NCBI GenBank assembly: GCA_000002445.1
Contig: CH464491.1
Coordinates: 1,824,001 to 1,888,000 of the forward strand
Origin: Trypanosoma brucei
Lineage: Eukaryota
Reading direction: 5' to 3'
DNA: 64,000 nucleotides
Position numbers and translations under genes: made by a program
Shown: positions 1 through 64,000 of the stretch, piece by piece
Position numbering within the stretch: the first letter of the stretch is position 1
How the letters are laid out: the number at the start of each line of letters is the position of its first letter
Notes under the pieces: model-generated
What the model was told of the DNA's origin: nothing
Seen by the model: only the letters and a program-made list of their open reading frames with translations
Databases searched by the model: none

Positions 1-1184
1 AAAGTATTGAGGGAGTCATCAATCTCTTTGCCGGCAAGGGCAGCGAAAAGGAAGCGGGTGTTTATCAAGACAACAAACTCAGCCCCAAGGGTACAAAATA
101 GTGACCAAAAGAGCGCCCACAGCCTCAATGTCTTGACGCTATCAATGAAACGCGTCTGGTACTGTGGTGGGATGTAGTCCAGCTCATCTATCTCACCCTC
201 GGACGATCCGTCGTCCCTTCTTTGGTCTTCGATGCTCCCCGCGGAAACCTGGCTCTCCTTACGCCAGAACCTCCAGCTTTTATCCAGGCATTTGGCCGGT
301 AGGCAAACAATTGGATACAGAAGCCATATAACCACAAACACTATTGTAGAGGCCTTTCGGTTGAACGGCGACACATCCGTATACGCAATCAGGGCACTTT
401 GTAGGGGCAGAACAATGATGAGCACAGTGATAATGAGCAGCCCAATAGCAAAGCGCAAGGTAGGAGGCTCCTGTCTTAAATACACAGCCTTTGTTGCCTC
501 ACGTCTCGTTATCTCCTCTTCCGTTAGGTGCTTGAGCATATAGTCCGTTATTATGTAAGGAGCCGAACGCATCACGAGCATCACAACAATACCAACGACA
601 GCCCCAAACGCCAGAAGGAAATAAAAGTAATTCGTGGGGTCGTCCTCGAAGAACGCTAACTGTATTGCCCCCAGCAAGGCGGAGCCCAAACCAATAAACG
701 TCTTCATCACCGCCACGATCCAACCCTTTGCAGTAGGAAACTGAGTTAGGGTCGTCACCACGCAAGCAAGGTCATAAAGGCCACTTGCAAAGTTGAAGAT
801 GCCATTAAAAACGCACAACAGAACAACGGAAGCGGTAATGGTACCCCCAAACGTCAGTGCCATGAAAAGCAAACCGGTGGCCATCATGACAAAACCCATC
901 ACCAATACGGGGAAAACACCGAAGTAGTCGTACACAAAGGCGTAGGGCAGACCAAAGTAAGATAAGACAAGACCAACGGTACTGATCGTCGTCATTTCGG
1001 CCTGTGTGAAGTGGTACCGCTCTTGCAAATCTCCGCTGAATATGTTGAAGCCGAAGGTGAGGGACACACAAACACAGCCGAAAACACCGACTACGAGAAT
1101 CGCGAAGCGCTTCGGTTCACTTATCACAAGCTTGGGTTCCGGTCCAACCTCAGTAGCACGTTCATCTCCTTCAGTGACACTCAT
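1..1184 (-). CDS. Polytopic membrane protein, transporter-like (MFS/nodulin-like?), truncated at the window edge. N-terminus MSVTEGDERATEVGPEPKLVISEPKRFAILVVGVFGCVCVSLTFGF...
   Basis: I translated the minus strand by hand. An ATG at 1182-1184 has an in-frame TAA just upstream, and the frame then stays open to position 1. It is absent from the ORF track because it has no stop inside the window. The product has many hydrophobic helical segments (LVLSYFGLPYAFVYDYFGVFPVLVMGFVMMATGLLFMAL, FIGLGSALLGAIQLAFF, LLIITVLIIVLPL). The plus-strand ORFs listed in this interval are antisense shadows. Confidence 0.55.
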   Translation of the reverse strand, partial: MSVTEGDERATEVGPEPKLVISEPKRFAILVVGVFGCVCVSLTFGFNIFSGDLQERYHFTQAEMTTISTVGLVLSYFGLPYAFVYDYFGVFPVLVMGFVMMATGLLFMALTFGGTITASVVLLCVFNGIFNFASGLYDLACVVTTLTQFPTAKGWIVAVMKTFIGLGSALLGAIQLAFFEDDPTNYFYFLLAFGAVVGIVVMLVMRSAPYIITDYMLKHLTEEEITRREATKAVYLRQEPPTLRFAIGLLIITVLIIVLPLQSALIAYTDVSPFNRKASTIVFVVIWLLYPIVCLPAKCLDKSWRFWRKESQVSAGSIEDQRRDDGSSEGEIDELDYIPPQYQTRFIDSVKTLRLWALFWSLFCTLGAEFVVLINTRFLFAALAGKEIDDSLNT

Positions 1185-1616
1185 TTCGAGCAAGCGCAAA
1201 GGCAAGTAGATCCGACGTATGGAAGCAATGTATTAATGCGCCTGAGGGCTTCTTTCCTCTGGTGGTAGTAATACGTGAAGATGAAAAGAAGTCGCCTATC
1301 AGGGTCAGGAGCAACAACTTTTACTCCGGAATACACACTCCTCTTTGTTTCTTCGCCACTTTACCCTTTGCGAAGGGGGCGTATTACCGTTGAGAAGCCT
1401 TGGGTCAACTGACTGTTAGACGACCTAGAAGAGAGTAGAAGGAAAGGCAAGGGGCACGTTAGTGAAGTTCACACGGGTATACATGTGGTAGCAACAGGAA
1501 AAATTTGTGTGGAAGCAACACCCGACAAGGTAAACATAACGGTCCACCAAAACATGACACCATGATGAAAACCCACCGAACAACCATATCAAATACCCCC
1601 AGCGCAGCCAGCATTG

Positions 1617-3758
1617 TCAGCGGGTATGCTGAACAATACAAACCCTGACGGCACCGCAGAACTCAACAACAGCAGCATCTGTTGCTGGCATCAGGTCAGT
1701 CGCCATTGACGTACTTTTCCCTTCCATCGCCTGGAGGCATTGGGGCAGCAGCACATCCGCCACCGGAACGTAGCGAAACAGGCCCAACGGCGCGAGAAAA
1801 CGGCCCCACTGCCGTGTACGCCGTGTTAAACGAGTCGCCACAGTTGCCCTCACCTCAGCTCGCTTCTCATTGAGCAGCCATTGGTGCAAGGTCGCGCACC
1901 TCCGATACAGTAACACCGACATCAGCACGCAACTCACGTCACAGACCGGCGTCAAACAGAACGAAGGTAACTGGGAGGACGTAGGTGAAAGCAGATTAAG
2001 GACACCCTTAATGTGAGGTGGGGTTAAAAGCACTAAGCGTGTGCCACCCAGCGATTCTTCGTTACCAGAGGCCCTAACAGCCGCTGCTGAGGAATGGTGT
2101 TGAGCGGGAATCACAGGTTGAGAAAGTTCACTAAGAGCAAACTCAATTAGTGTTTCGCACAGGAGCGGTACGGCAGAGGCGATATCTTGACCTCCTGGTA
2201 CCGCATGGGATGCGTTCAAACCGCCACCACCATCACCACCTGTTGTGGTGCCAGGTTGAGATGACGGCTCAGTGACCCGCAGGCGCTTTAGCCGCAATGT
2301 CGCGCGCGGTGTCTCATCTGCCCTTAAACCAGCCGCTGAAGAAGGAGATTGTGTGACCGGGGTTGCACCCCCCACAGACAATTCGCTGCTACGAGTCGTC
2401 CCCAATTTCAAGTTACTGTAGACAAAGCTGCTCAACATAGCCTGGAGTCTTGAACGAAGCACCGCTACATGTTCGTCATTCTCCTTGCCCCTGGCCTTAT
2501 TGGAGACAATCGTCTCAAGCAACTGCCACACGCGTCCAGCAATATAAAGCTGTGACACCGGTAGCCGCAGAGCCAGCGCAGCGAAAAAGGCGGACCCGCT
2601 CTTAACACCCAACTCCCCAAGCAACGGCCCCCCGTCGCTCTCTAAATCGGCGAAGGACGGCCCCAAAAGGGCTACATTGGGGTGGTCTAGCGCGTGGCGA
2701 ACCACCTGCGAAGCTAAGCAGTATCCATCATACAACACAAGAAGGAGGGCGTGTGGTGCACAAAGAGCGACGGTCTCACAGCCCTCCAGGCCCCCGTCCT
2801 GCTCCAGCAACAATAGCCCACCTGCCAAAGTGTCGCAAAACGAGGGATTTTGTGCCGAGTGACCCCCACTCTCGCTAACCACAACACCTCCCCCCAACGC
2901 ACTCCACATTTGCCGTAATTCACCTAACCACAGGCGAAAAACTGCGTGTAGAGCCAACACGGTGGTGCCTTCAAGCACATCGAATTGATCACCATCACCC
3001 TCTTTCTCCTTCAAACCCTTCTCCCCACCGAGGAGAGGGTTCACTAACACACGCCGAAGCGCAGGCCAAAAGCCCTCGCACATCCCACCCACCAATAGAT
3101 TGTGCAGAGAGTCCACCGAGCCGCGTCCGCTTCCTTCGAAACAAAGCTGATGCCACGTATTTCGCCACGATGCCGGAACAAACGGTTCAACCACATCCTT
3201 TTGGAGCATCACCAAGATGCGCAAGGGGTACTGGAAGGCCAAAAAGGTGGCGAGACCAGGTGGAAGTTCCCCTAATGACAATGAAGTGGGATGTGCAGGA
3301 TTCCACGAGTCAAGGAGTGCAGAGAGTAGCTCACTGACATCAGTGCTGCGAAAGTCCACAGGTGGTTGGGACCGGGAGGCATCCTTGGCTCCACGCACGA
3401 GGGAAAAAAGTGGTAAGGAGTGTTTAAGACGTGTCGGCGACTCAGAGGAGTTTGGCCTGGAGAACGCTGTCATGCGCTCGGTGGGTCTTAAATAAAGCTC
3501 GTGACTTAGCCGCAGTAACAGTGCAGCGTTGTACGGTGGACAGAGTTTCTCAAATACGAAATGTCGACATGTTTCATTTTGGAGCCCCCCAGCACTGATA
3601 AGGCGCAATGTCAGGCTCCCACGTTCCAATGCAGACATTCGAGGGAGAGCCACTTGCGCTGTCCTCTGCAACATAAAGGTAAGCACCGATCCCAACACAA
3701 AATCCATGTGCCCCTCTTCAGAAGTACATAAGGCACACAACTCGATGATTTCTTCCAT
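1617..3758 (-). CDS. Hypothetical protein, 713 aa, no recognisable domain
   Basis: A long uninterrupted minus-strand ORF co-oriented with its neighbours. Its codon composition is non-repetitive. A G-tract lies immediately 5' of the ATG. Confidence 0.55.
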   Translation of the reverse strand: MEEIIELCALCTSEEGHMDFVLGSVLTFMLQRTAQVALPRMSALERGSLTLRLISAGGLQNETCRHFVFEKLCPPYNAALLLRLSHELYLRPTERMTAFSRPNSSESPTRLKHSLPLFSLVRGAKDASRSQPPVDFRSTDVSELLSALLDSWNPAHPTSLSLGELPPGLATFLAFQYPLRILVMLQKDVVEPFVPASWRNTWHQLCFEGSGRGSVDSLHNLLVGGMCEGFWPALRRVLVNPLLGGEKGLKEKEGDGDQFDVLEGTTVLALHAVFRLWLGELRQMWSALGGGVVVSESGGHSAQNPSFCDTLAGGLLLLEQDGGLEGCETVALCAPHALLLVLYDGYCLASQVVRHALDHPNVALLGPSFADLESDGGPLLGELGVKSGSAFFAALALRLPVSQLYIAGRVWQLLETIVSNKARGKENDEHVAVLRSRLQAMLSSFVYSNLKLGTTRSSELSVGGATPVTQSPSSAAGLRADETPRATLRLKRLRVTEPSSQPGTTTGGDGGGGLNASHAVPGGQDIASAVPLLCETLIEFALSELSQPVIPAQHHSSAAAVRASGNEESLGGTRLVLLTPPHIKGVLNLLSPTSSQLPSFCLTPVCDVSCVLMSVLLYRRCATLHQWLLNEKRAEVRATVATRLTRRTRQWGRFLAPLGLFRYVPVADVLLPQCLQAMEGKSTSMATDLMPATDAAVVEFCGAVRVCIVQHTR

Positions 3759-4974
3759 CCGCTAGTGCTGCCGGGTGGGAGGGGGGGGGGGTGCAGATTG
3801 CCCTATGGAAAGGGGGAAGTTGTCTCTTAGAAGAAACACGCAACTAAGCACAACTCTCACCTCACCAAAACCACCGCGGTTCTCTCCTTTCCACGAGCGA
3901 GAGCCTCTACACGTGCATGTATACACGTGGACATGAAGGGAAGAACAGTATTTGTTCAAATGAGGAAACAAATATTCAAGAGTGAGGAGAAGAAACAAAA
4001 GGATATACCGTATATTTGTCACAGAGAACCGATTAAGATTTAAAAGAAAGAGCGTAACAACAAGAGCCGCATGGCGGGGCGATGAAGTCCCAGCAGTCCC
4101 GTGACCAACACGATAATAAAACAGAAAGAACAGAGTAAAAAAAAACAACGGAGTGATGCACCACACATCAAACAGCTCTACCTAACCCTCATACTGGTCC
4201 AAAGTTAAAAACGCTTGGTGTGTGGCAGGAGATAACCAACAATTCCAAGAACGCTTGTGTGGTGTAAATCGAAAAAAAAAAAGTAAAGTAAAACAGACAA
4301 CAATTTTAAAGAACAGTGGCGCCAACTAGCAGTAACAGCAGTAATAACGACAATACCGCGAGCCTCAGTCTTACACCCCATTTTTCTTATCTGTGTTTCC
4401 CTCCTCAACTTACCCCGCCTCGTCCAACTTCATACGGGAGCGAACTCAGATGATATGCATAGCAGTAAAGTAGTAAAAATAATAATGATAATAATAACGC
4501 TGTAGCGAGTAAACGAGTAAACTCACAAAACACCGCACACTGGGCATAGCGATGACCGTTAGGGTTACCTAGAGAGGCATAAATGAACCCCGCAACCACA
4601 ACGGCTGCAGTAGCAAGTGACAGCAGTAACGATGACGAAGACTGCAGGAAGTACATAAATAAATAAAAGGAAGCCGAATGATTTTTGGATTTTTTTTTCA
4701 AAAACAAAGAAGAATTCACCATGTATTTATTTTCCTTCCCTTCCCCTTTCCCGCAGTTCCCCTTGTGAGTGGGTGGTTGAGTGTGTGTGTATGTGTTCTC
4801 CCTTTTTCCTCCACGACCTCATCCCAATCCGCGCCTACACAAACCCCAAGAGAGCAGGTTAAGGAAATCATGTAGAAGAAATCTCCAACATGGGCAGTCA
4901 AGACCCTTCATTCACATTCGTTTCCCCTACAACGATTTTCCAAATTCGGGAACCGATACTTGCACGCCATGTGG

Positions 4975-6540
4975 CTACAATTTTCGGAAGTACTCGGTAA
5001 GTAAGGCAGGGCCGAAGCCTGTTGCCCCATTGCTGTTAAACACTGGGTACGCCAAATCCACGTGGATGTGCGCGCCAGTGAATTTCGGGCTCAAATGGGT
5101 AGTAATGAAGTAACCAGCACATGAAACACCAGCATTGTCACGTCTCTCCATCAAGTTGGTCATGTCGGCATGATTGCTCTTGAACTCGGGCTCGTGATAT
5201 TCCGGGCAGTAAAGCACCGGGAAGCATGTCTCCCCTGACTCCCGTCCCGCCCGCAACATTGCAGCTTCAGCCCCCTCCTCGTTGACGTACAATCCCGCAT
5301 GGTGGCGACCAGTGGCAATACCTTGTGCTCCCGTAAGAGTTGCCATATCGATGACAACATCTGGGGTAAAGGACAACTCATTCGTCGCGTGGAAAACACC
5401 ATCGCCGAGCACAATGCGGCCCTCTGCGTCAGTGTTGATTACCTCCACCGTCTTGCCAGACTTCATAACGATGATGTCGTCGTTTCTGTAGCTCTTAGGA
5501 CCAATGGCGTTCTCCGCGAGGCACAATGTGCAACTGAGCTGCACTGGCTGCTGAAGCCGCACAGCTGTCAGAAAACCGCAAAACACGGCTGCCGCTCCAC
5601 CCATATCATGCTTCATCAATTTCATGTAGTCGGCCGGCTTGAGCGCGAGACCGCCACAATCATACACGATGCCCTTGCCGACGAGGGACACCTTTTTGAC
5701 GGGAGTGCCCTTCGGTGTGTACAACAGCGTTACGAGACGAGGAGCCTCAAAAGCAGCCTTTCCCACACTGTATATGCCTCCGTAGCCGCGCTCACACAAA
5801 TCGTCACCACAAATGACGTCCACATCGAAGCCAAGCGCCTTTGCGTAGCCTTGCGCAATTTCTGTGAAGGTTGCAGTGGTTAGCAGGTTGGGAGGCGCGT
5901 CAACAAGACGCTGGCAGAGTTGCGTCGAAGTGGCAACCGCCTCCAAGTCCTTTGGCGGGATCGCGGGCGGCTCCGGGAACACCACCTGCAACCGGCTGAC
6001 CTTACCACTGTTGTAAGCCGCCGCTGCCGCACCATCCTTTGCGGAGAAGTTGTGCTTTCCACAGCGTGCTACAGCAGCAGCGATGGGAAGGACAGCATTG
6101 GAAAGCACAAAGACATCCACCGTTGCATTAGGCTCTTTAACTTCGTCCAATGCAGCAGTTACAAGTGCAGTCACAACATCCGGTCGGGCAGGGCAGTTGT
6201 TGCGAGATGCCTTCGTGGGCACCTCACCAACGACAACGCGCACGAACTTTGAGCCTGCCGCATTCGCAAGTCCCTCCACCAAAACGCCGTACGTCCCACC
6301 TTCCTTCACCCGCTCAATAGCTTCAGCAACAGCGGGATTGTAAAATGGTAAACGCTGGACGGCGGGGTCACGGAGTTGCTTGTGAGTTCCAACAAGAACA
6401 GCGAGTCCTGAGGACAGTACACCCTTCTGGTTGCTTTCGTAGGCGGTGACATCGGTGAAGCAAACATTGGTTTTGTATTCGACGCACGACTGGACGAACG
6501 CAGAAAGCTCTTTTGCTTCGGCCTTGGGTAAAGTAGGCAT
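4975..6540 (-). CDS. Leucyl aminopeptidase, peptidase family M17 (cytosolic LAP)
   Basis: A 521 aa ORF carrying the M17 signature NTDAEGRL (VINTDAEGRIVLGDGV) together with the conserved VGKGIVYDCGG and DMGGAA motifs. The call is based on family knowledge. Confidence 0.9.
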   Translation of the reverse strand: MPTLPKAEAKELSAFVQSCVEYKTNVCFTDVTAYESNQKGVLSSGLAVLVGTHKQLRDPAVQRLPFYNPAVAEAIERVKEGGTYGVLVEGLANAAGSKFVRVVVGEVPTKASRNNCPARPDVVTALVTAALDEVKEPNATVDVFVLSNAVLPIAAAVARCGKHNFSAKDGAAAAAYNSGKVSRLQVVFPEPPAIPPKDLEAVATSTQLCQRLVDAPPNLLTTATFTEIAQGYAKALGFDVDVICGDDLCERGYGGIYSVGKAAFEAPRLVTLLYTPKGTPVKKVSLVGKGIVYDCGGLALKPADYMKLMKHDMGGAAAVFCGFLTAVRLQQPVQLSCTLCLAENAIGPKSYRNDDIIVMKSGKTVEVINTDAEGRIVLGDGVFHATNELSFTPDVVIDMATLTGAQGIATGRHHAGLYVNEEGAEAAMLRAGRESGETCFPVLYCPEYHEPEFKSNHADMTNLMERRDNAGVSCAGYFITTHLSPKFTGAHIHVDLAYPVFNSNGATGFGPALLTEYFRKL

Positions 6541-6769
6541 GGGACTTTCCTTCTTATTTATTGACTTGTTTTGCGTGCGTTTCTTTCCTCCCTCCCTTTG
6601 TGCTTCAGGTCCCCTTATGCACCTTATCTCTTATTGTTGTTGCTACACTCCCTTTTTAACAAATTCCTGCTAACGTAAGTCCCAAGCAAGAAATATTGCA
6701 CTTCTGTCAACTGATATGTACTTCGGTTGTTAGCAACTCAATGGCGATATACCGGTGAAGTTCGAACGT

Positions 6770-6835
6770 ACTCCTTTCAAAAAAAAAAGTCGAGATTTGC
6801 TTTTCCATGGCAAGAAGAAAAAAAAGGAGAAAATA
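6770..6835 (-). promoter_or_regulatory. Putative polypyrimidine tract plus AG trans-splice acceptor region for the leucyl aminopeptidase mRNA (minus strand)
   Basis: About 240-290 nt upstream of the ATG (6540) the minus strand reads ...ctctattttctcctttttttttcttcttgcc...tttttttttgaaaggag. This is a pyrimidine tract followed by AG dinucleotides, the canonical kinetoplastid SL-addition signal. The exact acceptor was not determined. Confidence 0.35.
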
Positions 6836-7526
6836 GAGGCGCAGGAGTGACCGCATATTGGTATCAAGGGTGTGAGAGCCTTGGTATCTGTCAAGTTTAA
6901 GAATTTTTTTGCCTTTCAAAAAAAAAAAAAGACAAAGACAAAGTTACCCCATTTCTTCCGTCAACGCAACAGTGGAAGCGTAGAAACAGAGAAAGGGACA
7001 AAGAAACATTAAAAACAGCAGTAAGGGTGATAATGATAATAATAATAATAATAAAAGTACGACCTGTCTCCTGATTTAGCACTTGTTTGGCCCGTAAATT
7101 TTATCCATCCTGCGGGCGACTTGTCATTACCGCCTCCCCCCCCCCCGCCCCTCCTCAGGTAATAATCCGCTGATTCGCTTCTTCAACTTACCTTTCCTTT
7201 ACCCTTACTTTCCACATCTTCTTTTTCCCCCTTTTTAAAAAAATCTCTCTTACTTTTCCTTTTTCCCTTTTCTGTTCCTTTTGATTCAATTTTCCCCAAT
7301 AGTTCTCTTCTTCTCTCTCCTTACATTATTTTTCTTCCTTAGGTTTCATTTTTGACATATTTCCCCCATTCCCAGCACCCATACATCTACAACCCCCTCC
7401 AAATGTTGCAACAGCAAAACGGAATAGGGAAGAAGGTGGAGACAGGACAGGAGAAAAGAAAAAAAGAAAGAAAGAACCAACGTCTAATTCGGATATTCAA
7501 TTAGAGAAGAGGGAATAAACTTACGC

Positions 7527-7552
7527 ATATATATATATATATATATATATAT
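7527..7552. repeat. (AT)13 microsatellite
   Basis: Read directly from the sequence. Confidence 0.95.
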
Positions 7553-10047
7553 TTCCCCTCCACCCTTTCAACTGTAGGATATATATAAAAAAAAGTAATT
7601 GATTGCTAATGCTACTATCATTATTATTAGAAAAAATGACAATAATAGTGATAATAGCAATAACAATTATTATAATAACAGGAATAGCAGTTACATATAT
7701 ATAGTTTTAATATAGATATAAACAGCACGAAACGCCGTGAGTAGTAGTAGTAGTAGTATTCCACCGGCAACTTGTGTAAGTCCAAGTGCACGTGCAGAAA
7801 AGTGAGTGCATATTTTTTTTTTAATTAGAAGTGCTTGGTTGTTTGTTTGTTATTAATGATAATTGAATGGAAAGGGGGAGAAATGAATTTAAATTAGCGT
7901 AGATATTTTTATGTTCGTAAAATAAAGGAAGAAAAAAAACAGTAATTGTGGTCACAAAGACAGCAACTGTGGCAGAATAATATGGAAGGTCTAAATGAAC
8001 GAGAAAAAAAAAACACCGCTGGAGTATCAGAAGAATGTCCCGACACCTTCAGAAACAAAAAACAAAAGTGGGTGAAAAATGATTTCTCATCATTATCAAT
8101 ATATATATATAATACATACATGTTTATATGCATGTATGTATATCATACCCCTACGGGGTCAAAAAATGATTGTAAACATAGCTTAAAACGTTTCAACTGG
8201 ATAAAGAAAGTAAATAACATAAGCGGCGACAACAACTAAAAAGAGAAAAAAAAGGTTATGAAACATGCAAAGAAAAAATAGTAGTAACAATAACAATAAT
8301 AAGAGTAATAGTAATGGCAGTAGTAACAATAATAATAAAAATAAGATAGCGAAATTGGCAGAAGCAACACTTCCTTCCACCCACCACAGACGCCACGCAA
8401 AGAAACAAACAAACAAACTAACACGTAAACGCAAACATGCACGCATATACATATATACATATGTGCATACATTCATTCCTTTTTGTAGCCAATCCCTCAT
8501 TCAATATCTCTGAAAGCTGCAATAATCATTGTAGTAATTCTTATCACAACAGTTCCTGCTTATGTTCCTGTTGTTGTTTTAACAGAAGGGGACAAGAAAA
8601 GGAAAAGGAGAAGCGAATGGGAAACCCTTTTGCCCTTAACCCCTTTTCGTTTCTTCCCCTTTTTTGTTTTGTTTTGTCTTGTTGTTTTTCATTTTTTATT
8701 TTTTTTTCTTTTTGTGATTCTCCCTTAGCTTTTCACTTCTGGACACCCACAGCGCCACGCCTCGATGAGCCAAATCGCTCAGTTGGAGCGGGTAAACGAA
8801 ACAAAACAAGCAAACAAATACAGAGTAAGCAGTAATTTAAAAAAGGGGCTCCAAACAGGCACAAGTATGAACTGTACGCTCACACGCGCAGCAGTTCATC
8901 TCTCACACATGTTAACAAACAAGACATGCTATCACCGAAAATAAGCAGAAATAAGCAGAGTGAAAACAAAAAAAACGAAATAAACGAAATAAAAACAAAA
9001 CGCAACCGGACGCATGCATATACAAACAAAAATGTATACACGTACATACGCACGTGCATACATAAATATATATGTAATTTTTGTGATATATTTATAACAT
9101 ATATATATATAGATAGATAGATAAATTTATCAAGAGGTGTGAAAGGGACAAAAAGAGAGAATTGGAAGCATATGTCATCAACTACATATCATCTGTCACC
9201 GGCCGACACAACAAGCCGCAGTAAACACAACAGCGGGGAAAGGAAAATACACAAATGCGTATACAAGTAAAATAATCAAATTATATACCTGCATTTGTAC
9301 GTGTTTGTGTTTACATCTTTCATTTCCCTCTTCTTGTATTTTCTTTTCTTTTCTTCTCTTCTTTCATTACTTTCTTATTTCATTTTTCAGCCCATTCAAA
9401 ACCAATTTTGGAAATTTTAAGTGAATGGGCTTTCCTCTTTTTCTTTTTCGTTTTTTTTTGTTTTCAGCACAAAATTTCCTTCTTTCCCCCCTCCGTCCTG
9501 CTGCCGCTGTCGCCCCTTTCAGCTTCAAACTCATTGTTACAAAAAGCAACATCCCGCTTCTTTTCGCCATGATATGTGTTGTAGGCATTCAAATACGGTA
9601 CATTTTTCTTTCATACACTCATCTCCTCACCTGCAAACTTTTCCCTATTATTTTTGTTTTGTTTTTGTTTTATTCTTCTTCCTTCCTTCCTTTCTTCCTT
9701 TTCCCCCTTCATCTCTCTCTCTCTCCTTATCCACCCCATTTTTTTTCTGTTTCCATCATCACTACTTTTCATTATATTTTATTAAAATAAAATATAACGC
9801 AGATCTTACTCATTTCCTCTTTTGTTTCTTTCCCCTTCCTTTTGTATTCTTTTTTTTTTCATGAACTTCTCCACAGCTCTTTTGTCATCTCCCTTCTTTG
9901 TTCTTTTTGTTTTATTTTTGAGACATGACCGAATAATCTCCGCTGAATGAAAGGAGGAGAGGGGGAAAAAAAAAACTCACACGCTCCATCATGCATTCAA
10001 CGTTTTCCTTTTCTTTTTTTTCGTTTCTTCTTTTTTTTTTTAATTTA

Positions 10048-10049
<2 letters not shown>

Positions 10050-10078
<29 letters not shown>
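10050..10078. repeat. (TA)14 microsatellite, preceded by T10
   Basis: Read directly from the sequence. Confidence 0.95.
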
Positions 10079-10080
<2 letters not shown>

Positions 10081-11924
10081 CTTTTTTATTACCAATTAGA
10101 ACTATTATTAATATCATTATTTTGCTCCCTTTCTCTTCATCTTTTTTTCTTTTTTCTTCTTCCTTCTTTTTCTTAATGTCCTCCGAGAGGGGGGGGGGTA
10201 AAAAAAAAATGACAAAAAAAAACACACGCCAAATGAAAGAAGAAGAAGAAGGGAAAAAAAAAAAACAGACGCATGCGCATGTTTTTGTTAAGATTCAAAA
10301 ACAATTCTACACCTTCTATTGCGCCGCCACGACACCCTCACCACAACCACCACCATATTTTGAAAAATAAAAGACAAAAACCAAAAAAGAAAAAGGGAGA
10401 AAAAACAAAAGCTCTGAGAAAATCATTAAAGTCACACGTGGAAAGTTAACAAAAATAATAATATAAGTAAGAAAAAGAAGGAAGGAAAGGAGAAAAAGAA
10501 AGGCGGCATATGATACGAAACATCGATTACATTTATTTTATAAAATACCCACTTTGGTAGGAGGGGAGAAAAAATATATATATACACACACACCTCCGCT
10601 AAATTCTCTCTATTTCTTCTTTTCTTTTTTCTTTTCCGTGGGTGTGTTGTTGTTTTTGCTTTTTCTCTTTTTTTTGAAAAAAAATTACGTTTTTTTTTTT
10701 CCACGGGGATCAAATTCTTTCCTTCCGTCAAATCTCCCACACCCGCCCTTGTCAAATTTTTATTTATTTATTTATTTTTCTTTCATTTTGTAATTCCTTC
10801 CTTCCTTCTTTCGTTTCTTTTTCTTTTTCTCTTTTCTTTTGAAAACTTTACTTTTTATTTCCTTTCACCCCGAGTTGGTTGTAAAATTGTTGTTGGTGGT
10901 GGGTGGGAGCAGAAAAGCAGCAAAATGAGGGGGAAAAACAAAAAAAAAGGTGGTGAGCGCATGAGCAAAATAAGACGTGAAATAAAAAAACAAAAGTATT
11001 TATTTAGTATTTATTTTATTTTATCTTTTTTCACTCACCCTCCCAAATTGTATTTGCTACGCTCTCATCAGATACCCGTTACAACAACCACAAAAAGAAG
11101 AAAAAAGGAAAAAAAGAAAAGGAAAAAAAAAGAATGACGAAGCAAGCAGAACGACAACAACAACAATAACGGTGGTATAAATTTAGAAGGCAAAAGTCAA
11201 AAGAGTACAATAATAATATTATTAGTAACAGTAAAGAAAGCGAGTTCGTTTATTAGCTTTTTTAAAACAAAAAAAACAAAAAAAAAGCGTTTTGAACTTA
11301 TTTACATCACGTTCTGGAATAATCTCTTTTTCCTCCTTCCTCTTTCCTTTCTCACGATCCTCGAACCGAACAATAGCCGAACGACGCCACTTTTTTATAT
11401 TTTCTTTCTCTTTTCGCGGATAGAAGTTTGAACGCATAATAACCGTAAAAAAAAAAAAAAATCATGCATGTATTCATATTCTTACCGTCTATTTATATCT
11501 CTTTATACCTCTCCCTTTTTTATTCTCTCTTTCTTTCTCTTTCTCTCTCTTACACACACACACACACATATACATACACATACACATATAGACAGTTTCT
11601 AGATTTAATTGAGAGCACCAGTGACGGAAATGTAAACTTAATATTGTAGGGAAAAAGAAAAAAGGAAACAAAAAAGGACACAAAACACATTCTCCAGTGC
11701 TCTGCAAAAAAGAAAAAAGAAATTAACGGATACAAGAGGGTGTGCAAAGGGGATGGGGAAAAAAAAAGGAAATATATAATAAAACATATAAGAAAACATG
11801 TTCATATATAAAACATACACGTATATCTCTGTGTATATTTTATTTTCATGCATTATATTCCCCATTCATTCATTATTTGTTTTAGTTTCCTCCCCCTCCC
11901 CTTTTTTTATTTTATTTTATTCCG

Positions 11925-11977
11925 TGTGTGTGCATGCGTGTGTGTGTGCATGCGTGTGTGTGTGCATGCGTGTGCGT
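11925..11977. repeat. Three tandem copies of a 16-bp unit GTGTGTGTGCATGCGT
   Basis: The three units are exact. Confidence 0.9.
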
Positions 11978-13114
11978 ATATCTGAATTTGTGGTTTTATA
12001 CTCTCTTCCTTTCCATTATTTCATTTGTACGCAATCAAAAATGTTTCAACAATCGCACATGTTTCATCTTATACGTATTCCTTTTCTTTTCCAGTTTCTT
12101 TACTCATTTAGTTATCCATCCACTTATTCATTCATTATTGATGTGTACATTTTATATGGAGCTTCCTTTAGGGTAATGGAGGGAAACACGTCATTTCCCC
12201 TTTTTTTCTTTTTTTTTAAAAAAAACAAAACAAAACAAAAAGACATAAACATGAAAGCATTAAAACATGTAAAAAAGGGGGAAAAAAAAGCAAAATGAGT
12301 GCTTGGAAGGATGTAAGGAAAATGTGTAAGTTTGTGGGGTGGGGGGTGGGGTGGGGGGGAAAAAAAGACGCGCAAGTGGGTGCACAATAATAAATACTGG
12401 TAAGAAGAAAAAAGAAAAAGAAATAAAAGTCAACAAATATATATATATATATAATTACATATAATTATATATATAATGCAGAGAGTAAACTTAATGCACC
12501 TCACTTGCTTCCCCCTTTCCAGTTAATGCTGCACGCACTTCCTTCACAGCACCGCCACCCCACCTCCTCCTCCTCCCCCCCTCCCCCTTTTCTTTAAAAA
12601 AAGATAAAAACTTTAGATTTTTTTTTTTATTCGTCTCTTTTCTTTATTCCAAAACGGGATATTTTTGATTTGTCAGGCACATCATCCGCAAAATATTTTC
12701 ATCACATGTCTTCTCTTCTCTCTTTTGTTTTTATTTTTTATTTTTTATTTTCTTCTTTTCTTTTCATTTCGTTCATTCACATTAACTTCCCGCCACTGTT
12801 TCTGGAGACGCGTTATGAAAAAAAGAGTTTGAAACCACCGACACAAACAAACACAGCGCACACACACGCAGAAAAGAAAAGAAAACATCCACCAGGTAAA
12901 TAAATAAACAAAATGAATGAATGAAAGCAATAAATGAAAGCAATAAATAAAAAGGGAAGTGAGAGAAATGATGGAGAGAAAGCAAAAAAAAAAAAAGAAG
13001 AGAAAGATATAAATGTGTAAGAACGAATGCATTTGAGTTTCATAAGCATGCCAAAAGGAACTCAAGACGCCGGCTTTTACCTCTTTTTTTTAATTATTAT
13101 TATTATTACACATG

Positions 13115-13172
13115 CACACACACACACACACACCACACACGAGCACACGAATTATATATATATATATATATA
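13115..13172. repeat. Compound microsatellite (CA)n followed by (TA)n
   Basis: cacacacacacacacaccacacac ... atatatatatatatatata. Confidence 0.9.
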
Positions 13173-16100
13173 ATTCATGAACAAGAAAGAAAAAAAAGAA
13201 AGAATTGGAAGAGGAAGAGGAAGAAGAAGAAGAAGCATAAAAGGAATAAAAGATAAAACGAAAAAAAAAGAGATGTAAATAACTACTATAACCATAATGG
13301 AAAAGCAGTATAATGAAATTATATCACCAGTAAAATTATAATAATATTATCATTATTATTAATAACAATCAACAACAAAAATAATGTAAAGACCTTTTTA
13401 AAAAAAGGAAAAGGAAAGGAAAAGGGGGAAAAAACGAGAAACGGCGCGTGTCAAAGCATAATAGAAACAAACGAAACCGATTGCCAAAGGATAGATGTAT
13501 AAGCACACAATAACAAAAAGTACCAATCACACATATGAAAAAAGTAAAAAAAACAAAGGCTCTGTAAAAACCCGATCAAAACGCCCAAAAGAAAAAAAGA
13601 AAACAACTGAAATATAGCCCATTAATCAAGATGAAGAGTATAAGGTGAAGGGGGGACAAAAAAAAAACAACGATCAACCAACAAGAAAGGGAGAGTAAAA
13701 AAAAAAAAAAGGCAAAAAAAGGAATAAGCAAAAACGGACTTGCGCTTGTGGATGATTCCCTTTCTTTTATGAGTATAACGTGAAAAGTATATATGAAAGC
13801 ATCCTTTGGATAATACGCATCCGTTAAACAACAAAACAGAAAAAGAAAAAGAAAAAAAATGCACTCTTTCAACGTGGTACAACACAGAGACCAAAAAAAG
13901 AAAACGTAATCACTCAACCCCGCAAGCACCTCTGAAAGCAAAACAAAAATGAGTTTTAATTCGCTTCCACCAACGTTTTCCTCTTTTTTTCTGTCTCTTT
14001 TCTTTTCTCCTTTTTTTTTTCTTTATGTCTCCTCTTGTTGTTTTGATCAAACCCCTTCAGAGTAGCGCTCATTCAATCATTTTTTTCTTTCCTTTTTTTT
14101 TCGGTTCTTGTTTAACCTCCTCCTGCACAATTTTTTTCTTTTTTGCGGTGCCCCTTTAGTGTCACCCAAGCCATCGAGAAAACATAAAAAGAAAAGCATA
14201 AATAAACGTAAAACACAAAAAAAAAAACAAAAAAGAAAAGAAAAGACAATACAACAAGAAAAACAAGACAATCAATTGGATGAAAAAAGAAAAAGAAAAA
14301 GGGAGGGGGGAAAACACAGAAGCAACACGACACCAAGAAAAAAAAAAGACCAAAAAAAAACTAAGCAGCAGGAATGCGGCTCAGTAACGAAAATATATAA
14401 ATGAAAAAGGAAACCAAGAAAAAAAAAAAGAAGGAAGAGGAGGAGGGATGTGGGGAAGGAGTATTAATATACAGCGGTGCAAAATATTTTAGCCTCCTCC
14501 GTAATCGCCACCACCGCCACCGCCATCATAATTTTCACATCCTCCTCCGAGTCACAAGTGTGCGCGGGATGAACCTCGCAAAAAGAAGAAAAAACATAAA
14601 CGACAAAAAAAAAAAAAATAGAGAATTGTAAAATGCCGCTTTCATCGCCTCCATTTTTGGTGCCATCATTTCGAACCTGCACCTTACCAACGTCTCTTCC
14701 CTGGAAAATAAACTTTTTTTATTTTGAGTTTTTAATCATGTCACGTTTCCTCTCATTTCTTTCCGTCACATCATACATTCGAGATAATATCTCAAAATGT
14801 CTCTCCTTTTTTTTTTACTTCTACAGGTCAGCAGCGGCAAGTTGAAAGGAAACGGGAAAAGCATCACATAAAAAAAAAACACAACGACCTCTACCTCCCG
14901 CTAAATATCAATAGCTTCCGTTCCCTTTTTCATTCTTTATTTTCTCTTTTACATTTTTGTTTCTTCGTGTTCCTTCTTCTACCGTCCCCCTCCCTCACTA
15001 ACTCATTTATTCATTCATTATGCCTCATTTCAGCTGCACTCGTATGGAATGCACGTTAAAAAAAAAAGGATCAGAGAAAGGAAATATTGAACGCTGTCAC
15101 AGAGTCTTCATGTCCATCCACAGTGATACGAACGAAGGTGTTCAAAAAACAAAAAACAAAAACAAAAACAAGGGCAGTTGGGGCAACGCTGCGGTCGCAA
15201 ACGTAAAGAGTAAACAAACACGTCAGACAGTGACAGTAAGCACAACAAACAATCAAACAAAGGCTCGACAGCTAAGAAGACAACGCGAGAGGAGGAAAAT
15301 CAGCAAACAAAGGGGGGAAACATATAGAAAAGTGGGTAAAGTACGAAATTGAGTGGGGCTACAAACAACAAAAGACGTATCGGATGGCGTAGGAATAATA
15401 GTGATACAAAAAAGAAAAAGAAGAAAAGAGGGAGTAACATCGGAATGCAGAAATAAAGAAGGAGTAACACGTACTCCCCCCAACTTTCTCACTGGAGTCA
15501 CTCTTCCACGTGGTTATTTTCATTTCCCTCTAAATCCACCTCTTCTCCTCCTCCACTCCGCAAGGGAAGACAAGTTCCATATATTTTACAGATATTTTCC
15601 TACGAAACGCAAAAAAAAAACCTTCCGCTCCTTTCCCTGACCCCCCCCCAAAAGGTGCAACGCGTTATACTTCGCTTCCCTTCCATTCATATACGTACAC
15701 ATATAAATATTCGATTAAATAAACATATACAAATGTGGATATATGAGCATATATATGTATATGAATGTTCGTATTCAATTGTATGCGTGTATTTTGCCGC
15801 GGTCTGCGCCAAATGGGAAGGAGGAAAAAAATAAAAGCAAAAAACAAAAACAAACAGCACAAAATGAAATAAGATAATACGAACAGAAAAAAGAACGCGG
15901 GAAGACACCGTTCCGCTGGTCAAGGCAGGGTTAGGCCCCCTTATTTACCTCAACATCTTTCGACGGACATTATTTACGTTCATTTCCAACTATTACCTTC
16001 ACGTCAAAAGGAAACTGGTGTCCACTACATTTGTTGCATCCCCATCCTTTTCACCTTTTTTTCTGCCATTGATTCGTTTAACCTCGTTCCCCATCCGGGG

Positions 16101-16376
16101 AGGTCGCACAACTCGAGGCATACGTCAGATGTTCTGTTTATTTCCCCCTCACTTCTCTTCTTTCCCCTTCTCTGCACAAAAACAAGGGAACGGGAGAAGC
16201 ACTTCACCCATTTATTATCCCTCTTATTGGTTTAAAGTCGAAACAAAACAACGTCCCGCTGGCTCCTCCACTCCACGACATGATGCCCCACACGGGGAAT
16301 CCGATGAAAACAAAACGGAACACAACACCAAAGCAAAAGGAGCAAAATAGCGTTCACTCCGGTCAGGGGTTCGGTC

Positions 16377-17969
16377 TCAAGCACTTATGCCACACCTCCC
16401 AAACTCAGCGGCGGTGGGCACTGCAGTACGGCTACGTCGATCTACCGTCATCATGGGTTCACTGCAATCGAAAGAATCGGGAACAGTTGGCGGTCTGGGA
16501 GGAGGGTTCAATTCACCGCGGCTTAGCTCGACGATGAGCGGCATGCACGGCAGCCCATCAGTCTCTGAGTGGCGTGTTTGCTGCGGCAGATTGCGGACGC
16601 GCTCGCAGTACTTTCTTAAGTGAGAATATTGCTCCCTGTCGGCAGCGTACCAGAAACCGTGTCTGTCCATGAGTACGCGGCAGCGCACTTGGTAGATAAG
16701 TGTCCATATGTCTTTCGTCCTCACACGTGCAATAAACGATGTCTCGGAGCGCCACTCAACGCTTTCAGCGACCGCCATGCCATCACCACACACCACCTCT
16801 AGAACGCGATTGAGAACAACAACGGCGCGCTGACGTAGCTCGCACGGAAACATCTGAAAAAAGACAAGCAGGGTCCGCCCCGCATCCTCCTTCGAGACGG
16901 TGTCGGTTTGCCCGTAGCGGGAAATTGTATTCGAGATGTTGTAAGAGTGGTACAAGCAAAATCCCTGAAGTGTTCCATGAACGTTGACGCTGGAGCGTTG
17001 GTGGCCGGCTGCTGCTTTGCGCCCACTCTGCTGCACCTGGTGTGAGTCGTAACTGGGTGGACTCCCCACACCTGCAGCAGCGCAGGCAGCGGCGAGGGGC
17101 GAGCTATTCATTGGTGTGCTGGGTTGCAGGAGCCCATTCCCCAACGGGCTTGAAGAAGATACAGACACGGGGAAGCACGTGACGGTGGGGGAAAAGGGTG
17201 CAGCAGAGTTGGGGCCCGGAGTCACCGCAGTGAGCTGATCGCCCATCACGGTGCCAAACGTTTGCTGCGCTGGCGTCATTGGCACATATGTCATGCCCCC
17301 ACAAACATCCATGGAAAGCTGCGGCTGCGCGACAACGTAGTGTGGAACGCCACCGGGAGCGGGGCAAGAACCCTGAACATACAGCGTATGAGGAGTGTTA
17401 GGCTGGGTAACCATTACAAAGTTGCTATTCCCCTGTGATGCCACGAAGGTGGAAAGTCCCACTGGCAGCGAAGGTGGGGTTGATCGCTGAAACGACACGC
17501 CATTACCCTCACTCACGCCCGGTGAAATGACGGGTGTGCTTATAGACAGGAACGGCGAAGCGGTCATCGCACCGGCGTACGGGGAATACGTCATGGAACT
17601 TTTAGTGGGGGAACTTGCAGAAGAACCCCCAAACGAAGGCGGTACTGAGTGAACATTTGACTCCATCAGCGGCGAATATCCACGGGTCTTCATGGAGAGA
17701 GGATCGCTTCCATCCTGCAGCATGTTGTGGCAAACTTCATCGCACCCAGGTTGTCGAGCTGTGCTTATGAAAAGATGCGGCGGAGCCCTTCGCATGCCAG
17801 GGGCGGCGTTGTCGTTTCTCATATCAGAGGGACCGGTCAGCATTCGATCGGTGATTGATTCGGAGGGTGGCCCTGAAAGCCATACGCCATGAGAGATCCA
17901 CCCATCACAGGGCTGGCCAGCAGCGTTGTCGAGCGAATGCTCGGTTAAGGCTGGGTTTCTGGGATCCAT
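16377..17969 (-). CDS. Hypothetical protein, 530 aa, with a large Ser/Pro/Thr/Gly/Met-rich low-complexity middle and a structured N-terminal domain
   Basis: A long minus-strand ORF. About 300 residues are compositionally biased. The N-terminal ~150 aa (RTLLVFFQMFPCELRQRAVVVLNRVLEVV...CRVLMDRHGFWYAAD) look globular. I recognised no named domain. Confidence 0.5.
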   Translation of the reverse strand: MDPRNPALTEHSLDNAAGQPCDGWISHGVWLSGPPSESITDRMLTGPSDMRNDNAAPGMRRAPPHLFISTARQPGCDEVCHNMLQDGSDPLSMKTRGYSPLMESNVHSVPPSFGGSSASSPTKSSMTYSPYAGAMTASPFLSISTPVISPGVSEGNGVSFQRSTPPSLPVGLSTFVASQGNSNFVMVTQPNTPHTLYVQGSCPAPGGVPHYVVAQPQLSMDVCGGMTYVPMTPAQQTFGTVMGDQLTAVTPGPNSAAPFSPTVTCFPVSVSSSSPLGNGLLQPSTPMNSSPLAAACAAAGVGSPPSYDSHQVQQSGRKAAAGHQRSSVNVHGTLQGFCLYHSYNISNTISRYGQTDTVSKEDAGRTLLVFFQMFPCELRQRAVVVLNRVLEVVCGDGMAVAESVEWRSETSFIARVRTKDIWTLIYQVRCRVLMDRHGFWYAADREQYSHLRKYCERVRNLPQQTRHSETDGLPCMPLIVELSRGELNPPPRPPTVPDSFDCSEPMMTVDRRSRTAVPTAAEFGRCGISA

Positions 17970-18496
17970 ACCTGTTGAAGGAAAGGTAGCAACTCTCTCT
18001 CGCTTTATCAGAAGAATGGCAAGTAAAGCACGCTGCGAACCGGAGCAAACGTCAGCTCAAATTAGCTTGTTACGCGTGCACTCTTCCAATGAAGCGCTCC
18101 TAGTTTTTGCCCTTACTATTACTACAGGACTTGCCCAGAAGTACTTCGGGCAGATTCGTACTGTGTCGCAACAAACTCACCCGCAGCTAACTAAAAAGGT
18201 GCACCACTAGATCAAACCCCCTAAACAGTGATACGCGCTCAAGCTGAATTTCGCACCCGTCCAAAGAAGTTGTTGTAACCTTACTATCTTTTTATTTCGC
18301 ACGCTCACAAAGTAAGCGCACGGTCACCTACAGTCTTTTTAAATGCATAAAGGAAAAGGCAGTTAAACGGTGGTAGAAAGTTAGTGTTTACGAGATGACA
18401 CGGAAGATGCTCCTCGTAATTGGATGTAGAGTGCACTGCACATTTGGCTTAAGAGGAGGAGCGAACGAACATGGAAGGCTGATGACGCCTAGCTTG

Positions 18497-19591
18497 TTAA
18501 TCCGCCGAGCGGTGTCGCTTATTATTATGAACTTGCTTAGCCTCCACACGGCGCTTACACCACTCCGGAAAATTTCGTCGTGCATACTCCTCCTCCTCGG
18601 AGGTAAGGGGCAGCAATGTGGGACACACCGATCTTAGCTCCCTTCCGAACTCACCATCAGCTAAGTTGTACGAGGCGAGCAGTTCGTTCGCCGTCGCGGC
18701 GTTTCGACACACGACAAATGCGCGATGTGGAGCTGCTGGCGACGCCGGGTCGCTGTCCTCCACCTTCACGAGAGTGATCCCCTTTTTCAGCGCATGGTTG
18801 GTAAGAGAGAGGTTACCAAGCTTCATCTTTATTGTTGCCCACGAAGTTCCGTGCGGAACGCCCTCGACCTTCAGGGTTGCACCCTTTCCAAGAGAACGTC
18901 TCACAGCCGGATCCTGTAACTCTGCTAGAGCTTTCTGAGCTTGAACCACATTGTGCAGTAGCTGTGCATCGCTCTCCGCTCGACTCTTTTCCACCATCTT
19001 ATTGTGGTGGTCCTCCAGCATAACAACACGCAGACGGGTCGGCAGAAAGTGCTGAGCCAGTGCTGTGGGGGCTTTGCCGAGGGTTATAACAGCCTTGGTG
19101 CACCTGACAGCCTCTTCCGCAGTGGCAAAGCGGACCACAAAAGATGAATTCATCTGTGTGTCGCCTGGGGAGCGGGGGAGAGCTGCGGCACTCTGCACCG
19201 TTCCGTAGTCCTTAAAAAAGTTCGTTACTTCTTCTACAGTCGACGCACGGTGGAGAGGCCACACAACAACACTTCGTAGGGCTGGGTCAGCCTTTGGATC
19301 GAGGAACTTCCGGCGACGCAGAGACCGCACACCGCCCTCACCTTCGACAGCTTCAACAACGCTGCTTGTAGCCGCGGCGGCGAAGACAGCGGCAACGTTT
19401 TTCTCATCAACAGGGCAGTTTGCATAGCGAAGAAAAGCGGCGCAGGTGATAGTCGGGGGTTCCTTCAGGTCGCCGGTATTACGAGGAGATACCTTCTCGC
19501 GAAAGAAAGAGTTTGTCTGCTCGAATAGATAATTGTCATCAAAATACTTTTCCAGTAGCTCAGCTGCCGCATCCCTATTCTGTTCACTCAT
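18497..19591 (-). CDS. La-domain protein (La motif followed by an RRM-like domain); the ORF extends to 19705 but the likely start is the internal Met (MSEQNRDAAAELLEKYFDD)
   Basis: The N-terminus AELLEKYFDDNYLFEQTNSFFREK...VEAVEGEGGVRSLRRRKFLDP resembles the La-motif consensus (xxQVEFYFSDxNLxRDxFLK ... VRRR). An RRM-like segment and a basic C-terminal NLS-like tail (KRRVEAKQVHNNKRHR) follow. The 38-residue upstream extension is hydrophobic and leader-like, probably not translated. Confidence 0.55.
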   Translation of the reverse strand: MSEQNRDAAAELLEKYFDDNYLFEQTNSFFREKVSPRNTGDLKEPPTITCAAFLRYANCPVDEKNVAAVFAAAATSSVVEAVEGEGGVRSLRRRKFLDPKADPALRSVVVWPLHRASTVEEVTNFFKDYGTVQSAAALPRSPGDTQMNSSFVVRFATAEEAVRCTKAVITLGKAPTALAQHFLPTRLRVVMLEDHHNKMVEKSRAESDAQLLHNVVQAQKALAELQDPAVRRSLGKGATLKVEGVPHGTSWATIKMKLGNLSLTNHALKKGITLVKVEDSDPASPAAPHRAFVVCRNAATANELLASYNLADGEFGRELRSVCPTLLPLTSEEEEYARRNFPEWCKRRVEAKQVHNNKRHRSAD

Positions 19592-19851
19592 CCTGATTAC
19601 TTCCTGGTTTGGCCCTATGAATGGTGCGGTGGTGAAAAATAACGGTAAGCACGGAAGAACAGAAAAAAAAAGGGAAGACATTCTTCGCGAGCGACAGTAG
19701 ACCACCTTGATACTCCCCCATTAGTGACGGCCAAAAAAAAAAAAAACGAATAAGTAAACAAATCAACCAAACGAAAATACTACTCTTACTCGGCTTGCCT
19801 TGGTACGCCTCTAAACCCCATACTTTTTCGGTTTGGAGGCAAAGAATACCA

Positions 19852-21120
19852 CTAGAAGAACTTGTCGTAGTATTCATCATCGTCGGTATAATTCTTTGTT
19901 CGATTTGAATTTCCACTTCTCGGTTGATAGCGGCAATCTAGTACGGGGACCCGCTGCCTGCTCCCCCTACTATCCATATACTCCCTTTGCGGCATATGCT
20001 CAGTGGCATAGTTTGTGTTGTGGTGCCGATGGGAATGGGAATGGTTCCTGTCGTCACTCTCATGCATTCGATCACCACGGTAATCGTATGAAGCATTAGC
20101 ACTTCCACCGTCGTTTTGATTCTCTCTTCGCCTCCAAGAGCCATCTCTAGAAGCATATCGAGGAGGATTGTGGTAGCTTCCGCTGTGACCTGCATGATAT
20201 TCTCTTTCATGATGACGATACGGATTCACAATCTCGTTATAGACGCCATCTCGGGGGTAACTCCGACCGTCTCCTCTACCGCGGTAGTCGTGCCGACCCC
20301 AAGAACGCGAAGGTGATGCATAAGATCCTGTACTGTCCGCGCCCCGATCGCGCCTTCTTGAAGGGACACCGGACCTCTCAAGTGCAAGCGCTGCATTTAC
20401 CCAGGGATCTGCCACAGTTCTTGCCCTACTTTCACAGTTGAAAACGTTATGACCCTCCTCCCCACAGAAGCAGCAGGAAGGAAAAGACGGCTCCAACCGT
20501 GGCGAGCAATCAAAATGGCCAAAGCCTGAGCACGAAGTGCACTGAACAGCTAACATCTCCTTTGACCGAGTATCTCCGGAACAAATAGTCACAAATGGCG
20601 ATGTCTGCACTTCCTGACAAATGTGGTGGTGCCTACGCACAGAATGGCAAGTTTTGCACAACGAGTTATGACAATCAGGTTTTTCGTGTCCCTCCATCCC
20701 GCACACCCAACAAACCTTTTTTATGGGGCCCACAGCCCTCTGGGTGGCAAGGTCATAGTACCTGCTCGGCCCGCGCTGTGTTTCAGATTTGCAGGCCTGT
20801 TGTCGAGAACCTGCGCCATCCGCATCAGACACCATTGCGGGCTTTGTATCTGACGGTTCCCCGTCGATCACCAGCTTTTTGGGAGCTGCTTCACTACGGC
20901 TCTCGGCACGTTCCCTGGGGGTCTGTCGTCGGGCCGAAGCATCCGCAGAAGTGTCTTCGACCATGCACCTCCCGCCGTCTTTGCACTGATATATATAACC
21001 AGTAACAACTTGGTCAGCGTCGAAAACTGGCAAAGCATTGCAGTGTGTCGAAAAACGGAGGAGCCCATGAAGTGAGCACCTCACTAATCCATTGGGTTTT
21101 ATCGATTTCCCTTCCTGCAT
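19852..21120 (-). CDS. CCHC zinc-knuckle protein with an RG/RGG/Tyr-rich C-terminus (putative nucleic-acid-binding protein)
   Basis: Several Cx2Cx4Hx4C knuckles are present: CWVCGMEGHEKPDC, CTSCSGFGHFDC, CFCGEEGHNVFNC. The C-terminal half is low-complexity (R/G/Y/D/S). Confidence 0.65.
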   Translation of the reverse strand: MQEGKSIKPNGLVRCSLHGLLRFSTHCNALPVFDADQVVTGYIYQCKDGGRCMVEDTSADASARRQTPRERAESRSEAAPKKLVIDGEPSDTKPAMVSDADGAGSRQQACKSETQRGPSRYYDLATQRAVGPIKKVCWVCGMEGHEKPDCHNSLCKTCHSVRRHHHICQEVQTSPFVTICSGDTRSKEMLAVQCTSCSGFGHFDCSPRLEPSFPSCCFCGEEGHNVFNCESRARTVADPWVNAALALERSGVPSRRRDRGADSTGSYASPSRSWGRHDYRGRGDGRSYPRDGVYNEIVNPYRHHEREYHAGHSGSYHNPPRYASRDGSWRRRENQNDGGSANASYDYRGDRMHESDDRNHSHSHRHHNTNYATEHMPQREYMDSRGSRQRVPVLDCRYQPRSGNSNRTKNYTDDDEYYDKFF

Positions 21121-22182
21121 CCCTCTTCCTATTCACTGTTTACTTTACTTTGTACTGGTAGCTTCACGTTGTAGTCTCCGGCTACCCTAGTTCCGTCTAG
21201 TCCACCACACGCACACGTCACGATCAAATTTATTATGATGAATAATGTAAGAAGGAAGAAGCTCACACTTTGACCAACGATAGCAACATCAGAGACTCAC
21301 GCAAATAGCAGTACATTACGAAACAAGGCGTGACCGCCGAGTACTAACATATTTTACCATCAACAGCCCACAAGCGGGACGCTACTACGCCACACGTTCC
21401 AAAGCGGGTACGTAAAAAATTAGGGAGACCGATAGTTTCGAAAAAAAAAAAACTTTAACACACACCGCTCCATCAGTTCGTGACTGCAAGCATGTGCGCC
21501 GAGCTGCAACCCGCTAAAGTTTCCCGCTTGGTCTTCTCCATCCACTTCCACACAACAGGAAACAAAATAAAGAACCCCACACAAACGAAATAATAATAAC
21601 ACGAAACATTCATATTCACAGAGAACTCCATTGGATTGCAATCAGCGCCCACAAACACACACCGGTCCAAACCCCACCAAAGGGTTCTGCGCTGCTCGTA
21701 AGCCCCGTGGTCGGACTGTTAGTGGCAAGTGCCCACTTCGGTTTGGACAGTGCACGTTGGCGGCTTGAACAGAGCAATCCTTCCCTAATTACGCTGTGAT
21801 TCCACAACAGACCGTGTTCAGTGAAACCTCCACGAGCGAAACCCAATTAAGAGCAGCAAACAACGAAAAGGGTAGGTATTAGCAAATTCACAACACCTTG
21901 AGTATACGTTCACAAAAAAAAAAAATACAAATTGTACAGTGTTGGCCAATTCCTCTGATTGCTGAATGCTGCTCTGGGCTGCATAGGTGCTGCGCCAATG
22001 CAAAAAATAAATAAATAAATAATCATAAACCAACGAGACCCATACACAATTCTCCCTCCATCAACCACGCTCACTCATCCCACACTCCTGCTCCACCCGA
22101 GTTTGAGCCGCACGTGCGCAATATTTCACCTACCGCAAACCTGCCGATTCCCAACCTATGTGTGCTGTGCGGGTATCAATCC

Positions 22183-24021
22183 TCACATACGAAAAACCCC
22201 AAACTTTGTTTCTCCACAAGGAGCTGAAAGCGTTGACAGTAGCGCCTGTACTACGACCGCACGAGTGTCCTCGGGTGCGATAACACCATCATCCCACAGA
22301 CGGGCGGTGCTGTAGTAACACGAACCCTCATACTCGTACTTCGATCTCACTTTAGCCTTGAAGTCTTGTACTTCGTTTTCCCTTAACTTAGAATTCGTTA
22401 GAGCAAGTACTGTCGCCGCTTGGTTTCCCCCCATGACACTGATTCGTGCATTGGGCCACATGAAGAGAAATCGTGGACCAAAGGCGCGCCCGCACATACC
22501 GTAGTTCCCAGCCCCGTAGCTTCCGCCAATGATTATCGTAATCTTCGGAACGTGAGTCGTTGAAACTGCTGTGACAAGCTTTGCGCCATTCTTGGCTATG
22601 CCTCCCTCTTCATACGTTTTGCCAACCATGAATCCCGTGATGTTCTGCAGAAATAGTAGTGGAATATTCCTGTGTGAGCAAAGTTCAACGAAATGGGCAC
22701 CTTTAAGCGCTGATTCAGAATACAGAATACCATTATTAGCAACAATACCCACAAGCATCCCCTCAAAGCGCGCAAATCCACACACCAACGTATCACCATA
22801 TAGCTTTTTGAACTCGTCAAACTCACTTCCATCCACGAGACGAGCTATCACTGCGCGCACATCGAACCCCTTTACTACATCAGCCCCCATATCAGGTATA
22901 AACCCACCTATTTCACTAGGATCATATAATGGTGGAGTGAATTCTCTCCCGCGGCACGGCCTCTCACAGTCGTTCCGGTTAAGGTTCGCCACAATGCGCC
23001 TCGTCAAGTATAGCGCGTGGAGGTCGTCCGTCGCGAAGTAATCAGTCACGCCACTTGCCCGACAGTGAACGTCTGCACCACCCAATTCTTCCGGTGTAAC
23101 CTCCTCACCGGTTGCTGCGAAGACAAGTGGTGGACCGCCAAGAAAAATAGTACCGTTACCTTTAACTATGATACTTTCATCGGACATGGCAGGCACATAT
23201 GCTCCGCCGGCCGTACAGCTTCCCATAACAGTCGCTATTTGGGCGATACCCTTGGCAGACATATTTGCTTGGTTAAAGAATATGCGGCCAAAATGTTGTT
23301 CATCCGGAAACACATCACCTTGCATACCCAAATTGGCGCCACCACTGTCAACGAGATATATGCAGGGAAGGCGATTTTCTTCCGCAATTCTCTGCGCTCG
23401 CAAATGTTTCTTGACAGTGATCGGGTAATACGTCCCACCTTTCACAGTAGCATCATTGGCAACGATCATAACCCGCATGCCGTGCACAACGCCAATACCT
23501 GTTAGGATACCGCCGCGGTGACAAGCTTCTCCGGGATAGAGATCCCCACCAGCGAGTTGAGACAGTTCCAAAAACGGCGACATTGGATCGACAAGCTTCT
23601 CAATGCGCTGATGGACCAAAAGTTTTCCGCGACTGATGTGACGATCCCTCGCTCGCTTATCTGCCTCAGAGTCTCCATCGACAATAACCTGAACACGTCT
23701 ACGAAGTTCAGCGGTAAGTGCCTTCATTCGCTCGGTGTTCGCCTTGAATTCTGGATTTGTGGACTCGGCGGGGTAGTGAAGAACATTTGGCCTCGTAGTT
23801 GCTGGTGCAGACTCGTACTGTGCAGGGTGAAATAGATATACTTCGGACATATTTCCCCCTTTTTGCTCCTTACGAGGGTCCCCCTTGGGAACCTGGCTGC
23901 TCCCCAACGGGACTTCGGACGTTGAGTAATCCCGTCGAGGCCCGAGTGCAAAAACGCGGTGCGAAAAAACAACTGAAACGCTACATCCACAAACCTTGCC
24001 CAACCGGCAAAACGACTTCAT
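22183..24021 (-). CDS. 3-methylcrotonyl-CoA carboxylase beta subunit / acyl-CoA carboxyltransferase, with a mitochondrial presequence
   Basis: A 612 aa ORF with a two-lobed carboxyltransferase architecture: [29 protein letters not shown] and a second crotonase-like lobe with [15 protein letters not shown]. The N-terminus is a basic, hydroxylated presequence. Confidence 0.85.
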
Positions 24022-24758
24022 AAGAACCTAGGCAAATAATAAATCGGGGTAAACAGAGGAATACTACATATATTTGCAACCATTCCTTCAATAGTTTTAA
24101 CTCTATCGCTACAAAAGCTGGCACATTAGTCTCATTCACCACCAGCACTACGAAACATTCTCCACATCACGTACACACAGGGGTATGCGGGGATATATTA
24201 ATCACACTGAGTAAATTTTTTTTTAAAGAAAAGGTGCATGCAGCAGCGATTAGGCATACTGCCTATTTTTTCCACTTAAAAAATGGCACTCGCTCTGACG
24301 TAGTTTATGATGAAATATAACGTAAAAGAAGACAAAGAGCAGTATCCCAAAACTGACGCCGACCGCACTGTGTCGGGTGGTACAGTTTGACAGCTCATGA
24401 CCCACAACAGGAGGGAACCCCCCTGTAAACGGCACAAGACAGATCCTGTTTCGTTGAAGAGAGAAAACAGTGACAACGTCAAGCATAAAAACACAAAAAA
24501 AATATAGACGAGTTTGAGGGAGGGAAAGGACACGATGCCCATAAACACTTTGATAATTGTATTCCCCCATCTTAGGACAACGACGACAATAACCGCCTTG
24601 ATAATAATAAGTATGATAAGCTTTAAAAAAAATGAGACTCTCAGCTGGGAGGTTCCTTTGTTTTTCACTTTTGACTTCCACCGCCTCAACTCCCAAGTAT
24701 CAAAAAAGTGAAGGCAAGCACAGTGCCTTATTCAGTGCCGTTCGACCTCTCCTACCCA

Positions 24759-25160
24759 CTAGGTAGCAAAAATGTAGCACAATAAAAGGAGAATTAAAAG
24801 AAATAACCCCACAATATGATATACTGAAAGAACACCTCCGCCACCTTTTACCTTTGTTAACGGCACATCGTCTCCCAACTTCCTTACTCGAACCGGTGGG
24901 GGAGCGGAAGATGGGTCGAGTTCACCGATTATGAACTCTTTTGATAGGGCAAGTGCTGAAGAGGAGTGCCCGATACTTTCAAAAGAGTTTGTGATATCGT
25001 ATCCTCCGAGGTCATTAATTGTATCAAGGCCTCCGGGGTGCTCGTTCAAAAACTTCGTAACGTCCAACACTCGTCTGTAAAGAACGACCCAGCAGTCCTT
25101 ATCATGATTGTGTTTCCTTATCTCCTCCCAAGTATATTTTGGGAGTTGTGACGTTGTCAT
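24759..25160 (-). CDS. Cytochrome b5 (heme-binding domain plus C-terminal membrane anchor)
   Basis: HPGG heme-binding motif (FLNEHPGGLDTI), a conserved Trp region (DCWVVLYRRVLDVTKF), and a C-terminal hydrophobic tail (HIVGLFLLILLLLCYIFAT). Confidence 0.8.
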   Translation of the reverse strand: MTTSQLPKYTWEEIRKHNHDKDCWVVLYRRVLDVTKFLNEHPGGLDTINDLGGYDITNSFESIGHSSSALALSKEFIIGELDPSSAPPPVRVRKLGDDVPLTKVKGGGGVLSVYHIVGLFLLILLLLCYIFAT

Positions 25161-26728
25161 TACGCAAACACAGCTTGCGTTGCAGACTACTTTCCCCTAA
25201 ACTGTAACAGCGAGAACTGAGCTATTCACAAGTCAGTGCAAAGGGAGAAAATAGAAGTTGATACACGGTTTTTCAAGTGCTTTTTTTTGTGGTAAAACAA
25301 AGGAAGATGGCAGCATCCTAAGAGTGAGAAACAAAGCAAAATTGACCCACCATAGAAGTATCAAAAGAAAGACACGTGTGTGTTTGCACAACCCACTTCA
25401 AAAGAATATAATAATTTTTCATTTCCTTCCGTGTACGAAAAGGACTTACAATTAGAAAGGGTAAAATCGTATGGAAAAAAACAAAAAAACACAACTTTCT
25501 GCGTCTTCCAGCCCCCGGACACGCCTGATCACAAACTATCCCCACACACTCCTCTTCGTTAACCTTAGTACCGTATAGCGGCAATTGAAATTTGTTATTT
25601 GCCCTCATGTGCGCGTGCATATCTATGTAACAAAAAAGAATATGAAAGTTAGCAACGTCACACAGACAAGTAACTCCTTGCTCCCGCTTCAAAGCATTGC
25701 GCCTCTTTTTGGGGAAAAAAGGGAAAAGGTGTACGAACTTTCGACTGGAAAACGGCGTCAGCACGTAAAACGTGACTATACACAAGAATGGCGAAAAAAA
25801 AAAAGTCGATATGCGGGGACGCACTCATGTACACCAACAAGAAAACGTTTAAAACAAAAAAACTGAAGGAGAAAGAACAACTGTGAGGAAATTCAATAAG
25901 AGGCCCACTACTACCCAATGGTGGGGTTGGTAATTGTCATCGGCAACCCTACAGCCGTGGTTCAGACTGAAAAACGAAGGCAACAAACGTGAAACGAATC
26001 TTACAACGAACATGTTTGGACAGAACAGCTTAGACAATTAAGAGAGGGCAGAAACTCTCGATAACATCGCTCTTACACTTTAATTCTTCCTCGCATTACG
26101 AATGATATTTTTTATAGCACGTACCAAAATATGAGTATAGCTGTGTCGTAAACAGGCAATCCCAACAGATCCACATGCAACAAACCACAGACGATAAGTT
26201 TATGTTCTGCGCCACAAACAAGGACCAAATACAACCGAGGACCTACCATCTTGCGGATCAAACCAAACAGTTAGCGTCCCTAAATCATGGTGAATCCACA
26301 CAATAAACAGATCACAAATCTCATTCAGCTTCATACAAGCAGACACAATGCTGGTAAGGTTGAAACCACGCAACGCACATTACCATCTGCTATAACACTT
26401 TCGTTAAGGAAAAAAAACCATCATGTCGTGTCAGCACATCGTTCACTTCAACCCGAACTGTTTGATACAGTACTTGTACTGTTTCGAAACGCCGGTAGAC
26501 CAATGAGGCATCCCACAGCTTGCAAGTGGCCCTACAAATAAAAAGAAGGGGCTGCCTAGTTAGTTCAACGAGGTTTGAAGATGTACTCCCCTTGTTTCTT
26601 CTGTTCGCGAACAAGCAGAGTTTTGGGAACATATAGCGACTCACCAATATGATCGCCGGTGGAAGAGCCGTGCCAGGCCCAGGCCAAAATAAAATTGTGC
26701 AACATATTCCAGGGAAGGTAGGCTTTCC

Positions 26729-26753
26729 ACACACACACACACACACACACACA
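26729..26753. repeat. (AC)12 microsatellite
   Basis: Read directly from the sequence. Confidence 0.95.
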
Positions 26754-27582
26754 TAAATAAATAAAGTTCGTATTTCCTATCGTCAAAACCACAATCTAAA
26801 CGATGATCCTCGAACTGACGCATTCAACTCACTCACCGTCATGGCTATTTTATTAAAGAGTAAAGTCCTAATCAGTAGTCCTCTTTTTTTCGTAATGGCA
26901 GTTTGCCGATAGAATAATTAAGTCTTGACGTTTAAACTGAAAAGACGTCTAACAAAGTTTCAAAAGGACAATATATATTTATATTCGCTTTTGGTTGATT
27001 TCGATAATAATCACTTTAATACCAACACGGACCATTGTGCCCGGTAATGGCTGTATCCTTTACATCACCACGATTTTTATCATATGTAAGAATTTTGCAA
27101 CAAAAAGTACAGGGAGTATTACCCGTACAAAGTTATGGGGTCATACACAAAATTTTCCACTGACGAACTTGTCCCAGTTAAGTTTCAGTAAGCCGCATGA
27201 GTGCCTAAACCCTCCCTGTTGCCACTATCACACAGACTTAATCATACGAAGCAGAAGTGAGGTAAGTTTTCTGTGATGTTGTGTTTACCTTTTCCCCATT
27301 CCCTCTTATCTCCTTCCTGTGATATGCCAGTCAGAGAACAAAAGAGGGGCTTCAAAGACAACCAGGCGGTTTTGTTACCACAGATTTCTTCCACAATGAC
27401 AAAACACGTTTAAAGTCTTTGAGAGTAGCGACGCACGCCCGCTCACGACCAAATACAAAAAACTTTCGATAATGGCCACGGTTCTTACCCTGTATTGCAT
27501 CGGAAGCTGGCAATAAAAGTACCTTCCTTAACTTTCTGACGGTTACGTAGGCCACCATCAACACTGGGGAGAAAGAGGAACC

Positions 27583-27615
27583 ACATACACAGACACACAC
27601 ACACACATACACACA
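27583..27615. repeat. Imperfect (CA)n microsatellite
   Basis: ccacatacacagacacacacacacacatacacaca. Confidence 0.9.
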
Positions 27616-30600
27616 AGTCACATGTATGTTTTTTCTCCTCATAGAGAATTGCGGCCAGTTTGTTAGGAAGATCGCATCAGCAAACAACATAAGCGTATCG
27701 CCTTCCATGAACGCTGAAGAGAACACGCGCGGTCCACAGATAATGAGTACAGCGCTACCGCCCGCGTACAAAATATACCCCACACCTCCTGTAGTCGCAC
27801 ACGTAGACGCGAACAAGTCCCGAACATCATCACCTGTGCTTTGCCGGTTCCCAGCGCGAGACCGCAACACCCACCAAGGCGCGGCAACCGCCAACGCAAC
27901 GAACCAGAAGCCGAATTGCCGCTGAAAGCGACGCTCCCGAACGCGCCCGGCGCCGGCCGTCAGCAGTGGCATGACAGTTTCCGGTCCACGGAAGCCGGCC
28001 CCAACCCCATCCACGGGTTCCGGATTTCCGCCTCCCACCGGAGGAAACACGGCAGGCTTAACCATCACCTGCTCTTTTTTTAATCACGTGGTGACGTGCG
28101 CGCCAAAGAACATGGGGTCGACCAGGGAAAACAGTAAACTGTGGAAGGGTGGGGAAGCTTGTAGTCATCCGCGCCCCTGGAAAGCATAACTGCCCACTGG
28201 CCGCTAAACCCAGAGCGAGACCACCGTGTTCGGGGGCCAACAAGAGGGGCGCTACTCGGGAAAGGGGGAATGCACCGCCGCCCCCACGTCGATGCTGGTA
28301 CAGAAAGAGGTGAAGAACCGGGTGACGCCATGCAGCGCCGCAATGCAGGAAGGGACCGTCCCGCATGCGCGCACCCGCTTGACAACGACCGCGTCGGCAT
28401 TGGCCAGAGCGTTGGGGAAACGCTGCGGTAACAACCCCCGCCAACCAGGCGCGAGGTCAAAGAATAAACAAATAGCGGAAGCCCGAAACCACCGAAAGAC
28501 AAAGCCTCAGCCGGTGCTACCCCGCGGTGACAGACTGCATGCTGTCTAAGTGAGCTCCGGGCCGAGGGAAAACTGAGCGAACTGCGACATGGAGCGGGAG
28601 CACCTACCATCAAATGGCCCCGAGAAATAAACGGTCTACACATTCGAAAGGGTTAGGGCTCCCGAGCGTGCATTTCAAAACCAAGCAGCCATTAACACCA
28701 CAAGGCCGATCACCCCAAAGGAGGTTGGCAAATGTTTCGTCCCACCACGGTGAGATTGTCAGGAAACAGCCCCATTTACAGGAAGGGCGCCCCCACACCC
28801 AGTGCGGCCACGGGTGGCGCGGTCTTGTGGGACCTAACCTTCGATGGGGAGTCGCCAGCCCAAGACATTTCAAATTAAATAGAACACTCCACCGCAGATT
28901 CCGGGGTGTGCAGCCGCATTCCGCTGCAATATTTAAACTGCGGCGGTGGTTGCTCGCCGTCGCGCTTCAGTGAGGTGCTAAGAACGAAAACGAGAAAGGA
29001 TACCTTTTCCCACCAATTCTATCCGGCCCCCATGATATCGGCCGCTCGTCCGATATTTCTTCACCTTAGACACATTTTTCGAGGGGCTGTGTTCTCAGGC
29101 CTCGATTGGCGGCGCCCTTCGTGGAAACACCAGACCAACGGAGCGACTACCGCGGTACCGCTACGGGCGCGGATGGCAATTTGTTTGTCTCCTTGCGCCC
29201 CATCCCCCACCCCATCCTTTAAGAGGCTGAAAGAAATCGGGTTCAACGCCGGAGTTCACCGACAAGTTGCGGCCCCTTCGTTGTAGGAGCGCTGGTGTTG
29301 TAATGCTCTGAGATTTCCAAGCATTTGCTTAGGTTTTTGGGTTAGTCCCGCCCCGCTGGACGTGCACTCCGAGAGGGGGTGCCTTCCCGAAAGCGTGTTG
29401 CGGAAAGCAACCCTTTTCGCACGCCACGGGCCTTGCCCCTCGCGCTTGAGCACTGCGTCTTAACTGGAAAGGTTCCTTCAACCTTGCATGCGGCCCCACT
29501 CACCGTGGAGACATCGATTGACATTTTTGGGGGTGGGTTGGTGACGTTACGGGGGAGAGAGTCTGACCACGAAAAAAAAACTCACGGAGCCCGGTGCGAA
29601 TTACGAGCGGGTCTGGAGGCGTTGTTTCCGGGCTGTCACCCATCCACGAGTGGACGCGGCAACATAAGCGCACGACTGGGATCTACAGAGGTGTGATTTG
29701 GGAATGTGGGCAGTACCGCCGACGCCCCTTGCTCGATGGAACCCAGCTGGACGAGGAGCAACCGCAACCCGAGAATGCTGCAACAAAAACCTTGGTCCAA
29801 ACATTTCCTATGCGAACGATTCCCTACGACCTTTGCTGCAGTTGCCGTAGCGACGGGAACCAACAGGGAGAAGCTGGGTCCTGGCAGCCGAGTGCCCCCA
29901 CCGAAACATTGAAAACGGAAGGTCCCACCGAGGCGGACGTCCCAACTTTAAGCACACAATTCGTTGTGTCTTAAGGGACCTGTCGGTGGCGCCGCACAGC
30001 GGGTGCCGACAAAGGGCTTTGAAAGACGACCCGTGATTCACACGGGGGTACGGCAGCACAGGCGGAACGGCTTTTGATGCGCGTGAAAGCGAGTACGAAG
30101 CAATGGTACAGAAGGTTTTCATCACGCGGATGGCACTTCGAGCGACCGGCCGCTGGCAAACCACCGGAAACGCTTTGCGGAAACTGGGGTTGATAAACGG
30201 AACAAAGTGCAATGAGGATAACCATCTAAGGAATTCAACCTGCACTGTAGTCGAAAGGGTGGTGTGGAAGAGGGAAGCAGCAATGGCGCCCCGTGCAGGT
30301 TGCCTGCTGTTGTTGGTTAAAGTTGCTGTTTCACGCTTTTGGAGGAGCGAGCCAGCTGCGAGAGCAGCGCTAGGCAGGCATCAGCGCACTGACGGAATCG
30401 CGGGAAAGGACCTTCACACAAAAACCAGTGGAATAGAGGGGTTGTAGTACGTTGACTCGGTTAACGGCACGGGCTCGGGAGGAGGAAGTTCCTTGCACAA
30501 CCGTCATGGAGAATGAGTAAATCATTTTTACCCAGGGGCGACGGAAGCGTCGCCCAGCTGGCGTGGAACACTTAGGTTACACCACATTGTGGGTGAAGGG

Positions 30601-31756
30601 TTCGTTGGGAATAGGCACACATGTGCGAAACTGACGATGTCAAAATTCACACAGTTTGGATGAAGTTGTTTGATAGCATTCTTCTGCGACAGCGGACAAA
30701 ACCCGGTCAAATGCCCTATGGAATGCGGCGGAGTGCGGCGTCGATTGCGCCCGTTGGGATTAAAGACTTCCACTTGGCCCCTCCACGTGGATATCACTGA
30801 GCACCAACCGCGCCGGACGCAGAGACCCGGTAAACCTAAAAACGTTTCCTCTTACTGCGCCGCAAGGCGCCTTCGTTCTCTCCACAAAATTCCCCAGGGT
30901 CTGCAGTGGTTCCGGAGAACGCGGGGAAGCGCCCTATCCTGTTTATCCGAAAAACAACGAAACCCTGTACCTTTCTTTCAGCGTTGTTCCCACGTCTTCC
31001 CCGTGGTTAACGGTCCAGCCGGGGAACATACGTAAAAAGTTGTGCCCAACTTGCTTAACTTGGCTACAAATGTGAAGCACTTGCACCCCTTACGGAAAGA
31101 GTGTGCCACTTGATCCGCCTTCACTACTACGCGTCTTTCAACCGGGAAGCAAAAGTAGAGAAGAAAGCAAGCATTTAAGCGTCAGTGACAAGCAACACTC
31201 ATCTTACAACCCTCGCCCTGTGCGGGGGTGGCATTTATAACAATGATCCGCGTTCCGTGCGACGCCTTCCAAGAGACAACTTCAATGTTTCAGTCTTCCT
31301 GACCTCACGGCGTAGTGTGAAGCAGGAGGCAAGAGGGTAAAACAAACCCCCCGCTTCACGTTCCACCGTCCCTATCGAAACATTTATGAAACAATACGAA
31401 GAAAGGGATTGCTGTTACTTAGACGAACTTTGGTCCATAGGTTTTGCTCCCACAAACTTATGGATCCAAAAAAAAAATTGCTTCGTTTAAGGGAGATGGA
31501 CGCGAAAAACAGACGGAGCCGACAGTCACAACAACACAAACATGACCAAAGCACCGTGATGAGAGCGTTCGCCGCAGCGGGCTCACACGTCCCTCGCTAC
31601 ACCACTGAGGCTATTATGTTGTCAAATATGACGTGCAGGGAACAACCGCAGGCGAACTGGGGCCTCCATTGCCCACGTAGTTCCAAAGGTGCTTCAAGTT
31701 GCCCACAAAGAGGGGAGGATGTGACGGAAAACGCGGGGTTCACACCTATTTTATGC

Positions 31757-34564
31757 TCAGAACACAAATACACTTTGAGCATCGCCAGTTTGATCACTGG
31801 GTTGTGACGCTGGTTTCATCTCGACTTTCCTTTTCCTCCGTTCAGTTGGCGTTTGGAAAGAGGTGACAGGGGTTGCGCCGCCCACGGAAGCGGCCGCAAC
31901 TCTACGTACCTCTTCTTCGGCCCCTGGCGGCTGTCGGGACCCGACAGCCGCTTTCTTCGCCGCTCGTGGCGTCTTCCCCTTTTCCTTGCTCTTGCTGCGC
32001 CGCGCTGTTGAGGCGGCGGGCCTTTCCTTTGACACCTTCGCCCTCTTCGTCGGTACGGCCCCGTCTTCTTCGCTGCCCCCTTCTCGTTTTCTCTTTCGAC
32101 CCTCAGCAGTTTCTCCCGCGTGCACTGGGGGTTCGTTGTTGGGTGCAGGCCGCTTATCCGCAGACGAAGGATCAGACGCGAACAGTTGTCGCCGTTCTTT
32201 CCGAACTTCCGCGAGGCAGCTGCTCAGCATCTGCCCGTCCTCTGGTTTTGCCGCTCCCAACGACACAATATCTTCCGATTCAATGGCAAGTCCTTGCGCG
32301 TGACCCCGAGCACCTGCAACACCTCTTGAGTTTGTTTGACCGCCGCACTTAACCTGAATTCTGCCAAGTCGGTCAACGCCCTGCACCACTATGTCATCTA
32401 AAAAGCTTCCCGCACAAACCGCATCAATGTCGACGTCATGTACGAGCACATCGTCGTGAAGACCAACATCCACAAAGGCACCGAACGTTGTGACACAACG
32501 CACCACCCCCGCAAGTTTGTCCCCACATTTAATGTCTGCCGCTCTTGGGGCGCGACGGAAATGGCCGGCAAAAGGCAGTTCGGAGCGGGGATCTAAGGCC
32601 GGTGTTGCCAGTTCATGGGCCAACAGTTCAAGCGTTGCCTTACCACATCCCAGGCGCTCCGTCAGTTCCTTCAATTCATTTTCCTTCATGTCAAGAAGTT
32701 TACGCCCAATGTCGATCCGCTGTTGTCCCTTGAACAACTCGATCAGCCTCTGCACAATGGGATAGGACTCGGGGTGAATGTTAGAGCCGTCCAGTGGGTT
32801 GGTGGAATTAGGAAACCGAAAGAAACCTGCAATTTGCTTGTAAACAGTTTCAGTCATCCCTGGAACGCGACGAAGGTCTTCCCGACTCATGAGCTTTTTG
32901 GCGTGACGCGCGAGAACAATTTGGTCTACCATGCGCTTTGTCACACCCGGTATTTTTTCCATCACGTAGCGGTTTGCAACCATTGCGTTAACACCAACTG
33001 ATGCTACGCACGACTCCACCACTCGATTCAATGAGCGCGTCAGTTCGACCTCACTGATGTCATGTTGGTACATACCAATGCCCATTGATCGAACCGGAAC
33101 CTTTACCAGCTCACTCAACGGATCGATGACACGCCTGCCAATGCTCACCGCTCCGCGGTACATTGGGTCGAGGGTGGGAAACTCTTCCTTCGCGACATCG
33201 GAAACAGAGTAAACACTGGCGCCTGCTTCACTGACAATAGCATACTCGACGCTCAGGTTCTTCTCCTTGATGGTGGCGGCGACAACATCGGCCACGTCCC
33301 CCGAGGCAGTCCCGTTTCCGATAACAATTTTGTTAAGATTCATTTTCCCGACCGACCCACCGATATATTCTTTCATCTCATCCTTCTTCGACAAGGTGCA
33401 GCAAAAGCACGCAATAACACCGCCGTTTTCGTCTAGTGCAACACATTTAACACCCATTTTGAAGCCCGGGTCCATCGCAAGTATTCTCGCATCCCGCATT
33501 GGGCGCTGGAGGAGGATATGGCGAAGGTTGTGTGCAAAGACAGCCAGAGACTCTTTTATTGCACTCTTTTTGAGATCGCGCCGGACCGTCGCGTGCGTTC
33601 GCCGCACCACTTGTTTGCATGCCTCCTCAAGGCACTTCTGCAGAAGCTCCCCAGCTACTGAAGAAGTAGGTCTCCGCGCTCCATAAAATTTCCGACGAGC
33701 CCACGCAAAGAAAACATCCTTGTCCCTATTGCTTTCGGCCATTTTAACTTTCAACACACCCTCACTTTCGCCACGTTGCAGTGCCAGGAAATGGTGTGCA
33801 CTAATCCGTTGCACCGGCCACACCTTGCCACCATACCACTCAAAATGCTTCTTATTCTTTTCAAAAGAATCGGAATTCGCTGACTTTCCCCCAGGCTCCC
33901 CAGCAAGTGCACAACTAATGGTGCCGCTCCGCCTGCACTCCGTTAGCATGATCTGCCGTACCTCATCGCAACGCTGCACCTCCTCCACCACAATTGCCCT
34001 TAGCAACTTTTCACCGTCGTCCACGCAGCGCAGACGCTGCTGCACATCGTCGATGGGATCCGTCGTATACAACAATTTTTTCGCGAGAGGTTCCAGTCCC
34101 GCCTCACGCCCCCTATGTGCCAGACCCGTCTTCTTTTCTTTAAACGGCTCCCACGCATCCTCTAGCTGGTTCAAATGAACTAGCTTCTCAAAGGTCTCTT
34201 GAAGTTCCCTCGTAAGGAGGTTACGTTTCTCCAAACTTTTTAACATGAATTCGCGGCGTCGTTGCACTTCCCGTAGCTCCTCCGCCATATCAAGCAGCTG
34301 CCGGATTGTTGTCTCGTCGAGGTAACCTGTTTCGTCACGCCGATACCGCGCAAGAAAGGGCACAGTTGAACCTTTCTTAGTCTGCTCCACAACATAACAT
34401 GCAGAGCCTTGGGGTATGTTTAGCCGCTGTGAAATAATGCGGTACAAGTGTGTTTCGCTGTTGCCCGCCTTCTGTGCCTTGGTGGACATCGCGCGCAACG
34501 AAAAGGTAACCGCTAGTACTGACCTTGGGTGCGCTGGTACAATTCTTTTAACGTACCGCAGCAT
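31757..34564 (-). CDS. Tex / SPT6-like transcription accessory protein (HTH, YqgF, HhH, S1 domains), bacterial type, with a possible organellar presequence
   Basis: The N-terminus FLARYRRDETGYLDETTIRQLLD matches the conserved Tex motif FIARYRKExTGxLDE. A C-terminal S1 domain is present (GDKLAGVVRCVTTFGAFVDVGLHDDVLVHDVD), followed by a K/R/A-rich tail. The total is 935 aa. Confidence 0.8.
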   Translation of the reverse strand: MLRYVKRIVPAHPRSVLAVTFSLRAMSTKAQKAGNSETHLYRIISQRLNIPQGSACYVVEQTKKGSTVPFLARYRRDETGYLDETTIRQLLDMAEELREVQRRREFMLKSLEKRNLLTRELQETFEKLVHLNQLEDAWEPFKEKKTGLAHRGREAGLEPLAKKLLYTTDPIDDVQQRLRCVDDGEKLLRAIVVEEVQRCDEVRQIMLTECRRSGTISCALAGEPGGKSANSDSFEKNKKHFEWYGGKVWPVQRISAHHFLALQRGESEGVLKVKMAESNRDKDVFFAWARRKFYGARRPTSSVAGELLQKCLEEACKQVVRRTHATVRRDLKKSAIKESLAVFAHNLRHILLQRPMRDARILAMDPGFKMGVKCVALDENGGVIACFCCTLSKKDEMKEYIGGSVGKMNLNKIVIGNGTASGDVADVVAATIKEKNLSVEYAIVSEAGASVYSVSDVAKEEFPTLDPMYRGAVSIGRRVIDPLSELVKVPVRSMGIGMYQHDISEVELTRSLNRVVESCVASVGVNAMVANRYVMEKIPGVTKRMVDQIVLARHAKKLMSREDLRRVPGMTETVYKQIAGFFRFPNSTNPLDGSNIHPESYPIVQRLIELFKGQQRIDIGRKLLDMKENELKELTERLGCGKATLELLAHELATPALDPRSELPFAGHFRRAPRAADIKCGDKLAGVVRCVTTFGAFVDVGLHDDVLVHDVDIDAVCAGSFLDDIVVQGVDRLGRIQVKCGGQTNSRGVAGARGHAQGLAIESEDIVSLGAAKPEDGQMLSSCLAEVRKERRQLFASDPSSADKRPAPNNEPPVHAGETAEGRKRKREGGSEEDGAVPTKRAKVSKERPAASTARRSKSKEKGKTPRAAKKAAVGSRQPPGAEEEVRRVAAASVGGATPVTSFQTPTERRKRKVEMKPASQPSDQTGDAQSVFVF

Positions 34565-35460
34565 AATCGAGGAGGAAAGGACGTTACACGGCGGGGAGCA
34601 GATCGATCAAACAAATGACACAGGGTGCTTTCCCTCAGCCGAAGGGATACGCACAAAATACAAATGTGTGCGTGGTCGACAGCCTTAAAACTATTAATAT
34701 GATCTTCCCCTGGTGTTACTTATCCGTCCTGTGGAGGCGTCCACGCCAGCCTACCCTTCAACAAACAGAGTTCACCTGCCAGGGAGGAAACGAAATAGAA
34801 ACAAGAACTCCAGTGTTTGATTCCTTTGGTTTGATTTGTTTGCACGAGGATAGAACAGGGGTTAAAAGTAGCAATGAGCGCACGCAGAAACATTAGTCTT
34901 ACTTCGTACAAACGGTCACCCCCCCCTCACACACCAGCTACATTGAGGGTTACATCGGAAAAAGTACAGCTGCGGTGCCACCAGGACACCCGGAAACCGA
35001 TGGCGCGGTAGCATCTTGAGGGGAAGAGGAGGCACAGTGTTAAAAAACGCACCACAAAAAGGGGAATAATGTGCCAGTAGGATCCGGTCGCAACGTGAAA
35101 CTGAAGGCGACGCCCTCCACTTCACGCCCCAGCACCTCCCTCCCCCAAATAAAAAACGTTCGGTAGGCTTGCTACACGAGGTAGGCAATCTTTAATCGCT
35201 TCGGAAATTGCAAACACACCCACACTCTCGTGGGGACCGACGGCGGAGAGTTTACACACTGCGATAACCTGCAGGTGATGGTTAAATTGAATGATGTTCA
35301 GCAGGGAATGGGGGCAGTGATGAAGTCCGGTACCGCAGTAGATATAGAGAACGTCATCGCTTTGAGAGATTTTAGGTTGTTTCCCAACTGGATCCCCTTA
35401 TCCACAAGCATATTACAATTCCCCACCATTAAAGAAATGCAGAACCCACCCAATTCTGCC

Positions 35461-37275
35461 CTACAGACCATCTGCCGTCATGCCCAGCACGTCCAGTTGG
35501 ATGATGTCTGTTCTACCATTCAGCAGCTGACCTAAATGTGGAACGGTCCTTCCCATATCCCCATGAACAAACTCCTTCACATAGGTGCCAGCCTGAGTCT
35601 CTAAGTCCATCAGGAACCAGTGAGCATTTAACGGCACCAATTGAATACGGTGAATAACTCGGTTACGTGACTGCAACGATCGCCTATGTAGTACACGCAC
35701 GGGGGTGCGTTGTTCGACAACTAGGTCACACACAGCGTTCGTTGCCTGAAAATGTCTATCTTTCTCCGGCTCAGGTATTGATCTGCTGCACCACACAACA
35801 CAACGGTACCTCTTCACCTTGCTCTGCGAGTGATGAGCCATGCGGAGAAGTATACCAGCATCTGTTATGCGTAATTCTGATATTTCCACGCTTCCCTCCT
35901 CGCTGGTATTAACCACAGCTTCCAGAGATGCCAAATCCTCCGGTGACGCGCGTTCCCTGCTGGGCGATATGACTTCGAGAACGAAGGGCCGCCCACTTCC
36001 GAGCATACGTACATCCACATCTTCCCGCCCAGCGCTATGAAACTTGTACCGTCCGTAGCCGAAGACGCGTTCGGATGCCGTGCGGTGCGGATTCAGCTTT
36101 TCCACTCCGGGATGTTGTTGGTCAGCTTCCAACACCTCACGCCGGGGACGCTTCACGCTTTGGCATGCGGCATCTTTCATTGGCCCTTCCCACGGTAGGG
36201 ACGTTACACCTTCGGGGAAAAAGAAGGGCAACACCGGATCGGCAATCGCTTCCTGTAGAGAGTACGAGCCAACACGTTTTCCATTAACAAACCAAGGGGA
36301 CTGTGAGAGATCCCGCCTCGTTTTGCGGTAGTTTCCGATCAACATGATATTGGAGTGCTGCAGGGAACAAGCCAGTGTTGCTGGTTCACAGATCAAAAAA
36401 TTGCCACTCCGTCCCACATCAGCAGCATCTCCGGTCCAACATCCAGTAGCATTCAAGTAAGGAAACACGTAGTCATATATAACACTGTACGTCAGCACCC
36501 CTTCGCTCCGGTTGCTACAGTACTGCAGTGGTACCGCAGTCCCGTTGGTAAGGTTCTTTAGTTGGTGATGCTCAGCGGCTATGTCCGCAACGAGGCCCTC
36601 GTTATCGGGGCTGTATACAAACGCCTGTTGTACCTGGGGTTCAGTTACACCGCCGTCACTTCCGGCACGACGAGTGATCTCCTGCATGTAGGCCTTATAC
36701 CCAACAAGCGTCTTCACTTTGGATAACTCAGAGTGCTCACGCACAAGGTACTGCAGAACCCGCGCCCGCAGGTCACTCATGTAGAAATCCTTGAAGTTGG
36801 CGTGCTCTTCTGGCACCAACGCTGTGGGATTTGGTTTCTCATTCTCCCTTCCACTTACACCGTGAAAGATTGCAGCCACTGCCAACCACAAAAATGATAC
36901 GCTCCGGTGAACACTCACATTCACGGAAAGGCGGCTCGAGTCGATGAACCTACTTGTGCGAATTGTCGCGGCCACAACTGGGGCGTGGACGGCATCCAAA
37001 AACTGGTAAAGTCCCAAGCACGCACAGCAGAGACTGTGCCTCTCATCGGCCGCCGTAGTGCTCTCTCCGTTATCTTTTGCCTTTCGAAAGTACCGCAGAG
37101 CACTCTCCGCCGTTTCGTAAACAATTGAAAAGCGTGGGTGATACGTTTCGTCGAGGAGCCTACCGTTCCCACAGTGGTCAGAGCGCGTCTGTACTGGGGG
37201 CTGCGGTGGAGGTACCTGATGCATGATCGACATCCGAAGGGCACATGAGTGACACAGCACATTTTTTTGTGTCAT
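35461..37275 (-). CDS. Pus10-like tRNA pseudouridine synthase (putative)
   Basis: An N-terminal Cys pair-of-pairs (CHSCALRM ... CCACLG) and the segment AGREDVDVRMLGSGRPFVLEV. I recall the latter as the catalytic-Asp region of Pus10-family synthases. This was not verified. Confidence 0.5.
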   Translation of the reverse strand: MTQKNVLCHSCALRMSIMHQVPPPQPPVQTRSDHCGNGRLLDETYHPRFSIVYETAESALRYFRKAKDNGESTTAADERHSLCCACLGLYQFLDAVHAPVVAATIRTSRFIDSSRLSVNVSVHRSVSFLWLAVAAIFHGVSGRENEKPNPTALVPEEHANFKDFYMSDLRARVLQYLVREHSELSKVKTLVGYKAYMQEITRRAGSDGGVTEPQVQQAFVYSPDNEGLVADIAAEHHQLKNLTNGTAVPLQYCSNRSEGVLTYSVIYDYVFPYLNATGCWTGDAADVGRSGNFLICEPATLACSLQHSNIMLIGNYRKTRRDLSQSPWFVNGKRVGSYSLQEAIADPVLPFFFPEGVTSLPWEGPMKDAACQSVKRPRREVLEADQQHPGVEKLNPHRTASERVFGYGRYKFHSAGREDVDVRMLGSGRPFVLEVISPSRERASPEDLASLEAVVNTSEEGSVEISELRITDAGILLRMAHHSQSKVKRYRCVVWCSRSIPEPEKDRHFQATNAVCDLVVEQRTPVRVLHRRSLQSRNRVIHRIQLVPLNAHWFLMDLETQAGTYVKEFVHGDMGRTVPHLGQLLNGRTDIIQLDVLGMTADGL

Positions 37276-38450
37276 ATGGGTGTCAGAAACCTCAGCGCTA
37301 CGGGTAGTTTTGGGTGTTGATAGCCAGTAAAAAAAAAAAAAGCAATATCACCCCATAGTGATGGTGAAGTGGAAATATAAAAAAATAATGAAAAGAGAAC
37401 AGGGTATATCCGAGCGGAATAGCCACCATGGAAAGCAAGTGTTACTAAGTGATCTGTCAAAGGGCTTTTCACCTGAACAGAAATATTTAAAAAAAATACG
37501 AACATATACTACTCACCGTATGCTTGGACTAAATCGCGGTACAAGCCACCCAAAAAAATAGTCAGCTACCTCCTCGGTAGGCGGTGAGCGAAGCGCTCAC
37601 ATGCTGTCAGAGTGATAGAATGGTAAAAATAAAAAAGTAAAAGATGGAGTAGTTGATTGACGTTTTTCCCTTTTCTTTTTTTCTAATTCGCACTCGTGCG
37701 TCTGCTTCGCCTTTCGATCCTTGTTCCTTTAAGAATGGATCAGGTCGATTGGGAGAAATGTTAAATTTAGTAGTAATCAGAAAGGTGGGAGACACTAAAA
37801 TTAAAAGCTAATAAAAGAAAAAAAATAAGAATGATAGCAGGAACGGTAACTATTGTAATGACGAGCCCGACTCAGGTGGTTCCCACCACCCTTGGGTTAG
37901 GCACCCGTTTTCGTGCTCGTGTTTGTTCGTGCCACAATAACGCACGACAGAATCCATCCACTACAGCATACGGCTCAAATGTTTTGTGGACACGTTTGTG
38001 TGCACATTTACTACCATCTCCCCTTTTTTCGATAGGTCCCTATTATCTACGTGTGTGTCATGGTTGCCTTTGTTGGTGTCGTTGAGGTAAATGAGCGCAG
38101 GCTTGCCGTGGTAAAACAAAAACACCGTTCCCCCTCCTCCCTCCACCAGCCTCCCATCACACAGTCATATGTACTGAAGGCGAGCTCAAAGCCTTCCTTG
38201 ATTCACTCTGAAGTCCTTCCACTCAGTAGTAAGTGGGAAATAGTGCGCTCCGGCGTTGCTTAGTCCCAGTTGCGCCGGTTGTTTGTCTGTTTTTTTCGCC
38301 GCGGAGACGTGTGCCTTCAGGGCATTCGACTCAGGAAAGGAAGGTTAACGGTCGGTCAACACAGCCGTGTGTCTCAGTGGTTATTCTCTTCCTATGTGTA
38401 CGCCCCCCTCCGTATCTAACAATGGTATGAGATCCTCGATATGCCTAACA

Positions 38451-39974
38451 CTACTGTTTTTCATCCTCGCTCAGAGTGCCTGTTACTATTCTCCCGTAAA
38501 AGTCCTCTTTCCGCACCAGTTGGCAATAGACAAGCGAAATGACCATTACAACCCCAAGTACTGAGAGGTTTACGATAACCGACTGCGTACTTTCCACCAT
38601 ACCCAGGACGATGAGTCCAGCGAAAAGTATCATTGGAATAATAAGCAAGTACAGTAGCTTCCCCTCAAAAGGAGCTCTGAACGGCCGCTTGAGATGCGGA
38701 TGGCGGTGGCGTATGACCAGGAAGGCAATAAAGATCATAAGCACCCTCAACCCGTAGAGCACTTGATCAACCTTCACGAGCGGTCCAAATTCGAGGAAGA
38801 CGCCGAACAATGCGCTTAATACTGCATTTAGGGTTAGGGTCCAATGATAAGTGCCGAAACGCTTGTTCCGTTTATACAAGACCCGATTAATCGGCCCGGG
38901 AAATGCTTCCGTGTAGGCAACACCTGCGATGATTTGTGTTGTTGTGCAGAAAGAAGAGAGCAGTAAGGCATGTGCAGACAGCGCGCTAGCAACAACCATA
39001 AATACCCTTAGTGGCACACCTCCCACACTGAAGGCGACGTCCGACCAGAAACCTGTTACCCACTGTGACAAATCAGGTAGGCCTTCTCGTATGCTTGCTC
39101 CAGTGAGTATTGGGGGAATGTACGTAAGGTAGGCAAGTCCCAGAAGAGGCGCAAGCGCGCGGATGAAGGTTCGTCGAGGTGCCTTGGTCTGTTCAATAAC
39201 CGTGGCGGCTTGCTCCAACCCACAAAGGTTCCACGAGGTAGTTGTTATGAATGTCGCCCAATCAATAGATGGGGGAATGTAGCTTATCGCCGGCCAGTTG
39301 AGGTAAAAATTGCTCTTGATCATATGCATCGAAAATAACGTCAAAAACGGTGCGACCGTCACAATAGAGAGTGCGATACTCAATTTTCCAACAGCCTGAA
39401 CTCCCACCATGTTCAACGTGTACGTCACCAGCACCATGCCCAACCGAAGCAGTTTACTGATCGTGTCAGAACAAGGGACTGCAGTGCACACGTACTCAGA
39501 TATGAGCACGGTATAAAGTGCATTGTCGATGAAAATGAGCAGGAAAGTCAGTAATACCATCGCGAAGTAAACAACACGATGGAATGAAACGTTGTACCAC
39601 ATTAAGAAGGCAGCGTTCGACGGTATGGCTGTTGCCAATTCCGCAACGACGATAGTCGTTGGCGCTGCCATGAGTAGGGGAACCAGAACAATAGAAATGA
39701 TACCAAGCAGTGGCCCTCCCCCGAGGACAGTTTCTTCAATAGCGTAAGCCCCAGAAGTAGTATACGCGTACATCAACCCCATGAGCATTGGTACTGAAAG
39801 ACTCCTCTTTGGAGCCCCTTTATCCAGGATGAATTGTTGCTCTCCGTCATTTGTCTGTCCTTCGACATCGGCCGAGGACTCAATTGGAGAGGCAGTTTCT
39901 TGTCGTTGACGAAAGATGTGGTAACGAGGGTGTTCGAAGTATTGATGTTCGTCCACGAATCCATCCCCAGCCAT
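38451..39974 (-). CDS. Amino-acid/polyamine permease (APC superfamily), ~12 TM
   Basis: A 507 aa ORF that is almost entirely hydrophobic helices, with a hydrophilic ~60 aa N-terminus. Its composition and spacing are typical of APC-type transporters. Confidence 0.7.
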   Translation of the reverse strand: MAGDGFVDEHQYFEHPRYHIFRQRQETASPIESSADVEGQTNDGEQQFILDKGAPKRSLSVPMLMGLMYAYTTSGAYAIEETVLGGGPLLGIISIVLVPLLMAAPTTIVVAELATAIPSNAAFLMWYNVSFHRVVYFAMVLLTFLLIFIDNALYTVLISEYVCTAVPCSDTISKLLRLGMVLVTYTLNMVGVQAVGKLSIALSIVTVAPFLTLFSMHMIKSNFYLNWPAISYIPPSIDWATFITTTSWNLCGLEQAATVIEQTKAPRRTFIRALAPLLGLAYLTYIPPILTGASIREGLPDLSQWVTGFWSDVAFSVGGVPLRVFMVVASALSAHALLLSSFCTTTQIIAGVAYTEAFPGPINRVLYKRNKRFGTYHWTLTLNAVLSALFGVFLEFGPLVKVDQVLYGLRVLMIFIAFLVIRHRHPHLKRPFRAPFEGKLLYLLIIPMILFAGLIVLGMVESTQSVIVNLSVLGVVMVISLVYCQLVRKEDFYGRIVTGTLSEDEKQ

Positions 39975-40476
39975 TTACCCTCTTACTCTTGGACGAAATC
40001 AAACCTTAACCCTTGGTTTCAGTTGTGTTCAGGACCTTTCTTCTACGGGGGAAAAAGAGCATGATACGAACAATGGAGCACCTACAGCAAGCAAGCTTTT
40101 CAGAGATAACCACAAACTAGTTGCTTTGTGCTTTTGATATCGGGTGACAATCAACAGATAACTTAGGTACCGAAGTATCGCCCCTCCGGACAGTGTTCCC
40201 ACTGACCCGGGAACGCAGACACACACACGCACAAATACACACAAACACAAACACGTTAAACAGCGCCGTGTGCCGACATGTGTCCCACGTGAAAGTGCTT
40301 CCGAACTATTTTGCATGGCGAATCGGCGGTTATGTGTACCGTCTAGTCCCGCTGTAACGACGTCGCATTGGAAGAGATGCCAGTGCACATCACAGAACTT
40401 CTCATTCCATTAGATCGTACACTTTCCTGCGGGCTCAGTGGTGCGCACCCTCTGCTTCTGCAGTGAAACGCTGCCG

Positions 40477-40494
40477 GTGTGTGTGTGTGTGTGT
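40477..40494. repeat. (GT)9 microsatellite; an imperfect CA-rich stretch is also at 40218-40252
   Basis: Read directly from the sequence. Confidence 0.9.
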
Positions 40495-40996
40495 TTGGGG
40501 AAGAGGTGAGTGAGAAAGAAGAGGGAACAGGAGTCATTTGATCCACGTCACGGCCTTTTGCCTTTGCTCAACCACGCCTCAGTGAAGAGAAATCAAATAC
40601 AAAGTTCCACCCTCTCGATTCTAGCAAGGACAGCAAGCAGAGGGGCGGGAGTTGCAACCACACCGGCTGCCAGCAGTTAAACTCCACGTGGCAGCTGACA
40701 ATACCCCATTATTTTCCATTTGTGAAGGGGAAGCTGGACGGCCGAGAGCACCACGTTCCACCCATGTAGAAAAATGTGCAATAGCTCGTTTGAAGCACAA
40801 AAAGTGACCCCCAGAATGAGCGCACCCTCAGATTCTTCGGGCGTTCACATACATAGAAGCGTTCCCACAACTTTTGTTCGCATACAGTGCGCTTTGCACC
40901 TGCGGAAACCATCGGCCAAACACGTCGGTTTAGCACGCTGACAGCAGACACACCTTGTGATCACACGCGATTTCAGAAAAACACGACCGCTGATCC

Positions 40997-42220
40997 CTAA
41001 GCATTCGCTCCTGATAGAAAGGGATGTTGAAGTAATTCAGCAGCCGTCGGTCTTTCAGTAGAATTCTTCAGAAGACACAAGGTAACAAAATCCTTCAGTT
41101 TGTCAGAATAGCTCTGCCCAGAGCCCTGGTCAAATTCGTCCAACACGGGACCGAAAGAGTTGGACGAGGATTGCCGATAGCCGTGCAATATCATTGACGG
41201 GATCTGCAACTCCAGAGGAGTCCACGGCAACCTCCCGGTTGATAGCTGGTACGTCAGCACGCCCACAGACCAGATGTCATTGGTGTATAGAAAGGGAATA
41301 CCCCGGCAACTTTCAGGGGACATGTAAGGTGCCGTACCATATATACCTTCCCGTCTGCCCACCCCTTCTTTCTTGACCGTTTTCCATTCTTCCAAGCCAC
41401 TCCCTTCCAAACAGCGTAGGCAAGGGCACATACAATCCACGTCCGACAACTTGTATCGCACCTCCCCGGCGCCCGCGCCCCCAAACAGGAGTATATTCTG
41501 GGGTTTAACGTCATTGTGTACTGCGCCAACAACGTCATGCATGTATTGCAGCGTACGGAGAACATCTAGGAGAACTGTCCGAACAACGCTGTCATTCAGC
41601 CTCTCCCTGCGCTTCAGGAGGGCATCCAAGGTCCCGCCGGAAGCGAGCTCCAACGCGGCGTACATGTCGATTCTTCCATCCTTCGTGCCATTTGCTGGAA
41701 AAAGCCCGGTGTAATAGCATCGAACAAATCCGGGGTGTGCGATACTGCGCCACAAACGCACAATGGCTATCAACCTATCAATCTCCTCAGCTCTGGTCAG
41801 TTGCAGCCGAGTTGCCTTCACAGCGACATGGTGTTCCTTCCAGCCATCAGTGGGTCTGGAGATAGTTCCGAGATACACAACTGAATTTGCTCCCTTCCCC
41901 AGAAGCTTAAACTGATGCTTCACAACAACAAGCTGTGACTCATCCCTAAACTCAAATGCCGCTACGGATGTTTCCGGTGTCTCGGAGGGTGTGGTGACCT
42001 TTACTTCTTCCACTTTGAACAGCGGGAAGAGGGACTCCTCCTCATCCTGTGCGCCTTCCTCTGCTCCCGTGGGGTGCGCGTCCACTCGTTCTTGCGGCAG
42101 TTCACACACCCCTTCGGGAGGTTCGGCACATGCTTGGGGAAGCTCTAGGAGCCGGGCTTTCACCTCCTGTAGCCGGCGCTCTAGTTCAACAAATCCCGTC
42201 GCACCATCGTCTCGTTCCAT
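40997..42220 (-). CDS. Serine/threonine protein kinase with an N-terminal coiled coil
   Basis: Glycine loop LLGKGANSVVYLG, catalytic lysine in HVAVKATRL, catalytic loop HNDVKPQNILL, and GTAPYMSPE (APE motif). Confidence 0.85.
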   Translation of the reverse strand: MERDDGATGFVELERRLQEVKARLLELPQACAEPPEGVCELPQERVDAHPTGAEEGAQDEEESLFPLFKVEEVKVTTPSETPETSVAAFEFRDESQLVVVKHQFKLLGKGANSVVYLGTISRPTDGWKEHHVAVKATRLQLTRAEEIDRLIAIVRLWRSIAHPGFVRCYYTGLFPANGTKDGRIDMYAALELASGGTLDALLKRRERLNDSVVRTVLLDVLRTLQYMHDVVGAVHNDVKPQNILLFGGAGAGEVRYKLSDVDCMCPCLRCLEGSGLEEWKTVKKEGVGRREGIYGTAPYMSPESCRGIPFLYTNDIWSVGVLTYQLSTGRLPWTPLELQIPSMILHGYRQSSSNSFGPVLDEFDQGSGQSYSDKLKDFVTLCLLKNSTERPTAAELLQHPFLSGANA

Positions 42221-43646
42221 TTTTTAGTCATTCCACTATGATTACGCGTGAAGAAAGGAAAAGGCAGCGTACATGCACATTCCAATACTTATATTCGGAC
42301 GATATGACTTCGAGGTTGCGGTGCAGCCTTAACTTATTTGTAACCCCTTAGCACAGAAGCATTTGTGTGTGCCCTCAGCTCGTTCGTTTGAGAATAAAGG
42401 TGGAAACTGGACTGAAAAAAAAAATCCACATTACAATACAGGCCAGTCAGCTGGCCCACCATCTTCTTCAGCGCAACCGAACGTTACGACATATGGTCGC
42501 TTGCCTCTGCGAATAGAAAGCCATCTGTTTCGGGCCCGCCTTTCCAATGAAGAGCGGCCTGCACTCAACAGCCAGCCATGTCGCACTGCATCCCGATGGG
42601 CACGCCCGAAGTGGGTATCTGGAAACTACAGCGTTGATACGGACGCCAGTGTAGGACAAAGAGAGTGTTTACCGCCCTGTACAGTCAGTTGGGGCTGCGG
42701 CCCGTGATTTTTCAGCGTTCGAGCCAAATGACCTGCGTCGACCGGTTAGGTCACATCCTAAGCAATACTGTCGCATAAGTGGGACGGATTCGCACCACAC
42801 ATCACCGTTATAAACGTATAGCTCCCCCTCACCGTTGACGAGATGTTACCCTCGGCACAGAGAAAGAGCTGGGGTTGTGCGCAGCACCCTAATACTCAAC
42901 AACAAATTATCCTTCACGACGAAAGCACAGGCAGCTAGACAGCGGTCGAAACTATCACATCCAAGCCTATACAAATCATCGCACCACCGCTTCGCACAAC
43001 ACACTTACGCGGACATATTGTGTTAACGCACTCAGGGACGACCTCCATCGTGTACCGTCCGGGAGACGGCGCTATGTCGCACCCGTAATGCTGTGGGAAA
43101 TATCGCAAAAAGCTCGACCTAAAACAGTTAAGTTCGATGTACACGGAAGGAGGTGCCTGATAACTGACTCCCAACCCTTCATGTCCCTCCGCTCCAGTAG
43201 CTAGAAACCACGAGAATCGGTGGTAATGATTGCTGGTCGGCTCCCTCGCCTCAACGTATGAGTCAAGGAAAATCAAAAAGTACAGGCTTTGTTTGACAGG
43301 TGCAGGTGAGAGATTAGACAGTGAACATCGCAAACAAAGTGCCAACGGTGAATGTGAAACCCCACAGGGGCTGCGAGCGATCTGATTATGTGGCACACGC
43401 GCAACCACAGGGAAAGTTGTTTTGTACTCGGTACTGATTACCACAAGAATAACGATATTTGTAACACTCCGTAATTTCCTATAAAACAGAAGCAAGGGGG
43501 AATGGGGAAGTGAGAAGAAATGCTTTTTTTCTTTTTTAAAACCACGCAACCAGCACACTACTTTGCGGAAACTAGCGTAGGAGAGGGGACCCTCACGACA
43601 GCCCCTTCCTGGAAGAAAATTTATTCTTTTCCCAGCGGAAATATTT

Positions 43647-43662
43647 CCCTAACCCTAACCCC
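43647..43662 (+). repeat. Interstitial telomere-like repeat (CCCTAA)2CCCC
   Basis: The exact telomeric hexamer (vertebrate/kinetoplastid type) appears 2.3 times in an intergenic spacer. A 12-mer of this kind is not expected by chance in 64 kb. Confidence 0.7.
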
Positions 43663-43702
43663 ACCACATTAAGCATATCCTTATCTCGGTACCCCTTCGC
43701 GA

Positions 43703-44101
43703 TCAGTCAACCCATCGCCGCGCGCCAGACATGTTTGGTACCTTCCATCCTTCCTGATGCTGCCAAAAGTGATGTGGTGTTCCACCCGAGTTGTTGTAGA
43801 AGAAATGCTTTGGGGTGCCAGGAGGTACCTCCTTCATCAACGGAAGGGGAATCCCAAAGAAGAGATCATACACGACACACGCCACAAAGGTAAAAATTGG
43901 TGCTCGGTAGAAAAGCCACTCAAAAGGAATTTGAAAAGGCCATCCAAGGGCATGCTTAGTCAGGTAAAACCCACCGGCAGTGGGTGCAGTAGAAATCTGT
44001 TTGGGTGCCTCCCGATAGGGAAACGTTCGCTTTGGAACGCCATGAGGATATAGTGCCTTCACATCAAATCCGCTAAATCTCAACCCCGAACGACTGACCA
44101 T
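43703..44101 (-). CDS. Small hypothetical protein (132 aa), aromatic/Pro-rich with one hydrophobic segment
   Basis: A minus-strand ORF co-oriented with the array. Its composition is protein-like (PFQIPFEWLFYRAPIFTFVACVVYDLFFGIPLPL). An overlapping plus-strand ORF (43757-44053) is the alternative, so the call is uncertain. Confidence 0.4.
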   Translation of the reverse strand: MVSRSGLRFSGFDVKALYPHGVPKRTFPYREAPKQISTAPTAGGFYLTKHALGWPFQIPFEWLFYRAPIFTFVACVVYDLFFGIPLPLMKEVPPGTPKHFFYNNSGGTPHHFWQHQEGWKVPNMSGARRWVD

Positions 44102-44370
44102 GGTTAATCTACAGCACGAAGTGTTGTAGCCTAACTAAGCGGGAAACCTAGTGCATGTATAAGAAAACGTTAACAAGATAAACAATGGCATTAACTTAGG
44201 AATTGTGCAAAGTTCGAAGAGCCACAAGGTTAGCCACACGTGGCCGCCGCACAAGCGGAAAAACATAGCGCTTCGTCTCTGTGATCCTATACATGGTACG
44301 ACCCCCGCAAGCTGTTACAAAGCTCTCCATAGGCATTTTCGTGCAACAAGAAATCCCTCTGCAGCACCTG

Positions 44371-45516
44371 TTAATGCCTATCTGCAAGGAAGCGTCGGCC
44401 CCTAATAGCTTTCAATACCTCCACTCTGAGATTCAGTACGGCCTGCAGGGACTCTGCGCACTGAATTGGTTCTGCTTCACCACACGCAACAAGTTGCGGC
44501 CTGGCGTTAATGATTTCTGAAGTTAACCTGAACTCTTCTTCAGCTCTGTTTATGTCTTTCTGCAGAAGAAAACAGCTTCCCAAATTCAGGGGCAGCCATG
44601 GGTCGTATTTGAGCTTGTCGGTGCCCTCCGCCATCAAACTCTGAAAATCCACAATAGCAGCCTTAAGGAGTTCCTCTTCGTATGCCCGTTGGTCCACTGC
44701 TGCTAGTTCACCAAGCACCTCCGACTTCACATCATCCAAAGATTTCAGAGCTGGCAGAACAACAGAGGCGCCGTCACAACGTTTTGTGGCAGCAGGCTGG
44801 GAACTTTCCTCATCGTCATACTTCCAACTAGACTCAACAATACGCAGTGCAAGACATGCCCGACGCAGCTGAGCATAGTGGTACTCCTCCTTCACCCTCA
44901 GAGCGGATGAGTACGCTTGCAATGCCTCCTTTAATAGGCCTTGCTCTTCATATGCCCTTCCTAGGTTAGCCCACGCGTAGTAATTGGCTTCGTTCAATCG
45001 TATCGCCGTTTTAAAGTCATTAACGCACTGATTGAACTCCGAAGAAAGGAGACGAAGACCAGGTACACGTGTGCTCAAGATACATAAGCCTCTGTGATTA
45101 TATGCGTGGTCATTGTCAGGCTCTACATTGATAATTGAACTGTAATCTACGAAGGCGGAAGACCAATTTGATGAAGCCACGTAGCTTGCTGCACGTGCCT
45201 CCATAGCTCTAATATTTAGTGGATCTTTCTCCAGGCACTGGGAATAACGCTCGATTGCTTTTTCATATTCCTCTTGACCACGAAGGCACTCCCCGAGTAG
45301 GAAATAAGCAACTGTGTTTTCCTCGTATATCTCTATCGCTGCCTCCAAAGCTACCATTGCCTTTACATAATTCGGTTGTGCGTTCCTACCTGTCGGTTCC
45401 AGCAATGAGAGGCCTTCGTCGCACTTTTCGTGAGAAGATTTTATCCGAGCTTCTAACAGCTTTCTCTCCTTGCGCCTGGCTCTCCGCTCCTTACTCGACT
45501 TCGAGCGCTTTGCCAT
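44371..45516 (-). CDS. Tetratricopeptide (TPR) repeat protein; the ORF extends to 45594 but the probable start is MAKRSKSSKERRARRK
   Basis: Repeated 34-residue helical units with the TPR pattern (AYFLLGECLRGQEEYEKAIERYSQCLEKDP; AYNHRGLCIL; YYAWANLGRAYEEQGLLKEALQAYSSALRV). Confidence 0.7.
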   Translation of the reverse strand: MAKRSKSSKERRARRKERKLLEARIKSSHEKCDEGLSLLEPTGRNAQPNYVKAMVALEAAIEIYEENTVAYFLLGECLRGQEEYEKAIERYSQCLEKDPLNIRAMEARAASYVASSNWSSAFVDYSSIINVEPDNDHAYNHRGLCILSTRVPGLRLLSSEFNQCVNDFKTAIRLNEANYYAWANLGRAYEEQGLLKEALQAYSSALRVKEEYHYAQLRRACLALRIVESSWKYDDEESSQPAATKRCDGASVVLPALKSLDDVKSEVLGELAAVDQRAYEEELLKAAIVDFQSLMAEGTDKLKYDPWLPLNLGSCFLLQKDINRAEEEFRLTSEIINARPQLVACGEAEPIQCAESLQAVLNLRVEVLKAIRGRRFLADRH

Positions 45517-45815
45517 TGTATAATTTCTGGTGAGGTGGGAGAGACATCCAAAATAAAAGGGGGACATTGGCTCAAAACACACAGAGACGTACACATTTTC
45601 ATATACAATAATTCAGTGCGGAATATGTCCGTTAGAGTGGGTTTTTGCGATCCCCTAAGGAAAAGCCACCACGAGTTTGCACTCATGCGCTTACGTAACG
45701 AAAGTTAATGTGCTAAAACGAAAGGGGAAAAATCTACAAAACTTTAGCGAAACCTTTAGATGTTAAAGCACACAGATGCATGTAAAAAAAAAAATAATAA
45801 CGCTAATTAGAATTA

Positions 45816-48800
45816 TTAATCCCTGTTAAGGTCAACGTTTTGTGTCGGAACTATACCCGCTTGTGCGTTACCCTCTTTGCGAAATGCAATCGCCCTCATT
45901 GCAAGCAGGTAGTCTTTCTCGCCGGACGAAATTGTTTTATTGAAGCCACGGTCATTATCCAAAATCCCTTGGAATGTTGAGCAAGCCTTGGGAACAACAA
46001 CAAGTCCACACTCCCGCCCTACAGCAACGAGAAAATCAACCGGAACGACGTTGACTTTTTTGAAATGACCCTTCTGCACCGAAAGCAGAAAGTGATTTCC
46101 CACCCTTGGTAAGAAATCTGCGGCCCACTCAATCGCAAAAACACCGTTACCAAAACTGCCTTTAGCAAATAATGGCTCAACATCGAAGAAGCAACCTATA
46201 AATACCCCACCGGGAATTAGGGCATTGGCCACGCTTTCGATAAGCCGCATCGCGGTGTACTCTGTTCCGAATGCATGATGAAATCCGGCAAACGCAGTTA
46301 TGACATGAAATTGTCTTGGGTGGATCTTCGTCAAGTGGTGACTCCAAAAGTTTGCAGAGAACACATCGGCACAGATAACGTCATAAAATGACATCTCTGT
46401 CATTTCATGGCGTAATGAAGAAATGAGCTCGCTCGCAGCATCCACGACACTCGACTTCAAATCGAAACCAATGTACCGAGCCGTTTTGTTCCTTATCCAT
46501 TTTCTTAAAAGGTATCCCCCACAGCAAATCTCAAGCACGTCATTCGTGGCCACCTTAGGAGTTATTATATCTATGAGTAAAGATGCGCACCGGGTTAAGA
46601 CATGGGTTGCAAACGATGCATTTTCCGGTGGGGGGGCCAAATATCCAATTTCTGCTTTCAAGTTAGTAGCAGAAAATGTGCCCCAACAGTTATCACAATA
46701 GAAGTGTTGGTTTAGGGTGTCATTCTTTCCCATAACACAGAACCGACCACAGTATAGACAATCCCCATGGCCTGTTTCGCTCCAGCACTTTTTGCACCAA
46801 TACGCCATGTGCTTCACGTTCATTCTTCCTACGTCACTTACGTTATGACACCTTCCACACCTGTATTTGGCAGCGTCAAGTAGCCACAGCATTTCCTTAT
46901 GCGTCAATCCAGGCACATGAACAAGTCTCTCAACGATGTCGAACGTATCTGGCTGGTACCCCATATCCGGACCACGGCCCCGAAGCAACTCCCACCAATG
47001 AGAACCATCGTCACTTCGCTTTAGGACGCATTCGATGACGGAGCCGCTCCTAAGCTCGGGGGCAGAGTCCCATATATAGTCAACATATTCATTGTTATAA
47101 GACATGGTATTCTTACCGCTGTCAGCCACAAGAAGCCACGCCCGTTTTACATCTCCACTCTCTGGATGGACATTTTCAACGTCACCAACAATAAACACCG
47201 CAGTTGTCGAGGATGTAGGGATCCAGCTATAAACCGAGGTATCTTTCTCTTTGCAGTTGGTAACGTGAGGCACAAAAACTAAGCCCAATGTTGGATGTCC
47301 TGCCGGTGGGTTTCTAAGTAAGCGCTCAGCTTGAGTTGAAACGGTATATATTGTCCGGACAATGGCAACCCGATTGGGGCTCGTGTGTGGACGGCTTGCG
47401 TAATTGTCAAGCAAACACTTTTCCACGTAAAACCACCGCTCTGGAAAGGGTAGCTCTCGCACGTCAGCTTCTTCAAAAGATAGAATATCCTCCACTATTA
47501 TGACATAATCCAGGTAACTTCGGTAGGAAGAAGCAACGACAGCAGAAAAAACGCTATTTTTCGCCCTTCCACCCAGCCCCCGAAAGTAATCTGGAAGTGC
47601 AGAAATGCTTCCCGTCTTAACGTCTACACAAAAAACATCCCCCTCGCTATTTGTAATCAGTAGTACATTTGCTCCCACGGTCTTACTCCGTACATAGTAC
47701 GGGTATTTGGAAAATTCTTCTGCTGCCGCAGCAAACGTCATTCTGTTGAGTGGGACTGGGACACAATTAACAGGAAGCCACTTCTCCGCTATTTTGTGAG
47801 CGTATTCGTATTGAGCAAACGTAATGGACCTTCTGAAGTGCTGGGGAACATAACCAAAGCAAGTGCTCGACATGTCGAATGACCGACCCGCAGCCAGCAC
47901 ATAGTTTAGCGTCGCATTCAAAAACCAACCGTCTGCTTCCGTGCACAGCGTCACACCAAATTCCTTTCGCAACGTTGTATCGCTCACACAAACACCCGAA
48001 ACGCTGGCTGCCGTATCATCACACAGATCCCCAACGAATGCCAGCATATCAAACACTGGACAAACTAACGTCCCTACGTGGTGAGAATAATCGATATTAA
48101 TGTTAACATGAACAACAGTTGGCTTCGGCCAGTCATTTTGTTCCTTCAGAAGTGACAAAAAATGTGTTTCGTATTCTTTTAAACTGGATAATGTACGTGA
48201 AACATCACATGGATACAAAGAAACAAAAAATGACCGATCAGGCTTGCCATCTGATAGCAACTTCTTGCTTGCATCATCCCCTATCGAGACAACCACGGTG
48301 AGAGGAACTTGCATGCTACAAGCAAATGATGCTACGGCATTTACCTCTGTAATACGGAGGGGATGAAAGTTAATTCCCAATAGAGCCGTCTGGAAAAAGT
48401 GAACATCTTCCGGTTGCGGGATGATTATCGACACAAAAAAGTAGTGGCGGTGGGTGCCAGCGTATCGCCTACTTGATGATGTTCCACAGAAAGATCCCAC
48501 GTAACCCACCGCCAAAACCCGAGGATCCTCTCGAAGTGTCCAGAAGTAGTCGTCCCAAGCAGCTTTCAGCTGAGGTGCAACCTCAGCACCGCACTCCTTA
48601 GGAACCTCAACACGAACCAGAAAACCAGGTGCCGCGCTAATGGCACATATGTCGGACACAGTGCCTGTAAGTGACAAAATGGAGCGGGATAGTAGAATTC
48701 CAGTTGGTGCCTCGGTGCCAGAACAATATCCAGCATTCTTCACATTACTGAAGAATGTGGTAGTAAATACCTGTAAAGCATCATCGCCTGGGCCTCCGTG

Positions 48801-48989
48801 GGAATAACTACAGAGTAACCTCTTCGTTAAGAGTTGAAATAATCCACTTGTTTCTTCGGATTCTTTCGTAGCATCATATTTTCTGATGGTTGGTAACATT
48901 AAAAGATACCGGTAAAAATTGCTCCTGTGCGGTGCTCCGTGATCTCCAGCGGCTTGGGGGACGAAGGACCTGGCATTTGCGTTCAACAT
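45816..48989 (-). CDS. Cgm1-like bifunctional mRNA capping enzyme (putative guanylyltransferase region plus C-terminal cap guanine-N7 methyltransferase)
   Basis: The C-terminus has VLEICCGGYLLRKWIRNKTARYIGFDL, which matches the cap N7-MTase AdoMet motif VLDLGCGKGGDLxKW. Upstream segments resemble nucleotidyltransferase motifs IV-VI (GLVFVPH; ...VLKRSDDGSHWWELLRGRGPD ~ WxxxRxRxD). The 1057 aa length and domain order fit the trypanosomatid Cgm1 described in the literature. A Cys/His cluster sits between the two domains. Confidence 0.55.
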   Translation of the reverse strand: MLNANARSFVPQAAGDHGAPHRSNFYRYLLMLPTIRKYDATKESEETSGLFQLLTKRLLCSYSHGGPGDDALQVFTTTFFSNVKNAGYCSGTEAPTGILLSRSILSLTGTVSDICAISAAPGFLVRVEVPKECGAEVAPQLKAAWDDYFWTLREDPRVLAVGYVGSFCGTSSSRRYAGTHRHYFFVSIIIPQPEDVHFFQTALLGINFHPLRITEVNAVASFACSMQVPLTVVVSIGDDASKKLLSDGKPDRSFFVSLYPCDVSRTLSSLKEYETHFLSLLKEQNDWPKPTVVHVNINIDYSHHVGTLVCPVFDMLAFVGDLCDDTAASVSGVCVSDTTLRKEFGVTLCTEADGWFLNATLNYVLAAGRSFDMSSTCFGYVPQHFRRSITFAQYEYAHKIAEKWLPVNCVPVPLNRMTFAAAAEEFSKYPYYVRSKTVGANVLLITNSEGDVFCVDVKTGSISALPDYFRGLGGRAKNSVFSAVVASSYRSYLDYVIIVEDILSFEEADVRELPFPERWFYVEKCLLDNYASRPHTSPNRVAIVRTIYTVSTQAERLLRNPPAGHPTLGLVFVPHVTNCKEKDTSVYSWIPTSSTTAVFIVGDVENVHPESGDVKRAWLLVADSGKNTMSYNNEYVDYIWDSAPELRSGSVIECVLKRSDDGSHWWELLRGRGPDMGYQPDTFDIVERLVHVPGLTHKEMLWLLDAAKYRCGRCHNVSDVGRMNVKHMAYWCKKCWSETGHGDCLYCGRFCVMGKNDTLNQHFYCDNCWGTFSATNLKAEIGYLAPPPENASFATHVLTRCASLLIDIITPKVATNDVLEICCGGYLLRKWIRNKTARYIGFDLKSSVVDAASELISSLRHEMTEMSFYDVICADVFSANFWSHHLTKIHPRQFHVITAFAGFHHAFGTEYTAMRLIESVANALIPGGVFIGCFFDVEPLFAKGSFGNGVFAIEWAADFLPRVGNHFLLSVQKGHFKKVNVVPVDFLVAVGRECGLVVVPKACSTFQGILDNDRGFNKTISSGEKDYLLAMRAIAFRKEGNAQAGIVPTQNVDLNRD

Positions 48990-50611
48990 TGCTACCGCTT
49001 ACTTACTTTCCCCTTTTAAACTTATCCACTCCGATCTAACCTTTGATTTTTTTTAAAAAAACCGACACCGTTATCGTTTTCCCCTTACTAACAGTATGAA
49101 GGTAAAGAAGGTGGACTGCATAATTTTGAAATAACGTGGCGACGAAAACGAACAAGCTCCCAATATATAATGGATATTCATCACAAGGAGGAGAAATTGT
49201 ACCCAGATGTAAGCAGCGGTCAATGTCCACGAGCGCAAGGGCAGCAACTACCTGTCCTTTAAATAATGAGGATCTGCGTGTACTCTTCGGCGGCAAGGGA
49301 GCAAGCACAGCTCCGACACACCAAGGGAATAGCTCGCATAACCGGTTACGTGCGCTAGTGTACTGCCTAAGGTAGACAGAGTTTTCCACACAGAAAAAAA
49401 GAGTATGGGCTTAGAATAACCTCACCGTGGGGTGACTTAGGGAAATCAGGAGGCACCACAAACACCGACAAAACTTCGCGTATTTACTCGGCCGCAAGGC
49501 GCACAAGACCACCACTAGCCCAACCGTTGAAGTGGATCAAGCCAACTCAAGAGTCTTGAATAGCGAAACAAGCAACGTAGCCATAACACGGGCAGTTTCC
49601 TTCGCCGCCGCTCCGGGAGAAGGGTATAAAGTAGCCGCAGTAAAAACCCGACACTGGCAAAACCAGAGACGCATCCCCGGCTTCTGCAAACCTTAAAGGG
49701 AGACCGAAGGGTGCGGGGCGTAGAAATCCAGCACATACATATACGACCACCCACCTGTACCCCGACTCACAAGCGGTCCAAAACATCACAACGTCGCGCT
49801 CTGCTGTCCTGAACACTCGGTAACACACACTTCCCCGCCAACGAATACCCACCCCGCGCGAGTCAACCACCGCACCAACTCACACAATGAAGCAGCAGCA
49901 ACACGCTTCCAGGTCAGCCAATCGGTGGGCACGCGGACCCTCAGAACACACCCATCACCCCAAATACGCTGGCCACACGGAGCTGCACCACTCGGACGCT
50001 CACTCAGCACCGAAACGGCCGCACCAAGAATGCGTAGATTTTTGTTTGTTACTGCGCGTGTTTTGGAAGTGCGCACAGGGGGTCCGTCTCTCGAGTCAGT
50101 ATCTCAGTAAAGAATCGGCTGTACGGGCTTCGGGGAGTTGAAACCACCGCCCTTCCACCTCAACACAAGCCTGGTGGTGAAGCAAGCTGCTGGCGCTCGA
50201 CTTTCCCCTTCTATCGCAGGTTAGTGAACTCAGGCAGCGGCACCAAGGATGGAAAAGAAGCAACATCTTCCCCCTTTCTTCAAAATGTATTCCTTCAAGG
50301 ATCGACAACTTGCCACGCTGCAGATCCTGCGGGTCAAACGGACGGTGAATAAAGGAAAGTGGGATATACTTCCCTAACGGACTTTGTTGCCTGGCCCCTT
50401 TTTCGCCCATCTTTTTCGATTTTTTTTTTTGGAAGCAAAAACGGATGCAAAAAAAAAAAAACAGGTTGGAACTCGCGGGCACCGAGACATTCGAAAAGGG
50501 GAAAGATGTTTTGCCAGCAGATACCGAAAATATCCTCAGAGGTCGAAATCCGCTACTGAGCACTTTCCTCCAAATATAATGACGAGAATTATCTTCGCTG
50601 CTGCGCCTGCC

Positions 50612-50682
50612 GCGCCGTTGGTCTAGTGGCATGATGGTACCCTCCCAAGGTATTGACCCGGGTTCGATTCCCGGACGGCGCA
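50612..50682 (+). tRNA. tRNA-Gly (anticodon CCC)
   Basis: A 71-nt cloverleaf: acceptor GCGCCGT/ACGGCGC, D-arm with AGTGG, anticodon stem GTACC/GGTAT with loop CTCCCAA (anticodon CCC), T-arm CCGGG-TTCGATT-CCCGG, discriminator A. It is near-identical in pattern to eukaryotic tRNA-Gly-CCC (GCGCCGCTGGTGTAGTGG...GACCCGGGTTCGATTCCCGG.CGGCGCA). CCA is not encoded. Confidence 0.9.
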
Positions 50683-50684
50683 TC

Positions 50685-50689
50685 TTTTT
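50685..50689 (+). terminator. Pol III oligo(T) terminator immediately 3' of tRNA-Gly
   Basis: TTTTT begins 3 nt after the discriminator base. Confidence 0.6.
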
Positions 50690-53600
50690 CGCGTCACTCC
50701 TCTTTTCGAGCCTTCAACCGGATTGTGCGGCTTTTCTATCCACACCTCGAAAATGTATGGCGAACGCTGTCGCCACCATCTTCCCAAACGTATGAACGGG
50801 AAAAACAACCAAACAACCAACATATGAGAGTCGCTTCCTCCACTCCACAATTACGGCCCCTTCCGCACATTTCGCTTGCGGAATCGCCAAACAGCACACC
50901 ACCAGCGTCTATCCCAGACCTTTCCAGCCCATCGTTTTCTCATTCAAGGTATATCGGCATTGTTCCCATACTCTGCCTGTGGCACCCTGCTTGGTGCCAT
51001 GTTCCTTAGCGTACTCGCAAGCCGCTATCTCTATCTTGTAGCAACCACCAGTGCATTCAGCTTTTCGGGCAGTTTAAAATTTTCAATTGCCATCTTCCGC
51101 CGAGCCACGCGTTCCGCGCGACGAATACTCTTTCTTGGGCACAGGAGGGTGTGGAAAAAGAGAGTTCCAATGGGGAGGCAGTGAATTCCGAAGAATGCAA
51201 AGCCAATGGCATGGTTGTGTAGGCGCGAACACCGTCTTTATCGATGGAGATGGCATTGCAACCATTTCCCCCTTACGTGAAGATGGAATAGCGGGGAGGC
51301 CCCTACAGACACCATATTAACGCCAAGGTGGCGCCTATAGCCTCGTCATTGTGCTTGGCTCTTGCGCTCTTTCAAGGGTGAGGCCAAGCGCCGGGGTGCT
51401 TCCTAAATATTTGCATTTGAAGCGTGCAGGTGCTCAACAGCCACTAGGCAAGTGGAAAGAAACGATGGCATCGGCTCTCGGGAGAGAGTGCGGTTGCCTT
51501 TCAGCCATGCTGAGCTTATGGGCCTGCTTCTTCAGGTGCCTGTCCGCTGCTGTTATTATTTAGGGCGAAAGTCAGGCGGAGCTTAGGTTCGATTCTCAGT
51601 GGATAGCAATGGAATGCCTCTTGCCCCTTTCAGAAGAAAGACCGAGCTCTGGCAAGGCACCTGCTGCGATGCCGGGGCTGTTTTTTGCACTTTTTGTGAA
51701 GCGTATTTGGTCCTGAAGAAGGAAAGACACGTTAGCAGCAAGACCAAAAAATATCAGAACAACCAAAGGCCTTCAAAAGAAGGGGACGTGTCCGCACCCT
51801 TTTTTTTAAAAAAAAGAGAAAAAGGATAAATGCCTCAAAGCCTGCAACAAATTGGAGGGTGCAAAAGAACATCTGCTAAATCAATGCTTGGCCGGGGGGG
51901 GGGTAGAAGGGCACGCCCGTCCAAGCCTATTTTCAAAAACCAGTTGCCGTTGCGAAACCAACGCTGGTTACCATGTTCCACGCAAGGCCCGATGACAACG
52001 GGCGCGGATGCAAAGACAGTGGGCTATGATATCTATTCAAAAGCCCAAAGCTGCGCCGCTGACTCCGTTGTGAAACGGCGCTTGGAATGGGAAACATGAC
52101 TCGCTAACGAATGGGTAGGCGACAAGAAAGTCGCCACACTGTAAACCATACCCGGCGCCGAGCGTGAAAAAATATAAAAGTGAGGCGCCGGTCTGGAGTT
52201 CGAAACCGAACCGAAGTAGTAACCGCCGTTAAATAAAGCTCGAAGCAAGCATCCGTAGGGACAGCTATTGAGTCCGTTTGTGCCGTCATAGACGTCTACT
52301 ATTCGCATGGAATAGCACCGATTGGGCAACTCGGCGGCAAATATGCGTCTAGGAAGTTCATCCACGGTTTTTAATATTACCGTAGGATGACGGATGGGAT
52401 GGGCAACGCAATTTCCCCCTCAATCCGCATGGAATCAATGAAAGCAACTGGCGAAGGAAATGAGTTGGTGCCATCTTTCTGGATTCAAGAAATGCCGGAT
52501 ATGGAAGCAGATGCTGAAAATTGTGCGAATTGCAGGAAAAAGGGAACAAAAATTTGCAAAGCTAAAACAAGTGCTGAAGGAGGTGGCCGCAGAACAATGG
52601 AGGAGGTAAGGGCTAGAAACAGAATTCAAAAAATAAATCAAGGGACCGGAACCTGATAAACTCGCTGCTTGTTCTGAGGTTGTTGAGCACGCCCATTGTA
52701 GTGACTAATGGTCTGAGGTTATCAAAGAATCAGCGGGCGATTGAGCTCTGGGATACATGGAAGGGAAACCGAGAGAATACGATACGAATGGCATCACGGG
52801 CGTTATTGCTTGGAGCAGCGGGGAGGTTTTAGGTCCATACCATTTGCCATGGTAGAGTTCAAACTAGTGTTTGGTGAATTCCCCACCGGCATCGCTTCTG
52901 GTTGGAAAAAAAAACAAACAAACATAAGGAGGGATTGTAGAAACTTGGCAACAACACGGGCACTCGCAGCAGTGATCTATAACTTGTGCTGGAAACAAAA
53001 CCTGATACCGCAGCTGCTGCGCAGAAGAGCATCATTTCTTTTTCATTGAATCCAAACAAACCAAAAAGAAAGGGGTGATGCCCCTCCGTTTTCCAACCGC
53101 AGCAGGTAAGGATCCGCAGACTGAAGGATAGAGAAATTTCAAGCATGTCGAGATTACCCTCTTCAGACAAGGCCAGCGAGCTTCAGACGTGGACTCTCAG
53201 CATTAGACGTCAGAGCGTGACCACCTGCTTTAATAAACAGAGGGGGGGGGGAGGAACGAGAGAAAGCGGTTACTGTGTTTATTGATTATCCCCGATGGGT
53301 TGGCACAGTGTAACGTGACTGCGTCATCGCGGCACTAAATCGCTACAAAGTGGTTCCGTTCCTGACGGAATGGAAGAGACGGTTCCTCCCCAATTCTGAG
53401 GTCAACATGGGGGCGAACAACACGCAGTCAAAAACTAGGCCATTTTAACATGCGGCGGTGCTGCGGGGATCTGCCCTGCGGTGAGCGCCGTCTCTCGTCG
53501 CGATGAAATCCCTACGCAAACGGTTGAATAAAGCTTACGAAACTAGTCATGATTTCCTTTCGAACGGCTTCATCACCTTTGGCACACACACAGATTTTAA

Positions 53601-54141
53601 AAAAGAAATGTCGAGGACACCCCTGAGCAGGGAGTTGGCCGTCACCCCCAGTGGTCTAGAGAGCACCATGCTCAGTTGCCTGAGAAAACGGAATATGCAT
53701 ACTTTGGGGCCAGGCATCTTTGCACCCTCAACTTCCACATAAATAACAAAACAAATAATGAAAAGGAAAGGCCCCAAATTACCGGGGATTCCATGCAGCT
53801 GGAAGGGGGGATGTGACCCCACACGCCCAAACTGCGGGAGATAAAATCGACAAAGTTGACCCCGCGTTTTAGGCATCCCTATTGGAGCCCCTCGTGGGCG
53901 GAGAAAAATTCGACCACTCGCTTCTAGCGCAAAAGGTTGATGCGCCACAACAATATTTGTACGAATGGCTCCGATCCCCCACGCCTCACACGTCTACTCT
54001 ATGAAATTACCTTTGTTTTGTCGGAATTCATCATTGCGGCGCGGCCGAACGCACGACGCAACAGCCGTTGTTGGACAAGTTGCACCGGGTGAGTGGCTAC
54101 GAAACGCGCAAACGACCAAACAACCCTCTTGGGCCTTTTTG

Positions 54142-54186
54142 TTATTATTATTACTATTATTATTATTATTATTACTATTTTTTTGG
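54142..54186. repeat. Imperfect (ATT)n repeat ending in T7 G6
   Basis: gttattattattactattattattattattactattttttt gggggg. Confidence 0.9.
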
Positions 54187-54741
54187 GGGGTCGACCTCAA
54201 CGTGTCACTGGGGACGGAACAGAATTTTGGGACGTTTTAGGATCAAACATCCGCCCATGCGGCACCCATTCCATAATTTCAAGACACACTCGGTTTTGTT
54301 TGAGAGCTCTTGAGTGTGTGGATAAAAAATTTCCCACTGCCGTTTTCCCGAACTCGTCACAGCTGAGGCCTTAGAGATCTTTACGATCAGTCGCTACACC
54401 TCTGCTATCGAGTGCGTTCGGTGTGGTTGCCGGCTCCGCCTTGAGAGTCCACATTCCACGTCCTCGACCAATCAAAAAGTATTGGTGACTCCTTGTGGAA
54501 CCGGTGCATCTTTTTTTTTTTCTTCAGCAGAAGTAAAAGCTTTTGTCCACCATACAACCTGTTGCCCCAATGAAACATTTACCAGATCATCGCCCAATTT
54601 CTTTAATGACCCGCGGGGCCGCAGGTGGCGTAAGCAAGCCGTCGCTTTTCTGAACGTTTAAACTCTCTGTTTCGACCGGAAAGTTGTAACTCATTGGTGG
54701 ATTGACCAACGACCCACACGACGCATCAGCCGCTGGCGGTG

Positions 54742-54767
54742 ATATATGTGTATATATATATATATAT
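54742..54767. repeat. (TG)2(TA)11 microsatellite
   Basis: Read directly from the sequence. Confidence 0.9.
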
Positions 54768-55459
54768 TTCCCTCATCCATAAAAAATCCACATGAAGGAT
54801 TGATGTAAAAAAAAAAGCAAAGCAAGGGATGACCTTTTCCTTGCATGCGGCTTCCTTAGGGGAATTCACCTTTACAACCCCTCTTTGCCTATGCCTGGAG
54901 TGGCTAACTTGTCCTTCGTCAAAGTCCGTAGCCGCGCAGAATGTTATTTTTAGTACCAACGGTGCGGTTAACAGTGATGAAAGGTTTCCGCAAAACAGAT
55001 GTTGCTTAAGCTGCTGGCGCTAGGGGAAATAAAGTTTAAGCACTTCCTCAGTTTCCACAGCGCTAACATCTCCGTCGCTTTTCTCATTTGCTCAGTGTGC
55101 CTATCATAGGTGGTGATGTACTGAAGCGGCACCAAGCAGTTTCACTACCCGCGCTTGCTTCAGACCGTAAGTACGGCGTCTAAAAAAAAAAAAAAGTAGC
55201 TATAGCAAATAGATCATCGGAAAGAATGGTCAACATAAGCGATATTTTTAGCAGCACTCTTGGTGGGTCAACAAATGGGACTCCGTCGCACCTTGTCGCG
55301 TTCCGCCCTCTCGCGTTGAACGGCTTTTAGCGTTCTGTTACCGTGCATGCTTATCCTTAAAAACCCTTTCTTTCCCTCAGACCTTCGGTAATTCATATCC
55401 TTACGTTAATCGCTTCCTCCTTCCCACCTCTTTCTTGCGTCTACCCTTCACGGGGCGCT

Positions 55460-57511
55460 TCATGTGGATTCACTTATCTGCACAACGAACTTTCCATAAA
55501 AATTTTGTGCGAGGTTGTTTCGAAGCCGCGGGTCCTGCTTCAGTTTCTCTCTCACTTTTTGCAGCAGCAAGTCATCCATCTGCAGGAGCTTTTGTAAGAC
55601 AATGGAGCTGCTCTGCTGCGTCGCCATTTGAGCCAGACCAGAAAGCACAAGTTCCACCACACGACCCTTGCCTTGCTGATCCAAACTGGCCATTAGCGTA
55701 CACAAGACATGCTGAGAGCCTTTTTCACATGCAAGCGAGACGAAGTTACGAAGCAACACATCGCAGATGTCGCGACTAGCGGGGATGGCCTTCTCCACTA
55801 CAAATCGTCCATTGTTGTGCCTAGTGAGTGTCACGACGTGTGCCCGGAGAGCGTTGCAAAGAGCCGTGTGCGTGGAGGCTCCCACATGGTCAAACAGACA
55901 CACCACAACATGGGAGGCGTAGACATGCTGGCACATACGTAGCAGCTCATCGGCCTTAATTAGGCTACGGGCAATTTTCTCCGCCCCAAACACTTTAATA
56001 TATTCTTGAACCATCACATTTCCAATGGAGTCATACATCAAGGCTGTGATGTCGCGTTCGATGGCACTGACGAGTAATTCTCCTACTTTAGACTCCTTAA
56101 CTTTGCATAGTGGTAGAAGCTTCCGCACGACCAAACTTCCTCGTGCATCACTTAACAAGTCCCCCACATTACTTCGTTTGACGAGCATCGCTGCAACCTC
56201 CTCAACTATAGCCTTGTTGGGTAGTGAATTGGCCGTCACGACGACGCAAACAACTACGTGCACAGAAATGGGATGGTCCACCAATGAGGATAACTGTGGG
56301 CCCAACAATTGCAGAAGGTGTTTAAAATTTGTCACCGCTTCCTTTTGTCCGGTGTGTGGGATAAGGGAAATAGCGGCCTGAACCACGAAGTTGGCATCAC
56401 CCGAGCTGCACATTTCCACAATGTTTGCTTCACAAGCCGATAACACAACATTAAATATCTCCGCAGCCTCGTTAGACGCGAGCTCTGTCAAGTCATGCGA
56501 TAGAATCTCCTGCAGAAACTTGCACCCTCGTTTGCTACCAAGCAGCGCCGCAACGTCAATGCCTCTTAGGACGGCGGCGCGGCTGGGACAATGAAGGATG
56601 AAAGTTCGCATGACTGGTGAAGCTACGGGGTCATTGGCAAGGTAAAGCAGCACATCCTGTTTCCCATCCTTATGCTCATTCGTCTTCCCCTGCTTCTTTT
56701 TCCCACCCCCGCCGCTGGTTTCGACGAGGCCCAAGGCATCCTTAAGCCAACTTACCGTTTCGGTTGGAAAGCGCTCGATGAGCCGACGGATGGTAACGGC
56801 TGTGTGGCGGTTGCGGAGTTTCACTTGTATCAAGTCTAGTGTCTCGGCCCCTTGGCACAAAACGTGCAAAGCCCTTCGCTGAATTTCGTGGTCTCCATTC
56901 AGCACCAACGAACTCATCACCTTGCATGCAACGTAATGCTCGTGGAGGGCCTCATTTTCTTCGAACAGACGCATCACAACATCAAGTACCATCAACTTCC
57001 TCTTTTCATCGCAGCTTGGAGCGCCCAACGCGTTCAACAGAGCACACACCACACGACCACCGCACTCGTCTTGTACAAGATCCTCAAGAAGTGTGAGCGG
57101 TTCTTCACCTTCATCCTCGTCTGTTGTAGCCGCCTGGCGATCAAGGGAAATAAACACATCTAAAATGTGGCTCAAGGTTTCTTCGTCGAGTTTCCCGTCA
57201 TCTCGCGGTCGCTTGCGCGATACTCCGGCCTGCTCTTCTCCCGCGCTGGTCTCGCAGAGTAAAAGTGAGCAAAGATCATCGCATGCAGCAGGAAGCCTAC
57301 AAGCCTGAGCGAATTGGGCAATGAGCAGCGCCTTCTTTTCCTCCGACACGGCAGCCCTTTGCGGTGTTGTGCGTTTCACAAGTCGTTCGGTGGTGGCGGC
57401 AAAGTCGCCCCGCCGCACGGCTTTCGCAACTATTGACTTTCGCTCGCGATTCTCACGTGTGTGACGCACCTGCCGCTGCTGTGAGCGCTGTAGCGTTCCC
57501 TTCTTGCCCAT
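55460..57511 (-). CDS. Pumilio/PUF-family RNA-binding protein; the ORF extends to 57670 but the likely start is MGKKGTLQRSQQ
   Basis: Multiple Puf-repeat-like units with the hydrophobic-x-x-Q/E core (GNVMVQEYIKVFG, GSLVVRKLLP, ANFVVQAAISLIP, GRFVVEKAIP, GSQHVLCTLM, SSIVLQKLLQ, GKFVVQISE). The N-terminal region is basic. Confidence 0.6.
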   Translation of the reverse strand: MGKKGTLQRSQQRQVRHTRENRERKSIVAKAVRRGDFAATTERLVKRTTPQRAAVSEEKKALLIAQFAQACRLPAACDDLCSLLLCETSAGEEQAGVSRKRPRDDGKLDEETLSHILDVFISLDRQAATTDEDEGEEPLTLLEDLVQDECGGRVVCALLNALGAPSCDEKRKLMVLDVVMRLFEENEALHEHYVACKVMSSLVLNGDHEIQRRALHVLCQGAETLDLIQVKLRNRHTAVTIRRLIERFPTETVSWLKDALGLVETSGGGGKKKQGKTNEHKDGKQDVLLYLANDPVASPVMRTFILHCPSRAAVLRGIDVAALLGSKRGCKFLQEILSHDLTELASNEAAEIFNVVLSACEANIVEMCSSGDANFVVQAAISLIPHTGQKEAVTNFKHLLQLLGPQLSSLVDHPISVHVVVCVVVTANSLPNKAIVEEVAAMLVKRSNVGDLLSDARGSLVVRKLLPLCKVKESKVGELLVSAIERDITALMYDSIGNVMVQEYIKVFGAEKIARSLIKADELLRMCQHVYASHVVVCLFDHVGASTHTALCNALRAHVVTLTRHNNGRFVVEKAIPASRDICDVLLRNFVSLACEKGSQHVLCTLMASLDQQGKGRVVELVLSGLAQMATQQSSSIVLQKLLQMDDLLLQKVREKLKQDPRLRNNLAQNFYGKFVVQISEST

Positions 57512-58059
57512 CGCGATTTCACCTTCGATATTTGTGCATGTTTGTATAGAGGGGATGGGGAGAAGTGCGTGAAGCCATGAAGGGGAAGTAAAGAAACAAT
57601 GCAACGAACGGATTGCAACCCAAAAGGGGAAAATAGACGGAGGTGGATCGGCGGGTTGGGGAATCACCAAATCAGTGTTGATGGTAAATGGTACAAATGC
57701 TCACTGTGCCAGGTTTAAAAATAAAAGAGGATATGCGGGGTCCAACCGCAGTCGCCTCGGATAAGGCACTTTAATATTAAACGCAAACATCGAAAAGGAA
57801 GGGGTACATGAAGTAACGCCCAGACCCAACAAAGGGAAGAGTAAAAGCGTCGCTGAAACGCAAACTAGTGCTTACTTCCATATTACATTCTCCCTCAGAA
57901 AATAGTTTGGTCCTCTACAGACCATGTATTCCAGAAGGGGAGCCGATCGTGCGTGGCACCACCGAAGAATGAAGACAGAAGCCATAGAATAATCTATGAA
58001 ACAAACACCTTTATTTAAACACGTACACGTGTGCATGTGCGCATGAGCGCGCTAAACCA

Positions 58060-59787
58060 TCACACGAACCACCCCTTGCCACCCCGTATTCCCTTCACCT
58101 GGCCAAACCGTGGAACGCCGTACTCTGTAAGCGACTGGTATTTTACAGTCGCGTACAAACCTGTCAACGACCGTTTATTAGTACGCCCCGATGCCGGAGT
58201 TCCGCCACCCTTGCGGCCGCCAGTAACATCCAGCAGATGTCGCAAGAGAGCTTGCTGGTTCTCAGCATTCATTTTTGGCAGGGAAACATTGAATACACGT
58301 CCCGTGTCGCTAAGGCACTGAACCCCATAGAAGATGACAGTGTCGCTGTTGTTACCCTTCATTGCAGCCCTCCCCTGCGGGGTTCTCGGCGCCGAAACGC
58401 CAAGGCTTTCATGAAGTGAGGAGACGGGTATACGCAAAAAACTCCGCGACCGTGCGTCTGCTGTGGGGGGTTTGAGAAGGGGCCTCAAGATGGCGTACTC
58501 CTTGTCCGCAAACGGAAGGAGTTTTGCTGCAGTTGGACTGCGGCGGCCATTCGTTTTGGCTCGCCGAAGCACCTTCTCCACAATTTCCCTGTGATCAGCA
58601 GCTTCATCGCTCCCGGCTCCATTTTTATTTCCATCGGAAGTGTCGGTTTCAGTTGCACCCGGAGCGTCGCAGGTGACCACGCACTCGCCTTCGGAGTGCA
58701 CGCGAAGGAGCCGTGTGCCCCCCGTGACACGCGCTCCATTCCGCCTCGACTCATTCCTACTATGTAGAGCAAACAGGGAAGGTTTCAAGGAAGTAATCAA
58801 GGGATCCAGCAGGCCTTGAAGTACCTTCTTTTCCTTCTCCCTGATTTCATACACGTTTGATGCACTACGAACCACAGCACCCTCGTAGCCAGTTGAGAGG
58901 TATTTGTCAAGATACACAGTTCGGACCTCTTCAAGCGAGGTAATCAGTGTGTAAGGAACGAGCTTCACATACTTGCCGCCGATACCCTGGTAAGCAGGCA
59001 CAGGTTCGCGTACAGGCTCCGCACCACTGCATTCTTCCACTGCGCTAGACATCCGTTCAGGGAAAAGGGTTGAGGAAGCCCGTGCCCGCTCCAGAAGGCT
59101 GGCAAGAAAATGCAGTGCCTTAAGGCGTTGCGAGAAAACGGAGTGATTGGGAATAACACGAACCATTTCCAGGTCGGAGATGTGGTTGGCCTCCATGACC
59201 CCGCGCAAGATAGCCAACCGTTCCTTCTCTATCCGTGGGATTCCCCTACCACTCTTGTCGCCTCCGAGTTTCACCCTCTCGTTGGGTTGAAGCGAAACAA
59301 TATCAAATACACACATGATGGGGAGTGATGCCACATACCTGAGCACTTCATCTTCCGAAGAACAAGCGGACTTTGCGGACCGGAGACGGTGGACCAGAGC
59401 TGAGACCGCAAGGAACCCCGTCTGGGTAGCACCGCTGGACGCAGTGCGCGGGTTGTGTGAGCGGTGGATGTAAAGCTCACCATCGAGGACCAGTCGCGGG
59501 TCACCACTAAGCCACCGAAGAAGCCGCAGTTCTTCTTCAATCCACGTCACCCCATAAATGGGGCGACCAAAGCGCGAGAAGCACGTCGACTTTGTTGACT
59601 CGGCTTGGGGAGGCACGTACGATACAATCCGAACCCCATCATGCTTTGGTGAGACGAAATACGGAGGTCCTTGAGGGCTGCTACCAGACGGCGAGGCTGC
59701 AGTGGCCGCACGCTCGAATACATCAAAGGTTGATAATGCCATGGGCTCGAAGGGCAAACCACGCCGGGGTCTTACAAGACGGAACAT
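58060..59787 (-). CDS. ATP-dependent ligase-family nucleotidyltransferase (DNA ligase-like; KxDG)
   Basis: Motif I PKHDGVRIV (KxDGxR), motif IV-like TGYEGAVVRS (EGxxxK/R), motif V-like GGKYVKLVP. The order and spacing fit covalent nucleotidyltransferases (DNA/RNA ligases, capping enzymes). Assignment to DNA ligase rather than another subfamily is tentative. Confidence 0.5.
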   Translation of the reverse strand: MFRLVRPRRGLPFEPMALSTFDVFERAATAASPSGSSPQGPPYFVSPKHDGVRIVSYVPPQAESTKSTCFSRFGRPIYGVTWIEEELRLLRWLSGDPRLVLDGELYIHRSHNPRTASSGATQTGFLAVSALVHRLRSAKSACSSEDEVLRYVASLPIMCVFDIVSLQPNERVKLGGDKSGRGIPRIEKERLAILRGVMEANHISDLEMVRVIPNHSVFSQRLKALHFLASLLERARASSTLFPERMSSAVEECSGAEPVREPVPAYQGIGGKYVKLVPYTLITSLEEVRTVYLDKYLSTGYEGAVVRSASNVYEIREKEKKVLQGLLDPLITSLKPSLFALHSRNESRRNGARVTGGTRLLRVHSEGECVVTCDAPGATETDTSDGNKNGAGSDEAADHREIVEKVLRRAKTNGRRSPTAAKLLPFADKEYAILRPLLKPPTADARSRSFLRIPVSSLHESLGVSAPRTPQGRAAMKGNNSDTVIFYGVQCLSDTGRVFNVSLPKMNAENQQALLRHLLDVTGGRKGGGTPASGRTNKRSLTGLYATVKYQSLTEYGVPRFGQVKGIRGGKGWFV

Positions 59788-60534
59788 TTACCCTGCTGGA
59801 GCCTCTCCTTTTCCCAGAGCCGTTTCCAACTTGCCTGAGTCCTACGCTGGCCTCGCGAATGCAGAGACGGACTATTTGCCCTACTGCTGGAGCTTCTGCC
59901 TCTGCACCCTCTTGGCCGGTGAAGTTTTTAAACAAAGAGCAAAGACGAATGTTATGGACACAACTTAGCGTCTTTCCCAAGGAAAATAAGCGAGTACACG
60001 CCGTATGCTACAAGATGCCGTTTATTGCCTACGTGGCGCCTACTCGCCCAACCCAGTGGAGGAAAACGACCACAAAAATAAAATAAAATAAAGAGCGGAA
60101 GCGCATATCCCTGCTCCCACCAAATTATTTCTCCACCAGCCGATAGTTTCACTCACCGCACTCAAGCCGTTATGATGGACACCCGTTACAATCAGAACCG
60201 GCAACCACACACCCGCACGTATCGTAAGTTGACGACATATTCGCCCTAGCCCCTGCACACCAGCAACATGTGTGTTTTGCATTCAGTGAGTGTGCGTGAT
60301 GAAAAGGAAGTATGGTCACACCACTCCTTCCCCTTGTAGCATGCCGGGACTTACGAGCAGAGAGTTCCCGCCACCGTCACTGAAGGCAAGAAAGGCAAAA
60401 AAAACAACAACGACCGAACACCAACTCGCAGCAGCTGCTTGTGGCATTGCTACATCCTTTTCGCTCCTTCTGTACGCGGAGGGAGTGGAGAGAGACAAAA
60501 GACCATATTATATAGAATATCGCCCACCGCTTCA

Positions 60535-62169
60535 TCAGTTTTCGAAATCCGCGTCGCCGGACGCGGATACATTCATGCTTTTCGTCAGGCAAGATGCATC
60601 ACTTGCAAATGGAGACTGTGTACTTGAGTAGCAGTGCGAGCTGTTGTTGATGCTTTTATTATTATTGGTACTACGATCAACAACACTGCAATGTTGTGAT
60701 GGGCCGGTGCCTGCTTTCGGTTGAGGAACAACAGCCATCAGAAGCTTAGCCAGTGAGCGGGCACCCTGGCGCGTCTCCGCCTTCTTTGTGGAGGCTACTC
60801 CAACAGCTGTTTTTCCACTTCGGCTAGGACTGCCATTAAGTTTGGCATGCGCTACAGCATCTCGCGTAGCTCCTGCCCTCTCATTGAATATGCCAGATGT
60901 ATGCTCATGCGAGGAAAGAGATGGCACGGTGCCGTGCTCACCCACACCTCTTGTGCCATCAAAGGTTCCTGCAAAATTGTTCCGCCCCGGCGGCGGAGAT
61001 AAGACACAATCGAGGGTGCGTTGCATCTTCTGCAGCCTTTCCAAAAGTGCTGCGTTCTCATCAGCTAGTTTCCCGTTTGTGTGCTCCAGAGCTTGAACAC
61101 GTCGATGAAGTTCGCCATTCGCCTTCTCGTATGACTCACATGTCATCTGGCAGCAACGGAGCTCTGACTGCAAGTGCCTCAACACATATTCCATTGGGTC
61201 CTCTTCGTAACACTCTGCGACAGATTGAGTGGGGTCCGAGTGGATAGGCTGCGGTGAGGTGCGGCCATCGCTAGTGTCCTGTGAAACATCAACACTGGTG
61301 TAAGCAGTTCTGCATCCCAAGTTATTAACTTCCTCAAGTGCACTCTGCGTGTGCATAGTATATGCCAACACCTCCTTACTGCATTCCCATCCTTCTTCCT
61401 TATGGCTGGAAACGCGTTTTTCCCTATTCCCCTCCTCTGATACTTCGGTTTCTGCTGTGGAGGAAGATGAGCTTTTGAAAGCCGTAGCATCATGGGCGTC
61501 TGTGGAATGCCCTGGGAGATGTGTTGCATCCCTCAGAGGTGGCGTATCCGAGTGAGATGTAGAAACCAATACTGCCGCCGTTGACGGAAAGTCGATGGTC
61601 GCTATACTCGGTGGCAAAACCGCTTGAACAGCCAAGAAGTGGCGGCGGCTGCTTGCAACGGGGTTTCCTGCTAAGGCCAACGTCTTCAGTGAGCGAAGCC
61701 CCCTAAGAGAAACGAGGCCCTCTGCCGATCGAACGACATTATGCCGAGCCTGTACCTCCCTCAAATTAGTACATTTTTCCACGCCCGTAAAGGAGCTTAG
61801 CATATTAGCGGACACATCCAGAGTAAGCAACGTAGGTGGTAACCCCAGGAGGCTGGTCACGTGATTGTTTGTGACGACGAGCACCTCTAGCCGTGGGAGC
61901 TGCGCCACTCCGTCGAGATCGCGAAGCGCGTTAAATGATGCGTCCAGTTGTCGCAGTGTTGTCGGCACTGGCCGCAACGACATTAGGTTGTTGTGCGAAA
62001 CATCCAACACCGTTAGGGCTGTAAGTGAGTGGAGACTACCAAGGGACGGAATGTTGTTGTGGGATAGGTCCAGTTGTTCAATAGAGCAAAGAATTTCTTT
62101 CTCATCCTCGGAACAGAATGCCGATGAATCGAACTTATTTATATTCCGGTGAGAGAGGTCGATCTTCAT
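60535..62169 (-). CDS. Leucine-rich repeat protein with a central coiled coil
   Basis: N-terminal tandem ~22-residue LRRs (LDLSHNNIPSLGSLHSLTALTVLDVSHNNLMSL...; LxxLxLxxN pattern repeated >8 times). A heptad-rich segment follows (LQSELRCCQMTCESYEKANGELHRRVQALEHTNGKLADENAALLERLQKMQ). Confidence 0.7.
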   Translation of the reverse strand: MKIDLSHRNINKFDSSAFCSEDEKEILCSIEQLDLSHNNIPSLGSLHSLTALTVLDVSHNNLMSLRPVPTTLRQLDASFNALRDLDGVAQLPRLEVLVVTNNHVTSLLGLPPTLLTLDVSANMLSSFTGVEKCTNLREVQARHNVVRSAEGLVSLRGLRSLKTLALAGNPVASSRRHFLAVQAVLPPSIATIDFPSTAAVLVSTSHSDTPPLRDATHLPGHSTDAHDATAFKSSSSSTAETEVSEEGNREKRVSSHKEEGWECSKEVLAYTMHTQSALEEVNNLGCRTAYTSVDVSQDTSDGRTSPQPIHSDPTQSVAECYEEDPMEYVLRHLQSELRCCQMTCESYEKANGELHRRVQALEHTNGKLADENAALLERLQKMQRTLDCVLSPPPGRNNFAGTFDGTRGVGEHGTVPSLSSHEHTSGIFNERAGATRDAVAHAKLNGSPSRSGKTAVGVASTKKAETRQGARSLAKLLMAVVPQPKAGTGPSQHCSVVDRSTNNNKSINNSSHCYSSTQSPFASDASCLTKSMNVSASGDADFEN

Positions 62170-62659
62170 GCGGGGTACGTCTCTGGTCTTCCTTTCTTCT
62201 ATGGCGTTATCAGTGCGGCGTTTTCCCGCTTACACTCAAGTGTTTCGGAATTAGAGTTTTGGGGGTCAAATTTATTCGATACCACCCTTGCTCCCTTATT
62301 GGAAGAACAGCTCCTTATGTTGAGGGACTCTTCAACCTCTTTAGTCGGCTCGTCTCTAGAGTTAACCACGGGCGCTCTGATAATGGAAACGAGAAAAGAC
62401 ATGGGGGAAGCATGGGCTACAGTGAGGGCCTACCACATATTTATTCAAACTTTAGTCAAGTGGACGATACGAGTGTACCGTAGAGAAAGAGAATGGACCA
62501 CTGGAGGGAAAACGGTCCTACGCCACTCCGAATTTATACTGTTTACTCGGCACGTATATGCAAACGACAGTGACGGCACTGTGCAGGTACCAATTACAGT
62601 GCGCATCCACATCCACATCTACACACAAGCACAAACACAAACGCACACGACACTACACC

Positions 62660-63985
62660 CTAGTCGTCTTCGTCTCCATCCTCCTCCTCATCGCCCAAAA
62701 CAGTGTCATCGCAGCTGTTATATTGCTTTTTGGTCGCGTCGAAATCAGAACCAGGCAATTCCACAAGGTGAACCATTGCCATGCTCCTCACGTTACCCGT
62801 GGTGGCGGGAAGCACAACATTGAAGTAGCGCGGGAAACTCTGTACAAGGTAAAATAATCCACCATATCTCTTCCGCACCGCTTCTTGGGCTCCGCGAGGA
62901 AGATGCAGGATTATGTTTGAGCATGCCTTCGGGCCACGCTGTTGCAGGTATTCTGCTATAAGACGCACCAAGTCTTCTTCGGAGAAGTCCTGGCGGATGA
63001 CACCCCGAGGAAGCGGTTGCCCTGGGCGGCTCACGCACCACTGCCCCGCAATCTGGTATTCAAAGTGCTGGAAATATTGTGGATAGTTATTGAAGAAGCT
63101 CCAAAACCTCCGCGGCAGGTAATTTAGTAGTTCCTCGGGGACACTCTTCTTTAAAAACGTTTTGAGTGGAACGTGACCCTTCTTGGGCAGGTAGCGGTGG
63201 AGCTCACGCGCTAGGTTGTCGGGGTCATGAAAGGGATTAGCTGGGTCATTTCGAAATGCGATACGACGCCTCAGGGAACGAATCTTCTTTTTATTCCTTT
63301 CCTGTATAGCGATTTCGAGCTGCTCCTCCAGTGACAAATGCTCCTTGTCGAGGCGGTCTTTGAAGCGCCGCCGCATCACCACATCACCGTTCGCGCTAAG
63401 AGAAAACACAGCGGCGTGGAAACTAAAGAACTTCATGAGTGAACCATAGTAGAGCTCTACCTCTTCCCTGACAGAAGCAGGTATAGACTTCTCAATGTGG
63501 CTGATATCTACCTGTCCTTCCTGCGGCACAAGACGTAGAATATAGTTGCAGCTTTTGGGAGTTGGCGTTGTTTCGCACTCAAGGGAATCGTACCCTGGTG
63601 GGCGTAACAGCACCGAACCGCCATCGCGATCGACGGCAAATGCAAACACATGTTGCATCTGCGCAAAATAAATGATGGCAGCTGGCCCCTTGAAGGGTAG
63701 TAAAGACACCACTTCATACCCAGTGCGCTCGAGGAGGATGCGGAGTGGCATCCACCGCCCCGTAACCCCACCGAAGGCGGTAATGAACGGCTGCAGAAAC
63801 TTTGGATCTGGTTTGTATGCGGCAAACCGCTCCTCCGCCACTTCACATCCATCAAGTGGGAACTTAGCGTACCCTCCGTAAAGCCTGATATACTTGCGCC
63901 CATGTACAGACACCACCTCGGAGGCACGGTGCTTGAAGTACATCTCAATGTGCTCTTCCGTGTAGCCTGGCATTTGCCCAAGCAC
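62660..63985 (-). CDS. Hypothetical protein, 441 aa, with an acidic C-terminal tail
   Basis: A long co-oriented ORF with non-repetitive composition and a C-terminal DEEEDGDEDD. I recognised no domain. The true start could lie beyond the window edge. Confidence 0.45.
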   Translation of the reverse strand: MLGQMPGYTEEHIEMYFKHRASEVVSVHGRKYIRLYGGYAKFPLDGCEVAEERFAAYKPDPKFLQPFITAFGGVTGRWMPLRILLERTGYEVVSLLPFKGPAAIIYFAQMQHVFAFAVDRDGGSVLLRPPGYDSLECETTPTPKSCNYILRLVPQEGQVDISHIEKSIPASVREEVELYYGSLMKFFSFHAAVFSLSANGDVVMRRRFKDRLDKEHLSLEEQLEIAIQERNKKKIRSLRRRIAFRNDPANPFHDPDNLARELHRYLPKKGHVPLKTFLKKSVPEELLNYLPRRFWSFFNNYPQYFQHFEYQIAGQWCVSRPGQPLPRGVIRQDFSEEDLVRLIAEYLQQRGPKACSNIILHLPRGAQEAVRKRYGGLFYLVQSFPRYFNVVLPATTGNVRSMAMVHLVELPGSDFDATKKQYNSCDDTVLGDEEEDGDEDD

Positions 63986-64000
63986 GTCGTCCAGTGGAAC

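What the first reader, a model, noticed from the sequence alone, without database searches (positions are those of the whole stretch)
6541..16376. A 9.8 kb gene-free, microsatellite-laden tract inside a co-directional gene array
Every flanking gene is on the minus strand, yet almost 10 kb separates the aminopeptidase gene from the next gene at 16377. No ORF exceeds 166 aa, and those present translate to poly-L/F/K.

The tract is built from alternating pyrimidine-rich blocks (e.g. 9290-10200, ~900 bp of nearly pure C/T on the plus strand) and purine-rich blocks (13150-13930, 14160-14460). It also has long A/T homopolymers and many (TA)n, (CA)n and (GT)n arrays, including a 16-bp unit repeated three times.

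Typical trypanosomatid intergenic spacers are about 0.5-2 kb. A spacer this long inside a polycistronic unit could be a centromere-associated or replication-origin region, an assembly-recalcitrant region, a locus for long non-coding or small RNAs, or the remains of genes that decayed. The plus-strand pyrimidine blocks would be splice-acceptor-like signals for plus-strand (antisense to the array) transcripts, yet no plus-strand genes exist.
Basis: seen in the sequence. Interest (0 to 1): 0.6.

Follow-up and report, generated by a model that had tools for sequence, protein, structure and literature searches.

The report
Giant untranslated spacer after HYP1 gene
The 9.8 kb "empty" stretch is real, and is most likely the very long untranslated tail of the messenger RNA of HYP1, a Trypanosoma brucei regulator of parasite development, so it is an extreme case of a known feature rather than a centromere, a replication origin or an assembly error.

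Summary
Window 6541-16376 is a 9,836-bp gene-free, AT-rich, low-complexity tract inside a minus-strand gene array of T. brucei TREU927 chromosome 11.

It lies between Tb927.11.6600 (HYP1, upstream in transcription) and the M17 aminopeptidase Tb927.11.6590. HYP1 is a quorum-sensing/stumpy-formation regulator with an mRNA-repressing, stress-granule-associated product.

- The tract is colinear and of the same length in T. b. gambiense (9,818 bp) and T. equiperdum (9,785 bp), so it is not an assembly artefact.
- It has no long-period tandem repeats, Rfam families, tRNAs, Pfam relics or ORFs conserved between species.
- Long poly(U) runs are biased to the minus (sense) strand, as in the neighbouring spacers.
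- A canonical polypyrimidine tract plus AG, with a spliced-leader junction in a public contig, places the aminopeptidase splice site at 6799.
- An unusually long gene-free spacer follows the HYP1 orthologue in T. vivax (9.3 kb), T. cruzi (5.8 kb), T. melophagium (6.0 kb) and Phytomonas (3.7 kb).

Best reading: a roughly 9 kb regulatory 3'UTR of HYP1, possibly also giving processed non-coding RNAs. No transcript data could be consulted.

Non-salivarian trypanosomes carry a second HYP1 paralogue inside the equivalent interval. T. brucei shows no detectable remnant of it.

Interest is modest.

The parts
16377..17969 (-). CDS of Tb927.11.6600 (HYP1), 530 aa. It is the gene immediately upstream of the tract in the direction of transcription.
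   Evidence: Exact protein match to EAN79622/XP_828734. Tb927.11.6600 is 530 aa, on the minus strand, and 1593 bp long in a supplementary table. Gene-order count to the capping enzyme Tb927.11.6720 at 45816-48989 agrees.
6800..16376 (-). Non-coding tract. Proposed to be the 3'UTR of HYP1 mRNA plus the short unprocessed spacer before the next splice site. It may also yield processed non-coding RNAs from internal signals.
   Evidence: No conserved ORF, Pfam relic, Rfam family or tRNA. Sense-strand poly(U) bias. Long spacer conserved downstream of HYP1 orthologues. The transcript ends themselves were not observed.
6812..6833 (-). 22-nt polypyrimidine tract (TTTTCTCCTTTTTTTTCTTCTT) serving the aminopeptidase trans-splice site.
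   Evidence: The first AG downstream of it is the acceptor at 6801-6800.
6800..6801 (-). AG splice acceptor of the aminopeptidase mRNA.
   Evidence: Logan contig L014 carries the last 11 nt of the spliced leader (GTACTATATTG) joined to CAAATCTCGAC, which starts at window 6799.
6541..6799 (-). 5'UTR of the aminopeptidase mRNA (259 nt).
   Evidence: Three Logan contigs carrying the CDS begin at window 6742 to about 6800.
4975..6540 (-). CDS of the M17 leucyl aminopeptidase Tb927.11.6590 (PDB 5NSK/4EFD).
   Evidence: The CDS length of 1566 nt matches the supplementary table.
9290..10200 (+). Block that is 71.5% pyrimidine on the plus strand, so purine-rich in the minus-strand transcript. It lies in the 9001-11000 segment, where the poly(U) polarity is balanced instead of sense-biased.
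13150..14460 (-). Two blocks that are purine-rich on the plus strand, so pyrimidine- and U-rich in the transcript. They hold many tracts of 18-35 nt.
9949..11134 (-). Cluster of five strong sense-strand polypyrimidine tracts (23-43 nt), 5.2-6.4 kb downstream of the HYP1 stop codon. These are candidate internal processing sites. They sit at the distance where the HYP1b paralogue begins in T. melophagium and T. cruzi.
   Evidence: compared. This is a positional coincidence only.
11924..11974 (+). 16-bp unit GTGTGTGTGCATGCGT repeated 3.2 times.

Best explanation
The tract is the transcribed, non-coding region downstream of HYP1 (Tb927.11.6600) within a minus-strand RNA polymerase II polycistron.

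Transcription runs from high to low coordinates. In trypanosomes the poly(A) site of an mRNA is set by the trans-splicing signal of the next gene (established knowledge, restated in PMC9380746). The only mapped downstream signal is the aminopeptidase polypyrimidine tract and AG at 6833-6800. The default product is therefore a HYP1 mRNA with a 3'UTR of about 9 kb, ending some 100-400 nt upstream of that tract, at roughly window 6,950-7,300. The last 259 nt (6541-6799) are the aminopeptidase 5'UTR.

The U-rich, pyrimidine-rich and microsatellite sequence is the usual substance of long trypanosome 3'UTRs. It would act as a binding platform for RNA-binding proteins that control processing, export, stability and translation. 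That would give HYP1 its strong stage regulation.

The 22 sense-strand polypyrimidine tracts of 18 nt or more could also be used as internal splice/polyadenylation sites. They would then yield shorter HYP1 mRNAs plus trans-spliced non-coding RNAs.

Shown: gene identities, absence of genes, strand polarity, the downstream splice site, and conservation of a long spacer in relatives. Inferred: that the tract is one continuous 3'UTR, and that it is regulatory.
For: Gene identities
- The window is T. brucei TREU927 chromosome 11, and the flanking genes are Tb927.11.6590 and Tb927.11.6600.

What is known about HYP1
- It is a validated stumpy-induction gene that represses tethered mRNAs and localises to stress granules.
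- Its mRNA was reported 856-fold higher in bloodstream forms than in salivary-gland parasites. It is listed beside RBP3, DRBD12 and ZC3H20. DRBD12 mRNA is 8.4 kb, and RBP10 has a 7.3-8.5 kb 3'UTR.
- Long trypanosome 3'UTRs are described as rich in low-complexity sequence and internal polypyrimidine tracts, and as often under-annotated.

The tract itself
- Sense-strand U runs of 8 or more number 36, against 15 on the antisense strand. Windows of 12 U number 15 against 0. The other spacers of the array show the same polarity, 20 against 6.
- The aminopeptidase splice site is at 6799, with a canonical polypyrimidine tract and a spliced-leader junction.
- It holds no gene, RNA family or domain relic.

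Relatives
- The spacer after the HYP1 orthologue is 5-40 times longer than the three spacers upstream of it in the same locus (146-1,062 bp), in every Trypanosoma and Phytomonas genome examined. T. vivax has 9,262 bp, T. cruzi 5,824, T. melophagium 5,991 and Phytomonas about 3,700.
- The tract is colinear in three Trypanozoon assemblies, and the differences are mostly microsatellite indels.
Against: - No RNA-seq, spliced-leader or poly(A) mapping could be consulted. The length of the HYP1 mRNA was not found in any accessible paper or supplement.
- A 9 kb 3'UTR would be at the extreme of what is reported for T. brucei.
- The 9001-11000 segment lacks the sense-strand poly(U) bias.
- Purine-rich and pyrimidine-rich runs are equally frequent overall.
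- There is no alignable sequence between species, so constraint is seen only in length. A distant kinetoplastid contig (L016) has only 968 nt between the two genes.
- Guegan et al. report lncRNA genes next to 18 of 43 quorum-sensing genes. Part of the tract may therefore be separate transcripts.
Confidence: 0.6

Rival explanations
1. The tract contains one or more independent, trans-spliced and polyadenylated long non-coding RNA genes. They would be cut out of the polycistronic precursor at internal polypyrimidine-AG signals, and HYP1 would have a shorter 3'UTR. Such an RNA might act on HYP1 or on the quorum-sensing pathway, as grumpy does next to RBP7.
For: There are 22 sense-strand polypyrimidine tracts of 18 nt or more, including a cluster 5.2-6.4 kb downstream of the stop codon. 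[quoted passage not shown] DRBD18 depletion releases trans-spliced RNAs made only of 3'UTR sequence from other long 3'UTRs.
Against: Internal polypyrimidine tracts are normal in long 3'UTRs and are usually masked. No conserved sequence or structure was found.
Confidence: 0.22
2. The tract includes the eroded remains of a second HYP1-family gene (HYP1b). This gene lies between HYP1 and the aminopeptidase in non-salivarian trypanosomes and was lost in the salivarian lineage.
For: T. cruzi, T. melophagium and T. rangeli have a paralogue at this position. A distant kinetoplastid scaffold also has a tandem pair. The distance from the HYP1 stop to the aminopeptidase start is 9,698 bp in T. melophagium including the paralogue, against 9,836 bp in T. 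brucei and 9,262 bp in T. vivax. The odd-polarity segment 9001-11000 lies where the paralogue would be.
Against: tblastn at E up to 10, a family HMM run with --max on six frames, and Pfam on stop-free fragments all find nothing in the tract, although the control (the HYP1 tail) is found. There is no GC bump. T. vivax, Phytomonas and contig L016 also have a single copy. A gain in non-salivarian trypanosomes is therefore at least as parsimonious as a loss. Even if true, it would explain at most about 1.6 kb of the 9.8 kb.
Confidence: 0.12
3. The tract is a head-to-tail boundary between two polycistronic units, with termination after HYP1 and re-initiation before the aminopeptidase. It would then possibly also be an ORC1/CDC6 site or replication origin.
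For: Such internal boundaries exist in T. brucei and are wide, gene-poor and rich in GT- and G-runs (own knowledge of Siegel 2009 and Wedel 2017, not re-read here). The tract has G and C runs and GT/CA arrays on both strands.
Against: All genes on both sides are co-directional. No sequence feature specific to start regions could be shown. The window's only Pol III gene, a common marker of such boundaries, is elsewhere (tRNA-Gly at 50612-50682). The sense-strand poly(U) polarity continues across most of the tract.
Confidence: 0.08
4. The tract is a centromere-associated region.
For: It is AT-rich (65% AT) and repeat-laden.
Against: No tandem repeat has a period above 23 bp, there is no array, and there are no retroelement-like repeats. 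The tract is 9.8 kb, it lies inside a co-directional array, and its sequence is unique and colinear in three assemblies. Known T. brucei centromeres are tens of kb of roughly 30-177-bp repeat arrays at strand-switch regions (own knowledge).
Confidence: 0.02
5. The tract is an assembly artefact, either a collapse or a mis-join.
For: Low-complexity sequence is hard to assemble. Short-read assemblies of relatives break here: the T. grayi contig ends 242 nt after the HYP1 stop, and the T. congolense aminopeptidase is on an unplaced contig.
Against: TREU927, DAL972 and T. equiperdum OVI give 9,836, 9,818 and 9,785 bp. They are colinear at 94-98.6% identity, with no N runs. T. vivax gives 9,262 bp.
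Confidence: 0.01

Closest known systems
Very long regulatory 3'UTRs of T. brucei developmental regulators (RBP10, 7.3-8.5 kb; DRBD12 mRNA, 8.4 kb)
   Same: It lies directly downstream of the CDS of a stage-regulated post-transcriptional regulator. It is gene-free, AT-rich and low-complexity, with many internal polypyrimidine tracts. It ends at the next gene's trans-splice signal.
   Different: The transcript was not observed here. At about 9 kb it would be as long as, or longer than, the published examples. No regulatory element was mapped. One 2-kb segment has atypical strand composition.
grumpy and other intergenic lncRNAs next to quorum-sensing genes (Guegan et al. 2022, PMC9200285)
   Same: It is a non-coding interval flanking a stumpy-induction gene, it has lower GC than coding sequence, and it holds ordinary splice and poly(A) motifs.
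   Different: No lncRNA is documented here in the sources I could read. No snoRNA-like element was found.
T. brucei centromeric repeat regions
   Same: AT-richness only.
   Different: There are no long-period tandem arrays, the tract is not at a strand switch, and it is ten times smaller.
Syntenic HYP1a-HYP1b tandem pair of T. cruzi, T. melophagium and T. rangeli
   Same: The neighbours are the same (MCC-beta, two hypothetical genes, HYP1, then the M17 aminopeptidase) and the overall interval is similar.
   Different: T. brucei and T. vivax have no second copy and no detectable remnant.

Membership tests
Long trypanosomatid 3'UTR / inter-CDS processing region | Lies directly downstream of a CDS, on the same strand, inside a polycistronic array | tested here: met
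   HYP1 CDS at 16377-17969 (-). All neighbouring genes are on the minus strand.
Long trypanosomatid 3'UTR / inter-CDS processing region | Contains no protein-coding or structured RNA gene | tested here: met
Long trypanosomatid 3'UTR / inter-CDS processing region | Bounded downstream by the polypyrimidine tract and AG trans-splice signal of the next gene | tested here: met
   Polypyrimidine tract at 6812-6833, AG at 6800-6801, and a spliced-leader junction in L014.
Long trypanosomatid 3'UTR / inter-CDS processing region | Sense-strand U-rich, low-complexity composition | tested here: met
   U runs of 8 or more: 36 sense against 15 antisense. U12 windows: 15 against 0. The exception is 9001-11000.
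Long trypanosomatid 3'UTR / inter-CDS processing region | Continuous mRNA coverage from the CDS to a mapped poly(A) site | not testable with these tools
   No RNA-seq is available. Supplements searched had no UTR entry for Tb927.11.6600.
T. brucei centromere | Arrays of tens of kb of AT-rich tandem repeats (units of about 30-177 bp) | tested here: not met
   The largest TRF period is 23, with 2 copies. The repeat families found are only low-complexity runs.
T. brucei centromere | Kinetochore (KKT) occupancy or topoisomerase-II cleavage | not testable with these tools
   Needs ChIP-seq or etoposide mapping.
Replication origin / ORC1-CDC6 site | Located at a boundary of a transcription unit, with an MFA-seq peak | not testable with these tools
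   Flanking genes are co-directional. A head-to-tail boundary cannot be excluded from sequence alone.
Pseudogene / decayed gene | Residual similarity to a functional homologue | tested here: not met
   tblastn at E up to 10, family HMM with --max, and Pfam on stop-free fragments. Only the HYP1 tail used as control is found.
Pseudogene / decayed gene | Syntenic position of a gene present in relatives | tested here: inconclusive
   HYP1b is present in T. cruzi, T. melophagium and T. rangeli. It is absent in T. vivax, Phytomonas and L016. The direction of change is unresolved.
Small-RNA cluster (snoRNA, tRNA, other Rfam families) | A match to a covariance model, or a tRNA prediction | tested here: not met
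   No gathering-score hit in the tract. Sub-threshold hits are microsatellite look-alikes of miRNA models.
Intergenic lncRNA gene | A discrete spliced-leader-capped, polyadenylated transcript without coding potential | not testable with these tools
   Candidate signals exist. The published lncRNA tables are not held.

The most novel reading that the evidence does not exclude
The interval downstream of HYP1 is under selection for its length or architecture rather than its sequence. It is 9.3-9.8 kb in T. vivax and T. brucei. The distance from the HYP1a stop to the HYP1b stop is 7,585 bp in T. cruzi and 7,608 bp in T. melophagium, with no alignable sequence between them. In the salivarian lineage the former paralogue slot would now produce a trans-spliced non-coding RNA, or a 3'UTR extension, that tunes HYP1 and hence quorum-sensing differentiation.
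Probability: 0.1. Interest if true: 0.6.

Novelty: new member of a known kind. Interest (0 to 1): 0.3.

Why it matters
HYP1 is one of the few validated effectors of the density-sensing pathway that turns dividing bloodstream trypanosomes into transmissible stumpy forms. If its mRNA carries a 3'UTR of about 9 kb, it belongs with RBP10 and DRBD12 among regulators controlled through exceptionally long UTRs. The tract would then be the place to look for the elements and proteins that set HYP1 levels.

For genome annotation, the result warns against reading such tracts as centromeres, origins or gaps. It also explains why T. b. gambiense carries four spurious small gene models there.

The comparison between species also shows that the HYP1 family is a tandem pair in non-salivarian trypanosomes but a single gene in T. 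brucei and T. vivax. I did not find this described in the papers I could reach.

Tried and rejected
- Rfam at gathering score on the whole window, and at E up to 1 on the tract. Only microsatellite-driven sub-threshold miRNA-model hits appeared.
- ARAGORN found no tRNA in the tract.
- Repeat search for long-period or dispersed repeats found only low-complexity families.
- Search for a HYP1b remnant with tblastn, a family HMM (--max) on six frames, and Pfam on concatenated sense-strand stop-free fragments. All were negative with a positive control.
- Antisense-strand fragments were not scanned against Pfam.
- blastn and tblastx between the spacers of T. brucei, T. vivax, T. cruzi, T. melophagium and T. 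rangeli gave no colinear conservation, only low-complexity hits.
- Exact look-up of ten tract ORFs in the protein collection, hoping to reach transcript contigs. None is on record.
- Literature search for the HYP1 UTR length or lncRNA annotation.
- Counts of known 3'UTR motifs. The RBP10 motif UAUUUUUU is at expectation (4 against 3.9). UAU/AUU repeats are enriched, but that reflects microsatellites.
- A second family search with a domain profile found no further T. brucei member, but the tool's candidate filter is not exhaustive. It missed the T. vivax orthologue and even the query itself.

Full report
**What the window is**

Five flanking ORFs were looked up by exact sequence. Four of them are proteins of Trypanosoma brucei brucei TREU927 on a 5.26-Mb record, EAN79620-EAN79625.

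- The ORF at 4975-6540 (-) is the M17 aminopeptidase crystallised as 5NSK/4EFD. Its 1566-nt CDS identifies it as Tb927.11.6590, not the other chromosome-11 M17 gene, which is 1698 nt.
- The ORF at 16377-17969 (-) is a 530-aa 'hypothetical conserved' protein. A supplementary table gives Tb927.11.6600 / Tb427tmp.02.4450 as 530 aa, minus strand and 1593 bp.
- Counting genes upward, the 13th gene from it is the capping enzyme/N7-methyltransferase at 45816-48989. That fits Tb927.11.6720.

Tb927.11.6600 is HYP1. It is a validated hit of the genome-wide screen for stumpy-inducing (quorum-sensing) genes. It is also a repressor when tethered to mRNA and a stress-granule protein.

**The observation**

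It is correct.
- The gap is 9,836 bp. No ORF exceeds 166 aa, and the ORFs translate to low-complexity strings.
- GC is 0.31-0.40 across the tract, against about 0.5 around it.
- Compared with the 18 other inter-ORF gaps of the window, the tract has 4 times more homopolymers, 6 times more dinucleotide arrays and about 10 times more long purine or pyrimidine runs. Those gaps have a median near 0.9 kb and a maximum of 4.8 kb.
- TRF confirms the (TA)n, (CA)n and (GT)n arrays and the 16-bp x3.2 unit at 11924-11974.
- 'Nearly pure C/T' is overstated, because 9290-10200 is 71.5% pyrimidine. The alternation of purine- and pyrimidine-rich blocks is still far beyond shuffled expectation and beyond the rest of the window.

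**Not an artefact**

T. b. gambiense DAL972 and T. equiperdum OVI carry the same interval, at 9,818 and 9,785 bp. Both are colinear with the window at 94-98.6% identity, and most differences are indels, that is, microsatellite length changes.

The four gene models that DAL972 places in the interval are 99-171 aa. Three of the four are antisense and none has a Pfam hit. The 166-aa and nine other tract ORFs of TREU927 are not in the 15-billion-protein collection.

**What is not there**

- There is no Rfam family at gathering score anywhere in the tract. The sub-threshold hits are microsatellites resembling miRNA models.
- There is no tRNA.
- No tandem repeat has a period above 23 bp, and no dispersed repeat is anything other than a low-complexity run. 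The sequence hallmark of T. brucei centromeres is therefore absent.
- No Pfam domain is found in sense-strand stop-free fragments of 50 aa or more.
- tblastx shows no coding conservation between the equivalent intervals of four species.

**Orientation and boundaries**

Transcription of the array runs from high to low coordinates, so the tract begins at the HYP1 stop codon.

Long U runs are biased to this sense strand. Runs of 8 or more number 36 against 15, and windows of 12 U number 15 against 0. The other spacers of the array show the same polarity, 20 against 6. The plus-strand blocks are mixed C/T, and the strongest U tracts are on the minus strand. One segment, 9001-11000, is an exception with balanced polarity.

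At the downstream end, a 22-nt polypyrimidine tract (6812-6833) is followed by its first AG at 6801-6800. Three public Logan contigs that encode the aminopeptidase start at window 6742 to about 6800. One of them (L014) carries the last 11 nt of the spliced leader joined to the base at 6799. The aminopeptidase 5'UTR is therefore 259 nt, and everything from 6800 to 16376 belongs to whatever is made downstream of HYP1.

**Comparison with relatives**

Gene order around HYP1 is conserved: MCC-beta, two hypothetical genes, HYP1, then the M17 aminopeptidase.

| Genome | Arrangement after the HYP1 orthologue |
|---|---|
| T. vivax | 9,262 gene-free bp, then the aminopeptidase |
| T. cruzi | 5,824 gene-free bp, then a second HYP1-family gene (HYP1b) |
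| T. melophagium | 5,991 gene-free bp, then HYP1b, then 2.1 kb, then the aminopeptidase (9,698 bp in all) |
| T. rangeli | HYP1b lies 1.4 kb before the aminopeptidase |
| Phytomonas | single copy, then about 3.7 kb at GC 0.32 |
| Unidentified kinetoplastid contig L016 | single copy, then only 968 nt |
| Metagenome scaffold L009 | two tandem HYP1-like genes plus one other gene |

Two conclusions follow. First, a spacer far longer than its neighbours travels with HYP1 throughout Trypanosoma and into Phytomonas, although no sequence is alignable. The three spacers upstream of HYP1 in the same locus are only 146-1,062 bp. Second, the T. brucei tract corresponds to 'spacer + HYP1b + spacer' of non-salivarian trypanosomes.

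I searched for a HYP1b relic with tblastn at E up to 10 and with a family HMM run without filters on six frames. Only the HYP1 tail included as a control was found. The same holds for T. vivax. Single-copy genomes include an outgroup, so a gain in non-salivarian trypanosomes is at least as parsimonious as a loss. 'Decayed gene' therefore remains possible but unsupported, and it could account for about 1.6 kb at most.

**Most likely mechanism**

In trypanosomes the 3' end of an mRNA is set by the next used trans-splice signal. Long 3'UTRs full of low-complexity sequence and masked internal polypyrimidine tracts are documented for developmental regulators. Examples are RBP10 (7.3-8.5 kb) and DRBD12 (8.4-kb mRNA). 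DRBD18 and ZC3H28 preferentially bind such UTRs, and annotated UTRs are often too short.

HYP1 mRNA is strongly stage-regulated. It was reported 856-fold higher in bloodstream forms than in salivary-gland parasites, about 2-fold up in stumpy forms in one replicate, and higher in bloodstream than in procyclic forms.

I therefore read the tract as the HYP1 3'UTR of about 9 kb. Its 22 sense-strand polypyrimidine tracts of 18 nt or more are potential alternative processing sites, which could also release non-coding RNAs. Guegan et al. found lncRNA genes beside 18 of the 43 quorum-sensing genes, but I could not read the list.

Confidence is 0.6 that most of the tract is HYP1 3'UTR. Confidence is about 0.85 that it is an ordinary transcribed, non-coding, post-transcriptionally acting region rather than a chromosomal element.

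**Rivals**

- A head-to-tail transcription-unit boundary or origin cannot be excluded from sequence alone, but nothing specific supports it.
- The centromere reading fails the repeat criterion.
- The artefact reading is refuted.

**Novelty and interest**

The kind of feature is known. This instance would be among the longest, it sits on a gene of real interest, and I did not find it described in the accessible literature. The comparative finding of a HYP1 tandem pair in one trypanosome lineage and a single gene in another, with conserved interval lengths despite unalignable sequence, is a small new observation. Overall interest is modest (0.3).

Noticed in passing
L001 10001-11782 and 17607-19367; L002 10001-11794 and 17786-19402; L011 1611-3386; window 16377-17969: HYP1 is a tandem pair (a and b) in T. 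cruzi, T. melophagium and T. rangeli, but a single gene in T. brucei, T. vivax and Phytomonas. The C-terminal domains of a and b are 71-79% identical within a species, whereas the two b copies are only 51% identical between species. This suggests gene conversion. The N-terminal halves are unrelated.
   Followed up: partly
[not shown]
   Followed up: partly
L001 and L002: The distance from the HYP1a stop to the HYP1b stop is 7,585 bp in T. cruzi and 7,608 bp in T. melophagium, although the intervening roughly 6 kb shows no alignable sequence.
   Followed up: no
window 50612-50682 (+): A tRNA-Gly(CCC) lies on the plus strand inside the otherwise minus-strand array. It overlaps the 5' end of the ORF at 50096-50683 and is next to a 4.8-kb gap without large ORFs (50684-55459). 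This may be an internal transcription-unit boundary.
   Followed up: no
window 28644-31756, and 27352-28068 / 28080-28643: A 3.1-kb interval has coding-like GC (0.54-0.58) but no ORF of 150 aa or more. Beside it, two adjacent same-strand ORFs are separated by only 11 nt. This may be a pseudogene or a frameshifted gene.
   Followed up: no
window 9001-11000: This is the only part of the tract where long T and A runs are balanced between strands (7 against 6). It contains the plus-strand pyrimidine block and lies at the distance from HYP1 where HYP1b sits in other species. It may be an old inversion or a different origin of the sequence.
   Followed up: partly
window 12334-12359 (+): The G-rich run GTGGGGTGGGGG x2.1 on the plus strand (antisense to transcription) has G-quadruplex potential.
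   Followed up: no
L003 (T. grayi) end; P0036 (T. congolense aminopeptidase): Assemblies of relatives break in this interval. The T. grayi contig ends 242 nt after the HYP1 stop, and the T. congolense IL3000 aminopeptidase is on an unplaced contig. This fits a long low-complexity spacer there too.
   Followed up: no
L004 13363-18500: T. b. gambiense DAL972 annotates four small proteins (99-171 aa, three of them antisense, no Pfam hit) inside the equivalent tract. They are almost certainly spurious models.
   Followed up: yes

What the first reader, a model, noticed from the sequence alone, without database searches (positions are those of the whole stretch)
28069..31756. A 3.7 kb GC-rich, high-complexity block with no ORF in any frame
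Ordinary spacers in this window are AT/low-complexity. This interval, between the Tex-like gene and the next ORF, is different: it is GC-rich, non-repetitive and information-dense, but has stops in all six frames. The longest ORF is 187 aa and is Arg/Ser/Pro/Gly-rich, as expected from non-coding GC-rich DNA.

If the doubtful 27352-28068 ORF is not real, the gene-free interval runs from 25161 to 31756 (6.6 kb).

Candidates are a degenerate retroposon (DIRE/ingi/L1Tc-like remnant), a decayed pseudogene, or a structured long non-coding RNA or unusually long GC-rich 3' UTR of the Tex-like gene. Other long ORFs in the window are intact, which argues against sequencing frameshifts.
Basis: partly seen in the sequence, partly recalled or inferred. 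Interest (0 to 1): 0.55.

Follow-up and report, generated by a model that had tools for sequence, protein, structure and literature searches.

The report
Untranslated orphan transcript, GC-rich relic DNA
The GC-rich, ORF-less stretch is real, but it is not a recognisable retroposon or the Tex gene's 3' UTR: it is Trypanosoma brucei-specific DNA, sitting where related trypanosomes carry a nucleoside-transporter gene, that is annotated as the long transcript of an orphan "gene" (Tb927.11.6650) which shows very few ribosome footprints and is broken in T. b. gambiense.

Summary
The window is T. b. brucei TREU927 chromosome 11. About 27,700-31,150 is 57% GC, against 42% for other non-coding DNA. 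It is non-repetitive, has no coding periodicity, and its ORF lengths match chance.

- **Retroposon (DIRE):** not supported. There is no RT/EN/RNase H similarity, no Pr77 hallmark and no target-site duplication. The same test clearly detects a genuine DIRE at 51.3-54.1 kb in this window.
- **Tex 3' UTR:** refuted. The annotated Tex-like mRNA is 3,521 nt for a 2,808-nt CDS.
- **Pseudogene:** T. cruzi and T. melophagium carry an ENT nucleoside transporter in this slot, and T. vivax an ingi-type element. No trace of either remains here.
- **What it is now:** the block lies inside the annotated 4,447-nt transcript of Tb927.11.6650, a "T. brucei spp.-specific protein". Its 237-aa ORF (27,352-28,065) carries a nonsense mutation and a frameshift in T. 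b. gambiense, and all 8 substitutions before the frameshift change the protein. Published counts show poly(A)+ RNA at neighbour-like levels but about 10-fold fewer ribosome footprints.
- **Structure:** no excess RNA folding.

Verdict: lineage-specific relic DNA, co-transcribed and processed into an essentially untranslated RNA. Its origin is unresolved. The finding is ordinary to mildly interesting.

The parts
27701..31150 (.). GC-rich (mean 57%), high-complexity block with no ORF and no coding periodicity
27352..28065 (-). Annotated 237-aa ORF of Tb927.11.6650 (old ID Tb11.02.4490, XP_828739.1, 'T. brucei spp.-specific protein'). Probably not a real coding sequence. Its N-terminal about 120 codons lie in the GC block.
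   Evidence: The exact sequence is in the collection under that name. In T. b. gambiense it has a nonsense codon at position 111 plus a 2-nt frameshift, and 8/8 substitutions before the frameshift are non-synonymous. The ribosome-footprint to RNA read ratio is 0.06 against 0.39-0.87 for the neighbouring genes.
26688..31455 (-). Envelope within which the annotated 4,447-nt Tb927.11.6650 transcript must lie. This is inferred. The 5' end is either at about 31,134 (AG after the polypyrimidine tract) or about 31,455 (AG after the T10 tract). The 3' end is correspondingly about 26,688 or about 27,009.
   Evidence: Exon size of 4447 in the TriTrypDB GFF, quoted in supplement file 3 of PMC9136415. Polypyrimidine tracts come and the sequence. 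The transcript must cover at least 1,542 nt upstream of the ORF, containing at least 23 upstream AUGs.
31151..31167 (-). Polypyrimidine tract followed by an AG at 31136-31135. Candidate trans-splice acceptor for the block transcript.
   Evidence: consensus-type inference only
27582..27615 (.). (CA/GT)17 microsatellite inside the annotated ORF, and the site of the 2-nt length difference that shifts the frame in T. b. gambiense
29581..30750 (+). Sub-block whose GC skew (+0.12) and AT skew (+0.14) on the + strand run against the polycistron. The skews resemble the sense strand of ingi-type elements. This is a weak hint of an antisense-oriented ancestral coding element.
25161..27351 (.). Ordinary AT-rich (41% GC) spacer between the block/ORF and cytochrome b5 (Tb927.11.6640)
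31757..34564 (-). Tex-like gene Tb927.11.6660 (upstream neighbour). Its mRNA is 3,521 nt, so it does not contain the block.

Best explanation
The block is Trypanozoon-specific, non-coding relic DNA in the 6.6-kb gap between the Tex-like gene (Tb927.11.6660) and cytochrome b5 (Tb927.11.6640) on T. brucei chromosome 11. It occupies the position where stercorarian and T. theileri-group trypanosomes keep an ENT nucleoside-transporter gene. RNA polymerase II reads through it as part of the minus-strand polycistron. Polypyrimidine/AG signals within it probably direct trans-splicing and polyadenylation, giving the roughly 4.4-kb poly(A)+ RNA that databases annotate as the mRNA of the orphan gene Tb927.11.6650. 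That RNA shows very few ribosome footprints: its only annotated ORF follows at least 1.5 kb of leader with at least 23 AUGs, is under no purifying selection, and is disrupted in T. b. gambiense. Shown here or in public data: the composition; the absence of coding signal, repeats and homologues; the synteny; the ORF decay; and the annotated transcript size and published read counts. Inferred: the exact transcript ends; that the sequence has no function; and that its high GC reflects a former coding or mobile-element origin now decayed beyond recognition.
For: Identity of the locus. Synteny is Tex -> nucleoside transporter -> cyt b5 -> MCC-beta in T. cruzi and T. melophagium. The block is present, at 99% identity, in T. 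b. gambiense and T. equiperdum. SNP density is like neutral DNA: 10.7/kb in the block, 14.6/kb in the AT spacer and 2.8-5.2/kb in CDSs. There is no period-3 signal and ORF lengths fit chance. The dinucleotide signature is nearer to non-coding DNA and the DIRE (0.09) than to the CDS pool (0.119). Annotated exon sizes are 4,447 nt for .6650 and 3,521 nt for .6660. Published counts summed over 11 library pairs give 108 ribosome-profiling reads against 1,804 poly(A)+ RNA reads for .6650 (ratio 0.06). The neighbours have ratios of 0.66, 0.39 and 0.87, while RNA reads per kb of ORF are similar to Tex. The ORF is broken in gambiense. The best open frame, 190 aa, finds only two repeat-inflated, unrelated matches and no credible homologue among 1.84 billion representative proteins.
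Against: Why 3.4 kb of apparently unconstrained DNA stays at 57% GC when the surrounding non-coding DNA is about 42% is not explained. Transcript ends were not seen directly, only an annotated length. The read counts cover the annotated ORF, not the whole block. One ribosome-profiling replicate has 64 reads. No T. congolense sequence could be obtained, so the age of the block is only bracketed as present in Trypanozoon and not detectable in T. vivax. Copy number in the whole genome could not be tested. Only one of many open frames was searched with full sensitivity, and the broad word-indexed search was defective.
Confidence: 0.6

Rival explanations
1. The block is an extremely decayed retroposon (DIRE-like or another element), probably inserted antisense to the polycistron, that displaced or followed the loss of the transporter gene. 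This concerns origin only and is compatible with its present status as untranslated transcript DNA.
For: T. vivax carries a near-intact ingi-type element (RVT_1 6e-26, RNase H, zf-C2H2) antisense in the slot upstream of cyt b5, with the same layout: GC-rich element, about 2.7 kb of AT-rich spacer, then cyt b5. Sub-block 29,581-30,750 has ingi-like strand skews on the + strand. The dinucleotide signature is closest to the window's DIRE. There are A9 and A10 runs on the + strand at 29,572-29,580 and 31,468-31,477.
Against: No similarity to ingi-type proteins on either strand, in a test that scores the window's real DIRE at 221 bits against a null of 59+/-17. No Pr77 hallmark. No TSD. No Pfam hit, although that test also misses the control DIRE and is therefore weak. 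No DNA similarity to the DIRE or to anything else in the window.
Confidence: 0.2
2. The block is the decayed remnant (unitary pseudogene) of the ENT nucleoside-transporter gene that occupies this position in other trypanosomes, possibly with additional lost genes.
For: A PF01733 transporter gene lies exactly between Tex and cyt b5 in T. cruzi and T. melophagium. T. brucei lacks it here.
Against: tblastn with three orthologues, a 3-sequence HMM run with all filters off, and the Pfam model all find nothing. There is no codon periodicity. The block is 2.5 times longer than the gene and far more GC-rich (57% against 44% for the T. cruzi gene).
Confidence: 0.07
3. The block encodes a functional Trypanozoon-specific long non-coding RNA, with regulatory or scaffolding roles as described for other T. 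brucei lncRNAs.
For: It is present in poly(A)+ RNA at neighbour-like levels with very few ribosome footprints. It is retained without indels in three Trypanozoon genomes. Its composition is unusual.
Against: SNP density is at the neutral level. There is no excess thermodynamic structure (mean z -0.22, like CDS and spacer). There are no Rfam matches. No sequence outside Trypanozoon is available to test covariation.
Confidence: 0.1
4. Tb927.11.6650 is a genuine, young protein-coding gene, and the block is its unusually long 5' UTR.
For: The ORF is annotated. Its N-terminal part has the best codon-usage score among the three frames locally and looks hydrophobic and membrane-like. One ribosome-profiling replicate gives 64 reads.
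Against: In T. b. gambiense it has a premature stop and a frameshift, with 8 of 8 substitutions non-synonymous. A GT microsatellite lies inside the ORF. Ribosome density is 7-15 times below the neighbours. At least 23 upstream AUGs precede it. It has the highest SNP density of any 'CDS' here, 15/kb.
Confidence: 0.05
5. The block is the 3' UTR of the Tex-like gene.
For: It starts directly downstream of the Tex stop codon on the same strand.
Against: The annotated Tex-like mRNA is 3,521 nt for a 2,808-nt CDS, leaving only 713 nt for both UTRs. A separate 4,447-nt transcript is annotated in the gap.
Confidence: 0.02

Closest known systems
Untranslated or 'unlikely' orphan ORF transcripts and lncRNAs of T. 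brucei (annotated 'T. brucei spp.-specific protein'; poly(A)+ RNAs lacking ribosome footprints in the Jensen 2014 / Antwi 2016 datasets)
   Same: Trans-spliced and polyadenylated-type annotation, RNA present, very few footprints, ORF restricted to T. brucei and not conserved even between subspecies
   Different: Unusually long (4.4 kb) and unusually GC-rich. It sits where relatives have a conserved transporter gene.
DIRE (degenerate ingi/L1Tc-related elements) of trypanosomatids
   Same: Kilobase-scale, stop-riddled, high-complexity DNA inside or between polycistrons. The dinucleotide signature is similar to the DIRE at 51.3-54.1 kb. T. vivax has an ingi-type element at the equivalent site.
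   Different: No RT/EN/RNase H remnants, no Pr77 hallmark, and no TSD or poly(A), in tests that detect a genuine DIRE in the same window
Unitary pseudogene of an ENT (PF01733) nucleoside transporter
   Same: Exact syntenic position between Tex-like and cytochrome b5
   Different: No residual sequence similarity or codon phase. Length and GC content do not match.
Long 3' UTRs of trypanosome mRNAs
   Same: Lies downstream of a CDS on the transcribed strand
   Different: The annotated Tex mRNA is too short to include it. It is GC-rich rather than U-rich or low-complexity.

Membership tests
DIRE / ingi-L1Tc clade retroposon | Recognisable remnants of the APE endonuclease, reverse transcriptase, RNase H or C2H2 coding region | tested here: not met
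   tblastn with T. vivax ingi-type ORFs gives no hit in the block at E<1, but hits the control DIRE at 51,328-54,068 at 6.5e-13. The colinear band score is within the shuffled null for the block and 221 bits for the control. Pfam six-frame scanning is negative but insensitive.
DIRE / ingi-L1Tc clade retroposon | 77-79-nt Pr77 signature at the 5' end | tested here: not met
   The L1Tc Pr77 sequence (from PMC1874656) and its conserved cores find nothing beyond chance 9-12-mers anywhere in the window. Only the L1Tc version was used. A 5'-truncated copy would also lack it.
DIRE / ingi-L1Tc clade retroposon | 3' poly(A) tract and flanking target-site duplication | tested here: not met
   Only A9, A10 and T7 runs are present, and no shared 9-mer or longer lies at the candidate boundaries.
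DIRE / ingi-L1Tc clade retroposon | Dispersed related copies in the genome | not testable with these tools
   Single copy within the 64-kb window. No T. brucei whole-genome DNA search was available.
ENT nucleoside-transporter pseudogene | Residual similarity to PF01733 or the orthologous transporter proteins | tested here: not met
ENT nucleoside-transporter pseudogene | Orthologous (syntenic) position | tested here: met
   The order is Tex -> transporter -> cyt b5 -> MCC-beta in T. cruzi and T. melophagium.
3' UTR of Tex-like mRNA | Block contained in the Tex-like mature mRNA | tested here: not met
   The annotated mRNA is 3,521 nt against a CDS of 2,808 nt. This comes from published annotation, not from reads.
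Long non-coding (untranslated) poly(A)+ RNA | Stable poly(A)+ transcript covering the sequence | tested here: inconclusive
   The annotated 4,447-nt exon must include at least 1.5 kb of the block. Poly(A)+ read counts are available only for the ORF part.
Long non-coding (untranslated) poly(A)+ RNA | No translated, conserved ORF | tested here: met
   The footprint/RNA ratio is 0.06 against 0.39-0.87 for the neighbours. The ORF is disrupted in gambiense. There is no coding periodicity.
Structured functional RNA | Folding energy below shuffled expectation, or a match to a known RNA family | tested here: not met
   Mean z is -0.22 over 33 windows, no different from CDS and spacer. Rfam finds nothing. 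Covariation is not testable because there are no homologues outside Trypanozoon.

The most novel reading that the evidence does not exclude
After loss of an ancestral nucleoside-transporter gene, the Trypanozoon lineage acquired a GC-rich sequence of unknown (possibly foreign or mobile) origin. This sequence is now maintained as a functional, abundant long non-coding RNA, or as a locus of de novo gene birth (Tb927.11.6650). Its high GC content would be held by selection or biased gene conversion rather than being a decaying relic.
Probability: 0.1. Interest if true: 0.5.

Novelty: new member of a known kind. Interest (0 to 1): 0.22.

Why it matters
The main value is for annotation. The data argue that Tb927.11.6650 should be treated as a non-coding or untranslated transcript rather than a protein-coding gene. 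They also show that a GC-rich, stop-riddled block in a trypanosome polycistron cannot be assumed to be a DIRE. The locus records a lineage-specific loss or replacement of an ENT nucleoside-transporter gene in salivarian trypanosomes, with an ingi-type element at the same slot in T. vivax. That may interest people working on purine salvage and drug uptake. The unexplained persistence of 57% GC in apparently neutral DNA is a small open question about mutation bias or the age of the insertion.

Tried and rejected
- **Pfam on six-frame translations:** negative, but the same approach also failed on the RT region of the genuine DIRE. It carries little weight.
- **Concatenated block ORFs with X spacers against the 5.8-billion-protein index:** returned nothing, even though the query contained 144 residues identical to XP_828739.1, which is in that collection. 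This negative is unreliable and is disregarded.
- **Translating a whole 1,200-codon frame for the exhaustive HMMER search:** Only one 190-aa frame could be searched. Its two 'hits' are artefacts, a 33-residue weak match multiplied by tandem zinc-finger or fn3 repeats.
- **Codon-usage log-odds scan:** shows strand composition effects rather than frame-specific signal.
- **Fragment-wise phmmer:** a poor control, because stops split the alignments.
- **First diagonal-band test:** swamped by weak HSPs. It was replaced by a thresholded version with a shuffled null.
- **Logan contig L001, ending about 470 bp after the Tex stop:** has no spliced leader or poly(A), so it says nothing about mRNA ends.
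- **T. equiperdum:** too close to TREU927 to polarise substitutions.
- **T. congolense:** no contig was available. L009 (unknown trypanosomatid) was uninformative.
- **Splice-site supplement of PMC2916883:** does not list the gene.
- **Literature:** no paper mentions Tb927.11.6650 or Tb11.02.4490 in its main text.
Full report
**Locus identity**

The Tex-like ORF (31757-34564, minus strand) is 100% identical to the T. b. gambiense protein. The 237-aa ORF at 27352-28065 is exactly XP_828739.1 (Tb11.02.4490) of T. b. brucei TREU927, on a 5.26-Mb record. The window is therefore TREU927 chromosome 11.

Published gene IDs fix the neighbours:
- Tb927.11.6630 is the MCC-beta subunit.
- Tb927.11.6640 is cytochrome b5.
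- Tb927.11.6660 is the Tex-like, kDNA-associated protein.

The only ID left for the gap is Tb927.11.6650, which is that 237-aa 'T. brucei spp.-specific protein'. All long ORFs in the window are on the minus strand, so this is one polycistron.

**Observation**

The GC-rich block is real and sharply bounded at about 27,700 and about 31,150.
- All 12 of its non-coding 500-bp windows are at least 53% GC (mean 56.9%). Only 1 of 84 non-coding windows elsewhere reaches that (mean 41.6%).
- It equals or exceeds every CDS in GC content.
- It has no tandem or dispersed repeats within the window.
- The longest ORF is 187 aa and the longest open frames are 190 aa.
- These lengths and the stop count are what a first-order Markov model of the block gives. 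The period-3 signal-to-noise is 0.83 against 8-18 for the neighbouring CDSs.
- The block is present at about 99% identity, with zero indels, in T. b. gambiense DAL972 and T. equiperdum. Sequencing error is therefore excluded.

**Comparative context**

In T. cruzi (two haplotypes or strains) and T. melophagium the gene order is Tex -> ENT nucleoside transporter (PF01733, about 450 aa) -> cytochrome b5 -> MCC-beta. T. brucei has the block instead of the transporter.
- The transporter proteins, a small HMM built from them and the Pfam model find nothing in the gap.
- tblastx and blastn of the gap against the T. cruzi, T. melophagium and T. vivax intervals detect only the flanking genes.

In T. 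vivax, cytochrome b5 is preceded by about 2.7 kb of AT-rich DNA and then a 4.3-kb, 60% GC ingi-type element on the opposite strand. That element has RVT_1 at 6e-26, RNase H and C2H2 fingers, and is interrupted by two frameshifts.

**Testing the retroposon idea**

The T. vivax element gave a family-specific probe.
- Against the whole window, it hits a colinear series on the + strand at 51,328-54,068 (E=6.5e-13). This is a genuine DIRE next to tRNA-Gly. It hits nothing in the flagged block.
- A thresholded colinear-band score with shuffled-query nulls gives 221 bits for that DIRE (null 59+/-17, maximum 96). For the block it gives 41 bits (+ strand) and 79 bits (- strand) against a null of 70+/-17.
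- The Pr77 hallmark (sequence taken from PMC1874656) is absent.
- There are no target-site duplications at candidate boundaries, and only A9, A10 and T7 runs.
- Pfam is negative. It also misses the control DIRE, so it counts for little.

Weak hints that a mobile element may nevertheless be the ultimate source:
- ingi-like strand skews occur on the + strand at 29,581-30,750.
- The dinucleotide signature is closest to the DIRE and non-coding DNA.
- T. vivax provides a precedent at the same site.

**What the DNA does today**

A TriTrypDB GFF quoted in the supplement of PMC9136415 gives exon sizes of 4,447 nt for Tb927.11.6650 and 3,521 nt for Tb927.11.6660. Antwi et al. 2016 independently list mRNA lengths of 3,521, 1,085 and 2,672 nt for .6660.6640 and .6630.

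The Tex mRNA therefore has only 713 nt of UTR in total and cannot contain the block. A 4,447-nt transcript carrying the 714-nt ORF must extend at least 1,542 nt into the block, a stretch containing at least 23 upstream AUGs. Two sets of ends are consistent with trypanosome processing rules; these ends are inferred:
- A polypyrimidine tract at 31,167-31,151 with an AG at 31,136-31,135 would place the transcript at about 31,134 to 26,688. Its 3' end would then lie about 140 nt upstream of the next tract.
- A T10-containing tract near 31,470 would place it at about 31,455 to 27,009.

Raw counts in Table S4 of Antwi et al. (neighbours) sum as follows.

| Gene | Ribosome-profiling reads | Poly(A)+ RNA reads | Ratio |
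|---|---|---|---|
| Tb927.11.6650 | 108 | 1,804 | 0.06 |
| Tb927.11.6660 (Tex-like) | 5,010 | 7,537 | 0.66 |
| Tb927.11.6640 (cyt b5) | 2,813 | 7,171 | 0.39 |
| Tb927.11.6630 (MCC-beta) | 6,334 | 7,316 | 0.87 |

For .6650, 64 of the 108 ribosome-profiling reads come from one replicate. RNA reads per kb of ORF are about 2,500 for .6650 and about 2,700 for Tex. The RNA is therefore made at ordinary levels but carries very few ribosome footprints.

**The ORF**

In T. b. gambiense the ORF carries Cys111->stop and a 2-nt expansion of the internal (GT)n microsatellite. All 8 substitutions before the frameshift change the protein. The annotated gambiense product is only 109 aa. SNP density is 15/kb in the ORF and 10-11/kb in the block, against 2.8-5.2/kb in real CDSs and 11-15/kb in spacers. 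There is no sign of purifying selection.

**Other readings tested**

- Sliding-window folding of the transcribed strand gives a mean z of -0.22 (sd 1.1), indistinguishable from CDS and spacer.
- Rfam finds only a tRNA elsewhere in the window, plus sub-threshold noise.
- The most coding-like open frame (29,811-30,380, minus strand) was searched with phmmer against 1.84 billion representatives. It returned only two marginal hits, caused by tandem repeats in the targets.

**Conclusion**

The favoured interpretation (DIRE) fails a controlled test, and the 3' UTR idea is contradicted by annotated transcript lengths. The best-supported account is lineage-specific, neutrally evolving relic DNA that is co-transcribed and processed into an essentially untranslated 4.4-kb poly(A)+ RNA, mis-annotated as an orphan protein gene. 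Its ultimate origin (decayed mobile element, lost gene or other) and the reason for its persistent high GC content remain open. Whole-genome and T. congolense comparisons would settle both.

Noticed in passing
window 51328-54068 (+), possibly extending to about 54,700: A genuine degenerate ingi-related retroposon (DIRE), antisense to the polycistron and just downstream of tRNA-Gly(CCC). It gives colinear tblastn matches to the T. vivax ingi-type EN/RT ORFs (E=6.5e-13), spread over several frames with many stops. Pfam RVT_1 fails to see it.
   Followed up: partly
window 50612-50682 (+) and 50096-50683 (-): A tRNA-Gly (anticodon CCC) sits on the strand opposite to the polycistron. The 195-aa minus-strand ORF that overlaps it is probably spurious.
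   Followed up: no
window 6541-16376: A 9.8-kb gene-free, AT-rich (35% GC, down to 31%) spacer inside the minus-strand gene array. It contains only short microsatellites and no large tandem array. Its nature was not examined.
   Followed up: partly
L007 1599-5905 (-) (T. vivax SOPI01000059.1): A near-intact ingi-type retroposon (three ORFs separated by two frameshifts; RVT_1, RNase H, C2H2 fingers; 60% GC) lies upstream of cytochrome b5. The Tex-like gene is not within the 8.7 kb upstream, so synteny is broken there.
   Followed up: partly
L005 7425-8675 and 13354-14712 (T. melophagium): T. melophagium has two ENT nucleoside-transporter genes flanking the Tex-like gene, plus an extra 1,022-aa gene. 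T. cruzi has one transporter, and T. brucei has none at this locus.
   Followed up: no
window 25161-26688: About 1.4 kb lies between the inferred end of the Tb927.11.6650 transcript and the cytochrome b5 mRNA (annotated as 1,085 nt). It contains five polypyrimidine tracts and is not accounted for by any annotated transcript length.
   Followed up: no
tool behaviour: A long query made of ORFs joined by X spacers returned no hit from the word-indexed protein search, although an identical 144-residue stretch is in the collection. Negatives from such composite queries should not be trusted.
   Followed up: yes

What the first reader, a model, noticed from the sequence alone, without database searches (positions are those of the whole stretch)
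46683..46859. A Cys/His-rich putative zinc-binding module between the guanylyltransferase-like and cap-MTase-like regions of the Cgm1-like ORF
Residues ~711-769 read RCGRCHNVSDVGRMNVKHMAYWCKKCWSETGHGDCLYCGRFCVMGKNDTLNQHFYCDNCW. That is 11 Cys and 4 His arranged as Cx2CH ... Cx2C ... HxDCx2C ... C ... Cx2C, a treble-clef/RING/B-box-like spacing.

Canonical capping enzymes and cap N7-methyltransferases have no such zinc module in the inter-domain linker. If real, it could mediate recruitment (for example to Pol II or the SL RNA) or RNA binding, and would be a lineage-specific elaboration of the capping machinery. The guanylyltransferase motif I (KxDG) is also not obvious in the N-terminal region, so the N-terminal domain deserves scrutiny.
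Basis: partly seen in the sequence, partly recalled or inferred. Interest (0 to 1): 0.5.

Follow-up and report, generated by a model that had tools for sequence, protein, structure and literature searches.

The report
Two zinc fingers in trypanosome G1-IP
The cysteine-rich stretch is a real, strongly conserved pair of zinc fingers between the capping-enzyme-like and cap-methyltransferase domains, but the protein is the cytoplasmic translation-complex partner TbG1-IP rather than the nuclear capping enzyme Cgm1, and the two fingers were already noted in 2014.

Summary
Residues 711-769 of a 1057-aa minus-strand ORF (45816..48989) contain four CxxC pairs, with 9 Cys and 4 His (not 11 Cys). All eight CxxC cysteines are invariant in 18 kinetoplastid orthologues. 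None of the four His, nor C751, is conserved.

The module is two tandem copies of a 26-residue Cys4 unit, C-x2-C-x6-G-x2-D-x8-C-x2-C-W. AlphaFold (pLDDT 84.7) predicts each as knuckle, beta-hairpin and helix, a treble-clef pattern. The fingers are sequential, not RING or B-box. No Pfam family or solved structure matches significantly. The same unit recurs in dinoflagellate proteins.

The ORF is 100% identical to a T. brucei TREU927 protein and has a mass of 117.56 kDa. Its domain positions match the "117.5-kDa protein" of Freire et al. 2014 (PMC4105752), later named TbG1-IP (Tb927.11.6720). This is a cytosolic EIF4G1/EIF4E5-complex protein that the authors call distinct from TbCGM1. [quoted passage not shown] The Pol II / SL RNA recruitment idea therefore does not apply.

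Function remains untested. I infer a zinc-stabilised inter-domain adaptor that probably binds RNA or EIF4G1. In passing, the GTase-like domain lacks most canonical catalytic residues.

The parts
45816..48989 (-). Whole ORF of 1057 aa and 117.56 kDa. It is identified as T. brucei TbG1-IP (Tb927.11.6720), the EIF4G1-interacting 'capping-enzyme-like' protein.
   Evidence: ORF. It is 100% identical to a T. brucei brucei TREU927 protein. Mass. Domain positions match PMC4105752, and the name and gene ID come from PMC5750579.
48954..48989 (-). N-terminal PAM2-like motif MLNANARSFVPQ, a putative binding site for the PABP MLLE domain.
   Evidence: M1 L2 N3 A6 F9 V10 P11 are invariant. Pfam PAM2 PF07145 gives weak hits in 7 of 8 orthologues, best E 0.0087. 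G1-IP1 is listed among PAM2 proteins in PMC11754739, and it is enriched with PABP2.
46890..47777 (-). Guanylyltransferase-like domain (NTase plus OB), residues about 405-700, with degenerate catalytic motifs.
   Evidence: Profile A4 against PDB hits human Mce1 GTase at E 3.3e-8 and C. albicans Cgt1 at E 4e-5. Motif columns are shown. Phyre2 placed the GTase at 409-701 in PMC4105752.
46860..46943 (-). Conserved helical lead-in to the fingers (residues 683-710, ...LVHxPGLTxxEMLWLL...).
   Evidence: Conservation from alignment A3. Predicted helices H2-8, H15-22 and H24-27 in the AlphaFold model.
46782..46859 (-). Zinc finger 1, residues 711-736: CGRCHNVSDVGRMNVKHMAYWCKKCW. The putative ligands are C711, C714, C732 and C735. 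The unit is basic (pI 9.2).
   Evidence: The model shows hairpin E39-42/E47-50 and helix H51-56, the helix starting just after C732, the first Cys of the second CxxC.
46761..46781 (-). Seven-residue inter-finger linker SETGHGD (residues 737-743). G740 and G742 are invariant. H741 is not: it is Y, R or V in deep branches.
46683..46760 (-). Zinc finger 2, residues 744-769: CLYCGRFCVMGKNDTLNQHFYCDNCW. The putative ligands are C744, C747, C765 and C768. C751 is kept in only 5 of 16 sequences.
   Evidence: The model shows hairpin E70-75/E80-83 and helix H84-98.
45855..46667 (-). mRNA cap guanine-N7 methyltransferase domain, residues about 775-1045.
   Evidence: Pfam PF03291 scores 49.2 bits against a cutoff of 26.6, covering residues 804-999. 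PDB cap MTases 9mg0 and 1ri1 are hit. Phyre2 placed the domain at 774-1039 in PMC4105752.

Best explanation
The segment is the pair of zinc fingers of TbG1-IP (Tb927.11.6720). This is a kinetoplastid-specific cytosolic protein with the layout PAM2, unknown N-terminal domain, GTase-like domain, two zinc fingers, cap-MTase domain. It sits on the EIF4G1 scaffold of the EIF4E5 cap-binding complex.

Each finger is a 26-residue unit, C-x2-C-x6-G-x2-D-x8-C-x2-C-W. One zinc is predicted to be held by its own four cysteines. The first CxxC forms a knuckle, a beta-hairpin follows, and the second CxxC sits at the end of that hairpin, just before (finger 1) or at the start of (finger 2) a short helix. This is a treble-clef pattern with the Cx2Cx17Cx2C spacing also seen in GATA fingers and the second half of LIM domains. 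The two fingers bind zinc sequentially (1+2 and 3+4), not in a RING-like cross-brace.

What is shown here: the eight cysteines are invariant, the two halves are an internal repeat, and the predicted fold is confident.

What is inferred: (a) zinc is the metal, with two ions per module. (b) The module acts as a rigid, zinc-stabilised adaptor between the OB end of the GTase-like domain and the methyltransferase. (c) Its surface, especially the basic finger 1, most likely contacts single-stranded RNA next to the cap or, alternatively, docks EIF4G1.

The confidence given (0.8) is for identity and architecture. My confidence in the RNA-binding role specifically is about 0.35.
For: Identity:
- 100% identical to a T. 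brucei TREU927 protein.
- Mass 117.56 kDa.
- The published domain map (GTase 409-701, two zinc fingers 711-780, MTase 774-1039; PMC4105752) coincides with my independent mapping.
- The N-terminal PAM2 fits the reported PABP2 association.

Fingers:
- All eight CxxC cysteines, plus G721, G740, G742, G754 and F763, are invariant in 18 orthologues, ranging from Trypanosoma to the prokinetoplastid Papus.
- 13 of the 30 invariant positions of the whole protein lie in residues 711-768.
- Unit 1 against unit 2 by hhalign gives probability 97% and E 9e-11.
- The unit always occurs twice, 33 residues apart, in G1-IP. It occurs 2-4 times at variable distances, up to hundreds of residues, in other proteins. 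Each unit must therefore fold on its own.
- AlphaFold on the 18-sequence alignment gives pLDDT 84.7, with two hairpin-plus-helix units.
- The weak best matches are LIM, GATA and RING-class treble clefs.

Function hints:
- Finger 1 has pI 9.2.
- The same tandem fingers head dinoflagellate proteins with Arg/Ser-rich tails or a cold-shock-like domain.
- G1-IP binds EIF4G1 directly in yeast two-hybrid, and the interaction region has not been mapped.
Against: - No metal analysis, mutagenesis or binding data exist for the fingers in the literature I could reach.
- I could not inspect the model's coordinates, so sequential rather than cross-brace ligation rests on repeat logic and secondary structure only.
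- The basic residues of finger 1 are only moderately conserved.
- The hhalign scores are inflated, because I picked the units with a regex that fixes the Cys positions.
- Equating the ORF with gene ID Tb927.11.6720 rests on mass, domain positions and organism, not on an accession cross-reference.
Confidence: 0.8

Rival explanations
1. The fingers are the docking site for TbEIF4G1 or another complex member (G1-IP2/RBP43, or the 14-3-3 II exchange). On this view they form a LIM-like protein-protein interaction module rather than an RNA-binding one.
For: - G1-IP binds TbEIF4G1 directly in yeast two-hybrid, and the interface is unmapped (PMC4105752).
- The nearest sequence and fold resemblances, though not significant, are to LIM domains, which are classic protein-binding fingers.
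- The module is the densest cluster of invariant residues, as expected for a fixed interface.
Against: - There is no direct evidence.
- The same finger unit occurs in dinoflagellate proteins that have no known EIF4G1-type partner, alongside Arg/Ser-rich tails and a cold-shock-like domain that suggest an RNA context.
- The invariant residues are mostly Cys, Gly and aromatic. These are structural positions rather than surface positions.
Confidence: 0.3
2. The module is purely structural. It is a zinc-stapled rigid spacer that fixes the relative orientation of the GTase-like OB fold and the methyltransferase, and has no ligand of its own.
For: - The invariant positions are the ligands, the turn glycines and the core aromatics.
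- The flanks on both sides are also conserved: LVHxPGLTxxEMLWLL before the fingers and AEIGYxxPPPxNA after them.
- The most conserved 58-residue window of the protein starts at residue 786, right after the module.
- This suggests that the module packs against the N-terminus of the MTase.
Against: - The same unit exists as isolated repeats in proteins with no enzymatic domains. There it cannot be an inter-domain spacer.
- A pure spacer would not need two fingers at a strictly fixed 33-residue offset in every lineage.
Confidence: 0.25
3. This is the first reader's reading: a RING/B-box-like cross-brace Cys/His module of the nuclear capping enzyme Cgm1 that recruits it to RNA polymerase II or the SL RNA.
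For: - The architecture (GTase-like plus cap MTase) resembles TbCgm1.
- The review PMC5750579 says the two proteins are 'related' in domain content.
Against: - The protein is the cytosolic, stress-granule-associated G1-IP, stated to be distinct from TbCGM1.
- The GTase motifs that a review lists for TbCgm1 (KADGTR, DGFIF, WSIERLRNDK) are absent from this ORF.
- No His is conserved.
- The spacing Cx2C-x17-Cx2C-x8-Cx2C-x17-Cx2C is an internal duplication, not the C3HC4 pattern.
- All RING, B-box and PHD Pfam hits are below cutoff.
Confidence: 0.03
4. The eight cysteines bind iron (rubredoxin-like Fe(Cys)4) or act as a redox switch, rather than holding structural zinc.
For: Two CxxC knuckles per site is also the rubredoxin ligand arrangement. 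Sequence alone cannot identify the metal.
Against: - The units lack the rubredoxin signature (CxxCG ... CPxCG) and have CxxCW instead.
- No rubredoxin family appears among the Pfam hits.
- The predicted hairpin-plus-helix topology is treble-clef, not a rubredoxin knuckle pair.
Confidence: 0.03

Closest known systems
TbG1-IP (Tb927.11.6720; the '117.5-kDa protein' of Freire et al. 2014, RNA 20:1272, PMC4105752)
   Same: The organism is the same (100% identity to a TREU927 protein), as is the mass (117.56 kDa). The domain map also matches: GTase 409-701, two zinc fingers 711-780, MTase 774-1039. I conclude that the window ORF is this protein and that the finding is its published pair of zinc fingers.
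   Different: Nothing differs at the level tested. The publication gives only a Phyre2 annotation and a cartoon. It gives no ligand assignment, conservation analysis, repeat definition or function for the fingers.
TbCgm1 (nuclear SL RNA cap guanylyltransferase-methyltransferase, Tb927.7.2080)
   Same: Both have a GTase-type domain followed by a C-terminal cap N7-methyltransferase domain in one roughly 1050-aa polypeptide.
   Different: - TbCgm1 is a distinct gene, nuclear rather than cytosolic.
- Its describers found only 'superficial resemblance' in the MTase domain (P = 0.54).
- A review lists canonical GTase motifs for TbCgm1 that are absent here.
- The Freire paper's text and Figure 7 legend attribute zinc fingers to the 117.5-kDa and 142.1-kDa proteins and mention none for TbCGM1. 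I could not see the TbCgm1 sequence or the figure.
LIM domain (second, C-terminal finger) and GATA-type fingers: treble-clef Cys4 fingers with Cx2Cx17Cx2C spacing
   Same: The ligand spacing is identical, with a Gly in the hairpin, an aromatic residue before the last CxxC and an aromatic right after it. Compare paxillin [28 protein letters not shown] with YRCGRCHNVSDVGRMNVKHMAYWCKKCW. The predicted knuckle-hairpin-helix topology also agrees. LIM, GATA and RING-class structures are the top fold hits, though weak.
   Different: - A LIM domain is a C2HC finger plus a C4 finger joined by two residues. Here two C4 fingers are joined by eight residues, with no conserved His.
- The GATA signature residues are absent.
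Pfam PF25017 zf-C2HC_3
   Same: It is the best-scoring Pfam model on finger 1. The Strigomonas orthologue passes the cutoff (26.6 against 24 bits). The T. brucei finger has the C-x2-C-x12-H-x4-C spacing.
   Different: - T. brucei scores 17.9 bits, below the cutoff. Only 6 of 18 orthologues hit at all.
- The would-be His ligand (H729) is Tyr in T. theileri, T. melophagium, T. grayi and P0004.
- The match covers only part of one finger.
Uncharacterised dinoflagellate tandem-finger proteins (for example Alexandrium monilatum A0A7S4Q4F4, P0029)
   Same: They have the same 26-residue unit, in tandem with nearly the same offset (35 against 33 residues). They were detected by the G1-IP profile at E 1e-4 to 1e-5. 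hhalign of G1-IP units against these units gives probability 98-98.7%.
   Different: They have no GTase or MTase domains. The fingers are N-terminal and are followed by Arg/Ser-rich low-complexity tails or a cold-shock-like domain. Their function is unknown.

Membership tests
TbG1-IP (Tb927.11.6720) | A T. brucei protein of 117.5 kDa | tested here: met
   100% identity to a T. brucei brucei TREU927 protein. Computed mass is 117.56 kDa.
TbG1-IP (Tb927.11.6720) | Domain map: GTase 409-701, two zinc fingers 711-780, m7G MTase 774-1039 | tested here: met
   Mapped independently here. GTase-like profile hit covers about 429-690, fingers 711-769, and PF03291 804-999.
TbG1-IP (Tb927.11.6720) | PAM2 motif and PABP2 association | tested here: met
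   The N-terminal MLNxNAxxFVP is invariant. Pfam PAM2 is hit in 7 of 8 orthologues, weakly.
TbG1-IP (Tb927.11.6720) | Direct cross-reference of this sequence to the gene ID, and cytosolic EIF4G1 binding | not testable with these tools
   No TriTrypDB look-up was available, and the look-up of encoding contigs had no record. Binding data come from the literature only.
TbCgm1 (nuclear SL RNA capping enzyme) | 1050 aa with six canonical GTase motifs (KADGTR, FVVDAELM, DGFIF, WSIERLRNDK ...) as listed in review PMC3278928 | tested here: not met
   The ORF is 1057 aa, and none of the listed motif strings is present. The authors of PMC4105752 state that the 117.5-kDa protein is distinct from TbCGM1.
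mRNA cap guanine-N7 methyltransferase (Pfam PF03291) | Score above the Pfam gathering threshold | tested here: met
   49.2 bits against 26.6, E 5.2e-13, residues 804-999. PDB cap MTases are hit. Catalytic activity was not tested.
mRNA capping guanylyltransferase (covalent nucleotidyltransferase, Pfam PF01331) | Pfam threshold, or detectable homology to solved GTases | tested here: inconclusive
   PF01331 scores 13.3 bits against 29.6 and is not met. However, a profile of 11 orthologues hits human Mce1 GTase at E 3.3e-8 and C. albicans Cgt1 at E 4e-5. The fold is homologous, but curated family membership is not reached.
mRNA capping guanylyltransferase (covalent nucleotidyltransferase, Pfam PF01331) | Catalytic motif residues: motif I Lys nucleophile (KxDG), motif III Glu, motif IV Asp, motif V Lys-x-Lys. 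These are established from Ceg1 and Chlorella virus GTase studies, cited from memory. | tested here: not met
   - Motif I aligns as K436-T-V-G in T. brucei.
- That Lys is R in T. congolense, T. theileri and T. melophagium, and Q in T. grayi and P0011.
- Human LLDGEM aligns to VFSAVV, DGLIF to LGLVF, and KWK to S-W-I.
- No Lys column in the GTase region is conserved.
   No His is conserved. The pattern is a tandem duplication of Cx2Cx17Cx2C. RING-type Pfam hits are all below cutoff. The actual ligation geometry was not inspected.
LIM domain (PF00412) | Cx2Cx16-23Hx2C, then two residues, then Cx2Cx16-21Cx2(C/H/D), scoring above the Pfam cutoff | tested here: not met
   LIM is hit in 6 of 18 orthologues, with best E 0.091. 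The inter-finger spacer is eight residues, and there is no conserved His.
Pfam PF25017 zf-C2HC_3 | Score above the 24-bit cutoff, and a C2HC ligand set | tested here: not met
   T. brucei scores 17.9 bits. Only Strigomonas passes, at 26.6 bits. H729 is replaced by Tyr in close relatives.
Treble-clef zinc finger (fold group) | Zinc knuckle (first CxxC), beta-hairpin, and second CxxC at or just before the N-terminus of a helix | tested here: met
   The AlphaFold model (pLDDT 84.7) shows E39-42/E47-50 and H51-56 for finger 1, and E70-75/E80-83 and H84-98 for finger 2, with the second CxxC at the end of the hairpin, just before (finger 1) or at (finger 2) the helix start. This is a prediction only, and the coordinates were not inspected.

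The most novel reading that the evidence does not exclude
The 26-residue finger C-x2-C-x6-G-x2-D-x8-C-x2-C-W may define an uncatalogued zinc-finger family. It is shared by kinetoplastid G1-IP and by dinoflagellate Arg/Ser-rich and cold-shock-like proteins, which come from the two big protist lineages that trans-splice a capped spliced leader onto every mRNA. On this reading the finger works as a reader of single-stranded RNA next to the cap. In G1-IP it would cooperate with a catalytically dead GTase-like domain, repurposed as a cap or GTP binder, to select or remodel mRNA 5' ends inside the EIF4E5-EIF4G1 complex.
Probability: 0.12. Interest if true: 0.6.

Novelty: already known. Interest (0 to 1): 0.25.

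Why it matters
G1-IP is an essential but enigmatic component of a trypanosome cap-binding complex. It is a capping-enzyme look-alike sitting on an eIF4G in the cytoplasm, and nobody knows what it does to mRNA.

The existence of the fingers is not news, since they were reported in 2014. This analysis sharpens what is known about them:
- They hold the densest cluster of invariant residues in the protein.
- They are two autonomous Cys4 units, not a RING.
- They belong to no catalogued family.
- They sit next to a GTase-like domain that has lost most of its catalytic residues in most species.

Together these points suggest that G1-IP may be more of an RNA or cap reader and adaptor than a bifunctional capping enzyme. 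That is directly testable with finger mutants and GMP-labelling assays. For the genome scan itself, the lesson is that the 'Cgm1' label was a misidentification of a paralogous architecture.

Tried and rejected
- **Working assumption that the ORF is TbCgm1.** I held it until, where the motifs a review lists for TbCgm1 proved absent from the ORF, where the ORF was identified as TbG1-IP. I then rejected it.
- **Protein searches that returned nothing.** The search for homologous proteins with the module alignment and with a dinoflagellate tandem-finger sequence found nothing. The word index appears to miss short Cys-rich queries.
- **Primary TbCgm1 papers.** Takagi 2007, Ruan 2007 and Hall & Ho 2006 are not held. 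I could not compare with the real TbCgm1 sequence.
- **First AlphaFold run.** With only 5 sequences it was too poor to use (pLDDT 49.5).
- **N-terminal 410 residues.** No PDB or Pfam homology beyond PAM2 was found. In particular there is no second, canonical GTase hidden there.
- **His741 of the conserved GHG as a ligand.** Rejected, because it is Y, R or V in deep-branching orthologues.
Full report
**1. The observation**

The finding's coordinates (46683-46859) read as nonsense with stop codons on the plus strand. On the minus strand they give CGRCHNVSDVGRMNVKHMAYWCKKCWSETGHGDCLYCGRFCVMGKNDTLNQHFYCDNCW. This is residues 711-769 of a single 1057-aa ORF, 45816..48989(-).

Otherwise the four CxxC pairs and their order are as described.

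The placement is also right. Pfam finds the mRNA cap guanine-N7 methyltransferase domain at residues 804-999 (49.2 bits, cutoff 26.6). A profile of residues 405-700 from 11 orthologues hits the guanylyltransferase domain of human capping enzyme (3S24, E 3.3e-8) and Candida Cgt1 (1P16, E 4e-5). The single sequence reaches only E 0.073 on Pfam PF01331.

**2. Is it more than chance?**

Residue shuffles of the ORF gave the pattern C..C.{15,19}C..C at least once in 0.35% of 20,000 trials and twice in none.

Conservation is more telling. An exhaustive HMMER search with the module profile found 33 proteins. Fourteen had E below 1e-10, and most of these have the same overall architecture. Named sources include the following:
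- Trypanosoma theileri, T. melophagium, T. grayi and T. congolense (partial)
- Porcisia hertigi, Strigomonas culicis and Angomonas deanei (fragment)
- the deep-branching prokinetoplastid Papus ankaliazontas

In the 18-sequence module alignment the invariant columns are C711, C714, G721, C732, C735, G740, G742, C744, C747, G754, F763, C765 and C768. W736, D757, W769 and F772 are nearly invariant.

In a full-length alignment of 16 sequences only 30 of 1057 positions are invariant, and 13 of them lie within 711-768. Of the protein's 33 cysteines, only the eight in CxxC pairs are invariant, and C751 is kept in 5 of 16. H715, H729 and H762 vary. H741 of the striking GHG becomes Y, R or V in deeper branches.

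By mean column conservation the module (0.575) is comparable with the MTase (0.534) and better than the GTase-like region (0.465). The single best 58-residue window starts just after it, at residue 786.

The ligand set is therefore eight Cys, consistent with two Zn(Cys)4 sites, not a Cys/His mixture.

**3. Anatomy**

A regex scan shows that every orthologue has exactly two copies of a 26-residue unit, C-x2-C-x6-G-x2-D-x6-[FYW]-x-C-x2-C-W. The copies are at a fixed 33-residue offset, joined by a seven-residue linker with consensus xETGHGD.

The two units are homologous to each other (hhalign probability 97%, E 9e-11). The caveat is that I selected the units with a regex that fixes the Cys positions.

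The same unit occurs 2-4 times in unrelated proteins picked up by the profile search. Sometimes the copies are more than 100 residues apart across low-complexity linkers, for example P0022 at positions 87, 203 and 334. Each unit must therefore be an autonomous one-zinc finger. This argues for sequential ligation (pairs 1+2 and 3+4) and against a RING-like cross-brace.

AlphaFold with 5 sequences was poor (pLDDT 49.5). With the 18-sequence alignment it was confident (pLDDT 84.7, pTM 0.64). The model shows three short lead-in helices and then two repeats of beta-hairpin plus helix, with the second CxxC of each unit at the end of the hairpin, just before or at the helix start. That is the treble-clef pattern. 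I could not inspect the coordinates.

**4. What family?**

None that is catalogued. The results were:
- **Pfam:** only sub-threshold, mutually inconsistent hits for T. brucei (zf-C2HC_3 17.9 bits against 24; DZR_2, PHF5, LIM and CEBP_ZZ).
- **zf-C2HC_3:** one orthologue (Strigomonas) edges over the cutoff (26.6 bits). The would-be His ligand is Tyr in close relatives.
- **PDB sequence profile:** the best hits are second fingers of LIM domains (E 0.016-0.08), with identical Cx2Cx17Cx2C spacing.
- **Foldseek against PDB:** best E 0.012, TM at most 0.35.
- **BFVD:** nothing meaningful.

The fingers are thus generic treble-clef Cys4 fingers with LIM-finger-2 or GATA spacing, but they are not members of those families.

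Non-G1-IP carriers of the unit include an uncharacterised protein of the dinoflagellate Alexandrium monilatum. Relatives have the tandem pair at the N-terminus, followed by Arg/Ser-rich tails or a cold-shock-like domain (CSD E 3.9e-4, below cutoff).

**5. Which protein is this?**

Two things did not fit.

First, a review lists KADGTR, FVVDAELM, DGFIF and WSIERLRNDK as the GTase motifs of TbCgm1 and gives its length as 1050 aa (PMC3278928). None of these strings is in this 1057-aa ORF.

Second, the N-terminus MLNANARSFVPQ looked like a PAM2 motif. It is invariant in orthologues and gives weak Pfam PAM2 hits in 7 of 8.

Following PAM2 in the trypanosome literature led to a list of PAM2 proteins that includes 'G1-IP1' (PMC11754739). 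That in turn led to Freire et al. 2014 (PMC4105752). That paper describes a 117.5-kDa protein co-purifying with TbEIF4E5 and TbEIF4G1. [quoted passage not shown] The authors say it has only 'superficial resemblance' to TbCGM1 and is 'distinct from' it.

The window ORF has a computed mass of 117.56 kDa and the same domain positions. It is 100% identical to a T. brucei TREU927 protein that lies on a 5.26-Mb contig. That size would fit chromosome 11, as I recall chromosome sizes, rather than chromosome 7 where CGM1 (Tb927.7.2080) lies.

The protein was renamed TbG1-IP, Tb927.11.6720 (PMC5750579). The literature reports that it:
- binds TbEIF4G1 directly in yeast two-hybrid
- is enriched with PABP2 (PMC6075789)
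- is a starvation stress-granule protein (PMC4652759)
- is counted essential in high-throughput RNAi

I found no later paper in the library that addresses the fingers' function.

**6. How it most likely works**

Shown: there are two conserved, autonomous Cys4 units with a confident treble-clef-type prediction. They sit between the OB end of the GTase-like domain and the start of the MTase, and both flanks are also conserved.

Inferred: there are two structural zinc ions. The module is a rigid adaptor whose surface binds something.

I favour single-stranded RNA near the cap (about 0.35), for these reasons:
- Finger 1 is basic, with pI 9.2.
- The other carriers of the unit look like RNA-processing or RNA-binding proteins.
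- The module lies at the entrance of a cap-methyltransferase domain.

The main rivals are docking of EIF4G1, whose binding site on G1-IP is unmapped (about 0.3), and a purely structural spacer (about 0.25). These are not mutually exclusive, and none has been tested.

**7.

In the profile-to-human-Mce1 alignment, motif I KADGTR aligns to K436-T-V-G-A-N, LLDGEM to VFSAVV, DGLIF to LGLVF, and KWK to S-W-I.

The motif I Lys is R in T. congolense, T. theileri and T. melophagium, and Q in T. grayi and P0011. It is K in T. brucei, Porcisia, Strigomonas and Papus, and Papus keeps a near-canonical KVEGQR and VDGLLF.

No Lys column in the GTase-like region is conserved. By the established residue requirements of covalent nucleotidyltransferases (from memory: Shuman-lab Ceg1 and Chlorella virus studies), guanylyltransferase activity is doubtful in most orthologues. 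The literature calls G1-IP a 'predicted bifunctional capping enzyme'. I found no activity assay.

**8. Verdict**

The module is a real, lineage-specific zinc module. However, it sits in TbG1-IP and not in Cgm1, it is not RING- or B-box-like, and it is already on record as 'two zinc fingers'.

Novelty is therefore 'already known'. The increment here is the ligand assignment, the 26-residue repeat definition, its distribution from Papus to Trypanosoma and in dinoflagellates, the lack of any catalogued family, and the degeneracy of the neighbouring GTase-like domain. Interest is modest.

Noticed in passing
window 46890-47777 (-), residues 405-700 of the ORF: The GTase-like domain lacks most canonical catalytic residues. 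Motif I is K436-T-V-G, and that Lys is R or Q in T. congolense, T. theileri, T. melophagium, T. grayi and P0011. Motif III DGE, the motif IV Asp and motif V KxK are all replaced. Papus keeps KVEGQR and VDGLLF. The domain may be a pseudo-guanylyltransferase in most species, although the literature calls the protein a predicted bifunctional capping enzyme.
   Followed up: partly
window 48954-48989 (-), residues 1-12: The N-terminus MLNANARSFVPQ is invariant across orthologues and matches the PAM2 (PABP MLLE-binding) consensus. Pfam PAM2 gives weak hits in 7 of 8 orthologues. This turned out to be known: G1-IP1 is listed as a PAM2 protein in PMC11754739, and the protein is enriched with PABP2 in PMC6075789.
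   Followed up: yes
window 47778-48953 (-), residues about 13-404: A large conserved N-terminal region (for example GFLLSRxxLSL, GTYRHYFF, LCDD) shows no detectable homology to any PDB chain or Pfam family. Its function is unknown.
   Followed up: partly
P0019 (Papus ankaliazontas, EukProt EP00760_P018730), 1177 aa: The prokinetoplastid homologue carries an extra P-loop segment (VLVAGAPGTGKT) upstream of a more canonical GTase, followed by the same two fingers and the MTase. This layout (NTPase-GTase-ZnF-MTase) links G1-IP to the NTPase/GTase proteins of trypanosomes (TbCe1, G5-IP, and the 142.1-kDa NTPase/GTase/zinc-finger protein mentioned in PMC4105752).
   Followed up: no
P0025, P0028, P0029 (Alexandrium monilatum), P0031, P0036, P0037; P0022, P0027, P0034, P0038: One group (P0029 from the dinoflagellate Alexandrium; P0025, P0028, P0031, P0036 and P0037 of unnamed marine origin) carries the same 26-residue finger as an N-terminal tandem pair. 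It is followed by Arg/Ser-rich tails (P0025, P0029, P0031, P0037) or, in P0036, a cold-shock-like domain. A second group of unnamed origin (P0022, P0027, P0034, P0038) carries 2-3 copies that are more widely spaced, in several cases across acidic linkers. The unit matches no Pfam family above cutoff.
   Followed up: partly
Review PMC3278928 compared with PMC8311971 and this ORF: The GTase motifs that a 2012 review quotes for TbCgm1 (KADGTR and others) are not in this ORF. This discrepancy was the first sign that the ORF is not Cgm1.
   Followed up: partly
window 50612-50682 (+): A tRNA-Gly (anticodon CCC) lies on the plus strand about 1.6 kb upstream of the G1-IP start codon. It is on the opposite strand to every ORF of 250 aa or more in the window, all of which are on the minus strand.
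   Followed up: partly
window 6541-16376: A stretch of roughly 10 kb has no ORF longer than 166 aa on either strand, inside an otherwise densely coding minus-strand gene array. A second gene-poor stretch lies at 24.0-31.8 kb, where the longest ORF is 238 aa.
   Followed up: no
window 44371-45594 (-): The gene immediately downstream of G1-IP encodes a 407-aa protein whose sequence looks TPR-like by eye. This was not analysed.
   Followed up: no

Follow-up and report, generated by a model that had tools for sequence, protein, structure and literature searches.

A 6,470-bp stretch of Trypanosoma brucei chromosome 11 (48990-55459), lying between minus-strand genes on both sides, is very probably a head-to-tail boundary of two minus-strand polycistronic Pol II units, built around a tRNA-Gly(CCC) gene. 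Direct observation covers the tRNA with its boxes and terminator, the lack of genes, the GT-richness and the synteny, while the transcription start and termination calls come from the literature, i.e., from published supplementary tables rather than tracks. An earlier note on this DNA had proposed a head-to-tail boundary, with termination at 51000-55400 and re-initiation at 49000-50600, and this proposal agrees with Kolev 2010, with Staneva 2021, and with a GT-rich patch described below. The boundary interpretation is right but already published for this locus, and the feature is real and ordinary.

The window, i.e., the whole stretch of 64,000 nucleotides that was analyzed, corresponds to positions 1,824,001-1,888,000 of T. 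brucei TREU927 chromosome 11, and window coordinates are converted to chromosomal ones by an offset of 1,824,000. According to the window's ORF list, all large ORFs flanking the gap lie on the minus strand. Of the 17 gaps delimited by the 18 large minus-strand ORFs taken for this comparison, this one is second in size, most of them being 146-1,216 bp. On its downstream side, the encoded protein matches a T. brucei TREU927 protein at 100% identity and Pfam PF03291 at 49.2 bits; because of the gene order, we take this methyltransferase gene to be Tb11.02.4550. On the upstream side, the protein matches Pfam PF22493 PUF_NOP9 (43.9 bits), and Tb11.02.4570 is PUF10 (PMC2830943). The part of the gap that lies between PUF10 and the tRNA is presumed to begin as the PUF10 3'UTR and to continue as a termination zone up to the tRNA, a division that we infer.

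Table 1. Features of the gap and its flanks, in window coordinates.
Feature	Position	Strand	Remark
Methyltransferase gene, first of downstream Pol II unit	45816..48989	-	1057 aa, mRNA cap guanine-N7 methyltransferase domain
GT-rich patch, sense strand	49400..50050	-	probable core of Pol II re-initiation region, by composition
T11 + A13 homopolymer pair	50420..50461	.	150-190 bp upstream of tRNA
Position required for tRNA-companion small RNA	50462..50517	-	rejected as gene
tRNA-Gly(CCC), Tb11_tRNA_Gly_1, Pol III gene	50612..50682	+	ARAGORN, Rfam
Pol III terminator T5 of tRNA-Gly(CCC)	50685..50689	+	starts 2 nt after gene
ORF-free stretch 3' of PUF10	50690..55459	-	presumed PUF10 3'UTR, then Pol II termination zone
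PUF10 (Tb11.02.4570), PUF/NOP9-like, last gene of upstream Pol II unit	55460..57670	-	

The tRNA-Gly(CCC) gene was called by ARAGORN as a cloverleaf and by Rfam (RF00005, 62.3 bits, E 4e-11), and it runs antisense to the minus-strand ORFs at 45816-48989 and 55460-57670, in keeping with the earlier description of a plus-strand tRNA-Gly(CCC) opposed to its flanking genes. Its box B, GGTTCGATTCC (50661-50671), is an exact match, and its box A, TGGTCTAGTGG (50619-50629), has one mismatch against the consensus TRGCNNAGTGG. The T5 terminator, which had also been correctly recognized, is followed downstream by a back-up T4 run (50703-50706), and its length fits the mean T-run of 4.89 in T. brucei tRNA genes (PMC2695483). 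With its cloverleaf, A and B boxes, and T-run, this is a canonical eukaryotic tRNA gene with a type 2 Pol III promoter. It is a single-copy, already annotated gene, catalogued at chr11 1874612..1874682, and it alone among the chr11 tRNAs falls outside the 3.45 Mb clusters (PMC2695483 Additional file 1). A box-B-like site at 51586-51596 with apparent acceptor-stem pairing (51540-46 / 51600-06) was considered as a decayed tRNA and rejected: the covariance model was silent, the fold z was -1.13, the box-B count equaled that expected by chance, and the site did not resemble the Leu, Ala or Gly tRNAs of related loci.

Published data place both ends of a transcription boundary at this tRNA. In Kolev 2010 Table S14, based on 5'-triphosphate RNA-seq, a minus-strand unit running from Tb11.02.4550 to Tb11.02.4500 is listed as "next to tRNA," and the preceding unit ends at Tb11.02.4570 (PMC2936537). 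In Staneva 2021 Table S8, the Lister 427 Chr11_core tRNA-Gly(ccc) overlaps the termination region sTTR_4 and is bound by TBP, TRF, and ELP3b, i.e., by three of the eight RNAPIII/TTR-associated factors (PMC8559703); the tRNA may therefore be a weaker roadblock than most tRNAs. The Lister 427 tRNA at 1,863,938 would be the counterpart of the TREU927 tRNA at 1,874,612, since the two share the same anticodon, the same length, and a similar position, and since it is the sole Gly(CCC) in the chromosome core. More generally, tRNA genes have been found to coincide with head-to-tail termination regions that are followed by start regions (PMC2695483, PMC8559703).

Directional initiation by Pol II in T. 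brucei is driven by GT-rich elements (Wedel 2017, PMC5579346). On the minus strand, the 500-nt segment at 49501-50000 contained 65% G+T (z = 2.86), and the best 400-nt segment (49626-50025) contained 67.5%, ranking 9 of 2544. The orthologous gene has an equivalent patch upstream of it in T. congolense (rank 2 of 459), T. melophagium (9 of 912), and Porcisia (1 of 912). Thus, a sense-strand GT-rich patch within the top 1% of segments lies between the tRNA and the methyltransferase gene in all four species, ∼0.4-1.2 kb from the ATG of the first gene, even though the tRNA is 6 kb away in T. congolense. As judged from sequence composition, 49400-50050 is probably the core of the region in which Pol II re-initiates, GT-richness being a soft compositional signal. 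In composition, the locus resembles the GT-rich dispersed promoters of Wedel 2017 (PMC5579346), with G+T enriched on the sense strand for several hundred bp ahead of a unit's first gene; the synthetic elements of that study, in contrast, carry long G and T homopolymers, which the patch lacks.

The arrangement of the tRNA is also kept in related species. A tRNA-Gly(CCC) in antisense orientation lies upstream of this methyltransferase gene in T. congolense, T. melophagium, and Porcisia as well; the T. theileri locus was left out, since N makes up 1,857 of its 2,952 intergenic bases. In Porcisia, the upstream gene lies on the opposite strand, forming a divergent strand switch, and the methyltransferase gene is therefore again the first of its unit. 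The orthologous gaps measure 7.9 kb in T. congolense and 2.4 kb in T. melophagium (6.5 kb in T. brucei), and DNA has therefore been gained or lost at the locus. When the gap was compared by blastn with those of T. congolense, T. melophagium, and Porcisia, the tRNA alone was conserved, and a MAFFT alignment of the 300 nt upstream of the tRNA across species showed no conservation beyond the tRNA. As a milder variant of the novel small-RNA reading given below, the antisense tRNA-Gly(CCC) may have been retained since the Trypanosoma/Leishmaniinae split through selection as a boundary element.

Taking the published calls and the sequence features together, Pol II ending the upstream unit would run through the PUF10 3' region, from 55459 down to ∼51000, and would terminate in a zone overlapping the tRNA gene (annotated as sTTR_4). 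Transcription of the tRNA itself, on the other strand, would be driven by its internal A and B boxes and stop at the T5, and the Pol III complex together with its nucleosome-free region would form a physical block to Pol II. Pol II would then restart in the GT-rich region ∼0.5-1 kb upstream of the methyltransferase ATG (∼49400-50050), yielding the short unit from Tb11.02.4550 to Tb11.02.4500. The exact positions of termination and initiation within the gap are those that we infer.

Two further suggestions of the earlier note, that long A13-14 and T11 runs act as Pol III stops and that the gap carries several GC-rich hairpins, did not hold. The runs exist (T11 at 50420-50430, A13 at 50449-50461, and A14 at 55182-55195), but their density is that of the background: homopolymers of 8 or more number 1.7/kb in the gap versus 1.32/kb in the rest of the window's non-coding DNA. 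A similar T10/T7...A15 pair is present at the same place in T. melophagium, whereas T. congolense has none. The T11/A13 pair is ordinary intergenic poly(dA:dT) and not a demonstrated Pol III stop. As for the hairpins, one perfect GC-rich 7-bp stem was found versus 0.82 expected from shuffles, and the gap contains no inverted repeat of at least 20 nt. A tblastn search of the gap returned one marginal K-rich match (E 8e-4), which was not collinear.

A boundary is not the only way to read such a gap. Its length, 6.5 kb where 0.2-1.2 kb is usual, would be explained if it hid the remains of a protein gene or of a retroelement, or else a gene for a Pol II long non-coding RNA, and its variation from 7.9 kb in T. 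congolense to 2.4 kb in T. melophagium fits this reading. We consider this unlikely. Stop codons number 71-80 per frame, ∼1 per 27-30 codons in all frames, which is the level expected for non-coding DNA, and the longest open stretch (205 codons) runs antisense across the tRNA. There was no Pfam match for the listed ORFs or for the open segments of 45 aa or more from both strands of the gap, none of five ATG-ORFs was present among 15 billion proteins, and tblastn of 154 open segments against the orthologous gaps revealed no conserved coding segment except frames crossing the tRNA. The stretch of ∼6.4 kb without credible ORFs that had been noticed earlier is thus confirmed as such. Internal repeats other than microsatellites were likewise absent from the gap, and published data report no novel poly(A)+ transcript at chr11 1,873,000-1,878,999. 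A lineage-specific lncRNA may lie in the gap. It is very unlikely, in turn, that there is no boundary at all, the gap being a very long PUF10 3'UTR plus intergenic spacer traversed by Pol II, with the tRNA as a passive passenger. Such a reading could draw on the 3.3, 3.7, and 9.8 kb ORF-free gaps of the window that contain no tRNA, on the existence of tRNA genes without a termination region, and on the few TTR-associated factors, three of eight, that this tRNA binds (PMC8559703). However, a start "next to tRNA" and a termination region at the tRNA come from two published data sets that are independent of each other, the position of the promoter-like GT-rich patch is conserved in four species, and in Porcisia a divergent strand switch leaves the methyltransferase gene first in its unit.

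Divergent tRNA/small-RNA gene pairs of trypanosomatids were reportedly described by Nakaar in 1994. These pairs involve U6, U3, 7SL, U2, and others, and the companion gene starts 104-106 bp from box A of the tRNA (Rojas-Sanchez 2016, PMC4950102). That the tRNA-Gly(CCC) doubles as the promoter of a divergent Pol III small RNA (snRNA, 7SL or vault-like), at ∼50514-50462 or within 49400-49700, is highly improbable, and the earlier suggestion of unannotated snRNA or 7SL genes beside the tRNA found no Rfam match, conservation or structural signal. The geometry is formally possible: with box A at 50619, the 104-106 bp rule predicts a companion +1 near 50514 on the minus strand, a T13 run follows (50461-50449, minus strand), and T and A runs stand at the same distance in T. 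melophagium. However, only ∼53-56 nt are left between the predicted +1 and that run, and they are interrupted by a T4 (50497-50494) 17-20 nt from the +1. No companion RNA is known to be smaller than T. brucei U5, at ∼62 nt, and the candidate would be shorter. Rfam, one of the checks for which the earlier note had asked, recognized only the tRNA in the whole window at the gathering threshold and nothing credible besides it in the gap at E<=10; matches to MIR478, plastid UTRs, CrcZ, and STnc410 were far below thresholds and from irrelevant taxa. At the orthologous loci, Rfam likewise gave the tRNA only and nothing else credible, sequence conservation in the blastn and MAFFT comparisons was confined to the tRNA, and in Porcisia the upstream neighbor of the tRNA-Gly is a co-oriented tRNA-Ala. 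When five candidate stretches were folded, none was better than its shuffles: the 50462-50517 candidate gave z = +1.14 and -0.23, and the other suggested stretches gave -0.13, +0.33, and +0.96. A small-RNA gene at 50462..50517, with z = +1.14 and with neither conservation nor an Rfam match, was rejected, and the published poly(A)+ data hold no novel transcript at these coordinates either. Unannotated Pol III transcripts can still exist, as exemplified by sTTR6 (Staneva 2021, PMC8559703). Scarcely any credence is given to a lineage-specific Pol III transcript of ∼20-55 nt that would begin on the minus strand at ∼50514, at a distance of 105 bp from box A, with its end at either the internal T4 or the T13 run; if true, it would be a tRNA-promoted small RNA without a counterpart among known trypanosome snRNA, 7SL, and vault RNAs.

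The head-to-tail boundary has close parallels. Non-divergent Pol II start regions of T. brucei were reportedly paired with single termination regions by Siegel in 2009. Among the non-divergent "next to tRNA" start regions and single termination regions of T. brucei, the locus is one catalogued site (PMC2936537, PMC8559703), the termination regions being those of the Muller 2018 annotation, which Staneva 2021 used (PMC8559703). It shares with the catalogued sites the same-strand arrays, a gap that houses a Pol III gene, a termination region over the tRNA, and a start region immediately beyond it as Pol II travels; nothing about the locus is different in kind. Its particulars are that the tRNA is single and not clustered, that the gap, at 6.5 kb, is unusually long, that the downstream unit is short, with ∼6 genes, and that only ELP3b, TRF, and TBP out of eight RNAPIII/TTR factors bind. 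As in the divergent tRNA/small-RNA pairs (PMC4950102), good A and B boxes face away from an opposite-strand stretch ending in a T run, but there is no recognizable, conserved or structured RNA at 104-106 bp. As far as the Leishmania major chromosome 3 site is described in PMC2695483, which cites Martinez-Calvillo 2004, a tRNA there lies between convergent Pol II units, at a strand-switch region in which they terminate. At both that site and this one, a lone tRNA gene marks the end of Pol II polycistronic transcription; by that account, however, the L. major units are convergent, with no re-initiation, whereas the T. brucei locus is head-to-tail, with same-strand re-initiation.

As a discovery the locus carries little weight, since the tRNA is annotated and the boundary appears in published lists of start sites and termination regions. 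What this analysis adds is that the tRNA/methyltransferase arrangement and the GT-rich patch are kept across four species. The locus is a clean single-tRNA example of a Pol III gene separating two Pol II polycistronic units, and the comparative data on tRNA retention and on the position of the GT-rich patch may aid the design of boundary deletions.

The 6,470-bp gap between the methyltransferase gene and PUF10, i.e., the island, is truly without genes. Among the other 16 gaps between the window's 18 large minus-strand ORFs, on which this count is based, most measured 146–1,216 bp, and only an AT-rich gap of 9.8 kb was larger. Each of the six frames of the island held 71–80 stop codons in 2,156 codons, and the longest open stretch, 205 codons, ran antisense across the tRNA. 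Neither the listed ORFs nor any open segment of 45 aa or longer, on either strand, gave a Pfam match (E ≤ 0.1); when 154 open segments were compared by tblastn with the orthologous gaps in four further species, only tRNA-crossing frames matched; and 0 of 5 ATG-ORFs were found among 15 billion proteins. Together, these results bear out the ORF-free interval proposed in an earlier note from the sequence alone. The homopolymers and "several GC-rich hairpins" that the note had also singled out proved unremarkable: runs of at least 8 nt occurred at 1.7/kb, compared with 1.32/kb in the window's other noncoding DNA (2.7/kb with the AT-rich block counted in), a single perfect GC-rich hairpin of 7 bp was observed against 0.82 expected, and the island contained no inverted repeats of at least 20 nt. 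The presumed termination zone carries (TTA)n and (TA)n microsatellites at 54136–54177 and about 54745–54770, respectively. The window's largest gap, the ORF-poor AT-rich block (6541–16376; GC 0.31–0.37 vs. about 0.50 elsewhere), has low-complexity A/C-rich stretches and a single short tandem repeat at 11924–11974.

Both bordering ORFs belong to the minus strand, which holds 18 of the window's 19 ORFs of 200 aa or more. The methyltransferase ORF (1057 aa) is 100% identical to a T. brucei brucei TREU927 protein and encodes an mRNA cap guanine-N7 methyltransferase domain (Pfam PF03291). The other ORF (736 aa) matched PUF_NOP9 (PF22493, 43.9 bits), with orthologues at the equivalent position in T. 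theileri, T. melophagium, and T. congolense; T. brucei PUF10 is Tb11.02.4570, and its L. major orthologue is LmjF11.0470 (PMC2830943).

Using ARAGORN and Rfam (62.3 bits), we confirmed that the tRNA-Gly(CCC) seen by the earlier note, with its T5 terminator, is the sole tRNA in the 64-kb window. Its T5 run agrees with the mean of 4.9 for T. brucei tRNA genes (PMC2695483). The gene corresponds to Tb11_tRNA_Gly_1 (anticodon CCC; chr11 1874612..1874682, plus strand; Padilla-Mejia et al. 2009, PMC2695483, Additional file 1), which places the window at chr11 1,824,001–1,888,000. In that list it is the only T. brucei Gly(CCC) gene, and its locus (chr11-I) is one of 11 single-tRNA loci. A decayed tRNA at 51540–51607 (+), suggested by a box-B-like GGTTCGATTCT at 51586–51596 and apparent acceptor-stem pairing, was rejected; this stretch gave no covariance-model match, a fold z of −1.13, and no similarity to the Leu, Ala, and Gly tRNAs of neighbouring species, and box-B-like motifs were at chance level.

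Features of the boundary and of the orthologous tRNA genes (L002, L003, and L004 are the T. melophagium, T. congolense, and Porcisia hertigi loci)
Feature	Position	Strand	Remark
Methyltransferase gene	45816-48989	-	taken as Tb11.02.4550
PUF10	55460-57670	-	Tb11.02.4570
tRNA-Gly(CCC)	50612-50682	+	ARAGORN, Rfam
Box A	50619-50629		one mismatch vs. consensus
Box B	50661-50671		exact match
T5 run after tRNA	50685-50689		
Back-up T4 after tRNA	50703-50706		
T. congolense tRNA-Gly(CCC)	L003 3699-3771		
T. melophagium tRNA-Gly(CCC)	L002 8851-8922		tRNA-Leu(AAG) adjoining
Porcisia tRNA-Gly(CCC)	L004 8002-8072		tRNA-Ala adjoining

Putative Pol II start sites have been mapped by 5′-triphosphate RNA-seq (Kolev et al. 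2010, PMC2936537), and Table S14 of that study lists two consecutive minus-strand units on chr11: Tb11.02.5080 → Tb11.02.4570, classed as "Divergent", and then Tb11.02.4550 → Tb11.02.4500, classed as "next to tRNA". Since the remaining chr11 tRNAs all lie at 3.45–3.47 Mb (Tb11.01 region; PMC2695483), the tRNA of Table S14 is tRNA-Gly(CCC), and, from gene order, the methyltransferase gene would be the first of the unit starting there. In Lister 427, the presumed counterpart, Chr11_core tRNA-Gly(ccc) (1863938–1864008, likewise 71 nt), overlaps the annotated single termination region sTTR_4 and is bound by "only ELP3b, TRF and TBP" of eight RNAPIII/TTR-associated factors (Staneva et al. 2021, PMC8559703 Table S8), unlike the 53 of 69 tRNA genes that bind all eight (PMC8559703). 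As a general rule, where units run head to tail, termination has to come before the start region of the next unit, and regions of this kind frequently coincide with Pol III genes when they serve termination (PMC8559703 and others). The two tables independently agree with the head-to-tail boundary that the earlier note placed at this tRNA, and its polarity, with termination on the 51000–55400 side and re-initiation on the 49000–50600 side, is therefore also correct. The boundary is thus already known, and the sequence-only reading is real but partly over-read. The unit starting at the tRNA comprises only about six genes before an "Internal" start, Tb11.02.4485 (Kolev 2010 Table S14), expected at about 24000–35500 in the window, possibly in the 3.3-kb gap 24022–27351 or the 3.7-kb gap 28069–31756.

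The earlier note also raised the possibility of unannotated small-RNA genes beside the tRNA. In trypanosomatids, box A of a companion tRNA lies 104–106 bp upstream of the snRNA start (PMC4950102), so that with box A at 50619 a companion would start near 50514 on the minus strand. This leaves about 53 nt until a T13 run, and a T4 occurs 17–20 nt in. This stretch folded worse than its own shuffles (z +1.14; −0.23 with flanks), and the other suggested stretches gave z values of −0.13, +0.33, and +0.96. Rfam reported only tRNA-Gly(CCC) in the island, nothing at the companion position even at E ≤ 10, and tRNAs only in the orthologous loci; blastn against the T. congolense, T. melophagium, and Porcisia gaps, with MAFFT, detected no conservation flanking the tRNA. 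The Kolev novel-transcript list has no chr11 entry in 1,873,000–1,878,999, and the main text of Michaeli et al. 2011 mentions no small RNA for this locus. Given the lack of Rfam match, conservation, and fold signal, we reject an snRNA/7SL-type gene here and conclude that the companion gene is absent; a tiny lineage-specific transcript is conceivable but very unlikely.

We also analyzed base composition on the re-initiation side. On the minus (sense) strand, 49501–50000 reached 65% G+T (500-nt window, z=2.86), exceeded only in the low-complexity AT-rich block, and the best 400-nt window, 49626–50025, reached 67.5% (rank 9 of 2,544). In T. brucei, GT-rich elements on the coding strand have been shown to induce directional initiation by Pol II as well as H2A.Z deposition (Wedel et al. 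2017, PMC5579346). A GT-rich patch also lies between the tRNA 5′ end and the methyltransferase ATG, 0.4–1.2 kb from the latter, in T. congolense (rank 2/459), T. melophagium (9/912), and Porcisia hertigi (1/912), with no alignable sequence in common. By composition, the patch lends support to a putative start region.

In these three species, tRNA-Gly(CCC) is likewise antisense to and upstream of the methyltransferase gene, and in Porcisia the next upstream gene has the opposite orientation, which again puts the methyltransferase gene at the head of its unit. L. major chr11 has a corresponding cluster of 5S, Leu, Ala, and Gly genes at 156790–163129 (PMC2695483). In Leishmaniinae (L004 872–8202 and this L. 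major cluster), the tRNA-Gly locus lies in two mirrored Pol III clusters, with Leu(AAG) and Ala(CGC), plus 5S in L. major, bordering one opposite-strand gene of 541 aa without a Pfam domain. The gap is shortest in T. melophagium (2.4 kb), against 6.5 kb in T. brucei and 7.9 kb in T. congolense, where it is also ORF-free; in T. theileri, 1,857 of 2,952 intergenic bases (L001 7048–10001) are N. In T. congolense (L003 2139–10001), PUF10 is the nearer neighbour of the tRNA, at 1.6 kb, and the methyltransferase gene lies 6.2 kb away, which inverts the arrangement of T. brucei. The GT-rich patch there still precedes the ATG by about 0.5 kb, so that the tRNA and the presumed start region act as modules that can be separated. 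A T-run/A-run pair lies 150–190 bp upstream of the tRNA in T. brucei (T11...A13, 50399–50461) and T. melophagium (T10-T7...A15, L002 8923–9130), and T. congolense is without it; one possibility is that the pair helps to form the nucleosome-free region that has been reported upstream of tRNA genes, another that it is a low-complexity alignment artefact.

The island is thus very probably an ordinary, catalogued head-to-tail boundary. Pol II would terminate the PUF10 unit in a region extending to the tRNA, which Pol III would transcribe on the opposite strand, and would restart in the GT-rich region to give a short unit whose first gene is the methyltransferase gene. From the literature, we infer that the Pol III complex and its nucleosome-free region may serve as the roadblock.
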